A stretch of DNA of 63,655 bases, the filler included, from Asterionella formosa (taxonomy: Eukaryota): NCBI GenBank assembly GCA_002256025.1. It is 18 parts of 18 records of this genome, joined end to end, with 100 filler letters (N's around TTAATTAATTAA, not from the genome) between each part and the next. Parts side by side here need not be neighbours in the genome. Positions count along the whole stretch, not along the records: positions 60,225 to 63,655 come from NKIB01014159.1; 17 more parts are not named here. One strand, given 5' to 3'. The position numbers were made by a program, and so were the translations under genes. Shown one piece after another: positions 1 to 63,655 of the stretch. Each line of letters opens with the position of its first letter. Position 1 is the first letter of the stretch. The notes beneath the pieces are model-generated. The model had not been told where the DNA came from. It did no database searches and saw only the letters and a list, made by a program, of their open reading frames with translations.

Positions 1-3
1 TTC

Positions 4-873
4 ATGATCGCCGCATCGTACGTCAAGTGGCTCGAAGCCGCCGGAGCGAGGAGCATCGCCATCCCCTACGACGCGTTCGACGACGTGGATCTATATTTCC
101 CACAAATCAATGGCTTGCTATTTCCTGGTGGAGCCAGCTTGTTGCCCCAAACAGCCTGGAGGCTCTGGGAATTGGCTCTGGATGCCAACTCGGCTGGGAG
201 GTACTTTCCCGTGTGGGGAACCTGTCTAGGATTTGAATACATCACCATGATGGCGTCAGGCAAGGGACAAGCAGCCTTGCAAGGAGGCTTCGATGCATAC
301 AACGTGACCCTACCGTTGGAACTCACGAACTACAACAGTCAACTGTACAACACAGCTCGTCTGCACGATGTGGTCACCTCGCAGAACATCTCCATGAACA
401 ATCACCTATTTGGTATTTCGCCAGACGCATTTCGTCAATCTCCTGACCTGAGCGCCATGTTTCACGTAACATCTACCAATCAGGATCGCAAAGGTCGGCC
501 ATTTGTCAGCACAATCGAACCAATCCAGCCGGACCTGCACCCCTTTTTCGGAGTCCAATTCCACCCAGAAAAGAATGCCTTTGAATATGGAACCTACCCC
601 AATACAAACATTGCATATGAAGATATAAATCACAGCCGAGATGCCATATTCTTTTCCCTGCATCTGGCCACATTCTTCGTCAGTCTTGCACAACGCAACT
701 TAGCTCAAGGCATTCATCAGTACACGGAACCTGACTTATTTCCAATGGTGTATACATACCCAATGAGACCGGGGATAAAATTTCAACAATCCTACATCAT
801 TCCTCCAGCATCTAACGAATCAGTAGTATGGAAACGAAGCGACGATATAGAAGCAGAAGTACTGGTCGCATAA
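4..873 (+). CDS. GGH: Gamma-glutamyl hydrolase (peptidase C26), probably 5'-partial
   Basis: Motifs IAASYVKWLEAAGAR, GLLFPGG, FPVWGTCLGFE (catalytic Cys) and GVQFHPEK (His-Glu). The ORF starts at the window edge. Confidence 0.92.
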   Translation: MIAASYVKWLEAAGARSIAIPYDAFDDVDLYFPQINGLLFPGGASLLPQTAWRLWELALDANSAGRYFPVWGTCLGFEYITMMASGKGQAALQGGFDAYNVTLPLELTNYNSQLYNTARLHDVVTSQNISMNNHLFGISPDAFRQSPDLSAMFHVTSTNQDRKGRPFVSTIEPIQPDLHPFFGVQFHPEKNAFEYGTYPNTNIAYEDINHSRDAIFFSLHLATFFVSLAQRNLAQGIHQYTEPDLFPMVYTYPMRPGIKFQQSYIIPPASNESVVWKRSDDIEAEVLVA

Positions 874-975
874 GAGAATCGAACTCCATCAAACTGGCAT
901 AGTACATTGTATAGTATAATTGCAAAGCATGACTATTTATTAATATAATCCTCTGTAGCTATGTTGTAGAAATTG

Positions 976-3124
976 TTAGAATGCATCGTCACATAGCATG
1001 CAGGATTGAGCATGTTCAATCAACGCATATTCAAACCCATCCACCAATGCATTTACACTGGCACTAATAATGTTGCGGTCCACACTAACTGTGCTCCACG
1101 TTTCATCCTTGCTCTTGTCCTTGAATTCAATCATAACACGGGTCGCGGCTCCTGTGGCAGATTCTGGATCCAAGATGCGGACCTTGTAATCGACCAATTC
1201 CAAGTCCTCCAAGTAAGGATGAGCTGGCACGAGTGCCTTCTTCAGGGCAGTGGCCAAAGCATCGACTGGACCTCTACCGTCGCTGACTTCCAAACGATCG
1301 ACATAGGCCAAAGGTTCACCATCAGAATCAAACAACTGGACCCAAAACAAGAAAAAGGGTAAAAGTCAGAAAAGAGGCCACATAAAAGGAAAGTCCTCTC
1401 CACCAAAACAATAGCATACTCACCTTTTCATTCAAATTCAATGACCGGACTTTGATTGTCGCTCTCGCAGTTGACCCAGATGCACGGCCATCATTTCTCC
1501 TATTTTCTTTTTCCAACACTCTCGTTGCACTATCAATATTCGAATCATACACTTGGGCGGAATAGTCCAAGACTTGGAATGGAGGGCAATACCCCTTGGT
1601 AGCATGCAGAATCATCAGATGTACCGATGCGTCCGCCCCCTCAAATGTATATCCCTGGCTTTCTAACCTCTTGATACGATTCAAAATAGCCATGGCACGA
1701 TCAGACGCATTGTCAATGTCCACGCCAGCCTCCTTCATTTTCTCCATGATATTCTGACGTCCACTCAATTCACTAATCAAGACACGCTTTTCATTCCCCA
1801 CCAATGTGGGTTCCACATGTTGATATGATTTCGGATCACGCTCCATGGCTGCCACGTGGAGTCCACCCTTATGAGCGAATGCCGACGATCCCACAAAGGG
1901 TGCTGCCGCCTGAGGTGCACGATTCAATACTTCATCCACGTATCGTGAGAGGCGTGTTAGATTCATCAACTGTGAGCCGCATGTCATATTAGTGGCTACA
2001 TGCAATGCCAAATTCGGAACAATGCTACACAAATCCGCATTTCCTGTTCGTTCTCCAATCCCATTGATTGTCCCCTGTACCAATCCAGCCCCTGCCTTGA
2101 CTGCCGTCATGGAATTGGCCACGGCCATTCCACAATCATTATGTGCATGAATGCCCACAGTCACGTACCCATCAAAGTGTTGGACAATCTGCTGAGTCAT
2201 GTTCTGAATGTCCCATGGCATTGTTCCACCATTGGTATCACATAAAACCAAACATTTGGCTCCAGCATCAGCAGCTGCCTCACAACATTGCAGTACATAC
2301 GCCGCATCATGATGATACCCATCATAAAAATGTTCCAAATCCACAAATACAGTGCGTCCCATGGAGGTCAAATACGCCACTGACTCGGATATCATATCTA
2401 AATTTTCTTGTGGCGTTGCCCTCAAAATGTCCGTCACTTGCCACTTGTGTGCCTTGGCAACAATACAAATGGTCTCTGCCTCACTTTGCAGCAAGGCTGC
2501 CATTTGAGCATCGTCCGCACATGCAATCTTCTTTCGTCGTGTCGATCCAAAGGCAACAAGTTTGGCTCGTTCTTCTTTGGTAAGTTCCACCTTGGCTCTA
2601 TCAAAAAAGGCAGCATCCTTGGGGTTACTACCCGGCCAACCAGCTTCAATGTAATCGACACCAAACTGAGCCAATCGCCTGGTAATTTTGAGTTTGTCAT
2701 CTGTTGGATGAATAGAAAAAACATTGCGTGTAATGTTAGAGTCGAACGATTGGATGTATATATATAATAGAGCCACAGATTATCCTAATCTACAACAACA
2801 CGTACCGCAAGAGGCACTAACTGATTCTCCCTGTGTCCCATCTCTCAACGTGGTATCATAAATCAAGACTTGACTTGGTCCAACCACACAATCTTGCAAA
2901 GGAGGATAAGACGCTTCAATATCTCGTTGGACCCATGCATCGTTGCTGGTGGTGGTAGTTGCTTCGTACGAGTTCACCACGTTCCTGCTGCTGCTGCTGC
3001 TGCTGAGACGAATGATCCTCACTGACAGTGATGATGCACCATGTCGAGAAGGACGCAAGACAAAGGAAGAAGAACTGTAAGGAACAGTTGTAGATAGTAG
3101 CAACAACAAGGACGAGGCTTTCAT
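976..3124 (-). CDS. cimA: Citramalate synthase (LeuA/CimA family), plastid-targeted; exons 3124-2806, 2700-1424, 1335-976
   Basis: YDTTLRDGTQGE, YIEAGWPGSNPKD, HAHNDCG, GTINGIGERTGNADL, AFAHKGGLH and the C-terminal DYKVRIL...TRVMIE domain. GT-AG introns 2805-2701 and 1423-1336 restore the frame. N-terminus MKASSLLLLL...SSF-VL resembles a signal plus transit peptide. Confidence 0.88.
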
Positions 3125-3454
3125 CGTTTTGGTTCCCTTGATGATTGATGCAACGATCGAGAAAGGGTCAATGTATTGATGGACAGATCGATGTAATGAT
3201 GGTTGGCTTTTGGGATTGCACTTTTGTGGTCTGCCTTTGATGTTGCACCATAAAATGGAGTGCACATGCTGTAAGATATTAGTTTTTTAGTTACCGTCAT
3301 AGTATTATATACTATATTTATATATTTCCATTCTGTGTGCAGCGCTCTAGTTAGTGTATGTAAAGCGAAGCCTCTTTGTTATTACATAAATAATACTTAT
3401 ATACCGGTATGAATTATTCACCTGTTTTCACAACGAGACATCAGTTGATGTTTA

Positions 3455-3554
3455 NNNNNNNNNNNNNNNNNNNNNNNNNNNNNNNNNNNNNNNNNNNNTT
3501 AATTAATTAANNNNNNNNNNNNNNNNNNNNNNNNNNNNNNNNNNNNNNNNNNNN
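3455..3554. other. Artificial contig linker N44-TTAATTAATTAA-N44 (first of 17; others start at 7008, 10556, 14108, 17658, 21208, 24750, 28293, 31833, 35371, 38908, 42445, 45981, 49520, 53059, 56593, 60125)
   Basis: Identical 100-nt spacer with stops in all six frames, recurring about every 3.54 kb. ORFs are cut at it. Confidence 0.98.
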
Positions 3555-4839
3555 CGAGTTCTTCCAGTTCCTCCCGCGCAACTCTTAGTCGGACCTTATA
3601 CTTATCCAAGACATCCAGTAGATCATTTTCTCTGCGTGGTGCAGTTGTAGACTCTAGCAGTCTGAGTTTTGCAACATTTGACTTCTCAAATGATTCCAAT
3701 GCAATTGCAAGATTTTGAGAAGATGATGTAGGTTTTTGCGTCAAGATTGCATGTCTTCCCTTCTTTCTAACACTGAAATTGCTTGAAGATTTTGATTTTG
3801 ATGACAATGTGGTGGCAGTATCGTCAATGTCTATACTCTCACGGAAGGCATATTTTGGTAACAGTGGTACAGCAAAATTCAATAGATGTGGAACTTGACA
3901 CAACCAAAGATGGTAGTAATATAGGAAATGACGTGACCCAACAAATTTGACAAAATCATCATGATTGCCTGATTGTTTGTTTTTTCGATAGGCAACTTGA
4001 TAATGATGATTAATGTATCCCATTACCAATGAAAAGTCTTTGGAAGTGAGGACATCATATTTTTTTGCGTATTCAGCATCAATTCCAACTTGGTCCCAGT
4101 ATTCATCTTTGGGAAATGCTAGAATGATGCAGTCGTCATCCTCATCATCATTATATGTGACAACAAGTCGATCGAAAATGAACTTGTGTCGAAATCTTCT
4201 TGCATCAAGTTCAGCCAGAGTTGGTGGCTGACCTAGACGCAAAACATCACTGCGATGCTTGTTGCACATGTAGACAATAATGACATGGAAGTATTTGTTG
4301 ATGCAGGTCACAGCATCCGGAGGGGTTGACTTTGCCTGTGCCTTATTCTTTTTCGCCTTTTTTACAGGAGGGTTCACTTCCTCTTGTTCAAACTGAGGAT
4401 TGACCAAAGACCCATGTGGCTGCACTGCTGTTGCCTCTTGAACTTTTTCGTTCCTTTCATCATTATCATCTTCGCAATCTTCATCGAATTTGAATTCATC
4501 ATCATTAATTGATGAATCTTCGTGATTATCATTATCACTATCCAATTCAATGTCTGATTCATTGACAATGAAAGATCTAGGGTATATCCTCTGTGACAAG
4601 CTGTCTCTCTTCAAAAGTCGAGCAATCAAAGCAACAGTGAAAGCCTTCTTCGCATTTTTGTATCCAGAAACTTTGTATCTGACGCAAATTTTTCGGAGAA
4701 CCTTGACCGAGATCTGCTTCATTGCAACACTTTTGATGAAAATCACCTTTGTCCTTTCACTATCAAGCACAAAGTCATCAGGAAGTATGAGGGAGTCAAA
4801 AAATCGATCGACTTCAGTATCTATAGCAAGAGACTGCAT
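3555..4839 (-). CDS. Probable transposon accessory DNA-binding protein (Harbinger/ISL2EU-type second ORF), 3'-truncated by the contig end
   Basis: Intronless AT-rich ORF over 420 aa with a SAP/HeH-like segment (LRKICVRYKVSGYKNAKKAFTVALI), an acidic linker and a QSGNHDDFVKF...LYYYHLWL motif. A diverged copy lies at 17540-17657. Confidence 0.5.
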
Positions 4840-5057
4840 TGTATTGTTGATGGTGGTGGGTCGATCTTGATACTATACAGTGGTCTCCACATCAACAGTT
4901 GTTGTTTGCGTTTGTGTGACTGGTTCCATACTATGCGGTTCCATTTGCCTTGCTTGTAGTATCTTCAGGGAGATTCAAATGACTCATCTGTAGTAACAAA
5001 TACACAAACACACTTGGGAGTTATAAGATCGCCAAGTATAACTTTCTGTCTGGAACT

Positions 5058-5270
5058 GTATAATTGTATCAATGGTGTTGCTTGGACGATGTGCATACGC
5101 AGCCAGCATAAAATTGAAGGAATAGTATATGCCATTTATATTATCACTGGTGCCTTGCCTTGCAGGCTTATTTTCGGTTATTTTATTAGTGACAACGGAA
5201 ATGATACCCGCGTAAAAACGTCAGTATCACTGATACCATTTTTGGAGGGGGCAAAAAAAGGTATCAATTT
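5058..5270 (+). repeat. About 210-250 bp sequence repeated in inverted orientation at about 5682-5932
   Basis: The ORF track gives near-identical peptides on opposite strands (5014..5292 + and 5703..5927 -), and the DNA arms are reverse complements. Confidence 0.9.
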
Positions 5271-6455
5271 TGTATCAATGATACAAAATTGATACCATCA
5301 AGTTACCGTTGTTGATTGGGTCGACTTTTTCGAGGAGGATTGCCCTACATCTACGGGGTTTCATGAAGAATGAAATTTATAGCCGTGTACCCTATAATGT
5401 CAGGATTTAACTTCTGCAGAGAAGTGGCAGATATCCCTCGTAGATTTTTTAAAAGCTTGATGGCCCCCTTTTTTCACTATTTTTCGGATAGTTACCATTC
5501 CAAGAGCGATAACTGCCACTTCTCTCCAGAAGTGAGGTCCTTACCATATCTGCATATAGATCATACCCCTAAGTCGAGGAATGACTGTATCTAAAAAAGG
5601 GTTGTTCTTATCATTCCGAATTTGCTGTATCATTTCTGGGTTGCGGGCAAAAAGTGACGGTTGGTATCAAAACACGGTATCAGCAACGGTAACTTGATGG
5701 TATCAATTTTGTATCATTGATACAAAATTGATATCTTTTTTTGCCCCCTCCAAAAACGGTATCAGTGATACTGACGTTTTCATGCAGGTATCATTTCCGT
5801 TGTCACTAATAAAATAACCGAAAATAAGCCTGCAAGGCAAGGCACCAGTGATAATATTAATGGCATATACTATTCCTTCAATTTTATGCTGGCTGCGTAC
5901 ATCGTCAAAGCAACACCATTGATACAATTATACAGCACCTGAAAGGGGATGATGGCAAGCGGAAGTGTAAGAAGAAGTGTATAGTGGATCTTGCATGTCT
6001 GTGTTGACTCATGGCAAATCAAGAATTAAGCAGGTATGTCAGCTATATATTCCATACTCCTACATAATACGCGTAGTTTTCCTACATGGTTTTAGTAATG
6101 GAAAATTATCGAAATAGTCTGGAGGAAAGCCTGGGGGGATATGCACATGATTGTAGCCAGCCCGTAACCGTTGAATTTTCGTGTTTCTTATTGGGTGATA
6201 CAATTTCATTTTTATTTTTTTGGAGAATGGATTTTTTCGGTTTAAATCGAGTAGCCGTTACATGATACTTTTTCAAAAAAAAGATACCAAATCGAAAATG
6301 ATAAGAACGATACTAAGCATATGCAAAGTGGTCGTATTTGGTGAAAGCTAATTTACCTTTAACTATTTTATTTCGTTTCACGTACCGTGTGGATTGAACT
6401 ACTAATAAAATTATTTTGGAAAAAAAAAAGACCTCGTGATGTGTAACTGAGGGGA
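5271..6455 (+). mobile_element. 3' end of a Kolobok/Mutator-like DNA transposon (5271-5594 and 6312-6455), interrupted by a MITE
   Basis: Reverse-complement match to about 60860-61290, and a weaker match to 25526-25980 downstream of the transposase. Confidence 0.75.
5600..6311. mobile_element. Non-autonomous TIR element (MITE) inserted in the Kolobok-like end
   Basis: Imperfect ~28-bp TIRs: gTTGTTCTTATCATTCCGAATTTG..TATC at 5601 and GATACCAAATCGAAAATGATAAGAACGA at 6283-6310. The flanks join into the sequence that is contiguous at about 61000; CTAA lies on both sides. Confidence 0.7.
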
Positions 6456-7107
6456 CACAGGTCTCATATGCCGGTATACTACATACACAGGTACCAGGTA
6501 TCAGGTAGACTTCCAGTTAGCTATCTGGGATCTGGGACGGAGTAGGTACAAGGTACCTGCTACCCTGGTACCTACCGCTACCAGTGGTACCTGGTACCAG
6601 CTGTATACTATTAGCCGAACAAGATATACCGGTATGTGCAAGCGACGACAAATGATTCACAGGATCAAACAAAGACGCGGTTTGTACAAGCGTCCTCTTT
6701 TCTTGATAGTACAATTTTTGGGGAGACAAAACTCCCCATTTTTATGAATCAACTGGAGTACCGGTACTCCGGTACATATTAACAAGCAATGCATGAAATG
6801 TAGCGTCGTTTCTGTTTCAGCCATACTACCTGGTACCATTCAAGTTACCGGTACCTGGTACCAGGTACCAGGGTACCGTCATGTTGATACATCATACTTC
6901 CTGACGCTTTCGACGTGAATTGTGTTCCGAATAAAAATAGATGCACGATCTCAAGACAAGGACTAAACCATTCAACCAAGCAACGAAAGAAAGGCCAGAC
7001 TTAGACGNNNNNNNNNNNNNNNNNNNNNNNNNNNNNNNNNNNNNNNNNNNNTTAATTAATTAANNNNNNNNNNNNNNNNNNNNNNNNNNNNNNNNNNNNN
7101 NNNNNNN

Positions 7108-7360
7108 AAACAATCTGGTCTTAATTATGAACTTGGAACGTCGGTGTTTGATAAAAACTGGTGTGTTTGGATGATGAATGGACCTTTTAAGGCAAGTCGT
7201 CATGACATAACAATTTATCGAAAAGCCGCATTGCAGAACATGATCCCTGAAGGCCATCAAGTTATTGCCGATAGAGGTTAAGTTGGGGAACCTACTCAAA
7301 TCAGCACTCCCAATTCGCATGATCCAGCCAGCAGAGCTAAGAAAATTTAAAAGCCGTGGA
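7108..7360 (+). pseudogene. Harbinger/ISL2EU-type DDE_Tnp_4 transposase fragment
   Basis: Translates KQSGLNYELG...WMMNGPFKASRHDITIYR...VIADRG*VGEP. The ADRGY motif carries a stop. Confidence 0.75.
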
Positions 7361-7689
7361 ATGACGAAATCCAAGTGATAAGAAGAGTAACATGGATGAT
7401 TTTTATTATACTGATCGAATTCACAACAATCCATGAAGAGAAACTAGCAACATAAATTAATTTCACTTTAGCGACACAGAAATATAATAAAGAACGCTCA
7501 GTGGTGTAATAGTAATTTATAATTTATACTGTTAAGAGTCATAGACTGTTGCATTTCTTTGGTTTCATTTGGGTGCCTGTTTTACCTTATGCTTTGTCAT
7601 AAAACATCTTGATAAATTTGCGACGCTTAATCTCTTGATTGATATGACCACAAAATACTTTCAGAGTAAACTGTTGGTATTGTCGGCGT

Positions 7690-10555
7690 TTTTATTTGCA
7701 AACGTTTAGTAGTCATAATGTCCGCAATATTATCTTCCTTGATAAAGTTTTTCATATACTCCACTGCACTTGGTGTCCCACATATAATACCGTCATCCAC
7801 GTAATTAACAAGTAGACCATCAATTTTTCCATCCTTGTTCCTTGCTCTTCGTCATACCTGGTTTATTGGTGACACATTTCGCAAACAGCTTGGACCAGCA
7901 TCCTGGAGCTTGTACTATCCCGTACATAGCCTTAACAAGCTTGCAAACATGTGTATCGGTATCAACTCCGATCAAACCTTGAGGGGCTCAATATAAATGT
8001 CCTCATCGATGTCAGCATTTAGTAGGAATGCTGCTTCCACCACATCAATAGCCTCCGCTCGCCAACCATTGTAAATCATCACTGCTAGAACCTTTTTGAT
8101 TGATGCATCGCTTGAAACTGGAGTAAATGTCTCAGTAAAATCGAAACCTGGGATTTTCTCATATCCCTTCACGACCAAACTTGCCTTGTAAATGGTCTTC
8201 CCGGTTAACACATCTTCTTTAATTCAAAACACCCATCTCGTTTTTAGGGTTCGCTTCTTAACGGTATCACTTTTGACAACTTTCCACACTCCTCTCGACT
8301 GGAAGTTTTCATATTCTTTGTTGATCGCCTTGATCCACTCTTTCTTGTCTGGTCTTGCCATTGCTTCATCGTAGCTTGTTGGAAATCCTGGATCAGAAGC
8401 CAGACTTGCGTTGTACACAAAATTTACCTGTGTATTCTTCGTAATTTCCTTCATGTTATCCTCCTCGATAACACCAGGCATCTCAGTATCTCCTGAAAAT
8501 TTCACAATTTTCGTACTCGTAGGATTGAACGATGAGTCCAATCTTCGCATTTCACATGCCAACTTCGCTTGCTTAGACTGAGCACTTTCAGCACGTTTAG
8601 CCTTCACAATTGGGGTATTGGTACCTGTAACCTCGTATTTCGTAGTACCATCTATCTTAGTCGATTGTTCAGTTTTCCTCCCCAATTCTTGCTTGTCATC
8701 ATCTTCATCTTCATTATCGGACACTTCTCGGCGAGGTTCGAACTCGTCGTAAAAATCGTCCACGGCCATCACCCAATACTGATTTCCCACAGCGGATTTT
8801 GCGTAGGGTCCGCTAATATCAATAAACAGTCTTTCTCCTGGTGTCGTAGCCTTCTCTTGCGTCATCTTGGGTACTGCGCGTGCTTTCGCCTTGGCTGCTG
8901 CGCATCCTGCGCACACCTTTAAATTTCCCACAAGTTTCCACCCAAATAATTTCGATGTCTCACAAACACATTTTTCCCCCACATGTCCAAGCATTTCATG
9001 CGCTTCATTTATTTCCTCAATCACATCATTATTTTCGTTCGCGTTTCTTTTCTCGATCGTTTCACCTATCGCTTTCGTCGTTTTCTTCTTTTCGTCAACT
9101 TTCGTCCATTCATTCTCGTCTTCTTTAGTATCATAGTCGATAGATTGTTGTGTTGGCTTCTCGCTTTCTTGTTCAACCTCCAACACCGTTTCCTTTAGTA
9201 GAATAGGCGTTCCTTGCACATGGTACATTGCACCAATTGTCCTCGTTTCATCATGTTTGCAGATCAAAAATCCGTTGTTGTTCTGATCGTCATCTTATCA
9301 TCGTCAAACATAACTTTATTTCCCTTGTCAATAATTCTCGAAATGCTGATAAATTTCTGCTTGAACTCCGGTGCATAGAGCACATTGGTGAGTTTCAACA
9401 CTTTTCCTTTGTCTGTTGTCGTAAGGGTCACCGTGCCTGATACGATCGCAACAATTGCTGCGCCGCTTCCCACAAGAACAGTTTCAAGCACTGCGCGCTT
9501 GTCCTCCATGATGCGCTCATCATTGCATATATGTACCGTAGCGCCACTATCTAGTAGCCAATGGTCCTTATGCACGCACGTATGATTTACCTCTTCGTTG
9601 TACTACCTTGCCTCAATACACGTCACCACGAACATTCCTTGCGCAGTGGTGTTGGCGTCTTCTCCCTTCTGTTTGATTGGTGCATTTTGTTGATTGTTGC
9701 ACTCACTGGCATAGTGCCCCATCTTCTGGCAATTATAACACTTCACATTCTTTCTCTTATTTCGTTGCTCGGGAGTTAATTCTCTCTTTTCTGTAGTATT
9801 GCCCTTGCTTCGGCAATCAACTGCCTTGTGGCCATACTTGCCACACTTCCTGCAGTCTCCCTTAAACTTGCTTTTTGAAAAGAAGGCCTGCCCGCCATTC
9901 TTATTCGTCTTGGTTTCGTCACGCACATACTAGTCGTAATAGTCGCGTATCTTCTGACCTCTTGGATCGTGAGCTCGGAGCTCGCGAGACCAAGTTTTCC
10001 AACCACTAAACTCTTGTAGACTTCCGGTAGGTTGTTGATAACATGGGCCACATAGGCACCATCCGAAATTGCGGAGCTCGTACGACTCAATCGTTCTCGA
10101 ATTCTATCCAACTCCACAAACCAAATGTCGGGGTTCTCATTCTCGTTAATCGTGCATTTTGTACACTGACCTGACAAGGCAATCACATTTGCCATATTAC
10201 TTGACTCGTACGTAGACACTAACTTGTCCCACGCTTCCTTCGTATTTCCATTGGGGAACTCTTCACTTCTGGCACCATTTACGTATCCAAATGGTCCACT
10301 CTGACATGCCATAATCAAACTTGCATAGGCAACCGTATTATTTCGTTTCGCACGCTTCTCATCGTTGTCGCTCGGAACAATCTTCACTCCAGCTGAATCT
10401 CTCTCACCTGGTGATACTTCATCTCCATTTAGGATTCCTTCAAAACCTTTGTAGCAGGCATAGGCCACAAACTTCGCTTTCCAAACATGCCACTTGGCAT
10501 CGGTACCATCAAATGTTGGCAACCGCACTCCTGACGATTCGTTGTCGATTCCCAT
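7690..10555 (-). mobile_element. Ty1/Copia retrotransposon gag-pol remnant, frameshifted and internally deleted
   Basis: Copia domain order: gag (LPTFDG..WK.KF, two CCHC knuckles), protease WLLDSGAT, HEMLGH..CAGC, integrase start ERLFIDISGP, RT (TRWVF, KGYEKIPGFDF, AFL, LVKAMYG, YVDDG) and RNase H end EDNIADIMT. Confidence 0.93.
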
Positions 10556-10656
10556 NNNNNNNNNNNNNNNNNNNNNNNNNNNNNNNNNNNNNNNNNNNNT
10601 TAATTAATTAANNNNNNNNNNNNNNNNNNNNNNNNNNNNNNNNNNNNNNNNNNNNT

Positions 10657-11187
10657 GGATCCAAGACCATTCACAAGAGCCTCAAGCAAACAATACCCAT
10701 GTCGAGACTAGAACTAGATTTGTCACTCCGCCACGAAATTGACGTGGAACTCGAGGCGGATCTCACTCAATACTTTCACGCCGTCGCTCCCTTTGTTCCT
10801 CTTGGTCCCCGAGAACTGCAACTTATTCTATTCGATAAAGTTAAGGAATGGAGTAATCGTAATTCTTGGAGCCAACTGCGAATGTCTGCAACGCTGGCAG
10901 AAGCTTTGACTGACTCGTCGCTCGTGGATTATCTTGTGGTCCGAAACAAGGACCAAGACATGTTGGTGTTTTCCGGCCATGGCGCAAAGGTCTTGACCGA
11001 AAAAAGCCCGCTATATAACAAGCTTGTGGCGCAAATAAATAGGTGCTTTGGAAGAAAAGGTCACCCTGAACATATTGCGGACATGGATTATGACACAGAA
11101 ACCGATGAAGCACTGTTTCGTTGGTGCACAAGTGATGGGCCCGATCAGGTCTGTGACGAGGCTTGTCGTTTCTACTTAGTAGACTAA
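10657..11187 (+). CDS. C-terminal part of a torsin/Clp-like AAA+ protein, 5'-partial
   Basis: Open from the contig edge (GSKTIHK...). VAPFVPLGPREL and VFSGHGAKVL resemble torsin FVPFLPL and FSxxGCKxV. Confidence 0.45.
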   Translation, partial: GSKTIHKSLKQTIPMSRLELDLSLRHEIDVELEADLTQYFHAVAPFVPLGPRELQLILFDKVKEWSNRNSWSQLRMSATLAEALTDSSLVDYLVVRNKDQDMLVFSGHGAKVLTEKSPLYNKLVAQINRCFGRKGHPEHIADMDYDTETDEALFRWCTSDGPDQVCDEACRFYLVD

Positions 11188-11618
11188 TTGCGCGACTTTT
11201 TACTTTTCCGATATGCTTACTATGACATGTCGCCAGAAAGCGAGTGTGTTCGACGTGAGAAGTATCACTACTATGTCACAGAACAAAGAAACGGAGGAGG
11301 CGGCATGTTACTCAATCACAGAATTGGCTTGTGGTATTTATCGAAAAGTGCATAGAATCTAATCATCAACCCGGTATACTACCTCAAACATGAAGATAAA
11401 TGGTGACAAGTAGATGCCGCAAGGGAGTTGATGTGTACACATGGCTGTATCCTAAAAATTAATGCAATTATCTATCGCCTTCGTGGCTTTGGGTCAAGCA
11501 GTTATTTAGGGCCGTTCTATATAGCTTGCCATCGATTCTTCACACCTTCAATGGAACCGCATTGTAGTTGCCGGTTTCTAAAATAAAAAAGAATCATTCT
11601 TAAGTGCTCCCAAGCTCC

Positions 11619-13008
11619 TTAGGCATGTACTGTGACGACAGGGGGCAGGGCCTTGTCGTGAACAACAGCTTTGTCCTTGAGAGCATGTGTGGTGCTATAA
11701 TGTGTGAGGAGAGCGGCCAAAGTGGCAGCAGCCAAAGACATGGAAACTTGTTGCGGTTGCTGCTGATCGGGGGATGGTCGTCCCTCCATGACTGGAGAAG
11801 GTGGGACTTGAACTGGCAGAGACCTACCCGACTGAAGGGGTCGAGTCTCTCGTGAAGCATTGGACAACGCCGACGCGGCGGTAACGTTTTTCTGCAACGA
11901 ATCAGTGGTCATGATAGACGCCACAAGTCGATCTACAATCATCTCTTGCATTTCTGACGGGAGGAGCTTGAGGGCGTCAGATAGCTTGCGCATAAGTTGG
12001 GGATTGGGATCATTCTCGTTGTCCAAAGCCATCGATGTGTGCTGTTGTGGCAGTGCGGCTATAGGTACATCATCGAGCATTCCATCCAAACTTTCATCCT
12101 CGAATGCAGTAAAGAGATGGTCTACAAAGTCCTCGTCGGTAATAGCAGAAGTCTCAGATGTCGATCGTCGACCAAGTTCCAATGGCAGCAGAGGAAAGGC
12201 AAGTTCTCGAGTGACGGAGAAGTCCTCAAGGTCCATGCTACTAACCAAGCTATCTGGACGTATTTCATCGACCTTCTTTCGCTTGGTTCCAAGTTCTGCC
12301 GTGTCAACACACGGCATTATATCATCTTGCTTTAATGTGACCTTTTGAACTAGTGACGTGAGCTCGTCGATATTCTTGCTCATCGCTTCGATTCGCTTCT
12401 TGAGAACAGTGACTTCCGTTTTGAGACCACTTGTATCTTCGACGTTCTGAATGATAGGCTTTGGCTTGATAATAGTAGGGTTTAGAGGATTTTGAGCTCC
12501 AACTGATCGCTTGATCTCAATGAGCCATTCCGGTTTTCCGCGACGGAACTTGTCGTGCCGGAACCTCCAAAAGTTCGCAGTCTCTGCTTCCAGCTTTGCA
12601 TCGATCTTGATTGTGTCCGCATATTTAATCTTGCGGAAACCGTAGAAATTGAGTTGACGAACGAAGGAGCTAAACTTGCTATGCTTGAAAAATTCAGGAA
12701 TGACTTTCTTCTCGAAGTGATCTGTGCTCTTGACGATAAACGATTCTCCATCATCTGACCAGCACGCCACACTAGAATCACATGAATCAATCATGTGATA
12801 TGTTTCTGGAGGAAAAAACAGAGCACTGTAAGCGAAACGCATCTCGAAGTACACCAAGTCCGACATGGCCAGGGGGTTGACCACGATGTAAACCGGTAAT
12901 CTAGCTGTATCTTTGACTCCTTCGAATAAAACATGACTTACTTCGTAAGAACAACGGCACCTCCTTTGAGTTTCCTTTTGTTGAGAAGTCCATCTTTTCA
13001 GTAGCCAT
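11619..13008 (-). CDS. HSF: Heat-shock transcription factor; exons 13008-12942 and 12805-11619
   Basis: Spliced VPLFLRKTYHMID...WSDDGESFIV...FFKHSKFSSFVRQLNFYGFRK...FRHDKFRRG (HSF DNA-binding domain), then a coiled coil. Intron 12941-12806 is GTAAGT...CCAG. Confidence 0.95.
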
Positions 13009-13997
13009 CGTATGTGAGGGTAATGAGGGTGTTCTGTGGGCCTCAAGCGCTCTGAGCTGCTTGGCGGGTCAATTGAAGTCGTCGCTGCAATCACAAAAAG
13101 GTCGTGACTTTGGTTTGGCCTTTTTCGAAGGTCGAGGAAAGACTGCTTGCCGAAAAGCAAGCAAGCATTGTTGGGACTTTAGGAGCAAGACTGCGGCCAG
13201 TGAATGAAATGACTTATTTGACTAAACGAAATTATGACGCTGACGACTCGCCAATGCAAATAGTTCTGTACAAATGTACCACCAGTGCGCAGTAAGTTCT
13301 GGCGCTGAAATTCTACGTAGCTACATTCGAGAACACGCTTGACGATGCATCTGTTGCATCATTGTGATGCATGGTACCTGGTACCAGGTACTCCTGGTAA
13401 TCGCAACTACATACCACAGTACTAACAGGTACCAGGTTACTACCGGTAGTGAATAATGCATGGACCGATGATGTTCATCCAACAGCCACTGCGAGAGTTG
13501 ATCATTTTCACACATGCATATGTACCAGTATGTAGGTTTGCCACGTGTTGAAAATTTTTGATTTGTTAACTACGACCGGTAGGTAAGTTGCTCTGGTTCC
13601 CCTCGTGGTAGAAACGTACCTACACCAAGCTAAGTTTATCCCACACCATACACCAATGCACATAACGTACACCAAACATACCGGTAGTTATGGCGATGAA
13701 TGTAGGTGTCGACCAGTACCGGTATATACATCGGTAGACATTACTTACGAGTACTGCATATTTCATGCGCACCTTTTCAGTTTTGATGCACTCCCAATGC
13801 CTGCCAGAGGCGATAGGCTGGCTCTTCATTAAAATAATATTCCTTAAGTAATTTAGGAAAATGTTTCTCTTGCTGACTGATGACAAATTTGCAGCGTGAG
13901 TCTCTGAACACAACTCGGATTTGCTGACTGATGAACAGGTTCAGCAAATCATCTTCTAGCTTCGGAATCCACATAGTGGGAATCCTACCATTCTAAA

Positions 13998-14073
13998 TTT
14001 AGAACTTGCTGACATTTACTAAATTGCTGACTATGACAACTAGAACTTGCTGACTATGACTACTAGAACTTGC
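13998..14073. repeat. Short tandem repeat TAGAACTTGCTGAC(TATGAC), about 3 copies
   Basis: Read directly from the sequence. Confidence 0.75.
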
Positions 14074-14399
14074 AAATGAGAATAGATCTTCTTCTGAATG
14101 ACCCTTANNNNNNNNNNNNNNNNNNNNNNNNNNNNNNNNNNNNNNNNNNNNTTAATTAATTAANNNNNNNNNNNNNNNNNNNNNNNNNNNNNNNNNNNNN
14201 NNNNNNNCCGGAGCATCGATCAGTGATACAACCTCAATCATAGCTAAACATTATCCATTATAGAACAGCACAATTTACTTCTATGTTACATTGTCTCTCT
14301 AACGAGAAAATAATACATTTAGAATTGAAACGCAGCATGGCAGGCGATATGCACAAAGAAGCAAGAGACTGTCTATGTATAGTAACAGAGTGATTCTGG

Positions 14400-15400
14400 T
14401 TTCGTAATTTTGATGTCTCATTAGATTTCCTTTGTCATTGTACTAGTTTGTTACCATTGACGACAGGAGCGTATTCTTTGACGTATCTGGAATGGTTTAA
14501 TGGATGGCAGCAGTTGGATTTAGACATAACCCTCGACAAAAGCACTACTTTGTAGATGTTCATGAAAAGCCAGACACTTTGGCATATCGCCTGCCAACCA
14601 GTCTATACTGCAAAAATGCAAGAAGCACAAGTTGAATGCCCGTTTATGGATTCTAATTACGGTTTTCATTAGCTAAACTAGCTAGTATTGAGTGGTGAGA
14701 GGAAGCAGTGGTAGAATGCCAAATGGGCGAGGGCAAACGCAGAGAATCCTACTAATTTTTCTCCCCAATGATCCCAGTCCCTTCTTGGATGTCACTTGCT
14801 ACAGAAAATGGAGAACAGCCGCCATGATCTGTTGATTGCTGATGTATGGTGCCACTGACCAAAACCTCCAGAAATCTCAGTGAGTTGCTTGTTTCTTGAC
14901 TTGAATGCCAAAGGGGTCGAAACCAGTGGAAAAATCAAAAGGGAACCAAAAATTCTCTGCAAAAATCAGGACAACTGTGAAAGAGAAATGAAGGTTTTTG
15001 GGAGGAGAAGTAAAGGGATAATTGCTGCTGGTCTTGCGGGAACAATAATGGATTGACCCAGCAAACAATGTTCTTGACAAATTGGTACCTACCGGAAAAA
15101 GCAGCAATGCTTTCGGCATCATCAATCTATACACAAGCCTGCGCCACCTGACGTCAATATAGCTACCTCGAATTCATCAATGAAGAATTCGATGGGCGGA
15201 GTACTATGTGTGGAAAATCGGGGTTGAGGTTTTCTTGACGCCAACGTGGGCGGCCTGCTTGGCTGAACTTGCAGATGAAGGCATTGAGTAACCTGGGCCT
15301 GTGCAGCCAAAGGATAAAGAAAAATCTATGACAAGGGTGCGTTGTGAGATAGTGTTTAGGAGGGGGGAGCAAAAGTTATAATAGCTGAACGCATTCGAAA
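14400..15400 (+). pseudogene. Degenerate Tc1/IS630-like DDE transposase
   Basis: Fragments HYFVDVHEKPDTLAYR (YVDGHE-like), LLVLREQ*WIDP and FLTP...AELADEGIE* (TPKxHxELAGEGIEY-like), with many stops and frameshifts. Confidence 0.65.
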
Positions 15401-17539
15401 ATTCGTAAAGAATATATGTGGTGGCATACCATGGCTGCTCTTGGCTGAAAGTTGCCAAGTCAGTGTACAAACACAACAAGGGTGCACAAAAGATGGTCCC
15501 ATTTTAATCGACTGGCTGATACATAGTAGTTTTGAGACTCACTATTCTGCAATGGGGTGGAATTTGATCATTGGTTCGTTCGAAGCACAATCAATTCGAA
15601 TGCTGTCCAGTGAAACAGCCAATGAAAACAATTGTGGCGAAAAAGCGCAGAACAGATCAAGAGCGAGATTTCATAGGAATTAAAATAACAACAGCAGGGC
15701 ATATATGATGCACTGCTCCTTGTGTAAACTAGCTACATTTGATCATTTCCATATTTCATACTATACAGGTGCATGGATGACTCCTCCCGCCCTTTCATTA
15801 GATATGCAGCCATGTTGCGATAATTCTACAAGACTTATAGGATTGGTAGTATGGTGGTCATCATTTCCGCATTGTTTTCCCAGTACTAGGAGTCATGTAT
15901 GCATGCATGGAGCGATAATTCTTACAAGACATAAAAATTTGGAAGCTTGCTTGGGGGTTATCACTTCCGTACTGTATACAGGGGGGAAGGGGTTGCATGC
16001 ATGAGCAGCTACTCCGGTATAAACTATGATCTTTAATCGATTATTCTTGATTCGTTTATCCTATACCTTTGATCATAACATATTGATCATATGATAAATG
16101 GTGTCGTTGATGAGAAATTGAAAGATCCAAACTTTTTTTTAGGAATCAGGATTAATTGATCTTAGAAATATGATCAAATGATCCTAAACACATGAGCATA
16201 TTCAGTTTTCCGCTTAACTATTGTGGTACTCCATGATAGAAGTAATACCCAGCAAGTATACAGTACTACCGGTAGGCCATATGAATTTTTCGTTGGTGAT
16301 GACTCCCATTAATTAAGGGGCTGACAATAGCTCCTTTTCGATTTGTTGGCCAACCATCAATTTGGACAATAGAAATCGGTAAGTGCTATTATCTTTGGAT
16401 CAATCCACAACTGTTAAAAAAACTGAGCGGCACATGTGTGTTGCTTCTTTCAGGATAATGTAAACAAACAGTATTTGTAAGTTATAAACAGCAGCAGTGG
16501 AGCCCATTTATTGATCGATACTTTCTTATTCAATCTTCAACTGACACGCACATTATTTTACAAAAATATGCATCAGTTAATTCCTCAATTTGCCCGTCTT
16601 CCGCTTGTGAAATTTCTGTCGTATCTTGATCAAGTCCCCACGAAGAACGCTCCTCAAATGAGTCATCATTTTCGGTACTGATGTCGTTAGCTATGCGTGC
16701 TGTGAATGTTAACAGTGTCAACAAAGGTACTGTTCGCCTCAAATCCAGAGGAGGCCGTTACAGAGTATGGCCCGTTGGCGTGTGAACATTCAAAGTGAAG
16801 ATAGAAGCGAAATGCATGTTGTTGTGTAAGCAAAACATGAACAGCTAACAATAAATTGCTTATCTTTGTTAGTATGATTGGGACAACGAAACCGATTATA
16901 CAGTAATGGGAAAATGCGTGAATGCAAACTCAGATCCATCAGGAGTAAAAGAAAAGCAGGGGAGCGAACAAGGGCAACAAGGCAACCAGCAGTACTACGA
17001 CAGCCTTCAGAATTGGATTGGGGGGAAGGTGGAAGTAAAAGCGGCACCAACAAGCATTGCGATGAGAGCATTGTAGAACATTCTGCAGCCACTCAAGATA
17101 TAGAAACCAACATAAAACCATTCTTAAATATAGTTCTAAATTTCGATCCATTTCATCCTATTTTAGACAGTGATATCGATGTGAATTACGATCATGCTAA
17201 GATAGATGTATGACAAAAGTATACACATAATAGGACCATGTTTAACTAACTATATGATGCAATGGTATTATAACTATGATACTAGTATCATCATACTTCA
17301 AGCTCGGTAAAAATTAGACTGCATGATCATAATTATATGATAGTACAGTGATCATATTTTTGATCCAAAAACTATCATATATGTAAAAATCCTGTGCCAC
17401 TCAGCATACAATACCCTTGATCCTATATTCATGATAGTTTTTATTTGGAGACGGAAGCAGGCAAAGGCCCTGACTATGTTCTTAATTCGCAAAATAACAG
17501 TGATGACGTTGACAAATCATTGCCTCTTCATTCTCCTGT

Positions 17540-17657
17540 TGCAAAGAAGGCAAAAAAAGAAAAAGGCTACAGTAGTAAAATCGACTCCTCCAAGCAGTGT
17601 CACTTGCTGTGCTAACACATATTTTCGTGTCATCAATGTGTACATGTGTGAGCAACA
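17540..17657 (+). pseudogene. Fragment homologous to the 3555-4839 ORF
   Basis: KKKATVVKSTPPSSVTCCANTYFRVINVYMC versus KKNKAQAKSTPPDAVTCINKYFHVIIVYMC. Confidence 0.75.
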
Positions 17658-18852
17658 NNNNNNNNNNNNNNNNNNNNNNNNNNNNNNNNNNNNNNNNNNN
17701 NTTAATTAATTAANNNNNNNNNNNNNNNNNNNNNNNNNNNNNNNNNNNNNNNNNNNNAAAGTCACTGGTGAGTGCAGCCCACATGATGAATGGAGGGGAT
17801 GTGGGATGGACTCTATATAAAATGTAGGGAAATGAATGTTACTGCCGGTAGTTGATTGGACACCGTGAATGATTTTGTGGCAATGGCGATGGTGCGACGA
17901 TAACAAAAACCCGTTATATTTTTTCTAAAGAACACAGAAAAGTTAGAAAAACTTCACATACAAAAAATAAATAAATATCCAGATATAACCAGTATACATT
18001 GTATGCGTGTATGTAGGGATATACCGGGGGACCAAGACTTTCAACTTGCACGACGAACTGCTTCAGCTTCACGAATCAATCAAAATTCTTCAAAACGACA
18101 CACAAGAAAGCCGCCTTCCCTGTCATTGTTGCATGTTGTCTCCTTTCAAAGAGATGCACTCACCAAGCACGTAAATGATGAAATAATGTAGAATCGAAAT
18201 ACAAAGAAACGTAATGTACCGGTAGTATTGAACGAGAAGCAATGATTCTTGCGAAGATTGAACAATTGTGTATATGCACTGCACTACATTCCTATTATGT
18301 TTTTATAGTAAGAATAAAATTTTATCATTGACTGTCTACATAGATACAAGGGAACCAGGTAACAGGGGTACTAGCAGATGCTGTATTTCGTAGTATAGTC
18401 GTCTAGTCCATGTAGACCCGGTATGTTTACTGGTTCAGAATGAAAATATACCGGTATATCATTTTGAAAGAACAATTCCGTTTCAGTGTGTCTATTTCTA
18501 CGTTGACTAATACTACAGGATGAATCAGATTGACGAAGTAATTCGACACAATTACCGTCTCGTCCGTTTCGGCTTTCTCCATATGTAGTCTCTGTAGTAG
18601 CTTCTTCGTATTTCGCTGGAATATATTAAATCGATCCATAGAATAATAGAAGAGCGACCTAGAAATACTAAGTAGAAGTAGCATAAATGGTTTTTGAATT
18701 GTTCGGTGCTAAAAAGCTTGTCCCGTTCCCAGATCCGGGTTCAAGTCCGGTTCCAATCTCCGGATTCTGTGGCAGTCGAGTTGCGCTTTGCTGCAGGAGG
18801 GACGAAGGGTGGGTGATTTAGAATAAATTGCGAAAGGTTTGATCATGCATAC

Positions 18853-18954
18853 CTGCCGACTCTTGGTTGTTCGATTCACCAACTTAGCTGCCGACTCTTG
18901 GTTGTTCGATTCACCAACTTAGCTGCCGACTCTTGGTTGTTCGATTCACCAACT
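18853..18954. repeat. Perfect 35-bp tandem repeat, about 2.9 copies (CTGCCGACTCTTGGTTGTTCGATTCACCAACTTAG)
   Basis: Head-to-tail copies with no spacers. Confidence 0.95.
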
Positions 18955-20982
18955 CTAAAGTGTTCTCCTGTTCTAACTGCATCACGTCTGTCCTTGTCCG
19001 TAATATAAATTGTCGGAGGATGTGCGTAATAAAGGACCATCTACCACTGGTACATACTACGTCGTACCAGGTACCCACCATTACACACAAAACGAAAGTA
19101 CTGGTAGGTACTTGTATTCGCTTTTTTTGGAATGTTTTCAACCGGTGTTTTGCGAGATTGGCAGGTGGCCAGCAAGGAACAAATATCTTTGTTGTGGTTG
19201 CCAGGAGCATGTCTGTCCTAGAACTGGAATTGAATTAAGGTCTTTGTGGGATCTTCCACTTCTGGATGTTCATGGGGGACATTCAACAAGCTGCCAATCA
19301 AATGATAATGGGCAGAGCCTCACAAAATCTCCGGAATGGAGAGTAATGCATTGATGACAGCTCATCTGCCTCTAATTGACTTGCAACTGTAGCAGTTGGA
19401 ACTCTTTCCATGTTAACTGTAATAGTCAAAATATGGTAGAGGTGATGGATTGGTTGCCGTTACTATATAAACAATGATGATGATTCTATTTGAGCTATGT
19501 AAGGGCAGTCTCGACTTGTCTACTATAAATAAAACCAAATATTATTTTACTATAGAAAACGATGGACAAGCTAAATTAATTTCCATCCATTAAGCACAAG
19601 GCTTCTCCTACAAATCATTCTGTGAAGCCAACTCTGGTGGGTATCGCTCGAATTCAAGGTACTATTCCTTCTTTTGGCATGGAAATATCACCCAATACAA
19701 GGTTTTCCCTGTATTGGGCTTTTAAAATTTCCCAATACAACGTCGTAAGTTTCAATACACCAAGTTGACGATATTTTGCAATTCAAGGTCGCCTCTGTTT
19801 TGGGTATTGTCAGCAGTACGACATGCATCATGTACCAATACAAGCAAGGTCATAATTTCCAATACAAAGTGACGATATTTTGCGATTCAAGGTCGACCCT
19901 GCATTGGTATATAGTCCTGGTGGTAATACGAGATCATAGGCAGTAATGAACATTGATTATATAATCCCGTCACTTTTTGAAGTATATGATCATCCGCCCA
20001 GTAATGTGTACTTTCAAAATTTTCAAAACATTTTGTCAATGTGTCTGGCTGGAATATCGTGCTACTCAAATTTTTCTGCACTGAGAGGCAGTGTACAGCA
20101 TACATATATATACTGGGACATCACGGAGCCAACGCTACCATTTATTGACATCACAAGAATAATGCCTCCAAGTAGTTTCATATCCTTTACAATGATGTGT
20201 GTCAACCATTTTCTCACTGAATTACTCGTCATCTCCAGCTAAATAGGGAAAGAGTACAAGCATTGTTGATAAGGCGCCATGGTTGAGGAATTGAAATTCG
20301 CTCATGACATGCATACCATGTTGCTCCTTCCACCTTGAATTGTCTATGCGTTATTTCTCACCTGTCATCGTGATTCTGTTCACTTCAGGAGTGCTTCAGA
20401 AACATCATCTATCTTGCACAGATACAATCCTAACAACAAAGCTATCCAATACAACAAGGTCATCTTTGTTGTTTTCGTTAACTAGTTTTTCTCCTTGTAA
20501 CCACAGATTCCAAAACAAGGTATTTTTGTTACCTGTTCAGTGATGGAATTAAAACATAACAATAGTCTAGTATCAGTAAGCTAATAAACCTCATATCAGA
20601 TGTATGATATTTATGAAACAGAATACTAAAAAGGGGTCAACAGGAAAACCTAAATGTCATCATCATGAAACCAACAACTGCTGATCAGTATGTATGATAT
20701 ACTCTGTGGGGATGGTGAGGATGCAGTGAACATGGTTGGTCATGCGGCATGCCGCGGGCTTTAAAAATAATGGGCGCGCAATCCATGGTATAGTACAGGG
20801 GTACCGGTAGCAGGTATCGGTAGTAGTCCCTGCAAACAACCCACAAAGCTAGGTATGATTCCGTCCTCAGTGCACCTGGCACTAGGTACCTACCAGGTAC
20901 CATTCAACCGGGTGGACACCGCCGCGAGCAGGGGGGCAAAAAAGACTTCAGGTACCAGGTTAACAACCATCAGCCAGACCCA

Positions 20983-21207
20983 ATGCACCAAAAGACAATG
21001 ACGAAGGCATCGTCTCTACTGTTGCTGTTGTCATGTACTACCGCAATACTCTTGTGCCAAGGTCTAGTACAAAAGTTGTGTCCATCAGCAGGTAACAGAA
21101 GAACTTTCAGAGCGGGTTCAGGTGCTAGTAGAATCGAGAATTCCATCAACCTCATCTCGTGCTGGACGAAGGAGATTTCTATGGATGACGACGTTGAAGA
21201 TGTCTTG
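20983..21207 (+). CDS. 5' end of a gene with a signal-peptide-like N-terminus, truncated by the contig end
   Basis: MTKASSLLLLLSCTTAILLCQG hydrophobic leader; open to the linker. Confidence 0.4.
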
Positions 21208-21720
21208 NNNNNNNNNNNNNNNNNNNNNNNNNNNNNNNNNNNNNNNNNNNNTTAATTAATTAANNNNNNNNNNNNNNNNNNNNNNNNNNNNNNNNNNNNN
21301 NNNNNNNAGAATAATATAAATGATAATGGTAACAATATAGTTTCGCATACTAAATTGGTTATTATGAGGTTTTCACAAACTACAATTTCCTAAGAAATGA
21401 TTATCCAATGGTCCATTATTTGTTCTTTTTCACTCCCAAAGAACCTAAGATGGCCCTTCTCGTTTTGTCCGAAATTTTGCTTCTCCACTTTTCAACTGCA
21501 GTTCGATATGAGTCTGTAAACTTTTTCAATTTGATTCCAGAAGGGCTATCATCATTTACAAAATGTTTTTCAACTTATTGTCAATTTTGATGCATCCAGA
21601 AATTTTGCCAATAGGTGCATGATTATACCATTTGAAGGGAGCAAATTTGTCATTACTTTGTTGTATCATGGATTTTACGTAGACAACCTCATCCTTCTTG
21701 AAAGAAGAGTTGCAAGGAAC

Positions 21721-23538
21721 TCATCCAAATACTTCGTTCAACATTTTTAAACCTAAATAGGATGTCAAGATTTTGTCGATACAAAATTGAAGAACAGTTA
21801 TTTCCAACTGAAACATATCCTCACGAGAATTTGTCGTTGTCACTTGAGGCCAAACTGTTCCAAGATGAAAGTATGTTGACTTGGTTGGTGGGTCAGATGT
21901 AATGGATAAGAAATCGTCTGTTCGATCTGTTGCTACCACCTGACGTTTTAAAACTTTCCAGGACTCAGTCTCCAAACGGAAATGTGCACGTTTGCTAAGA
22001 AATTTGGTTTTTCCGTTCTTTTCTAATTGCAATAGAGTTTCCAACACTTTCACAATTGTAAAAGGTCCACATGACCATCCACTGTCATCTTCTGGTTGAA
22101 ATAGCATGGAATCATGTTCAGTGGCCATACTGATCTGCAATGGTGCTTTGGTGCGAGTATAGAAAGATTCCGAGAACCCAATTTCTTCAGGTAAATGGAA
22201 TTCTTGTGGAAGATATCCTGTATCGGTGCATAACAATTCCAATTCTTTTCTGCATCCGGGGATGATGCAGTACTTATGGGCAAGGTGAAATACTTGATCA
22301 TAATGTTCATCCAAACTTGCATCTTTTCCTGGATCACGGACTTGACCTAATCCATCATTTATAGCAAGAAGATAATGCACAAAATGATTGTTTTCCTCCT
22401 CATCTGATCTTTGGTAATACACAATTAGCACATAGTTACTTTCGTGATAAAGTGGATGACAATCACCTTGGTATATATATGGATTGTTATTACCCTTTTC
22501 TGGGTTCTCATCAAGATCAAATATAACCTTTACATCACTTGGATGAAGTTCATGAATTATATAGTAATGGATCATAGAGGTAATTGTTTCAAGGTCCCAA
22601 TATACAAGATCTTTAAAATCTGAAGATGATTTTTTGATACCTTTGACTCCATAAAATACAGAGGCGTAATTGCATATATCTTGCGGGGTACGAGTGTACA
22701 AATCTTTCCACAATTTTAGTTTTCCATGCGATTGCGGAAAACTCAAGGAAAATGCCGTTTGCTTGGGCATAATAACTCTACACATTTCACATGCCGACTC
22801 TTCACAAAAGTAGCTGCCTCCGGGATTGTTTTCAATGATTTTACAAAGAAATTCTTTTTCTTCCATGTATGATTTGGAAAAAGATTCAATTTTGTGTTTC
22901 TGACTTCGTTCCCTATTCAGAGCATCAACTGCCTTAGCCAGCATCACATCTCTGTCTGCATTGATCTTCTTGAATTCGAGGTCTTGATCTAGCTCAGACT
23001 TTTTCTTGAATATCTTTTCTTTTAGAAAGCAATGCAAGAGTTTCTCTGCTTTTATGATGTTCATGTTGATGTTCTGGACGGATAGTGAGATATGTTTCTT
23101 GGTTTTGCAACTTTTCAACCATTTCTACTTCTGAAGTGTTGTCTGCCACATTTCCGCCGATACTTTCATTCATCGCATGAATTTGTTCATCAAATGAATG
23201 AGAATCACTGAGTTCTTCTTCATTATCAGCGATTTCGGGAGAATGAGGAGTAAAATACGACACTGGATGGTGGAACTGTGACTCTGTACGAATAGAGTCT
23301 TCATCCACGAAGACCAACTGTTTGGGTGTCCTTGCTCTTCGAAAGCAATCTTTCCTTCTTTTCAATCTCAGCCACTATTGTATCGGCATACTTCATTATT
23401 TTTTCTGGAGTATTATGAATCTGTTCAAATTCATTTGATCTTTGAGTGTATTCAAAGGAATCTTCGATTGATTTCATAACTTTCTTCATCTTCTTTTCCG
23501 AAAACATAAAGTCGTGTAGTGTAAACAATGGAAGTAAG
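21721..23538 (-). pseudogene. Frameshifted long ORF with an Ulp1/C48-like cysteine protease domain, probably transposon-borne
   Basis: His/Asp/Gln-Cys order NNHFVHYL...VRDPG...QPEDDSGWSCGPF. Three overlapping ORFs (23528-23301, 23365-22994, 23118-21721). The 5' part is cut by an LTR. Confidence 0.55.
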
Positions 23539-23964
23539 TGTTGGAAAAATTCGAGCTGACTGCCACAGGACAGGAGTGAAGGGTATAGTAGACACGAGAG
23601 AGTACAGTACTACAGTTAAAACCGTACAGCCGCTACCAAGAGTTACATGGGCTGACGTGGTAAAAGGCACAACGCAAGGAAAAGCAATCAGAGGTCAGGA
23701 AAAAATGCTAAAATGCAATGTGAGTAATAAGAGTGTTTCGAGACCATTATCTCGAAACAATCCAGTTAGTAAAGTGAAAGTTTAAGTTTGACAACTTCCT
23801 TGTTGCTATCAATTTCATCAACTGTATTCGATTAACATAGTACTAGGTTCAAGGCCTACAATACGGTCGAATACGGTAGTTGTTACAACATTGTTTCGAG
23901 ATAAAATAAAAATAAAATAAAACAAAAGGAACAGCCATTCACATGGAAGGCTGGAGTTTCAACA
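23539..23964 (+). mobile_element. 5' LTR (426 bp) of a CoDi-like Copia element
   Basis: TGTTGGAA...TTTCAACA inverted termini, an internal AATAAA run, and a position directly upstream of gag. Confidence 0.75.
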
Positions 23965-24048
23965 TTTCAATCGAGGTTTTGAACACTTTATAGATTCGAG
24001 TAGGGCAGCTGAAGGCCGCAGCCACCAATCAAGGAACCAACGAACCCC

Positions 24049-24749
24049 ATGAGCGCCACCCCAGACGCAACGACAAGCGGCAGCTTAGCAAGTGGACGCG
24101 GCAGCACCGGTGGGAGAGGGCGAAGGGACAACCGTCCGCGCGGGAGCCATGGCGGCCGTGCAAGGACACAAGCAACAAGCAACAGCTTTGGCATTTTTAA
24201 GGGCAGCACAGAGGGCATGAACGGAAACGTATTTGAATGCTATGAAGAACAAAGTGACAGACGCCAGTACGCCAAAACGTTAGAAGTTCTAGACGGATAT
24301 GTGAGGAAAACACTGAAGTACTCTGAAGACCTTGCCCCTTTGTTTGCCGACACCATGGCGGTTCCCATGGTAGACATGCCAGATGACCTAGATGACGATG
24401 CAGGACTGACCATGAAAATGATTTTCGCAGAAGAAGTAAAAACGTATGTCAAGCGCAATCATACCCTGAAGAGCAACCTAGCAACAGTGTATGCGGTGAT
24501 TTGGGGCCAGTGTAGTGATGACATGAAGGCAAAGATCAAAACGCACGATGACTACAAGGACAAGACTGCCAACAACGATTGTTTTTGGCTTCTAAAACAG
24601 ATCAAGTCGATTACTCTACAGTTCGATCAGAGCAGGAATGGTTTCATTGCACTTTTGGACGCCCAGACCAGTTTCCTCAATTGTCGTCAGTTACAAGGAC
24701 AGTCCGCAGAAGACTACGTCGAGTGTTTGCGAGGATGGGCTGAGACCAT
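24049..24749 (+). CDS. Gag of a CoDi-type Copia retrotransposon, open as far as the contig end
   Basis: RG-rich N-terminus, FKGSTEGMNGNVFEC and IWGQCSDDMKAKIKTHDDY...WLLKQIK, typical of diatom Copia gag. Confidence 0.8.
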
Positions 24750-25085
24750 NNNNNNNNNNNNNNNNNNNNNNNNNNNNNNNNNNNNNNNNNNNNTTAATTA
24801 ATTAANNNNNNNNNNNNNNNNNNNNNNNNNNNNNNNNNNNNNNNNNNNNATATACATGTAAACAAGTAGTCCTAAGTATACTCTGCCATTATCCCGATTC
24901 CATTCCCGGGATAAAATCTAAGCATACGGTACATGAATATACGTGGACTGATAAATTTGTCATAAATACCCCAGTGAATTTGTAAAAACTGTGTGTAGTA
25001 TCAGAAACTCCGAATGCCTGGCACCCAGTTGGCTACTGGTAGTACGAACCCCAAAATGATAGGGTAATGGCATACCTGGTTCCAT

Positions 25086-25500
25086 GTACCAGGATACCAG
25101 CAAGTTGCGGTAATTTTGCTGAAGCTAAAGATTTAGCTATCTTTATCCCAGATTAAAATGTTAGTTTAAGCAAAATGACCGCACCTTGCAGGTACTAGCG
25201 GTAGCTAACCTGGCTCGTACCACCTCGTGATACCTGAGTACAAGGTACCAGGGTACCTCTAAACTGGTTCCTGGTACGGAGCAGTAGCTGGTACCTGTTA
25301 CCAGGGTACCTTGTACCCAACGACTGGTTGTGGTACAAGATACAAGTACATACTAAGTATTGTTCTATCCATCAGAGCTAATGATACATGCATAGAAGAC
25401 TACCGGTACCTAAATACTTTAATGAACAAGATGGAGTACCAGGGTACCAGCGAGTTGCGGTACCGGTAATTCTGCTGAAACTAAATAATTCGCTATCTTT
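25086..25500 (+). repeat. About 60-bp imperfect direct repeat (25086-25144 and 25436-25500) in a GTACC-rich tract
   Basis: gtaccag..taccagc(a/g)agttgcggTA[CCGGTA]att(t/c)tgctgaa..ctaaa..gctatcttt. The second copy has an extra CCGGTA. Confidence 0.85.
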
Positions 25501-25525
25501 AATCTATATTTAATTGTTTTTTTCA

Positions 25526-28292
25526 GGTTCCTGCATTTGAACCCCTAGCTCGAGGTAGGGTTTAAAAACAATTAAGTCAGAGTAGTCAAACATTGACTTC
25601 TTACAAATAAAACGTAAATGTATATCGCTAAACGGAGCTTTCACCAATACACACCCTTTCCATATGCTTAAATACAGTCATTTATCAAAGTAGGGGTATA
25701 GGTCAACGCTATATGTTGTCAGGATATACGATCTGGCGAGAAACTGCAAAAAGGAGCTTCGGTTTTTAAAACTATGCTGAAAATAGTGGATTTTACTGGG
25801 CCAACTCGTTTATTTGGCCTAGTAAAAAAGACCGAAGTTCCTTTCTGCTGTTTCTCGCCGAAAGTTAACTTCTGGGGCTATATGAAGAAGATTACCTATG
25901 TACTTAACTCTTCTTCAAACCCTGCCAACGTTGAGCTATCGTCGTCCAATAATTCGACAATATCGGCCTTTTCAACAGTCACCAAAATGTCAGAATCAGA
26001 ATCACTAATCACTGAAACGTCATCATCGGAATAGGAGTCTTGTGATTCGATTTTTCGTCCTACAATCGCCTGTACAAAAAATTCCATTGTAAGTGCATGC
26101 TTCACTATTAATATTTTGATTGGTCAAGTTCAATTACTTACCGACAATTGATTGGCCTGGTTTGCGCGGTCTTGCAAACCCAAGCTGGCCACACTGGATG
26201 CACATGTAACATTTTCTTGGGTGTTGGCCGGTACAATATCCACTGTAGTAGGTAGCTGATCATCATTGATTATACGCACACCAGTGTGATCAGACACTTT
26301 GCCTGCCGGTACATTGAATGGACAGAGTGCGCTGCTTTTCCTTTGATGATCATTGCGGCCACAATGATTGCAGACATTTGTTCCTTTCTTTCTTGTTTCC
26401 TGATTTTCCCTTCTGGTGTTGAGCGCAGCACCAGAACCGTAAGTCTTACCTGATTTGTTATCTTGCCTTTCCTGTTTGACTGTTTCGAATCGTGCTGCAT
26501 ATATTTTTTCGCTTCATTTCCTCTTTCGTTTGAATTGTGCTTTATATGCTCCATTCTCACTTCGTCGCTTTTCTTTTTGTCTCCAGAAGGATTCTTGCAG
26601 TGCTGACATCTGCATTCCAAATTGCTTGTATAAATTCCTTGTGTATTGTGTTGCACCATGTGTGTGTTGCTCAGCAACCAAAGCCACTCGATATTGAAGG
26701 CCTCCAGATCCCGCAAACACCTTGTTTTTTGGACATCGTCACGACACTGCATTGTTCATTGCCTCATTAATCTGCGTGTCAAAGGGATGATGCAACGATA
26801 GCAGCTTTTCGCCTTCGACTTTCGTTGCAACATGCAGCATTAACCATTTCTATAAATCTTTTCCTTTTCCTTGTCATGATATTTTCTGTCACTAACCATT
26901 TTTCCTGCTTTTACAGGGCACCATGTCTCAGAGCAGTAATCATGGCAGCCAAATAAATGGTTGATCGGTGCCTTGGAGGAAATACTAAATTCTGCCAGAG
27001 AGAGGTTCCGGTTTTGTTTAATCCAAGCGCCATAGTAAACTTTCAACCGGAGACAATCTGCTTTTGAGGGACACTCGAGGGAGACTGGGCCATTGGATTT
27101 CATAAAAGCTGGGCGGAGAAGGACCCGTACTCTGTGGGATGGGTCAGACAGAAATGTACGTTTGGGTACAGTCAGTGGAAGGCATCCTTTGTGCGATTTT
27201 TTTAATCCTTTCAATGTTCTTGGCCATTGGAAGGATGGCTGTAGTTTCAATAACTCCTTATAGGACCACTTAGAAACAGCTCGAATAGTAGAATCATCAT
27301 CACAGATGATTGTAGAGTAGATAACATTGTTTTTCATTACTGCATCAATCATCATTTCTACACCAGCATCTGGTTCCATTGCTTTCGAACTACCAGTTAC
27401 ATGATTCTTGGGACAAACATGTTCCTTGATTGGTTTCTTGTACCACTGTATAGCCCTGTCGCACACATTACAGACCTTAGATTTCACTCTGTAGTCTAGT
27501 ATCTTTTTCGTGTAGCCGCCAATACAAAAAGCATGACCACTTACAGAGTTGTACTTATTCCCGCTGGAACGCTGCCAGCCCATATCGTAACTAACAGTGA
27601 GTCGAGGCATATTCAGTACAGACAAGCGATCCGTACCAGTCAGACTGTTCCACCACTGAAAATCACGTCCTTTGTCAGCCCAGTCTCCTCGTTCATGCAC
27701 ATTGAGTGTCAGATATATTTCCTCCTGACACGACTCTTTCATTGCAAGAGCGATTTCAGTAACTTCAGCGTTTCCTACCCGTTCCTCTACTGCACCAAAG
27801 TTACCTTGCGTAGACCAAAATCCAAAGGTAACTGGAAGATTCATTGCGGAGCAGATGATATCTGCATCTGCAGATCCCATTCCGGCTTCGTGACAACCCA
27901 AAATAAACTGTTTGTTGATAGAAAAGTGTTTTGATTCTATTGCGTTATTTCTTATCTCATCATTTCTGTCTCCATTGCTGTTGCTTCTTGCCGCTTCGAG
28001 TTTAGAAATCAGTTTCTGACAGGTCAAACAAGAGACTTTGAATTTGCTTGCCAAGCCGTAATTTTTGGTAGAGACAACAATCAACGGTTGTTTCATTGTT
28101 GAAATAAGAAAGTCAAACACATCCTGCTCCAGAAATGATTCACATTGCTGTTCAATGGACAGCTGTTGTTGTCTATTTGATGTAAAGTAAGTTACAAAGT
28201 CACGAAGTGATTGTTTGCAATATTCTTTTACAAATTTATTAACACAACTTTTGCAATGCGTATCTTCCTGCAGAAATTTCGACAATGTATTA
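25526..28292 (-). mobile_element. Kolobok/Mutator-like DNA transposon: pseudogenised DDE transposase (28292-25896) plus 3' end
   Basis: VSYDMGWQR..YNSVSGH..IGGYTKKILDY..KVCNVC..HVCPKNH.GSSKAMEPD..IICDDDS..SDPSH. After a frameshift, TQINEAMNN (catalytic Glu) and a CxxC-H-C knuckle. Terminus GGTTCC at 25526 is homologous to TTAA|GGTTTC at 60852. Confidence 0.8.
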
Positions 28293-28392
28293 NNNNNNNN
28301 NNNNNNNNNNNNNNNNNNNNNNNNNNNNNNNNNNNNTTAATTAATTAANNNNNNNNNNNNNNNNNNNNNNNNNNNNNNNNNNNNNNNNNNNN

Positions 28393-29640
28393 ATTTCTAC
28401 TTTCTCAATTGAAGTAGATGATGAACCTTTGTTTACCTGTTCCCTCAATCATCCAATTTTGGCAGACAATATTCAATATCCTCTGGATTATAACTCCATA
28501 CATGATAGACAATTGCTGGCTATACAATTGATTCTCAATCAAACAAACCAAACACATCCGTTAAGATTTCCCTCTATCAATTTTCATCATATACATTTAA
28601 TATATTTTGTGAAGAATCCAGGAGATACTTGACGTATTGTTATTCCTACATCACTATCGAATCCTATTATTTATTGGTATCATCAGATATTAACTCATGT
28701 GGGTATGACAAGATTAAATGCCACAGTTTCTACACATTTTTACTATCCTCCATGAAAAGCAAGAGTGGAACATATTACAAGCATATATGAAACATGTCAA
28801 AACGTACAAAATTACCTGGTGCTTGGTTTTGGTGAACTTCCACCAAGGAATGCATTGTTATTACAATGCTCAGAAGTCACAGTGGATTTCATTGGTCCAC
28901 GGAAGATAACAGTGACTCCACAAGCGATTGAATTTCATGCTCCAACTTGAGTTAACACAGTCACCAATTTACCAGAAATTTCACATATCGATAATAAGAC
29001 ATCAGAATATATTGCGATGAAATTTAAAAATGATTGGTTAGAAAGATATCTCCGTCCAGAAGGTTGTATACATGACAATGGAGGTCAATTTACTGGTATT
29101 CCTTTCATACACATGTAAGTGTTGAATGGAATTAAAATTGGGACCATTACAGTCAAGAATCCACAAACAAATGCTATCCGTGAACGTTTACATCAATCTA
29201 TCAGTAACAATCTATGTACGAGTTATGTTAAAGGCTCATCCTCCAATCAAGGAATTTCAAGTTCAGAATATTGTGGATACCAGTTTGCTGCATCATATGC
29301 AGCTCGAGCTACTATTTGTAGTACATTGTGTATTTTCACCAGGAACATGGGTTTTCCAACATGATTTGATTACAGATATGTAATTGATATTGGGATATCA
29401 AGGTCGATAAGTGATAATTGACAAATGACTACGTCGTGATAATTTCCGTCGTCGTTCTTGCGATTACAAGGTTGTTGATGAGGTTTTAATCCTATTGGAT
29501 AATCCTACTACCTTGGATAACCATGGAGGAGGTCCTTATTCTATTATTCAAGTATATGCCAATGGTACAGTTACTTTTCAACAAACTATGCATACTACGG
29601 AACGAATTAATATTCACTACATCAAACCTTTTCAAAGGTA
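28393..29640 (+). pseudogene. Gypsy/Ty3 integrase remnant
   Basis: WYHQILTHVGMTR, VTVDFIGP, IDNKTSEYIA..F.NDWL.RY.RP..CIHDNGGQF, NPQTNAIRERLHQ and a GPY motif, with stops and frameshifts. Confidence 0.88.
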
Positions 29641-29666
29641 AAAGGTTTTCCCTTGGTGTGGGAGAG

Positions 29667-29863
29667 TGAGCGATCTTGCACATCAATACAGATGTATATA
29701 GGGTTAGTGTTATATGATATATGTATCAGAACTCAATAATGAGAGAACTCGACTAACCCTCATTGTATACTTTGGTGTCGACTTAGAGAATGAGTTACAC
29801 ACAAGGATTAACAAATAAACTCATATATTCAACAAATACTACTACTTCTAGTTAGATACTTCA
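29667..29863 (+). mobile_element. Putative 3' LTR of the Gypsy element
   Basis: Follows a purine tract (GGGAGAG, 29660-29666), has TG...CA ends and an internal AATAAA. Confidence 0.45.
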
Positions 29864-30299
29864 CCTGGTAGTCTGACGAAAGGGGCCGATAAGAAGCGAG
29901 ATACAAAACCATTGTTATACTGGACACGACTGAGCGCGGTCTGAGCCGCATGTTCCAGATACTATACATACGACAAAGTAAACACAGGAGCACAGGAGTA
30001 TACGAAGAAACGGAATCCAGAATCAGATATGATGTAGTGCTTGATGTCGAAATTGAGCATCACATCATTACGTAGCAAATATCAACATACCGGTATGTGG
30101 CGGCGGGTATTGTGATCCACGTCTCACCAGCATTCTGGTACCAGGTACCAGGTAGTTGGTACATTATGTATCATGTTGTACTGTGGCTTGTGGGATTAAA
30201 AATGGAACAGCAATACCGGTACCTGCATTTGGACTTGTAACTGTAAAAGATTATGCACTATTCCTCTAGTGTTTCCATGGATAAATGCTTTTCTTGCTT

Positions 30300-30870
30300 G
30301 CGAAGGATCAACACCAATGCCACCAATGTCTGTCATCTTAACTGGGGATGGAAGCGTATGTGATGCTGATGCATTGTTACTATCATTTGCTTACCACCAG
30401 TTTGTCTACTTCATAATACATTGCCAGAACTGAGGAAACTGTATGAGTCTTGACCCACTTTACAGTACTAGCCCTGACTTTGTTCTCCAAGTATACCATC
30501 AAGAATCTGATGTGACACAGAATTTTGCAACCCTTCCTAGTAACCCAACAACCCTCCTCTGCCATTATGAAATGTAAATGGTAAACATCTCTACCTTGCA
30601 AAATCTTGAGGGGAGGAACATCATTCTTCACATTTACCAACCGCCTTTGCATCCACAAGTCCAAGGAACCAAGGCTCATATGGTAACCTCCTCCATGTCT
30701 GTGGTAAAACATGGAATTGGCCACAATACATACTATGTAGTGTAAACCGCTTTGGTGGTGCAATCATAGTATTGCCATCTCCACCAGTATTTCCAGGTCC
30801 TCCATGCATCACTGCAAGCTCTGCTCCTGAATGTAATGAATTTTTCGCTGGTGCTGCAACAGCTGCTGCC
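30300..30870 (-). pseudogene. Degenerate C-terminal fragment resembling stramenopile Crypton-like transposon proteins
   Basis: GQFHVLPQTW..P..LWM..VPPLKILQGRDVYHL..KILCHIRFLMVYLE, frameshifted. Recognised from motif memory only. Confidence 0.4.
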
Positions 30871-33800
30871 CTAAGGTCACTGGTCCCTTGACAAATTACA
30901 TCTCTACAATGCCAATTAATTTTCCATTATCATGATGGAGGGAAAAGAAACTATTTATTTAGCCATATCTACTTATGTACAGCAACTTTTACAATGCTAT
31001 TGCCCTGGGATCCAAAACCTATCCATTAAATTACTATGACAAGTGCTCCAGCCATGTGAAACGGAAATTCGTGACAAAACGTGTTATTCTTCCGGTTGGT
31101 ACGTATAAGGGTCAAACCAGTACAAGGTTGTCTGTTGAAGCTACACAAACATATGATTCCAACCACGACGCGATGCTGGGTTCCTCAGCAGGAAGAATCT
31201 TTGGTGCCGCTCCATCCATGACCATGCTGGAGGAGCTAAGATACCTCGACACAAGTACCGGTACCTGGTAACATGTACACAGACAAAGTACCTGGTCTCC
31301 GCAGTTCGCCGTACCTTGTTGTAGTAAGGCGCTGTGCAATTCACAAACTGTATACAGTGAAAGGTACTCCCTGGTACCTGGTAACGACATCGTACTCTGT
31401 ATGGCCAAACCTGTACCTGGTACTGGTACCAGGTATCAGGTACCCTGGTACATGGCACTCAGCGTGATACTATAGTCACCGCTACTAGGTCGGAGCCTTG
31501 TACCTGGTACAATATTGCATGTCATATACCCGTACCGCTGCGGATGACATGTGATCATTGGTGTGAAATCCACCATTTTTATAGCCTACCGATAGTAGCC
31601 GTACTCACTTATTACTGTCGTTGTGTTTGCTTCCGCATTCATCGCTGTAGTGAACCTTTTGGCTGAAGCTTTGTCGATAAGACGAACGTGTTAACCTGGA
31701 CTATCGGACTTGCCATTGTATTTTCATCAAGCTCCTATCACCATCATGCTCAAGGCAAGCGTGGCAACAACTCTGTACCTGATCCTCCTCGGGCAGATTT
31801 TGTATCTTGCCTCCAAGGAGGCTTACGAGATCNNNNNNNNNNNNNNNNNNNNNNNNNNNNNNNNNNNNNNNNNNNNTTAATTAATTAANNNNNNNNNNNN
31901 NNNNNNNNNNNNNNNNNNNNNNNNNNNNNNNNTTTTGGCATGTGACCATCTTGCAAATAGCGGCAATACCAGCAGTATGCCAGTTCAACAAAGTTCCGCG
32001 GACATATGCTGGAGGGATAATGCCTACATTATGTTGTTCAGTCATCTGGTACCTGGTACGGTATTTGCCTTAGTGCAATATGGCTGGATTCATCTTGTCG
32101 TCTCAGCCTTCACCACGACGAAAAATCGAATAATAGATCTCCACAAAAATGTAGAACGAGATGTTCATATATTTGGTACCAGTGCAAATGTATTAATCAA
32201 GCACGACTTGAAAACAATCGTAAAAGAATTATTGTAACAAACATTATTGACCACGAAAATTGAATTCGACAATAGAGATGGACAATTCAAAATGATAATG
32301 CTTCGAAAAGATTTGACATTTTCACAGTAGCTGCACAGCAAATATGACGTCTCAAAAAATACATTATTCATTGAAGCAAAAGATGTGAAACAAGTTATTT
32401 ATCAACTGAGAATTGATTGATGGTAATGCCATTTGTGTAGTCATCATGGATGCAGGTAGTATTGATGCTGACAAATGTGAAGCCTGCCAAAACTAGTATT
32501 GATGCTGACAAATGTGAAGCGTGTCAAAACTATTGCCTTAGTGTGCACGAGCCCCTTACAAGAGTTGTTTCTGCTCGTCAGCCTTTGAAGGGGCTGAGCA
32601 CAATGACCAAATGAAAAAAGTAACAACATCTGAGCACCCTTGTGATCGGCATTTTGGTGGCAATATTACTAAGTGCAATAATCAATATTTTGGAGTATGG
32701 TTAATTGATATCATACCAGGCTTACAAAAGGATAGTACCCAGGGTTTCCGGAGTTTACATCCAGCCATAAGTATTTACTTATTTGTGTCAAGGTGATGAT
32801 ACCAACATTCAACCGGCAAACTACATGAACTTCACAGAAAAGGTTGGGAGAGCAGTCAATTCCTCATGTGGAGCCTAAAGTTTGTCAACTCCACCAAAAA
32901 CAACAAATGAATGTCTTGAATGCTCCCCAGGACAAAGTTCAGCAGGTGCTGACAATTACAAGTACATGCAGCATGTAACCTCCATCTCTTGCAGGTTCTA
33001 ATGTGAACGCTAATCCAACAAGCCAATGTTAGTACTGGTGGTCCAGTGATCATGGTTTCCGTGTTCGTCTATTTGATTTCCATACAAGTACATGCATGTA
33101 CCCTCTGTTTTCTGTCGATGCCAATGTGACGCTAATCCTACAAGAAGACTGGCAATAGTTTCTGTGCTCTTAGTGCGAATTGTAAACATTTTCGAAATCA
33201 TCGGATTTGGAAGTGGACACAAATGAGCTTTCATCGACTTCAATGAGTCGTTTCAAAAATTTCCTCGATTTTAGAACGGCATCTTCAAGTTTAAACTCGA
33301 ATAGATTCTCATATTTGTCAAAATGATTGTTGTTGTCAGGTTCCATTCAGCCCTTTCTCAGAATTGATAGGAGGATAACGATATGGTTGGGCGGAAATAG
33401 AAAGAATGCAACAAAACGAAATTCCATTATTATACATGGGAGGGTAGCAGGCAGCATATAGTATTTATTGCAGTATACAGGTATATCATGCATGATTATT
33501 GTATCGTACTGGTATCTCAAGTATAATGCTAAAAAAGGTTGTGTGCACTAGCAAATAGTAGCCAGCTAGTAGTCGCAAATTGACAGTAGCTACTTTTTGA
33601 TGCATAATATTGCAAACATTGTTTGTGAATAATTCATTCATTTTTCATCATGGCACTATCAACTCAATGCGGGTAAGGTAATACTTGGTGTCAAGTACAA
33701 TCAAGCTAGATCCACATGAAAGAGCAGATGATGGCTAGCTATTATTCAATTATAATAAATTTTAAACTAATTACATATATATATACTAGCCAGAGCAATA

Positions 33801-34907
33801 TTGCTACAAATTGGCACTACCAATTTGGTGGTAGTACCAATTGGGTTCCTAATTGGTATCATTTAAGTAACCAATTTGGAAGTAGAATTGGGTACTTTTA
33901 TTGACTCTGATGTGCGTCATAGCATACATCATCATAAACTTTATGTACAAATGTGCACCCCAGAGTTTGAAAGGCTTACTACCAATACTGTTCCAGATTG
34001 GTATCAAAACTACCAATTTGGGAACATTTGCCTTAATTTAAATGCTGAATTGGTGTCAGAAATTTGAAGGCCCAGCAACCAAGCTTCTGTAAAGTTTGCA
34101 AATTGGGCGCTTCTTCTTGGCTCCTAGTATATGGTCAGCATGCAACACCTGGCCACAGAAGACAAAAGGGCAGATGGATGTGGAGCATTGTAATCTTGAA
34201 GCAATTATTATGCATGATATGCTGTCGAATTCTGGAAAGTCAATACCTAAGCCTGGAATATCGCAAGGTCAAGGTGATTGTGGAACTTTGTTATTCACTT
34301 GGACTGACATTACCATTGAGGATAGGGACATCATTCCCAAGTAAAGATACATAGTCCTAGAATTGGGGGAGGTCGAGTCAATGATTGTGAGACTTCCTTG
34401 ATGGTAGGAAGGCCAGGTAAATAACACGGCCAGCCTGACGTCTTGTCGGTTGTTGGATTGTTGAGTTCTGATAGACAGACGAGGCATAATGGTTGCGCTG
34501 GCATTGCAGTACCGGTACCACGTTTAGTTAGGAACGTTTAAAGGATATGTTTACCGAGTACTTTTTTCTTGGTACCCATGGAGAGACATTGGCCGTATGT
34601 ACATAGGGACATTATATTTGGTTAGAATGTCAAATTCCGTAATTAGGAGACACAATGCTGGCATTGAGGTGGTCACATGACTTCAACCATGTCGATCTGC
34701 ATTGTCGACATCAGCTTTTTGAAAAGAATTGTTATAGTGAGTCATGTAGAATCGCGTCTAAGTCATTCCTCAAGAACACACAAACACATCAAATCATCCT
34801 GGAATTTATTCGCAAACAATATATAACATGGTTGTTTACTAAAAAATAGTTTCAGGCAACTAAAAAGACAAATTTTTGATTGAGCTGAAGTTCGAATCAC
34901 AGCAAGC

Positions 34908-35370
34908 ATGTTGCGTCCTTACTCTTCTGCGGCTGTGAGCCCATCATCGCGTCCCGGCCAGAAAGGAACGTGCCAACGTAGAGCACTAGTTATCTTGGGT
35001 ATGCCACTAATGGTGATTCTTGGCATTGTCAGTCCAATGGATCTTTTTGGCAGCGGTGGACTCCGTAAGCTTGCCGTGAAGTGCGTTCATAACGTGTACG
35101 CCTTGGATAAGCAGATGGCTTTGGATATGCCAAACCCACCTGCTATTGATGCACTCCTCGAAATCCCTTCCTACATTTCTATATGCAAAGACTGGGTTCA
35201 GCGCGCAAGCGGCGAGCAAAACCCCGTCTTCACGGTTGAGGATGACAGTGTGTGCATGGACTGGACGTCTCCTCACGAGCGTCTTTTGGAGATCATTTCT
35301 TCCTCCATTCTAGACCGCGTGAATGGAAAGTCTCGCTACCGTCATGATTGTTATCGTACCCGCCAGTTTG
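34908..35370 (+). CDS. Hypothetical protein with an N-terminal transmembrane segment, 3'-truncated
   Basis: GC-richer ORF with RRALVILGMPLMVILGIV, open to the contig end. Confidence 0.6.
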
Positions 35371-35987
35371 NNNNNNNNNNNNNNNNNNNNNNNNNNNNNN
35401 NNNNNNNNNNNNNNTTAATTAATTAANNNNNNNNNNNNNNNNNNNNNNNNNNNNNNNNNNNNNNNNNNNNAATTGTATTGATCATAGAAACTGTTTGAAC
35501 CTACAACTAAATATCTTTTAATATTGCTATTTACGTTTTAGACTACGGAGAAAACGGTGGTGAAGTTGGTTTGCTCGCAGTGTTGGATTATCAAAAAGGG
35601 TCCGATGTCTTTTACTCCCCTCTAAGTAAAATCAGTCGTGGCTGTGTACATTGAGGGGTACGAGACACCATGTTTTACGGTATGAGGATGGACAAAATAT
35701 CCGGGATTAACGCATGAGGAATGAATTGCATCTTTTACGTAGAATTCTTCTACAAATTGAACAGAAGAACTATTTTGGCAGAAGAACTCGAGAATTACTT
35801 TTCAATCACGACGACAAGAAAAGGAGTTTTAATACAAAACAATTTTCTCTCGAGCAAGAACGAAACAAGAAGTTGATCGAATAAACAATAAGTTGATCGA
35901 ATAAACAATAGACACTTTCCATTACATTCAAGACGTCGCTCGAATAAACAATAGACGACTTCCATAACATTCAAGACGACGTTGACA

Positions 35988-38330
35988 ATGGCATCGTCGT
36001 TATTTGAAGAAACTGTCACACGATTGAAAAAAAATGATCGAAAGTTGACTGAACTTGATCTCGGTCGTAGTTCAATCGATGTTCATGGCGCAAAAGCCAT
36101 TGCAAAGGCCCTCAAGATCAATAAAGTTTTGACTAAACTTCAGCTCTATGGTAATTCAGTTGGTGATGCTGGCGCAGAGCACATTGCAGATGCCCTCAAG
36201 ATCAATACTGTCTTGACTACACTTTGTCTTGGAGTTAATAAAATTGGTGAAAAGGGTGCCGAGACCATTGCAGAGGCCCTCAAAGTCAATAAAGTCTTGA
36301 CTACACTTGATCTCCATGAAAATTCAATTCGTGTTGAAGGCGCAAATTTCATGAGAGATGCCCTCAAGGACAATGAAGTCTTGACTACACTTGAACTTGG
36401 AAATAATGCAATTGGTACTGAAGGTGCCAAAACCATTGCAGATGCCCTCAAGTTCAATTCTGTCTTGACTACACTTGATCTTAGAAGTAATGAAATTTTT
36501 CATGAGGGTGCCAAGGCCATTGCAGAGGCACTCAAGGTCAATAAAGTCTTGACTACACTTAATCTTAGAAATAATAAAATTGCTGATAAGGGTGCCAACA
36601 TCATTGCAGATGCCCTCAAGGTCAATAAAGTCTTGACTACACTTGATCTTGGAGATAATGAAATTGGTGATGAGGGTGCCAAGACCATTGCAGAGGCCCT
36701 CAAAGTCAATGAAGTCTTGACTACACTTAATCTTACAAATAATACAATTGCTGATAAGGGTGCCAAGACCATTGCAGAGGCCCTCATGGTCAATAAAGTT
36801 TTGACTACACTTAATCTTGGAGGATATAATGAAATTGGTGATGAGGGTGCCAAGACCATTGCAGAGGCCCTCAAAGTCAATGAAGTCTTGACTAAACTTG
36901 ATCTCAATGATGGAGCAATCGATTATGTTTTAGTCAAAGATATTCAACAAATGGTTGGGAGCCGCAAACCACCAGTAGCTGTCACAACTCTACCACCATT
37001 ATCTGATGGGAAAACAGGAACAGAATCGGAAAAATCTAGCAAACAGCATCGATTCATTCAGTTTTGTGAAAAAGTGTTACAAGTTTTGATTGGGCAAGGC
37101 AGAGAGTCTACTGCTAAGAAGACTCCAACGTCTCAGCTGACTGCCACTTCACCCCCTCCCCCCCCGCCCCACCAGAACACTAAGGAATACTTGAAAAAGA
37201 AAGACAGGTATACTGCTAAGATGACTCCAACGTCTCAGCTGACTGCCTCTTCAAATTTGTCTCCGATTCCTGCAATTCTTTCAGTGATGAAAAAGGATGA
37301 GCATAATTGTTACAGGCAAGAAGAAGGTCTCTTCCGGCTTGCGAACTTGGCTGTGAATGAAGAAAACATGAAAAAGATTACTGAAGAAGGAGGTATCATT
37401 ACAATTCTGTCTGCTATGACGAAATTTTCAGATAATGAAAAAGTCCAAGAATATGGTTGTGAAGCACTTTGTAACTTAGCTGTGGATGACATCAACAGGA
37501 AGAAGATTGCTGATGACAAAGGTATCCCTAAAATTCTGCAAGCAATGGATAAGCATTGCTACAGTGCTAAGGTACAACACTATGGTTGTGCAGCACTTTG
37601 TAACTTAGCTGTGAATAATGACAACAACAGGGTGATGATTGCTGATGCAGAAGGTATCTATATAATTCTGTCTGCAATGAGTATTCATTCCTCCAATGCT
37701 GATGTGCAACAATATGGTTGTGGAGCACTTTGGAACTTGGCTTTAAAAAATGAAAATAACAAAAACACGATTGTTGCTGAGGGAGGTATCACTACAATTC
37801 TGTCTGCAATGAAGACTAATTCCTCCAATGAAAAAGTCCAAGAAAATGGTTGTGGAGCACTTTTGAACTTGGCTTTAAAAAATGACAACTACAAGAAAAC
37901 GATTGTTGCTGAGGGAGGTATCACTACAATTCTATCAGCAATGAATAATCATTCCTCCAATGGAAAAGTCCAAGGAAATGGTTGTGGAGCACTTTGGAAC
38001 TTTGCTTTGAATGACAACTACAAGAAATCGATTGTTGCCGAGAAAGGTATCACTACAATTCTATCAGCAATGAAGAATCATTCCTCAAATGAAAAAGTGC
38101 AAGAAAATGGTTGTGGAGCACTTTGGAACTTTGCTTTGAATGGCAACTACAAGAAAACAATTGTTACTGAGGAAGGTATCAAAACAATTCGGTCTGCAAT
38201 GAAGACTAATTCCTCCAATGAAAAAGTCCAAGAATATGGTCATGCAGCACTTAAGAGCTTGGATTTGAATGAAACCAACAAGGTTTTTGCTGAAGCAGGA
38301 GGTGCAGATGCAATTCTTTCAGGAGTATAG
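35988..38330 (+). CDS. Intronless LRR (11 x 28-aa RI-like repeats) plus armadillo-repeat (8 x 42-43 aa) protein
   Basis: LTTLxLxxNxIGxEGAKxIAxALKVN units, a Pro-rich linker, then GITTILSAMKxHSSNEKVQExGCGALxNLA units. Confidence 0.92.
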   Translation: MASSLFEETVTRLKKNDRKLTELDLGRSSIDVHGAKAIAKALKINKVLTKLQLYGNSVGDAGAEHIADALKINTVLTTLCLGVNKIGEKGAETIAEALKVNKVLTTLDLHENSIRVEGANFMRDALKDNEVLTTLELGNNAIGTEGAKTIADALKFNSVLTTLDLRSNEIFHEGAKAIAEALKVNKVLTTLNLRNNKIADKGANIIADALKVNKVLTTLDLGDNEIGDEGAKTIAEALKVNEVLTTLNLTNNTIADKGAKTIAEALMVNKVLTTLNLGGYNEIGDEGAKTIAEALKVNEVLTKLDLNDGAIDYVLVKDIQQMVGSRKPPVAVTTLPPLSDGKTGTESEKSSKQHRFIQFCEKVLQVLIGQGRESTAKKTPTSQLTATSPPPPPPHQNTKEYLKKKDRYTAKMTPTSQLTASSNLSPIPAILSVMKKDEHNCYRQEEGLFRLANLAVNEENMKKITEEGGIITILSAMTKFSDNEKVQEYGCEALCNLAVDDINRKKIADDKGIPKILQAMDKHCYSAKVQHYGCAALCNLAVNNDNNRVMIADAEGIYIILSAMSIHSSNADVQQYGCGALWNLALKNENNKNTIVAEGGITTILSAMKTNSSNEKVQENGCGALLNLALKNDNYKKTIVAEGGITTILSAMNNHSSNGKVQGNGCGALWNFALNDNYKKSIVAEKGITTILSAMKNHSSNEKVQENGCGALWNFALNGNYKKTIVTEEGIKTIRSAMKTNSSNEKVQEYGHAALKSLDLNETNKVFAEAGGADAILSGV

Positions 38331-38367
38331 TGGAGCAATTTGGAACTTGGCTTTGAATAATCAGTAC

Positions 38368-38387
38368 AGGGTTAGGGTTAGGGTAGG
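38368..38387 (+). repeat. Short interstitial telomere-like tract AGGG(TTAGGG)2TAGG
   Basis: Read directly from the sequence. Confidence 0.6.
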
Positions 38388-39009
38388 ATCGGCAGATGAA
38401 ATGTGTGAATCATATACACAAAGCCCCTTTCAACACCATATTGATTACTTATATGTATAGTCTATATACAATGCAGGGCATATGTCCAAACATATTATGA
38501 TGGACAAAAGTTTCGGCATCATGGTGATGACTGAAAATGAAGAAATTTACAGCCTGATATGTAGAACTCCACGACATCAGTTGTTGAGAAATTATTGCGG
38601 GAAATGGACAGGAGTCAAGAATTCTAAACACGAACGACATCATTCGAAACATACGCAAATTTTGTAGAAGAGTGCGCGACAAGAAAACAAAATATTTGTA
38701 ATTAATGAATTATATTTTTACATATATTTGTATATGCTTACATGTACATATACCGTATACTTCATTGTCCTGGACCCCCCCTATGGTTGCTGGACCCCCC
38801 TGTACATTTTTCTCGAGGTGGAACCAAACACCCAATAATTTTCTTGTCATAGACAAAGTAACGTGCCATAATTCTTTTTCTCCTCGTAGGCACTAGTATG
38901 TAATAATNNNNNNNNNNNNNNNNNNNNNNNNNNNNNNNNNNNNNNNNNNNNTTAATTAATTAANNNNNNNNNNNNNNNNNNNNNNNNNNNNNNNNNNNNN
39001 NNNNNNNAA

Positions 39010-40281
39010 ACTTCTGGCGCTGATGCATCCAATCTAGTGTGCAGTGTAGAACGATTCCATCCCAACCAGAACCTTGAAGGAACGGCCTCACGAGTACTCT
39101 TTTCCCTTCAGAGCAAGGACATTCAGGGTATAGTTGACACAGCTGGAAATCCGACCAACATGGTTGGAAAGTACAACTTGTCCTATGCAGACTTGCTTCA
39201 CAACGGATGTCTCGCTGCCACGAAATACCTTCGCCGAGACAAATTCAGCTCTAGTAACTCCATCAATTATGAAGCACCTTCCATGTTATTTGGTCGCAAA
39301 GATGCATGTCGTTATAAGTGGAAGGAAGGGAAGCGAAAGGCGCTTTGTGGTCCCACCGAGCTGCTGCCTGGCTTAGCCTTAACAACGAAGGAATCCAATG
39401 ATTGGTTCATTGATCGAGGCATGACTCCGTGTCAGTTTATGGCGTTGATGTGGACTCACAGTACATTGACCCACATGGCAGACAATGTGGGTAACACATG
39501 CCCACTGACAAAGCTTCCCTGTGGAGAAGAGTTAGATTACTTCACGGCCTTTCTACAGCCAGGTCAGCACCGTGTGGCAAGCGTTGATGCTATAGAAGAA
39601 GACAAAGAGGCTCCAAATTGCAATTGGACGATGGGGGACACTCCAGCTCGAAGCAGAGAACTTTCCCAACAACCGTTCGATCGCGGTCATCGAAGGCTGA
39701 CAAGATCAACACAGATATCTTCTACCATCGATGTTGAACGAAGCCTACAGATGCCGAAAGGTGCAGCTTCCACGAGCAAGAAACATGGTCCACAACATCA
39801 TCGGAACTTGGCAAAAGTAGCTAGTCACTCTCCTTCTCAAGGTGACAATGCACAGATGCCAGTTGTAAAAAAATTGAAAAAACGTCGCCCAAAGATTTCA
39901 GGAACCAGTGGAATTTTTGATGAACAACTGCCAACGATTTCAACAGGAGCCAATATGTCAGACGAACCTCAATATAATGGGGAAAGCAAACTGAAGACAT
40001 GGCCTCTGACGGCTATTGATTGCACCTTATCATTGGACGTGACATCGAGAGCCGCACGTGATAATCCGATGGATGAAAATCTCCGAGTCCTCAAGGATGT
40101 CATCCAGAATTTTCATATGAATTCTCCAGAACAGGTGTTGATTTGTGCCCTCCGCATGCTGGGGGGTAGAGGGGATTCACATGATTGTGACGACATTCCC
40201 GGCTCAAAATCTTGCACCGAAATAGGTACTGACAAGGTTTCAAATGACCATATGTTTGGCGGATACTATGGGCATCCTTAG
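39010..40281 (+). CDS. Heme peroxidase-like protein (peroxidase-catalase superfamily), 5'-partial
   Basis: GADAS..ERFHPNQNL, LSYADL, GRKDA, LP and F..RGMT..FMALMWTHS (proximal His), followed by a long Cys-containing, low-complexity C-terminal part. Confidence 0.65.
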   Translation, partial: TSGADASNLVCSVERFHPNQNLEGTASRVLFSLQSKDIQGIVDTAGNPTNMVGKYNLSYADLLHNGCLAATKYLRRDKFSSSNSINYEAPSMLFGRKDACRYKWKEGKRKALCGPTELLPGLALTTKESNDWFIDRGMTPCQFMALMWTHSTLTHMADNVGNTCPLTKLPCGEELDYFTAFLQPGQHRVASVDAIEEDKEAPNCNWTMGDTPARSRELSQQPFDRGHRRLTRSTQISSTIDVERSLQMPKGAASTSKKHGPQHHRNLAKVASHSPSQGDNAQMPVVKKLKKRRPKISGTSGIFDEQLPTISTGANMSDEPQYNGESKLKTWPLTAIDCTLSLDVTSRAARDNPMDENLRVLKDVIQNFHMNSPEQVLICALRMLGGRGDSHDCDDIPGSKSCTEIGTDKVSNDHMFGGYYGHP

Positions 40282-40875
40282 TGCTTGTCCCTTCCATTGC
40301 TATGAACATTAATAGAGTTTTTACTAAAAAGTGTGAATGGCAGTGTATCTAATTAATACACCATCAATGTAGGAACAGGCAAGGTTGTCTAGAGGTCAGG
40401 ATGCGAATTCACTTGCCAATGGATCTAATATTTATACACATGCTATCTGGAAATCGATGTTTCAAATACTAAAAAAATATTCAGGACACTAAGCTATAGA
40501 AAGTACTTTGCCATATGTACTGTACATAGTTCGCTGCATTCAGTAATCGCTAGCTGTTGTTTTCATTGATTTGGAATCAAACTTTCTCCAATAGTTCTTT
40601 GACTTCCGGATACTTGCGACTGTATTCAAAACTGTGATAAATTCAGGACCAGCATGATCCCTAAGAAATGCAAATAGAACATGCATGTAGCTACTAGCAA
40701 AAGGAATAGTCTCGATCACTAGTTGGATTGTCACGACCTCCATGCGAGTTGGAGTGAACAAACGAAAACTTGTTGAAAACTTCTCTGGGTTATTATCAAA
40801 CATCCAGACTCCACCCACAATCTCCCTACTCGATTATCACTCCTTGTGTTTGAAGAATTGCAAGGTGCAAACATC

Positions 40876-42045
40876 TCAAGGCGCCGAACTAATAGCGTCT
40901 CGCCTCAAACACTCATATCTTGTCCTTCGGTCCAGATCCAACTCAATCAATCGATCTAGACACTCCATAACCCCATCTTGGTTCTCTTCCATCCTCGATA
41001 GAACATTGTACAAACCCAACCAAATCCATTTGCTTTCCTTTTCATCTGCCACCAATTCCTGTATCATTTCCTTCTCTGCCACGAGCTGATCCTGTGACAA
41101 CAACCCTTGCGACAACAAATATTCCAAATACCACCATGCTGTTTGATCATCAGGCTCTGTAAATATGGCACTATGAATCAATTCCAATTCCTGTTGAATA
41201 ATCGTAGGCGTATAATTGTCTCCAATAATGCTCTGATGTTGCATAATAATGTATGGCAACAATTTGCTTCGATAATGAAAGGCCGATCCATTACTAAAGT
41301 TTTCATTGATTTTGGTGGTTGTAAATGTAAATTCCGACTGAATTAGAGATTGCAGTTGTTCCCTTTGTTCTTCGGAGATGTTGTAATTATTTTCTTCCAA
41401 CTTGGTCGATGGAGAATGTCCCACTTGACTACCCATCATGACTGTCGTGGCAGTGGTTGTTTTTGTCGTCCACCATGTCCATTCCCCACCACCACCACTA
41501 CTACTATCACCTAAGATAGCTGCACCATGGATTCCAATAATGAACCTTCGATAATTCCAACAATGAAAATTTCGTTCATCCAATAGTAAGAATTGTGTCG
41601 TCAAATCCAGTTCGTTATGTATTCGGTTCTGATCTGTATGACAATACGTTCCCATCAACCACTTTCTATGAAACCAAACACTGTATGCTTTTGGATTTCT
41701 TCCTAAGCATTGTTGTGTCAATGCCAATTCCTCGTCCAACATTGTAGTAGTCGTAGCAGTGGTATCTGTATCAACTGTTGTGTCTGATTTAGGATTCTCC
41801 AGCTGTTGCGGCGGAGGCAGTTCTGCTAGTAAAATATCCCTACGATGATTCCATAAATACATGGGATCTGGATTGACTAATACCAATTTGGACAATAAGT
41901 CAAGTCGATCCTTGTTGTTTTTCGTTGTTACAGAGACGATAAGTCCTGACAAATGAAACCATTGCGATGCTTTTGATTGCAATTTGGCAGCCAAAATGGG
42001 ATCACGAGTTTTCATTTTATACTCGTTTCGTTTTTGACCGTGCAT
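40876..42045 (-). CDS. RABGGTA: Rab geranylgeranyltransferase (type II) alpha subunit
   Basis: MHG start and PPTA repeats LWNHRR, NPKAYSVWFHRKW, DERNFHCWNYRR, NFSNGSAFHYRS, FTEPDDQTAWWY. Confidence 0.93.
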   Translation of the reverse strand: MHGQKRNEYKMKTRDPILAAKLQSKASQWFHLSGLIVSVTTKNNKDRLDLLSKLVLVNPDPMYLWNHRRDILLAELPPPQQLENPKSDTTVDTDTTATTTTMLDEELALTQQCLGRNPKAYSVWFHRKWLMGTYCHTDQNRIHNELDLTTQFLLLDERNFHCWNYRRFIIGIHGAAILGDSSSGGGGEWTWWTTKTTTATTVMMGSQVGHSPSTKLEENNYNISEEQREQLQSLIQSEFTFTTTKINENFSNGSAFHYRSKLLPYIIMQHQSIIGDNYTPTIIQQELELIHSAIFTEPDDQTAWWYLEYLLSQGLLSQDQLVAEKEMIQELVADEKESKWIWLGLYNVLSRMEENQDGVMECLDRLIELDLDRRTRYECLRRDAISSAP

Positions 42046-42544
42046 GATGATGATAGTTGGATGGATGGATGGATGGATTGATGATCAAAAGGAGTACTAA
42101 TGGATGGATAGTGCCAATGAGAGAGAGATAGTACCGGTAGATCGATTCAGTTGATGCAGTCAATCAGGGTTTGAAAATCATTTCTATTTTTATGTTCATG
42201 TGATGATTATTTTTGCTTTTGCTGCCGCCACCTGTCGTTCAGGGACGATCTGCTAATCATGTGGTATGTCAATGCTGTTGGTAGTTGCTAATTATTACCT
42301 GTAAATAAATCACCATTCTTTATTTGGAAGGCTACATAGAGAATGTGCGGAAATAAAAACATCTATGTTTCTTCTAATGTAGAAATGTCATTTATTATGC
42401 ATGCAGTACTGTTAGATAGACTCCACATACGGGAGGGCAGTACCNNNNNNNNNNNNNNNNNNNNNNNNNNNNNNNNNNNNNNNNNNNNTTAATTAATTAA
42501 NNNNNNNNNNNNNNNNNNNNNNNNNNNNNNNNNNNNNNNNNNNN

Positions 42545-43103
42545 CCCCACCATTCCGGAACGACATGGTCCAATCCTCCATTTAGGAGGGAAGGCACACG
42601 ATCGGCATCGTCCAGGAGGGCTGGCACTCCAAAGTTCTCAGCAATGCTTCGATCGAGCAACTCCGAGATGGGCCACCCAGCTGCAGCCTGTAGATCCCAG
42701 GGGAATGCAATAATGAGTCAAGCTTTGCTTCACGCAAGAAGCCCCTTCCTACTCCAGTACGTACCAGCATTGCAAGCCGGGCGTGCTTGACTTCGGCTTC
42801 TCGATAGTCCCAAAGTGCCTCCTTGTTCTGTGCAAAGTTCAAAGGATCGAAACCAAAATCTCCAGCAAGCTCTCCATCCAGCACTGGATTGCACTTGAGA
42901 AACGGAATAGCTTGGGACGTGACTGGTCCTCTCTTGGTGGGAGCACTGACGGTTATTGATGCCATGTCGACCATTCCAATTTTAGGCTCTTCCGTCATGC
43001 TTGAGGCCGCAAGGACCGAGCGAGCGCCGTGCCTTGTCGCAGGCACAACAAATGCAGTGGCAGAACCAGCGGCACAGCAAGCCATTAATACGTTCTTCAT
43101 CAT
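42545..43103 (-). CDS. Light-harvesting (fucoxanthin-chlorophyll) protein, 3'-truncated; intron 42764-42688
   Basis: SATAF-VVP presequence, [14 protein letters not shown] and [22 protein letters not shown] after GT-AG splicing. Confidence 0.93.
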
Positions 43104-43879
43104 GTTCAGTCGGGGATGAGTGGGTGTGGAAGGTTGTACCGGTATGCCAAGCGTCGAGCCCTCACAAATTTATTTCGAAAATGTGATTTTGTGATTGCAT
43201 TCTCATCGATACACCGCACGACTACTACATGTACCCGTACGGTACATGCTTGTAGGTACTACGTGAAATACACCCCCGCCTGCCTGCTTGGTGACCAATG
43301 CACTTTCTTGGGATGCAGACTGATCATCGAACCAACCACATCATCGGATCAAGAAAAGCGATCTGTTGGACGTCGACCCCTGACGTCACTTGGAGACAAC
43401 TCCGATCATCCTGACGTCGTCAGTACCGATACCAGGGACCTGCCTCATCATGGTGGTGCTGATGGAGGAATCTGAGACTCTTTGGCGGCGGCGCGTCGCA
43501 CGCGCTGTGATGGCTGAGCGACGTATCATCCGCAAAGTCTACTACTGGTAGTTAGTACGGTAGTCTACCAGAGTACATGTACCGGTATATATTCTTTTCT
43601 GTGTGAGAGAGCGTTTTTAAATTTCAGTACGTATTTGTTGGTGGATTAGTGCAGTAACTGGGACCAGGTACCTGGTACCAGGTACCAGGTACCGGTGCGG
43701 AGTTGGGTAAAAGGTAGTCTACCTACTACCTGGTACCGGTAGGCTACATGATTACGGTAACAATTGTGAAATGGAAACGCCAACAAGGCAGCAAAAGCAA
43801 AGGCGCAATGCGTCTACGGTCACATACATATACCGGTAGTCATGACAAGGTGTGTCAAGAGGTGGAATAGCCAGTAAGA

Positions 43880-45094
43880 ATGACGGGGCAAAATGAATCT
43901 GCATTCTTGAGATCATATTGCTTGGCATTCTGGACTTTGGTGGCACTGACATCAGGAGCTGCCCACACCTTTGCTTCCGCCTTTAGGCCGCCACTTCTTT
44001 GTCATCGGCACGGCCGCGCTGAACAGTCAATTGCAGGCTCGGAACATGAACCAAGGCATCCATGGATACTGCAGTCCACCCTCGGTGACTCGGCTTCGTC
44101 AAGGAGACTCTTTCTCAGCTTCGCTGCCACTGCCGCAGTCACTACGTTACTACCAGCCCCAGACGCACGCGCTGCAGCAATACCTTTGGCTACGCTGCCC
44201 CTTGCTGGAGAGAAACACAACATTAAAGGCAGCCCAACCACGCAGCAGGAATCCATTTCCGGATTTGTTGCCGGAGCATTATTGACAGCCACCAAGACAG
44301 TCGTCAAGTACCCCTTGGACACTGCCACGGTGCGACTGCAAATGCCGGAAACGACCTATTCCATTGCGAACTTGGCCAATTTGCTGGAGGGGAGTTTCCG
44401 GGGCATAGCAAGTCCACTCTTGTGGAACATCCCTGCCGGAGCGGTTTTCTTCGCCGTCAAGGATGCAACCAAGCAGTCGCTCTCCTTGCCAGCTTCCTGG
44501 GCAAACACCATGGTAGCAGTGGGAATCGCGCAATTTCCATATTGGCTGGTGAGAAATCCAAGTGAGGTTGTCAAAACGAAGCAGCAAGCAGGCATGGAAG
44601 GATACGACAATGTATCTTCTTGGGAAGCTTTCGGATTGGTCAAGGAACAGTCCTCCAGAAAAAACAACAATTCAACTGGACTTGAAGGATATTACGTTGG
44701 TTATTGGGAAAACATTGTGTATGCGTACCCCGCGGATGTCATCAAGTTTGTGCTTTACGAACAAATTACTGGATCTCGCAAAAATCTGCCTCCCCTTGAG
44801 TCGGCAGCTGCTGGAGCGATAGCAACGGCATTGTCGCAGTTTGCCACAACGCCATTGGATGTGGTCAGAAATCGTGTCATGGCTGGAACGCAAAAGGATA
44901 CCACTGCTGACGACAAGAATGATGAAGCATCCTATATTGATACTTTAATTACCCTGGCCAAGGAAGAAGGATTGAGGGGACTATTTGCTGGGGCAAGTCC
45001 ACGAGTTGGCAAAGCCATTTTGAGTGGAGCCATTCAATTTGCTACCTATGAAGAGACAAAGCAGCAATTTGCAAAGTACTTTCAGACACGATGA
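43880..45094 (+). CDS. Mitochondrial-carrier-family protein, S-adenosylmethionine-carrier-like, with a plastid presequence
   Basis: Three Px[DE]xx[KR] signatures (YPLDTATVRLQ, NPSEVVKTKQQ, TPLDVVRNR), a signal peptide and FASAF. Confidence 0.88.
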   Translation: MTGQNESAFLRSYCLAFWTLVALTSGAAHTFASAFRPPLLCHRHGRAEQSIAGSEHEPRHPWILQSTLGDSASSRRLFLSFAATAAVTTLLPAPDARAAAIPLATLPLAGEKHNIKGSPTTQQESISGFVAGALLTATKTVVKYPLDTATVRLQMPETTYSIANLANLLEGSFRGIASPLLWNIPAGAVFFAVKDATKQSLSLPASWANTMVAVGIAQFPYWLVRNPSEVVKTKQQAGMEGYDNVSSWEAFGLVKEQSSRKNNNSTGLEGYYVGYWENIVYAYPADVIKFVLYEQITGSRKNLPPLESAAAGAIATALSQFATTPLDVVRNRVMAGTQKDTTADDKNDEASYIDTLITLAKEEGLRGLFAGASPRVGKAILSGAIQFATYEETKQQFAKYFQTR

Positions 45095-45139
45095 GTGGTT
45101 TGTCACCATTTGGATATGGTTTTGTAATGTACTCTGCAA

Positions 45140-45980
45140 TCATTGCTCCGTTGGACAGTACTCCATCTGTACTTTCTTTCTTTCAATAAGATCAGTTATA
45201 TAAAAATACTTAATGTTGAATTGTTGCATGCATTTTCCCAAACTTGCTTTTCCATTTTCTTCCAGCTTCATTGAGCTAGTGCTGTCATGGTAGATCACAT
45301 TTATAGTCACTTTGTGTCCCTGTGCTTTGATAACCGGTTTTGTCCACAACACACCAACCGATTCTGCTTCAGTCAAACTTCTCATGATCACTTTCTGTTT
45401 CATAGACACAGAACAAAAAATTCCTTTTCCATATGACAATGTAGCTCTGCCAGTACAACTTTTAAAATCCTTGTGGACTGCAAATGCTGCATCAACATGC
45501 CATTTAATGCTCTGACTGTCATCGACACTCATGGAAGTCATTCTGACTTCTTGCTTTCAAGAAATTCATAATTTTGATTAATTTTAGTACCCAATTGCCT
45601 TCATTTCGTTCAGTAGCTCAGGTTGCCAAAAACATAATTCCTGATTGAATGGCCTGTCTTCCTCGCTTACAAAGGAACATTCCCTTCATAAGAACAAAAG
45701 TATGGAATACCTTTGTTGCCTTATCATCTTCTAGTTTATTCGATTTAGTATCAGCAATCAAACATAAGTCCGAACACAAGACGAAGAAAACGAGCGATGG
45801 TGCTGAGCAACAACAATGTGACAAAAGACCTGTTTCCATTTCCCAAAATATTAAGTGCTTGCCATATATTTCTCGAACTTTCAGATGCATCCTTTCTGTG
45901 ATGACAAGGAGAAACAAAAAATGCCTGCCTGTTTCTTCCAGAGAAACCGGCCCACAACAGAGTCCTTGTTATCTGGAAGC
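45140..45980 (-). pseudogene. Copia RT/RNase H remnant
   Basis: WHVDAAFAVHKDFKSCTG, RSLTEAESVGV, IYHDSTSSMKLEENGK, IKYFYITD..EYCPT. Confidence 0.88.
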
Positions 45981-46267
45981 NNNNNNNNNNNNNNNNNNNN
46001 NNNNNNNNNNNNNNNNNNNNNNNNTTAATTAATTAANNNNNNNNNNNNNNNNNNNNNNNNNNNNNNNNNNNNNNNNNNNNAATTATCACTCCACCATAGT
46101 AGTAGAAATGGAGGTATACCGCTACATGTAGTACAGGCGGCACTAATAGTAATAGTAGTATAGAGCAGAATCAATGTTTTCCTATCATCTATGATATGGC
46201 TTGCATTTGTAGAAGTCTCACACTTACTATAATTATTATGTAACTACTAAGTATGCATTGGATTCTA

Positions 46268-48106
46268 TTAGATCCATTCAAAATCAACATCGTCATCAAA
46301 GTCCCGTTGATTAATGCGGTCATTATAATCAATATTCCTTTCAGGAAAATTTGGTTGAAGTTATTCAACATATTGATGCATATCCTCTTTACTTACGTTG
46401 GGAAATGAGAAGTATGAGTGTGGGCAGATGATATTTGTGGTGGGAGTAGCAATTCCACTAGGATTCCTTCCATGTTCAGATCGATTCTTTTGTGAAAGTC
46501 CAGTGTAGATTTCCTTATAATAAACGAGTAAATCATCAGTCCATTGATCAGTGAGACCATTTGAAACTGAACTTTCTTCCCTCACACTATTTTTAATAAG
46601 TGGTTTCCCACCAATGTCGACAAAATCGGTAGAATGACGAATTTCGTTCTCTGAAATTTCATGCGTATCTGGATTGAAATCCAAATATTTTTGTTGCAAT
46701 CGGAATTTTCCTTTCAGCACCAAGAATCAAAATGCTTCTGTACTGGCATTGATCAGCGAACCAACAAAAAGTGATTGCAATTCACATTGTGCCCGAAGAC
46801 TTAGTTGAAATTTGGCTTGGTCACACCAGATTTGTCTCCTGTTAAAAATGGTTCTCCACGGCTTGTCCTGCCTATAAAATACACTGGAGCAAGAACATCA
46901 CGCCAGACATGGTATCCATGGCTTCCCCTGTCAATGTCCTTTGACTGCGCAAAACGATAAAGCGTCAACGCCCACCTAATAAAGTCATCAATATCCATAG
47001 TCTGGAATTCATATTCTGTTGGACCAGCTGGTGTGTCATGAATTATGTTAGCAATTTTAAATTGAGACATATTTGATAAGAATATAATCACCGACTCAAA
47101 ACATCATGCTTTCGGAGCATCTCCCTGCAAGAACTTACCTAAGATTCCTTTAAATTGATTATTCAATACATTCTGACATTCTCTTAACTTTTTTATGCAC
47201 ATGCCACCAAATGTTGATTTGATGTAATCTAAACGTGCCTTGTTGGTACGTTCAATGGTCTGATTCATTGGAAGTAGTGCATCAGAACCATTCGATATGA
47301 AATCGGCAAGCTCTGGGTCACTCTCCACTTCTTTGCCTAACTCCGGTTCCACTGTGTATAGCCGAGTTAGGCAACATTCCGCAAACCAATCCTGTTTGTG
47401 ATTGGAAATGCCTTTCATACTACTTGGACCAGATAGGGCGGGACGTTTGATTCTCTTTTGGGACCAGAACAAAGTAAATTTGATTGATATTCTGTTTTAC
47501 AGTACCTATTAATTCACGAACTATAACATCAAACTTACATGGTGTTCACAGCAAAACTTCTTGGTCTTGAAAATAAAACTCAACCTTTGTGACAATTGAT
47601 GGTTCAATTTTAGCTAAGCGAGAACGACGGCGTTCTGATAAGGCTGCTGAAATTGAAGAGTCTTGATAACCTCGTATGGACGAGTTTTGAACCGAATTAC
47701 GACCTTTGTAGTGATTGAGTTCATTGACCAATTGATAATATCCTTTGGCAAGTACAAAATTTTTATTATTCCTCAGGTTGTCATGTACTTGTTGGCCCGT
47801 GCGATTAGAAAATTTATGATATGGTACCATGTCATCCATCTGCATCCGGGAGTTATTAATGTCATCATCGACAGGAGCCATTTTTCTTGTATCAACAACT
47901 GAAGTAGAAACGTCATCATTGCTGTCAGTATCAATTACGGGATCCTTTGTACTAGTAGCTGATGGTGTCCCCATCGACGATGGGGTATTACCCCCAACGT
48001 CTCCCAATCGCCGATTGGGTTGCTTTGGATAATCGCCTATTCGCTTTTTCTTTGTAAACTCATTTTGGGACTTGCTTCTTTGTTCCATACTTGCAGTATT
48101 TACCAC
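46268..48106 (-). pseudogene. Interrupted long ORF of unknown, probably transposon-related function (copy at 49807-51645)
   Basis: Four consecutive ORF pieces separated by TGA codons and frameshifts. The STEAF*FLVL...W..D...YKEI segment resembles diatom transposon accessory proteins. Confidence 0.45.
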
Positions 48107-48138
48107 ATGTTGCTTGTTTCCATGAACCTCTTTATTAT

Positions 48139-48440
48139 ACGATCCTAAAACTATGATGATTTACTGTCCCGCTGCAGTAGCAGCAGTCATAGACATATGT
48201 TGTTATATTGCTTGCTTATTACTCCGACTACCACTTTTCAGTTTTACGATCATACGATCCTAAAACTATGATGATTTACTGTTCCAATGCAGTAGCAACA
48301 GTCCTGAACATATGGTGTTCTATTGGTTTTTAGTTTTACGATCATACTATCCTAAAACTATGATGATTTACTGTCCCACTGCAGTAGCAACAGTCCTGAA
48401 CATATGGTGTTCTGTTGCTAGTTTACTACTCCGACTACCC
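48139..48440. repeat. Three imperfect ~90-115 bp tandem units upstream of the ORF (copy at about 51678-51980)
   Basis: ATCCTAAAACTATGATGATTTACTGT(C/T)C..TGCAGTAGCA.CAGTC at about 48142, 48257 and 48348. Confidence 0.88.
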
Positions 48441-51400
48441 CCAGTATATCACTTACTACCTGCTACTGGTACTCTGTATATATAAGATATATTGTTATTG
48501 TCACATGATGTACCCGTACACATGAAGAGCTCCCGCCCAAAAAGGGGCTTAAACAATTTGCTACCAAAACCCTTGCGGCAATTGAACGGTCTAAATAATT
48601 AGTTTCAACGGACGTAGAAAATATCGATGCAAATAAATTTCAGAAACAATTCCGGTACACGTAGTCGTGGAAAACAATGGACATATAGTGCATTGAGTAT
48701 TTTCGAATTATGTATATGCGAGTATGATCATCTCAACCATATCAGATGTTCCATATCGAGAGCGCCTTTGAATTTTATAAATGTATTACACTTCATATAT
48801 ATATATATATTTACAAATTTTATTACTATATTCATGGCATATATATTTTTGAAATCGTTCTGTCATGTTAACAGACAATGATGCCTGCTGCTTCATGAAA
48901 AGATACGTCGTAGTAAAGCACATGACAAGAAAAAAGTTTACGCAATACATAACGAAAAACATTGTGGCTTCGACACATTGCGCATTCGAAGAATGGAGAA
49001 TGTTTAAGGTAATGAAGCCATCAATGTGGTAGCTACTTGGATGACAATCGTTGGGAGGCAGGATAACAACAAATTGTTAACTAAACGCACATTTCCTTTT
49101 TTCTCAGTTGATTCAACAGCTCGTTTCGCTTGTTGGGTAGCACCAATGTAAAACAAAACCAAATTGCGTAAGTGTTCTTGTCGCTCGTTGGACCTATTCA
49201 CTTCTGTTGGAACAAAAATTACAAAACGTTTACCTTCTCTCAAAGTTAAGCTGACAAAAATGAACCGGTAAGTTTTATTCGACAACATTGGATACCCGAA
49301 ACTTACGTATTCAAGAATGTGGCTTACTGACAAGTTACTATTACAGACTTATGCATCCTCACTTGCATTGATTTGTGGTAAGTGAAGCAAGAGGATACGA
49401 TGGAAGTGCGTGTTCTTGTGTCAATGTAACATCATGACTAGCTAACAAATCATTCCTTCTCATTGTTACTGTAACTGCATGAATAGGAAAATAAAACCGA
49501 TCAAACGGAATAGCCGGGGNNNNNNNNNNNNNNNNNNNNNNNNNNNNNNNNNNNNNNNNNNNNTTAATTAATTAANNNNNNNNNNNNNNNNNNNNNNNNN
49601 NNNNNNNNNNNNNNNNNNNAATTATCACTCCACCATAGTAGTAGAAATGGAGGTATACCGCTACATGTAGTACAGGCGGCACTAATAGTAATAGTAGTAT
49701 AGAGCAGAATCAATGTTTTCCTATCATCTATGATATGGCTTGCATTTGTAGAAGTCTCACACTTACTATAATTATTATGTAACTACTAAGTATGCATTGG
49801 ATTCTATTAGATCCATTCAAAATCAACATCGTCATCAAAGTCCCGTTGATTAATGCGGTCATTATAATCAATATTCCTTTCAGGAACATTTGGTTGAAGT
49901 GATTCAACATATTGATGCATATCCTCTTTACTTACGTTGGGAAATGAGAAGTATGAGTGTGGGTAGATGATATTTGTGGTGGGAGTAGCAATTCCACTAG
50001 GATTCCTTCCATGTTCAGATCGATTCTTTTGTGAAAGTCCAGTGTAGATTTCCTTATAATAAACGAGTAAATCATCAGTCCATTGATCAGTGAGACCATT
50101 TGAAACTGAACTTTCTTCCCTCACACTATTTTTAATAAGTGGTTTCCCACCAATGTCGACAAAATCGGTAGAATGACGAATTTCGTTCTCTGAAATTTCA
50201 TGCGTATCTGGATTGAAACCCAAATATTTTTGTTGCAATCAGAATTTTCCTTTCAGCACCAAGAATCAAAATGCTTCTGTACTGGCATTGATCAGCAAAC
50301 CAACAAAACGTGTTTGCAATTCACATTGTGCCCGAAGACTTAGTTGAAATTTGGCTTGGTCACACCAGATTTGTCTCCTGTTAAAAATGGTTCTCCACGG
50401 CTTGTCCTGCCTATAAAATACACCGGAGCAAGAACATCACGCCAGACTTGGTATCCATGGCTTCCCCTGTCAATGTCCTTTGACTGCGCAAAACGATAAA
50501 GCGTCAACGCCAACCTAATAAAGTCATCAATATCCATAGTCTGGAATTCATATTCTGTTGGACCAGCTGGTGTGTCATGAATTATGTTAGCATTTTTAAA
50601 TTGAGACATATTTGATAAGAATATAATCACCGACTCAAAACATCATGCTTTCGGAGCATCTCCCTGCAAGAACTTACCTAAGATTCCTTTAAATTGATTA
50701 TTCAATACATTCTGACATTCTCTTAACTTTTTTATGCACATGCCACCAAATGTTGATTTGATGTAATCTAAATGTGCCTTGTTGATATGTTCAATGGTCT
50801 GATTCATTGGAAGTAGTGCATCAGAACCATTCCATATGAAATCGGCAAGCTCTGGGTCACTCTCCACTTCTTTGCTTAGCTCCAGTTTCACTGTTGTGTA
50901 TAGCCGAGTTAGGCAACATTCCGCAAACCAATCCTGTTTGTGATTGGAAATGCCTTTCATACTACTTGGACCAGATAGGGCGGGACGTTTGATTCTCTTT
51001 TGGGACCAGAACAAAGTAAATTTGATTGATATTCTGTTTTACAGTACCTATTAATTCACGAACTATAACATCAAACTTACATGGTGTTCACAGCAAAACT
51101 TCTTGGTCTTGAAAATAAAACTCAACCTTTGTGACAATTGATGGTTCAATTTTAGCTAAGCGAGAACGACGGCGTTCTGATAAGGCTGCTGAAATTGAAG
51201 AGTCTTGATAACCTCGTATGGACGAGTTTTGAACCGAATTACGACCTTTGTAGTGATTGAGTTCATTGACCAATTGATAATATCCTTTGGCAAGTACAAA
51301 ATGTTTTTCCCTCAGGTTGTCATGTACTTGTTGGTCCGTGCGATTAGAAAATTTATGATATGGTACCATGTCATCCATCTGCATCCGGGAGTTATTAATG

Positions 51401-53999
51401 TCATCATCGACAGGAGCCATTTTTCTTGTATCAACAACTGAAGTAGAAACGTCATCATTGCTGTCAGTATCAATTACGGGATCCTTTGTACTAGTAGCTG
51501 ATGGTGTCCCCATCGACGATGGGGTATTACCCCCAACGTCTCCCAATCGCCGATTGGGTTGCTTTGGATAATCGCCTATTCGCTTTTTCTTTGTAAACTC
51601 ATTTTGGGACTTGCTTCTTTGTTCCATACTTGCAGTATTTACCACATGTTGCTTGTTTCCATGAACCTCTTTATTATACGATCCTAAAACTATGATGATT
51701 TACTGTCCCGCTGCAGTAGCAGCAGTCATAGACATATGTTGTTATATTGCTTGCTTATTACTCCGACTACCACTTTTCAGTTTTACGATCATACGATCCT
51801 AAAACTATGATGATTTACTGTTCCAATGCAGTAGCAACAGTCCTGAACATATGGTGTTCTATTGGTTTTTAGTTTTACGATCATACTATCCTAAAACTAT
51901 GATGATTTACTGTCCCACTGCAGTAGCAACAGTCCTGAACATATGGTGTTCTGTTGCTAGTTTACTACTCCGACTACCCCCAGTATATCACTTACTACCT
52001 GCTACTGGTACTCTGTATATATAAGATATATTGTTATTGTCACATGATGTACCCGTACACATGAAGAGCTCCCGCCCAAAAAGGGGCTTAAACAATTTGC
52101 TACCAAAACCCTTGCGGCAATTGAACGGTCTAAATAATTAGTTTCAACGGACGTAGAAAATATCGATGCAAATAAATTTCAGAAACAATTCCGGTACACG
52201 TAGTCGTGGAAAACAATGGACATATAGTGCATTGAGTATTTTCGAATTATGTATATGCGAGTATGATCATCTCAACCATATCAGATGTTCCATATCGAGA
52301 GCGCCTTTGAATTTTATAAATGTATTACACTTCATATATATATATATATTTACAAATTTTATTACTATATTCATGGCATATATATTTTTGAAATCGTTCT
52401 GTCATGTTAACAGACAATGATGCCTGCTGCTTCATGAAAAGATACGTCGTAGTAAAGCACATGACAAGAAAAAAGTTTACGCAATACATAACGAAAAACA
52501 TTGTGGCTTCGACACATTGCGCATTCGAAGAATGGAGAATGTTTAAGGTAATGAAGCCATCAATGTGGTAGCTACTTGGATGACAATCGTTGGGAGGCAG
52601 GATAACAACAAATTGTTAACTAAACGCACATTTCCTTTTTTCTCAGTTGATTCAACAGCTCGTTTCGCTTGTTGGGTAGCACCAATGTAAAACAAAACCA
52701 AATTGCGTAAGTGTTCTTGTCGCTCGTTGGACCTATTCACTTCTGTTGGAACAAAAATTACAAAACGTTTACCTTCTCTCAAAGTTAAGCTGACAAAAAT
52801 GAACCGGTAAGTTTTATTCGACAACATTGGATACCCGAAACTTACGTATTCAAGAATGTGGCTTACTGACAAGTTACTATTACAGACTTATGCATCCTCA
52901 CTTGCATTGATTTGTGGTAAGTGAAGCAAGAGGATACGATGGAAGTGCGTGTTCTTGTGTCAATGTAACATCATGACTAGCTAACAAATCATTCCTTCTC
53001 ATTGTTACTGTAACTGCATGAATAGGAAAATAAAACCGATCAAACGGAATAGCCGGGGNNNNNNNNNNNNNNNNNNNNNNNNNNNNNNNNNNNNNNNNNN
53101 NNTTAATTAATTAANNNNNNNNNNNNNNNNNNNNNNNNNNNNNNNNNNNNNNNNNNNNAAGTCACTGCTGGAACCCTTTCTGAGGACAATGGCCGTTAAA
53201 GGCCCAAGCAAGTTTCTGCAAATGGCACACCACTTCGCCTTCGACGACCAAACCCAGGACGGAGAGAGCGCCTCGTCCTCTTCCTTCTCTCACGCAGCTG
53301 AACCTAAACCTGAACCCATCCTGACGATGTTTAAAAATTAATCTGAATATGTACATATCGACACAAAACTGACACACCGGTTGTATAGTGATTGTATTTA
53401 TCTACACGAAGGCAAAATACCAGGTATATTGTACTACCCGGTATTGTAACCAGCATGTGTGAGCAAATCAAACCATCGACGTTATGTTGCCGGCGCGAGC
53501 CACAATGTAGACCTATAGAAACGCTTCATCTGTTTTGGCTACGGTCGGAGTCTGATCGACCAAATACCTGATATTTGGTCGATAAGGGGGGTCATTCTCG
53601 ACCAGGACCAATGCATATTTGGTCTTGGTCGTTTCGGATCATTTCGTGTAATGACCCGCAACTTCAATTGGCTTGGTATTTGGTCGATGCGGTGGCAATG
53701 CGCTTAGGGCCATTCTTATAATTTTTCATCAGTTATTACTTCATTTGAAAGTTTTTGAAAAATGTATCAGCAAGGTTACTGGATTTGAACTGAATTTCCT
53801 CCATTTTCCACATAAAATTGTATCACTCATTTGTGCCACAGTGTATCACGGTGTAACAGGGATCTTCAATGGCAACAAGCAAGCAGCAGCCAAAGATCAT
53901 GTGTATATCCCTCCAGACTGCCTAGATAAATGGTCAACCAGCAGTTAAATGAATATATAATATATCATAACAAAAAACCTCTCAAGAGCCATAGCATTA

Positions 54000-55800
54000 A
54001 TCATGATGGCGCCTCTTGAATTACTTGATGTAATATATCATTCATTTGTCATCCCTCACCAGTAAACCAACATAATGTTACAAATGTCAAATCTTGTCGT
54101 GTATAGCATATGCCAAGAGATTTTTGAATCGCACAGGAAATGACGAAGATGCATAGAAAGGAAAATTGGCTATCCTGATTCACCAATATTCAAAAGGATT
54201 TTTGTCATCACATCAGCAAAGGGAGGAGTGATAACTCACACTTACCTGTTATTGATCTCTACATTAATTACTTGACATTTTAGCTCCATTTCAGAACAGG
54301 ACTGTTCTTTTAAATAAGTGAGTGAGTTTTGGTGATACCTGACTAATGCTGGTTTGTTGCTGTCATTTTGAACGGCTCAATGAAACAGTTGAATGGCGCA
54401 TATATATATGTGTGTGTGTGTGTACTGCTTTCTGTTGTAGCTACCGGTAGTAGTTCTATCAAATGATTTGCGTCCTGACACACTGTTGCTATGCAAATCT
54501 TTGCAGATCAATGAACAAGAAGGCATTTCAAGGGCAAGAAGGAAGCCAGTGTGGTGCATTCTTGCTGCAACAATATCGCAAAATGATGCCTGTTCAAGAT
54601 TGAGAATTGTTCCATTCTGAATGAATGGCTTCACTTTTTGCATTGTCCATGTAGATGTCCCATACTGCCTGCCTTCTCAAGAACTGAAGATTCCATTCTA
54701 AAAGCACTGCCTTGATTGCACATCGAGATTTGTTTCCCATGAAGAGTTAAATAGTACAATCAGTCAACTACGCTATTTGATTTAATCTTTAAATTAGTTG
54801 AAAACCATCAGATCAATAGTTGAACAACTTTCTGGCTATGAGTTGAATGATCCTTCAGCCGCCAGATAATAAGTTGAATGAACTTAAGAAAATATAGTGA
54901 ACTACTGAATTATGAATTATGTGAATAGAATTAATACATTATGTGAACTGAGTTAAACAAATACATGAACAGAATTGATAAGTTACATGAATTATAAAGC
55001 AGAATTAGGTGAACGAAATTTGAAGGCTATGTGAACTAAATCACATAATTACGTGAAGATGATTACGTAAAATAGTGATGATTATGAATGCATGCATGAT
55101 ACTCAGATCAAATAATGAACATGATGTATTCAGATGATGTAGTTGATATATCCAAGTACATATCTTGATGTATTCAACTAATTCATGTGATCCATTCAAA
55201 ATCAACTAGGCCTATTTACGTTGTCACTTCACATGATATGCGGCTTAGATGTATGGAATCATTAATACAGGAATCTGTGAGAGGATATACTGTCTGAAAT
55301 AACAGTTTAGGAGATAACAGATTTCATAGACAAAAGTTTGAGCAAAGATGTCAGGGTCATGATTGATGAGGAGCATGATTTGTTAGATGACATGGTGTGT
55401 TAATTTTGGCCACCACACAGAGCTGATGTGTGAGCTACTCTGTCATCACATACCTGATTCCATCAATGGAGAACTGGAACCCCAATTTCCCATGTAATTT
55501 CCTATGGAATCATTTCTTTTTAGGTTTTCACAATTTTTTTACTTTGCATTTGATTTGTTTGATGCAATTTATGATTTCAAGAAAGTGGCAGATTCCTTTA
55601 CCCTTTCAGCAACTAGAAGACAGTTTGTTGAAACCTGTTCAGCAGTTCAGCAAATCCACTTTGGTTTCAGCAACTGGAAGACAATTTGAAACCATCAATC
55701 AACAAATCGTCATCTGTCAATGTGAATTTTGGCTTCATACATTTCTTGGGCAAGTTTGAAACCACAAGCTTGCACAGTTATCTCGCCCAGCAGGCATTGC
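54000..55800 (-). mobile_element. Highly decayed Harbinger-like element (transposase traces about 54000-54720; Myb/trihelix-like traces about 55250-55800)
   Basis: TAEQV...VKESATFLKS resembles a trihelix motif. VITPPFA...FLSMHLR...TTRFDI resembles the DDE_Tnp_4 C-terminus. Confidence 0.3.
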
Positions 55801-56104
55801 ATAGATCATGCAGAAAGAGTCGAAATTGACAAGGTGCAGTACACAAGACACATGCTAGTGGCAAAACATGCAAGAACCATTAGGCTATTGTTGTTTTAAC
55901 CATAAACAAGAAAGGCCAGCAAGTACCCTGTTTACAATAAAAAAATAGAATTTTTTAAGTGTCATCATTGTCCTACTCTTACATGGTTGTTCAATGACTA
56001 TAACACACTTCTCATGCATGTTGATGTTTATTGGTATTTGCGATGTCGCAAATATACCTCACTTGGTAGTGCACATTTGAATTCCCAAAATCTCCCCGAT
56101 GTAC

Positions 56105-56592
56105 TCACTGAAGTGCTGACAAGCTGACAGAGGATTCGCAATTATTCTCAAGAAGAGCAGAAACAAAGGCATGCTCCTCCATTGGGGTGTCAAAGACATC
56201 AAGAGAAGTATCTATGGATGCATAGGATTCATAAGTGGAGAGCATGCAACCACTTGTTCGTTGCCTCTTCGATGCCAGTTCAGAGCCAAACAGAGAAGGG
56301 AGGGGAGGAACATCAACATCGGTGTCACTTGCCATGGCGTAATGGGCAATGTTTGAGACAGACGAGTTCTTTGTAAGAGGTTCTTGCTCAACTTCCAATG
56401 TGGAAGGTTGGCAAGAAGTCGCTGGCGACAGAGCAACAAACTGAGGGATTGAAAGGCCACTAGAAGGATCGTATATTTCATGTAGGTCGCCGGTATCAGC
56501 AAGCCAATCCAGAGTATCTGCACAGTCCAAGAGGGCATCAACATCAGCACCCTTTTGATACCAGGACGGCATATCTTTGGCATCTGTCCAGG
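56105..56592 (-). CDS. C-terminal part of a nuclear protein, possibly a diatom Myb (SHAQKYF-class) transcription factor, 5'-partial
   Basis: Open from the contig edge. WYQKGADVDALL..A..LDWLADTG and FD..MEEHAFVSALL recalled from diatom Myb proteins; the DNA-binding domain is not in the window. Confidence 0.45.
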
Positions 56593-58233
56593 NNNNNNNN
56601 NNNNNNNNNNNNNNNNNNNNNNNNNNNNNNNNNNNNTTAATTAATTAANNNNNNNNNNNNNNNNNNNNNNNNNNNNNNNNNNNNNNNNNNNNTACCTTTT
56701 GTATAGATCTATATCGTTAGACAAAGAAGACTATAGATAGAGACGTTCGTTTCTCTTTCCGTTTCTATATTCTTATTGTGAGTTTACTAATCTAGTTTAG
56801 GTTGTTCTGTTTGAACAAAACAAACGAACTATTCTCCAAATGCTGTTTGCATTTCTAGGAACATACAATCATAGATAGACCCATGTCTATCTCACACTTA
56901 CTGATCATAGGTATTTAACCATGATCATTCATTTCAAACTATCGGTCTTCCGAAATAGCTTATATTGTCCGGCTCATTATAGTCAGAGTAACAAAGTATA
57001 ATGTGTGGTTGATGAGAGCTTGGTACATCAAAGTGGACTCATTCGAATCGTTTGACTCGTTTGACTCCGAGTCCTAACTACGTAGATGAGCTCACTTTAA
57101 CATCGTGATGTATGCAAAGTGATTCTAATTCCATAATTAATAAATGTATTACCGTACTCCAGAGTATGATCTTTTTGATACATGTTCATTTCATCCACCA
57201 TCCCAGAGCTGGCTTGAAGTGATATTTGGCTTTAATAAATCTGATATAGTAGCACAAACCAAGCATAATGGAATAAAATCTGATTTGTACTGGATGGAGG
57301 AAGTCTGAAACAGAAAATGCGCAATGTTAGCTTAATTAAAAGACCTTACAGATGCACTGCTCCTTTGGAAAAAAGTGCTAGAATATATATCTAGACCAGG
57401 AATGATTTTTTCTTTCCATTTATTTTTAGCTTTCATTATAAAACTGTGCGCTTAATCTACATATCTTTTGAACTGGCTGCAGTGTAAACTCCAACATGTT
57501 TCTGAAATGAAGAGTTCTTTGTTCCTTGCAGGCGAGGTTGGTCTGTTGTTTCCTGCTGGTGAAAAAAACTAGATTTCATCATCTTCTTGCTATATAGTAT
57601 GTGACATCAACATTTCCAAAGTAAATTTTAATAGTTAAATGCTGTCCCCTGACTAAATACCGCTTCCAGGTAAGTCCAATAGGAATCATTACTTAGCTAT
57701 TACTCAATCTCGTGGATTAAACTGGTGCTATCAGTTCAATCACTCTTAGTTTAGGGATAGGAGAACCTGTTACTTTGCACAACAGTGGTGTAGGTCAAAC
57801 CAAACTGGACCTCTGAGAGTTTGCTGCCACCATCAGCCAGTAACCTCTATTTCTGTCATGGAGATCACCCTTCGACATTGTTCTTTACCTTTTATGTCTG
57901 AAGGTTCATCAATCAAGCACTTTGTAATGTGTGTTATGACCGAAGCCCATTTTTGGAAAGGATTCTATTTCTGATCCTCACATTGGGAATCAGGAATCCC
58001 TGTTCTTACCTTTGCATTCATTCTTTTCTGGCATTTTACGAATTCAGTACCATACTACATATATGTAGAGATAATAAGAATCACACCTTTTAATCGATAC
58101 TCAGAGTCATCATAGACAAATACGTGAAGATAAATTACATGTAAAATCAATCAAGAGTGTTCCTGCCCACTTCACATTACACTTCCCCAGAACCTCTCGT
58201 CCTAATCTAATCTTAAAACGAGACTGACTATTA

Positions 58234-59622
58234 ATGACGGTAGAAGAAGCAGATGAAGAGACGGCATCAACGAATGTCAATTGGCACGACGATGACTACT
58301 TGTCCTTTGTCGGCGTCCAAGACGAGAAAACATCAGATGACGATGATGACGATGATGGACGCAAAATCTCCTTTCGCCCACCTTCCAACCAAGAAACAGT
58401 CCAATTGCCACCCTGGATGACACAGCCACACAATCTAAACACAGGATATCATAGAACTAATCCCATGGTCGCCTTGCATAATGAAATCGTACAATTTTGC
58501 AGTTTGATGGAACCGCAAGAAGGTGAAATACTGATCAGGAAGGCTTTGGTGGGGGAGGTATCAGACATTATCAATTCGGCTTTTACAAAGGAAGAAGGAT
58601 GCACCGTCCATGTCTTTGGATCGCAAGCAACAGGGCTCTTTCTTCCATCATCAGATATTGATTTGGTCGTCATGCTCAAGCAAGCAGACAACGAATCATT
58701 TGCTGACGACGATGAAAGCGACTGGCTAAATACAAACCAATCTCCCCTTCACCGAGTCGCTGAAGCATTAACGAATAATTGGAGAGATAAGCTATCTTAC
58801 TTAGAGGTCATTGAGCAGACGCGCGTACCATTGGTCAAGTGCACGCACAAGCCATCGGGGGTCAGCATTGACATTTGCTTCAACCAAGACACTGGTGTCC
58901 ATGCGGCAACACTCATGACGACTTTCCTCAAGGCCATGCCACCCCTCCGGCCCTTGACCTTTGTTTTGAAATATTTTACAGCATCTCGTGGTCTTAATGA
59001 ACCCTACAGTGGCGGCGTTGGATCATTTTTACTCCAACTTCTGATTGTATCATTCCTTCAGCACCGTGAGCGCGACGCTATCAAGTTTCGACGACCTTCG
59101 CCATATAACCTTGGATGCTTACTAGTTGAGCTCTGTGAACTATATGGAATGGACTTGAATTTTGCCACGACAGGCATTTCTGTAAGACACGATGGATATT
59201 ACTTTCCCAAAGGAGCCAAGGACAGGCGAGAACATTTTTTCCAACCCACAAGGCCCTTTTCGCTGGCAGTGGAAAATCCATTGGATCCTACTATGGATGT
59301 GGCAAAGCCTTCTTTTAGAATTCATCTGGTGCAGCGGACATTAGATTCAGCTTTCAAGGTACTGCGATCCCATGTTACGGACCCAAGGGTACCGTGTGAT
59401 TCAATACTTGAGAGTATATTGCCAGTGACTGAAGAAATGAGGGAGCGGCACCGGAAAATAATGGCAGATGGGAATGATGACATGTGGGAAAGTAGTAGTG
59501 ACGACGACCACGAAGCAGAGAAAGGAAAAAATGCAATCAAGGAAAACACGAATGAAGACATATGGGGCGATGCCACAAGTGAAAGGGACGAACCAGCCAG
59601 GAAGCGGGCAAGAACATCGTAG
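58234..59622 (+). CDS. PAPD5: Non-canonical poly(A) polymerase TRF4/PAPD5 (TENT4)
   Basis: LHNEI, VFGSQATGLFLPSSDIDL, RVPLVK, DICFN, RGLNEPYSGGVGSF, LAVENPLDP. Confidence 0.95.
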   Translation: MTVEEADEETASTNVNWHDDDYLSFVGVQDEKTSDDDDDDDGRKISFRPPSNQETVQLPPWMTQPHNLNTGYHRTNPMVALHNEIVQFCSLMEPQEGEILIRKALVGEVSDIINSAFTKEEGCTVHVFGSQATGLFLPSSDIDLVVMLKQADNESFADDDESDWLNTNQSPLHRVAEALTNNWRDKLSYLEVIEQTRVPLVKCTHKPSGVSIDICFNQDTGVHAATLMTTFLKAMPPLRPLTFVLKYFTASRGLNEPYSGGVGSFLLQLLIVSFLQHRERDAIKFRRPSPYNLGCLLVELCELYGMDLNFATTGISVRHDGYYFPKGAKDRREHFFQPTRPFSLAVENPLDPTMDVAKPSFRIHLVQRTLDSAFKVLRSHVTDPRVPCDSILESILPVTEEMRERHRKIMADGNDDMWESSSDDDHEAEKGKNAIKENTNEDIWGDATSERDEPARKRARTS

Positions 59623-59637
59623 AAACAGTGCATGGTA

Positions 59638-60124
59638 CCACCTAAAAACTGAGAGTCATATAAAGTTTACCCCATGTTTCGACTCAAACTATTTTAGTCA
59701 AATTTCATGGTGACAACAAATCAAGTACGTAGCTAAATGTAGAACAGGCTCTCCGCTTTCAATAGGTCTGTTTAATTAGTAATGAAGCTTCATAATTCAA
59801 GAGATATGAAGTTTTTAAAGTTGATGATTACGGTCGTTTTGTATGACTATCAATATATATTTTTTACAACGTACCTAAAGAAGAAGTTATATTCAAATTC
59901 TGGTTTCGATTACCCTATTGTTCACTCTAAAGCTTTTTCCTGCCACAATATTATTTGTCCGTTGCATCATCTACCCATTTATTATTCATTGTTTTCATTT
60001 TTTAAACCTTAAATAATAATGCGTTTGCCTTTTAACTCAAATATTATTTCAGTTTTTGTGTCAATAATCTTACTTTCATTCGTTTTGATGATGGTTTGAT
60101 ATAGATTTACATAGGGATTATTTA
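59638..60124 (+). mobile_element. Non-coding dispersed repeat starting TA|CCACCTAAAAACTGAG (second copy from 63071)
   Basis: About 480 bp nearly identical to 63071-63525. Homology begins sharply at the TA in both copies. Confidence 0.85.
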
Positions 60125-60851
60125 NNNNNNNNNNNNNNNNNNNNNNNNNNNNNNNNNNNNNNNNNNNNTTAATTAATTAANNNNNNNNNNNNNNNNNNNN
60201 NNNNNNNNNNNNNNNNNNNNNNNNGTTCGTTCTTCTCTACTTACCGTCAATTGATCCATCGGCTCGAAGATAATCCGCCTGAGTCTGGTGCAAAGCCGAA
60301 ATGTATTCTAGCTCCTTGACGTCGGCATGTGCGCCAATGGGTTGCAAAAAAACTACCATGGTGTTGTAATACCGATAGTATATCTCTATTTCTTTACTCA
60401 TGTCTTCCCAGACGAGGATCTATTCGAAAGGATCCTCGTGTATGTCCTCCTCGCGGCGGCCAGCCAGTATTGAAAATGCATGAAAAAATATTGATATTCG
60501 TTATTTTAATTTATTTGTAGCCATATATAAAGATGAATCTTTACCCGCGCATGACATCCAAGGAGTGGATAATATACCGGTATTCGGTTGTTCTCGATAC
60601 AAATGTAGGTACATTGATATTTATAGAAAAATATGAAACCAATTTTTTATCAATTCGCGTGCTCTGTCTGATCTAAGAAAAATATCATTAGATCGTGCGT
60701 ACAACGTTGTTTTGCATACCCATAATCCAAAAATTTGTGTTTGCGCTGACCAAATCGATTTACATACATGGAGCAGTCCTCGTGACGGATGGAAAATTTG
60801 CCCCGTAATGTCATCTACAAGAACTTCATGTCGGCCAATGCTTTTATTTAA

Positions 60852-61560
60852 GGTTTCGGCCTCGCAGTTAAACATCGCGAGCTCGGTTTTCTTCCAAAAT
60901 AATTTTATTATGTACTTGAATCTACACAGTACGAACAACAAAATAAAATAGTAAAAGGTAAAATTAGCTTTCACCAACGACCACTTTGCATACCGGTATG
61001 CTTAGATACAGTCATTCCTCGACTTTTGGGTATGATCTACCGGTATCTTCAGATATGGCAAGGACCTCATTTCTGGAGAGAAGTGGCAGTTATCCCGCTT
61101 GCAATCGTAACTATCCAAAAAATAGTCAAAAAGGGGGCCATGAAGCTTTAAAAATAATCTACGAGGGATAACTGCCACTTCTCTGCAGAAGTTAACTCCT
61201 GACGTTATAGGGTACACTGCTATCTATTTCATTCTTCATGAAACCCCGTAGATGTAGAGCAATCCTCCTCCAAAAACTCGACCCGATCGGCTTTTTCAAC
61301 AGTCGCCAAAATATTAGAATCAGAATTTGTACATGCAAAAATGTTCTTGAACACTTGGAGTCTTGTGCAGGAATGTTTCGCTAAAAAATTCTCAGTCCGA
61401 AAAGACTCCAGGGTAAGTTCCCATGTCACTACACATATTCTGATTGGTTGAATTGAATATATTCACCTGCTTCAGATTCGCTCAAGTATCCCGGTCTTGT
61501 AAAAACTCGCCAGCCACACTTGAACCACACGTATTAGATGTACTGGCTGAATCCTGGTTG
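60852..61560 (-). mobile_element. 3' end of a Kolobok-like element with a TTAA|GG terminus
   Basis: TTAA (60848-60851) then GGTTTCGG. Encodes SDSNILATVEKADRVEFLEED.STSTGFHEE*, homologous to the C-terminus of the 25896 ORF. Confidence 0.75.
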
Positions 61561-62092
61561 GTAAAATCAGTACCGGTACTACCGGTAGTACATCCTGTCC
61601 TCCATCATGGTGAACCAATATTGTGTACTACTGGTACCTGGTGCTCCGAGTTCCAGTAGGTCTATGGTGGCGCAAATATGGTGCAGCAACAATATGACGT
61701 CAGCAAGGAGTGCCTTACCAGTAGTTAAAAATTCATTACCGGTAGTAACCTATATATATGATACAAAATGCTAGCAATATTTTATTAGTACCGGTATGTC
61801 CTATCACATGTATGTACCGGGTAGCCTAAGGCCGTTGGCTACTACAAAATACATATCTTATATGAATCTGATCGTGATCCTATGTAGAAAATATCACTAC
61901 GGTAGTGCAGGCCGTAGCACGGATTTTATATATGGATAGTCTGTTGGTGCAATTTTGGTTTCTCTAAGTAACAGTGGTGCAATCGGTGGTGCAATTGTGG
62001 TGCAAATGCCAATGGGCAGTTGAATTTACGAATAGTTTTCTCTTTTTCAACCCTGTTTGGGAAAAGTCCCGAAATACCGTTACTCTGGGACT

Positions 62093-63022
62093 CCGGTACT
62101 GATTTACGACATACCGGTATATACCTTTGTGCGTGGAGTGATACTGAAACTACAAACAGCAACGTAGATTCATTATCAACAAATAAACAAGAGCCATGAG
62201 CATGCATGTTGGCATACTCCTATATAATTTATATATGTGTTTTGGCATTGAGCAAAATTGTGTCTACATTCAGCAATGTAGAAAAAGCATAAACATTCAA
62301 ATATATATTTTTCAAATGGAATTCTATCAATCTGGCCCCGATTCCTATTTAATTCAAATATTCAAATGGACACTTGAATCGTGGGAATCCCTGTTCCACG
62401 CCGTTTGTACAACCCTAGCGTTATTTTCTACGAACTAGGGTTAAGCCGGGGCTGCAACTTTAAGGTTTTTTTTCTTTTCTTCACCTTTCTCAGAAGTCGA
62501 ATATTTTAGCGTTTCACGACCCCCCCTATTGGCTGATGGGAAACTGCCGCAGTTGGTGATACCTGCTACCAGGTAGGGTACCTGGAAATTGCGGTCATCA
62601 TTTTGCTGATATTTATAATGCGACGCAGGACAGGCGTTGATTAACATTGAAAACGTCATCAATTCATTCTTTAAGGTTGCTGCCCCGGCTTAACCCTAGT
62701 TTGGAGAAAATATCGCTAGGGTTGTAAAAACGGCGTGGAACAGGGAGTTTTCTACTATGAATTCCCATGATTCGAGTATCCATTTGAATATTTGAATTAA
62801 ATAGGAATCGGCGCCAGATTGATAGAGTTCCATTTTAAACAAACAAAAATGATATTTAAACGTTTATACTATATCCGCATTGCTGAATGAAGACATTATT
62901 CTGCTGAACGCAAAAACACATGTATAAATCAGGAGTACGCCAACATGTCCGCTCATCGTTCGAGTTTAGACGATATATTGAATCTACGCTGCTGTGTGTA
63001 GGCATGATAAAAATCAGAACGG
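62093..63022. mobile_element. Foldback/MITE with >300-bp imperfect inverted arms (about 62150-62465 and 62670-63001)
   Basis: The arms are reverse complements over long blocks (e.g. CTAGGGTTAAGCCGGGGC / GCCCCGGCTTAACCCTAG). The right end reads ATCAGAACGG|TA; the outer left boundary is uncertain. Confidence 0.8.
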
Positions 63023-63070
63023 TACCTGGTACCTGGTACCGAAGCACCAGAGTACCCTGGCATCTGTGTA

Positions 63071-63655
63071 CCACCTAAAAACTGAGAGTCATATAAAGTT
63101 TACCCCATGTTTCGACTCAAACTATTTTAGTCAAATTTCATGGTGACAACAAATCAAGTACGTAGCTAAATGTAGAACAGGCTCTCCGCTTTCAATAGGT
63201 CTGTTTAATTAGTAATGAAGCTTCATAATTCAAGAGATATGAAGTTTTTAAAGTTGATGATTATGGTCGTTTTGTATGACTATCAATATTATATTCAAAT
63301 TCTGGTTTCGATTACCTTATTGTTCACTCTAAAGCTTTTTCCTGCCACAATATTATTTGTCCGTTGCATCATCTACCCATTTATTATTAATTGTTTTCAT
63401 TTTTTAAACCTTAAATAATAATGCGTTTGCCTTTTAACTCAAATATTATTTCAGTTTTTGTGTCAATAATCTTACTTTCATTCGTTTTGATGATGGTTTG
63501 ATATAGATTTATATAGGGATTATTTACGTTCGTCACTAATTAGTGTTCTGCTTACATCAGGCTACTGGTTTGGTATTACTACTATGACAGATGTCAGCCA
63601 AGCGAGAATTTTTTGTTTGATTGCTTGTTTGCTTCTCCACCTTTGCCTCCACCTT
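63071..63655 (+). mobile_element. Second copy of the TA|CCACC repeat, running to the window end
   Basis: Direct match to 59638-60124 over the first ~455 bp. The other terminus is not seen. Confidence 0.8.

Follow-up and report, generated by a model that had tools for sequence, protein, structure and literature searches.

What has written the 8-letter word TACCGGTA so often at TA dinucleotides in the non-coding DNA of the diatom Asterionella formosa? The question was raised by positions 60991 and 61038 of the window, the whole stretch of 63,655 nucleotides analysed here (assembly GCA_002256025.1). The window is made up of 18 contigs of 3431-3454 bases each, joined by an N-TTAATTAATTAA-N linker, and according to Pfam its ORF products include a chlorophyll-binding protein, a heat-shock factor, a mitochondrial carrier, copia-type retrotransposon pieces and a Mutator-like transposase. 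At 35955-38330 (+) a 791-residue protein is encoded in which armadillo repeats come after leucine-rich ones, and a broken copia-type retrotransposon lies at 7975-10555 (-), with gag, zinc knuckle, protease-region and RT matches; the broken pieces at 24013-24747 (+) and 45140-45556 (-) are copia-like by eye only. Two contigs, 46081-49519 and 49620-53058, are 99% identical over their full length with 22 substitutions, representing alleles or a recent duplication, and no scar-type indels separate them.

An initial annotation of this DNA had counted more than twenty exact copies of the word by eye, where about one was expected by chance. The count stands at 31, against a mean of 0.32 (maximum 2) in 100 dinucleotide shuffles and expectations of 0.58 and 1.74 under Markov models of order 2 and order 3, and TACCGGTA is the most over-represented 8-mer of the window. 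CpG is depleted across the window (observed/expected 0.74, with GpC at 1.00), as methylation decay in repeats would lead one to expect; that an 8-mer containing CG is in excess is all the more striking. Several related words are also enriched, namely TACC(A/T)GGTA (25 versus 0.66 expected), the 4+2 type TACCAGGGTA (6 versus 0.11), TACCTGCTA, which reads TA-CCTGC-TA (5 versus 0.4), and TACATGTA, whose presence had likewise been noted by eye (7 versus 1.8-2.3, two of the seven in one duplicated contig pair). The TACCAGTA/TACTGGTA words (11 versus 3.05) form the largest one-mismatch class of TACCGGTA; a separate 3+1 scar class is inseparable here from a CpG transition of TACCGGTA, and their excess may reflect decayed TACCGGTA rather than a scar type of its own. 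All one-mismatch neighbours of TACCGGTA amount to 41 against about 16 expected, which suggests that scars have long been accumulating and decaying. Together, the scar-type words TACCGGTA, TACC(A/T)GGTA, TACCAGTA and TACCAGGGTA number 73, or 1.18 per kb, and they are unevenly spread, 15 of the 18 contigs being not all alike and five having neither TACCGGTA nor TACC(A/T)GGTA.

The copies that bear on the origin of the word lie mostly in the last contig (60225-63655), which is present in runs from an algal metagenome and freshwater samples. We compared it with four of the 23 runs listed, the other 19, with small shares, being left unused as evidence; run X1 may be the source sample of the assembly. 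Three short contigs, L001-L003, were the yield of one metagenome scan, and L002 is an independent assembly. The relevant features, none with an assigned strand, are the following.

60852-62459: host repeat, high-copy and non-coding (from the colinear full copy L002, its ends and run depth).
62675-63005, 5314-5594, 6313-6452, 25636-26002 and L001-L003: other stretches of the host repeat (from similarity).
60991-60998: TACCGGTA scar, six bases gained at one TA in the host repeat (from empty copies).
61038-61045: TACCGGTA scar, six bases gained at one TA in the host repeat (from empty copies).
61571-61587: two adjacent TACCGGTA scars, at 61571 and 61580 (from run consensus and L002).
61716-61723: TACCAGTA, six-base gain at TA, a 3+1 scar or a CpG-decayed TACCGGTA (from run contigs).
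61737-61796: two more TACCGGTA, at 61737 and 61789, probably scars (from shorter run records).

The host repeat is flanked by TTAA (60848-60851 and 62460-62463) and has purine-purine ends of the RR...YY form, one flank in L002 reading CTAA. TTAA flanks with RR...YY ends are the end rule of Kolobok (PMC9587614), and from these ends the repeat appears Kolobok-like. It measures ~1.2 kb without an insert of ~410 bases at ~61651-62064; this insert is multi-copy, not in L002 and skipped by X1 contigs, has no obvious terminal repeats and bears four scar-type words. The summed depth of the host repeat in X1 reaches 0.6-1.5 million against ~500 for single-copy pieces, a rough figure that is not a copy number and that suggests copies in the order of a thousand or more. 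On the minus strand, an ORF at 26840-28291 has a DxxH motif and matches the Pfam family PF20700 of Mutator-like transposases (E 8.5e-41); this family presumably also covers Kolobok-type enzymes, and the ORF may have the TTAA-flanked repeat as its partner. Additionally, a young long inverted repeat at 5056-5935, with arms of ~260 bp that are 95-97% alike, encloses a piece of the TTAA-flanked repeat and adjoins an unassigned 439-codon frame at 3555-4872, and in the single-copy stretch 60225-60795 the window is shorter than an X3 contig by 14 bases and than an X9 contig by 8. For the question at hand, the host repeat is a recorder of scars, and its own TTAA-flanked ends cannot make them.

Three pairs of filled and empty sites had been read by eye, and all of them proved to be real. 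At 60991, filled against the empty sites at 6317 and 25661, the printed sequence has plain TA at 6320-6321 and 25663-25664, the blastn alignment ending at 60992, and the full copy L002 shows a six-base gap. Among the best 12 of 226 indel rows, the six-base-shorter state of this site was found in at least 32, 5, 6 and 3 contigs of the four runs; in X1 it accounts for at least 212214 of 395397 in summed depth, with further short records among the loose ends. Some run contigs are shorter by 3 or 4 bases at 60991-60995, and L003 reads TA-TA-TA at 60991, which may be bare duplication or slippage. The scar at 61038, paired with 5551-5565, appears as a six-base gap against 5557-5558 in the blastn self-alignment; it is also empty in L002 and L003, and the loose-end consensus at 61039/61044 is short in four runs. 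The third pair, 25461 filled and 25111 empty, gives a six-base gap in the blastn self-alignment as well.

The remaining sites follow the same pattern. At 61571/61580, the loose-end consensus of 58 X1 records is TA-C-TA (agreement 0.66); the scar at 61571 is common to the window and L002, and at 61580 L002 has a different word. The six bases at 61716 are absent in at least 17 X1, 2 X3, 1 X6 and 1 X9 contigs. Over 61716-61796, the window exceeds both X9 record 28 and X3 record 13 by 18 bases, a difference that we infer to be three scars of six bases. L002 also bears a TA-CTGG-TA gain of its own where the window has plain TA (62094-62099). Separate copies of the host repeat thus carry separate scars, which indicates that the long state is derived; the short state is that of the family in L002, L003, the window copies and the run contigs. 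Judged by the other copies and the run consensus, the filled state is derived at 60991, 61038, 25461, 61580 and 61716.

Fixed-length indels at TA were expected in repeat alignments if the words are footprints, and we surveyed non-coding repeats in 15 pairwise alignments, which span 7532 columns with 383 substitutions and contain 21 indels of one base and 32 of two or more. All four six-base indels are of the TA-CCGG-TA or TA-CTGG-TA form, yet such gains make up only 4 of the 32 longer indels; the other 28 are of other kinds, some of them counted twice because L002 served as the common reference. In the window, L002 and the run contigs, the scars are gains at a single TA with TA left on both sides. 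The inserted letters CCGG do not repeat their flanks, and slippage and hairpin-type inverted duplication are therefore excluded at these sites.

The search for a TA-bounded element with CC...GG ends, which the initial annotation had called for, was made by scanning every TA pair within each contig for inverted pairs whose symmetry stops at TA. Twelve such pairs were found in the window, two of them starting with CC, one an artefact and one an element that is a candidate maker of the scars and has the following relatives.

25097-25192, no assigned strand: 96-bp non-coding element, TA|CCAG...CAGG|TA, with imperfect terminal inverted repeats (from the TA-pair scan).
25447-25526, plus strand: left part of a diverged copy of the 96-bp element (76% identity to 25086-25170, with one six-base gap).
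25461-25468, no assigned strand: TACCGGTA scar within the diverged copy's terminal repeat (empty at 25111-25112 and in L001).
62581-62615, plus strand: TA|CCTG end similar to the 96-bp element's terminal repeat (from a fuzzy match).

The terminal repeats of the 96-bp element have 3 mismatches over 26 bases including TA, and the symmetry ends outside TA. A second full copy lies at 1581-1679 of L001 with a different right flank, and the CCTG end at 62581 is cut off downstream by the second end of the TTAA-flanked repeat (from 62675). The element thus has the features of a MITE, being short, non-coding, bounded by terminal inverted repeats and present in more than one copy. TA stands on both sides of both full copies, whose right flanks differ and whose left flanks are alike; no empty site was found in the window or L001-L003, so that a duplication of TA is presumed for this element. 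In all three copies the left flank is a TACC(A/T)GG word; either the copies landed in old scars or the true left end is further out than the one given here. The inner bases of the scars are the terminal bases of this resident element, and its CCAG/CCTG ends account for the enriched 2+2, 3+2 and 4+2 variants and for TA-CCTGC-TA. Another candidate, TA|CCAGG...CCTGG|TA at 30139-31383, was rejected, as its arms are two GGTACC chains without further similarity, and no TA|CCG-ended pair occurs among the 12 TA-bounded inverted pairs of the window.

According to the above-described copies, TACCGGTA and its relatives are probably excision footprints of one or more CC-ended elements of the Tc1/mariner/pogo group, repaired uniformly and inherited. 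The earlier proposal that a TA-targeting element with CC...GG ends has inserted and excised here is supported in this sense, with the excision itself inferred. In this group, the cut in the non-transferred strand falls a few bases within the element, and end joining produces footprints that consist of the first or last 2-4 element bases between two TAs (PMC6943129). Insertion at TA would duplicate the TA, as is established for the group, and a cut 2-3 bases inside the ends, also established for the group, would here leave the donor with TA-CC(W) 3' overhangs. CC and CC overhangs cannot pair, so they would be filled in and blunt-joined to give TA-CC+GG-TA, while the CCA and CCT overhangs expected from the ends of the 96-bp element could pair through their last bases and give TA-CC(A/T)GG-TA. 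The predicted product, a net gain of 6 or 7 bases at a single TA of non-coding DNA, is what the compared copies display. Eventually, in a single-celled and mostly mitotic alga, each repair would be inherited, scars would pile up as elements move on, and renewed insertion at the TA of old scars would give rise to GGTACC-rich chains. Of the five defining features of a canonical Tc1/mariner footprint, three were found, namely the gain at TA, the derived long state and the inner bases that match an element. No Tc1/mariner/pogo transposase was found in 154 window ORFs (15 + 139, of 75 codons or more and outside 49620-53058), and among the rows listed for the 3431 bases in four runs, with 1627 loose ends and 139 joints standing apart, no locus was seen empty, element-filled and scarred.

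The arrangement of the words offers further evidence on their origin. Chained copies, in which neighbours have a TA in common, lie at the following places (no strand assigned; from the cluster listing).

6846-6877: chained scar array, TA common to neighbours, middle A/T in mixed orientation.
13373, 30137, 31414, 43667 and 63021: further chained arrays.

As many as 15 of the 25 nine-mers but only 3 of the 31 eight-mers are chained, the other 28 eight-mers being isolated. It seems that one agent may not explain both, since their chain context differs, and the chains with mixed orientation suggest re-insertion into scars, perhaps by two agents. Around TACCGGTA, T stands beside TA in 3 of 62 flanks versus 24% expected (per-test p 8e-5), A occupies position -3 in 29 of 62 versus 32% expected (per-test p 0.02), and the first flanks are complementary in 15 of 31 cases versus 27% expected (per-test p 0.013); these biases fit a symmetric target. 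Read by eye, the sequence at 63020 had suggested a stack of three scars on an otherwise plain TA, but alignment did not confirm this.

Alternatively, short words could be written at TA without a full cycle of insertion and excision, for example by abortive integration, by end-capture by a transposase or by short-template repair of a TA-specific cut, after which slippage and template switching among near-palindromic 7-base units could lengthen the chains. We know of no activity that writes such words at TA, which counts against this explanation. It would suit the mostly chained state of the nine-mers, the lack of a three-state locus among the rows listed and the excess of scars over visible elements, ~25 to 1 or more (62 kb hold 73 scar-type words and three CC-ended elements, one whole and two partial). 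The ratio is reversed in C. elegans isolates, with 93 insertions and fewer than 10 deletions (PMC4490562). The products in the window are also far more uniform than in the worm germ line, with 26 excision products in 103 (PMC4490562), or in rice, where 8 of 94 excisions were perfect (PMC4423477); inherited, uniform end-joining in a mitotic single cell would explain this difference under the excision-footprint explanation. The ends of a resident element, however, spell the inserted letters and their length variants, and the mixed orientation of chain units is not given by plain slippage. Weighing these points, we hold word-writing without a full cycle to be rather unlikely.

Where the words lie in relation to genes bears on a possible function. 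The initial annotation had suggested that a frame-preserving scar could add dipeptides to proteins, and this found no support in the distribution of the words. Long stop-to-stop ORFs hold 1 of the 31 eight-mers and none of the 25 nine-mers, against 24% of all TA (963 of 3952), so that scars avoid long ORFs (1 of 56, p 3e-6), and the sole ORF-located scar, at 43137, is upstream of the first ATG. For the specific case proposed at 18449, the motif does lie inside stop-free frames of 84 and 93 codons, but no Pfam family matches these frames, and no credible homologue was found. The sole match among 1.84 billion proteins was rejected as a homologue, being an unrelated 1756-residue repeat protein with a repeat-summed match of ~30% identity; it shows no gap at the scar site, and the search used one of the two frames. 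One non-coding region is rich in the words.

43105-43879, no assigned strand: divergent intergenic region, with a light-harvesting gene on one side and a mitochondrial-carrier gene on the other (from gene families and sequence), with 4 TACCGGTA, 4 TACC(A/T)GGTA and 2 TACATGTA.

The confinement of the words to non-coding DNA and their density in this region would be expected if the motif were a selected transcription-factor site in promoters that arose by ordinary mutation. This explanation also draws on Phytophthora infestans, in which the motifs M94, TACCGGTA, and M93, TACATGTA, are over-represented in promoters (PMC3597505), and on PsMyb37, which binds TACATGTA (PMC11134190), a binding shown only in P. 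sojae. Against it, the six bases turn up ready-made within high-copy repeats and within a terminal repeat, places in which selection for a site is not expected, and the gap-type pairs largely refute an origin by ordinary mutation; we consider it very unlikely. A binding function of the scars could follow their origin without explaining it.

That the long state is instead ancestral, with plain TA arising by microhomology deletion between TAs, or that the pairs are assembly errors, is highly improbable: a collapse of TA-xxxx-TA is possible through the repeated TA, the scar at 61571 is common to two copies and the assembly is fragmented, but at 60991 and 61038 all other full copies (window, L002, L003) are without CCGG and the short state is the commonest in the runs, one word would need to be the original state of numerous unrelated sites, and L002, as an independent assembly, bears scars of its own. 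The copies compared point to filled copies as terminal branches of the repeat family.

Returning to excision footprints of CC-ended elements as the preferred explanation, we compared the scars with known systems. Like canonical Tc1/mariner footprints, they consist of TA, a few terminal element bases and TA, with a fixed-length gain at TA. The Sleeping Beauty footprint is TA-C(A/T)G-TA (PMC6943129) and that of Tc1 is taCATGta (cited in PMC3520976), whereas the inner letters here are CC+GG or CC(A/T)GG; moreover, canonical footprints are assay products, while the diatom scars are a standing feature at ~1.2 words per kb. The oomycete pogo family Passer has a stramenopile host, a TA target and terminal repeats of 20-37 bp (PMC7386202 and its supplement 3). 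In the 17 of 49 stramenopile rows of supplement 3 that the comparison covered, 10 of 15 Passer rows end in CCG, 4 in CTG and 1 in ACG, the sequence cell of one CCG row disagreeing with the listed end, and both Lemi rows end in CAG. A 2+2 scar of CCG ends would be TACCGGTA, and TACCGGTA alone cannot tell the third base. Unlike Passer, which is defined by CCG ends and a DD35D transposase, the 96-bp element is non-coding and ends in CCA/CCT; none of six diatom names tried was found in the PMC7386202 supplements. Sailor (DD82E) belongs to the IS630-Tc1-mariner group, occurs in stramenopiles and often has CC ends, but its target duplication is mostly TATA, while the diatom scars need only TA (PMC8533490). 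Stowaway-type MITEs (rice Mariner), which are short, non-coding, TA-flanked and moved in trans, are like the 96-bp element, and differ from it by their CTCCCTC ends and by rice excisions that are mostly ragged (PMC4423477).

The closest likeness in sequence is Phytophthora M94, the same 8-mer TACCGGTA, which is very abundant and upstream of genes in another stramenopile (PMC3597505, PMC3520976). There, M93 and M94 were read as transcription-factor sites, and a Tc1 footprint origin was named for the Phytophthora motif and set aside by argument (PMC3520976), whereas in the diatom the insertion origin is seen in filled and empty copies. From the listed ends, M94 and M93 may be 2+2 scars of Passer (CCG) and Lemi (CAG) ends, respectively. 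In the mostly open-access literature searched, preprint supplements lying outside its scope, we found no report of genome-wide excision scars in diatoms, and TACCGGTA as a whole word appeared only as the P. infestans promoter motif M94. A viral collection gave 0 matches to the chain pattern and 0 to the terminal-repeat pattern; a double-TACCGGTA pattern matched 121 loci in it, none of them window-like, the 80 long ones all having at most 0.73 words per kb. Prokaryote genomes gave 0 matches to the terminal-repeat pattern.

The footprint mechanism itself is already known; what is unusual is its density here, about once per kilobase of non-coding DNA. A broader proposal, which we put forward tentatively and regard as somewhat doubtful, is that uniform, inherited excision scars might rank among the main writers of stramenopile non-coding and promoter sequence and might seed transcription-factor sites, with CC-ended elements stamping TACCGGTA into diatom DNA and re-targeting their own scars, and with Phytophthora M94 and M93 as scars of Passer and Lemi. 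If it is true, a validated regulatory motif, the PsMyb37-bound M93, would be a co-opted transposon footprint. If the excision-footprint explanation holds, the commonest non-coding 8-letter word of this genome would be a tally of past transposon departures. Scars would record excision rate, target choice and repair pathway in a form readable without finding the elements, and small fixed insertions would be a real mutational class in diatoms, at ~4 for every 380 substitutions in the surveyed alignments. A search for motifs in diatom and oomycete promoters could then return scars, and there would be a testable route by which one binding site came to stand before thousands of genes.
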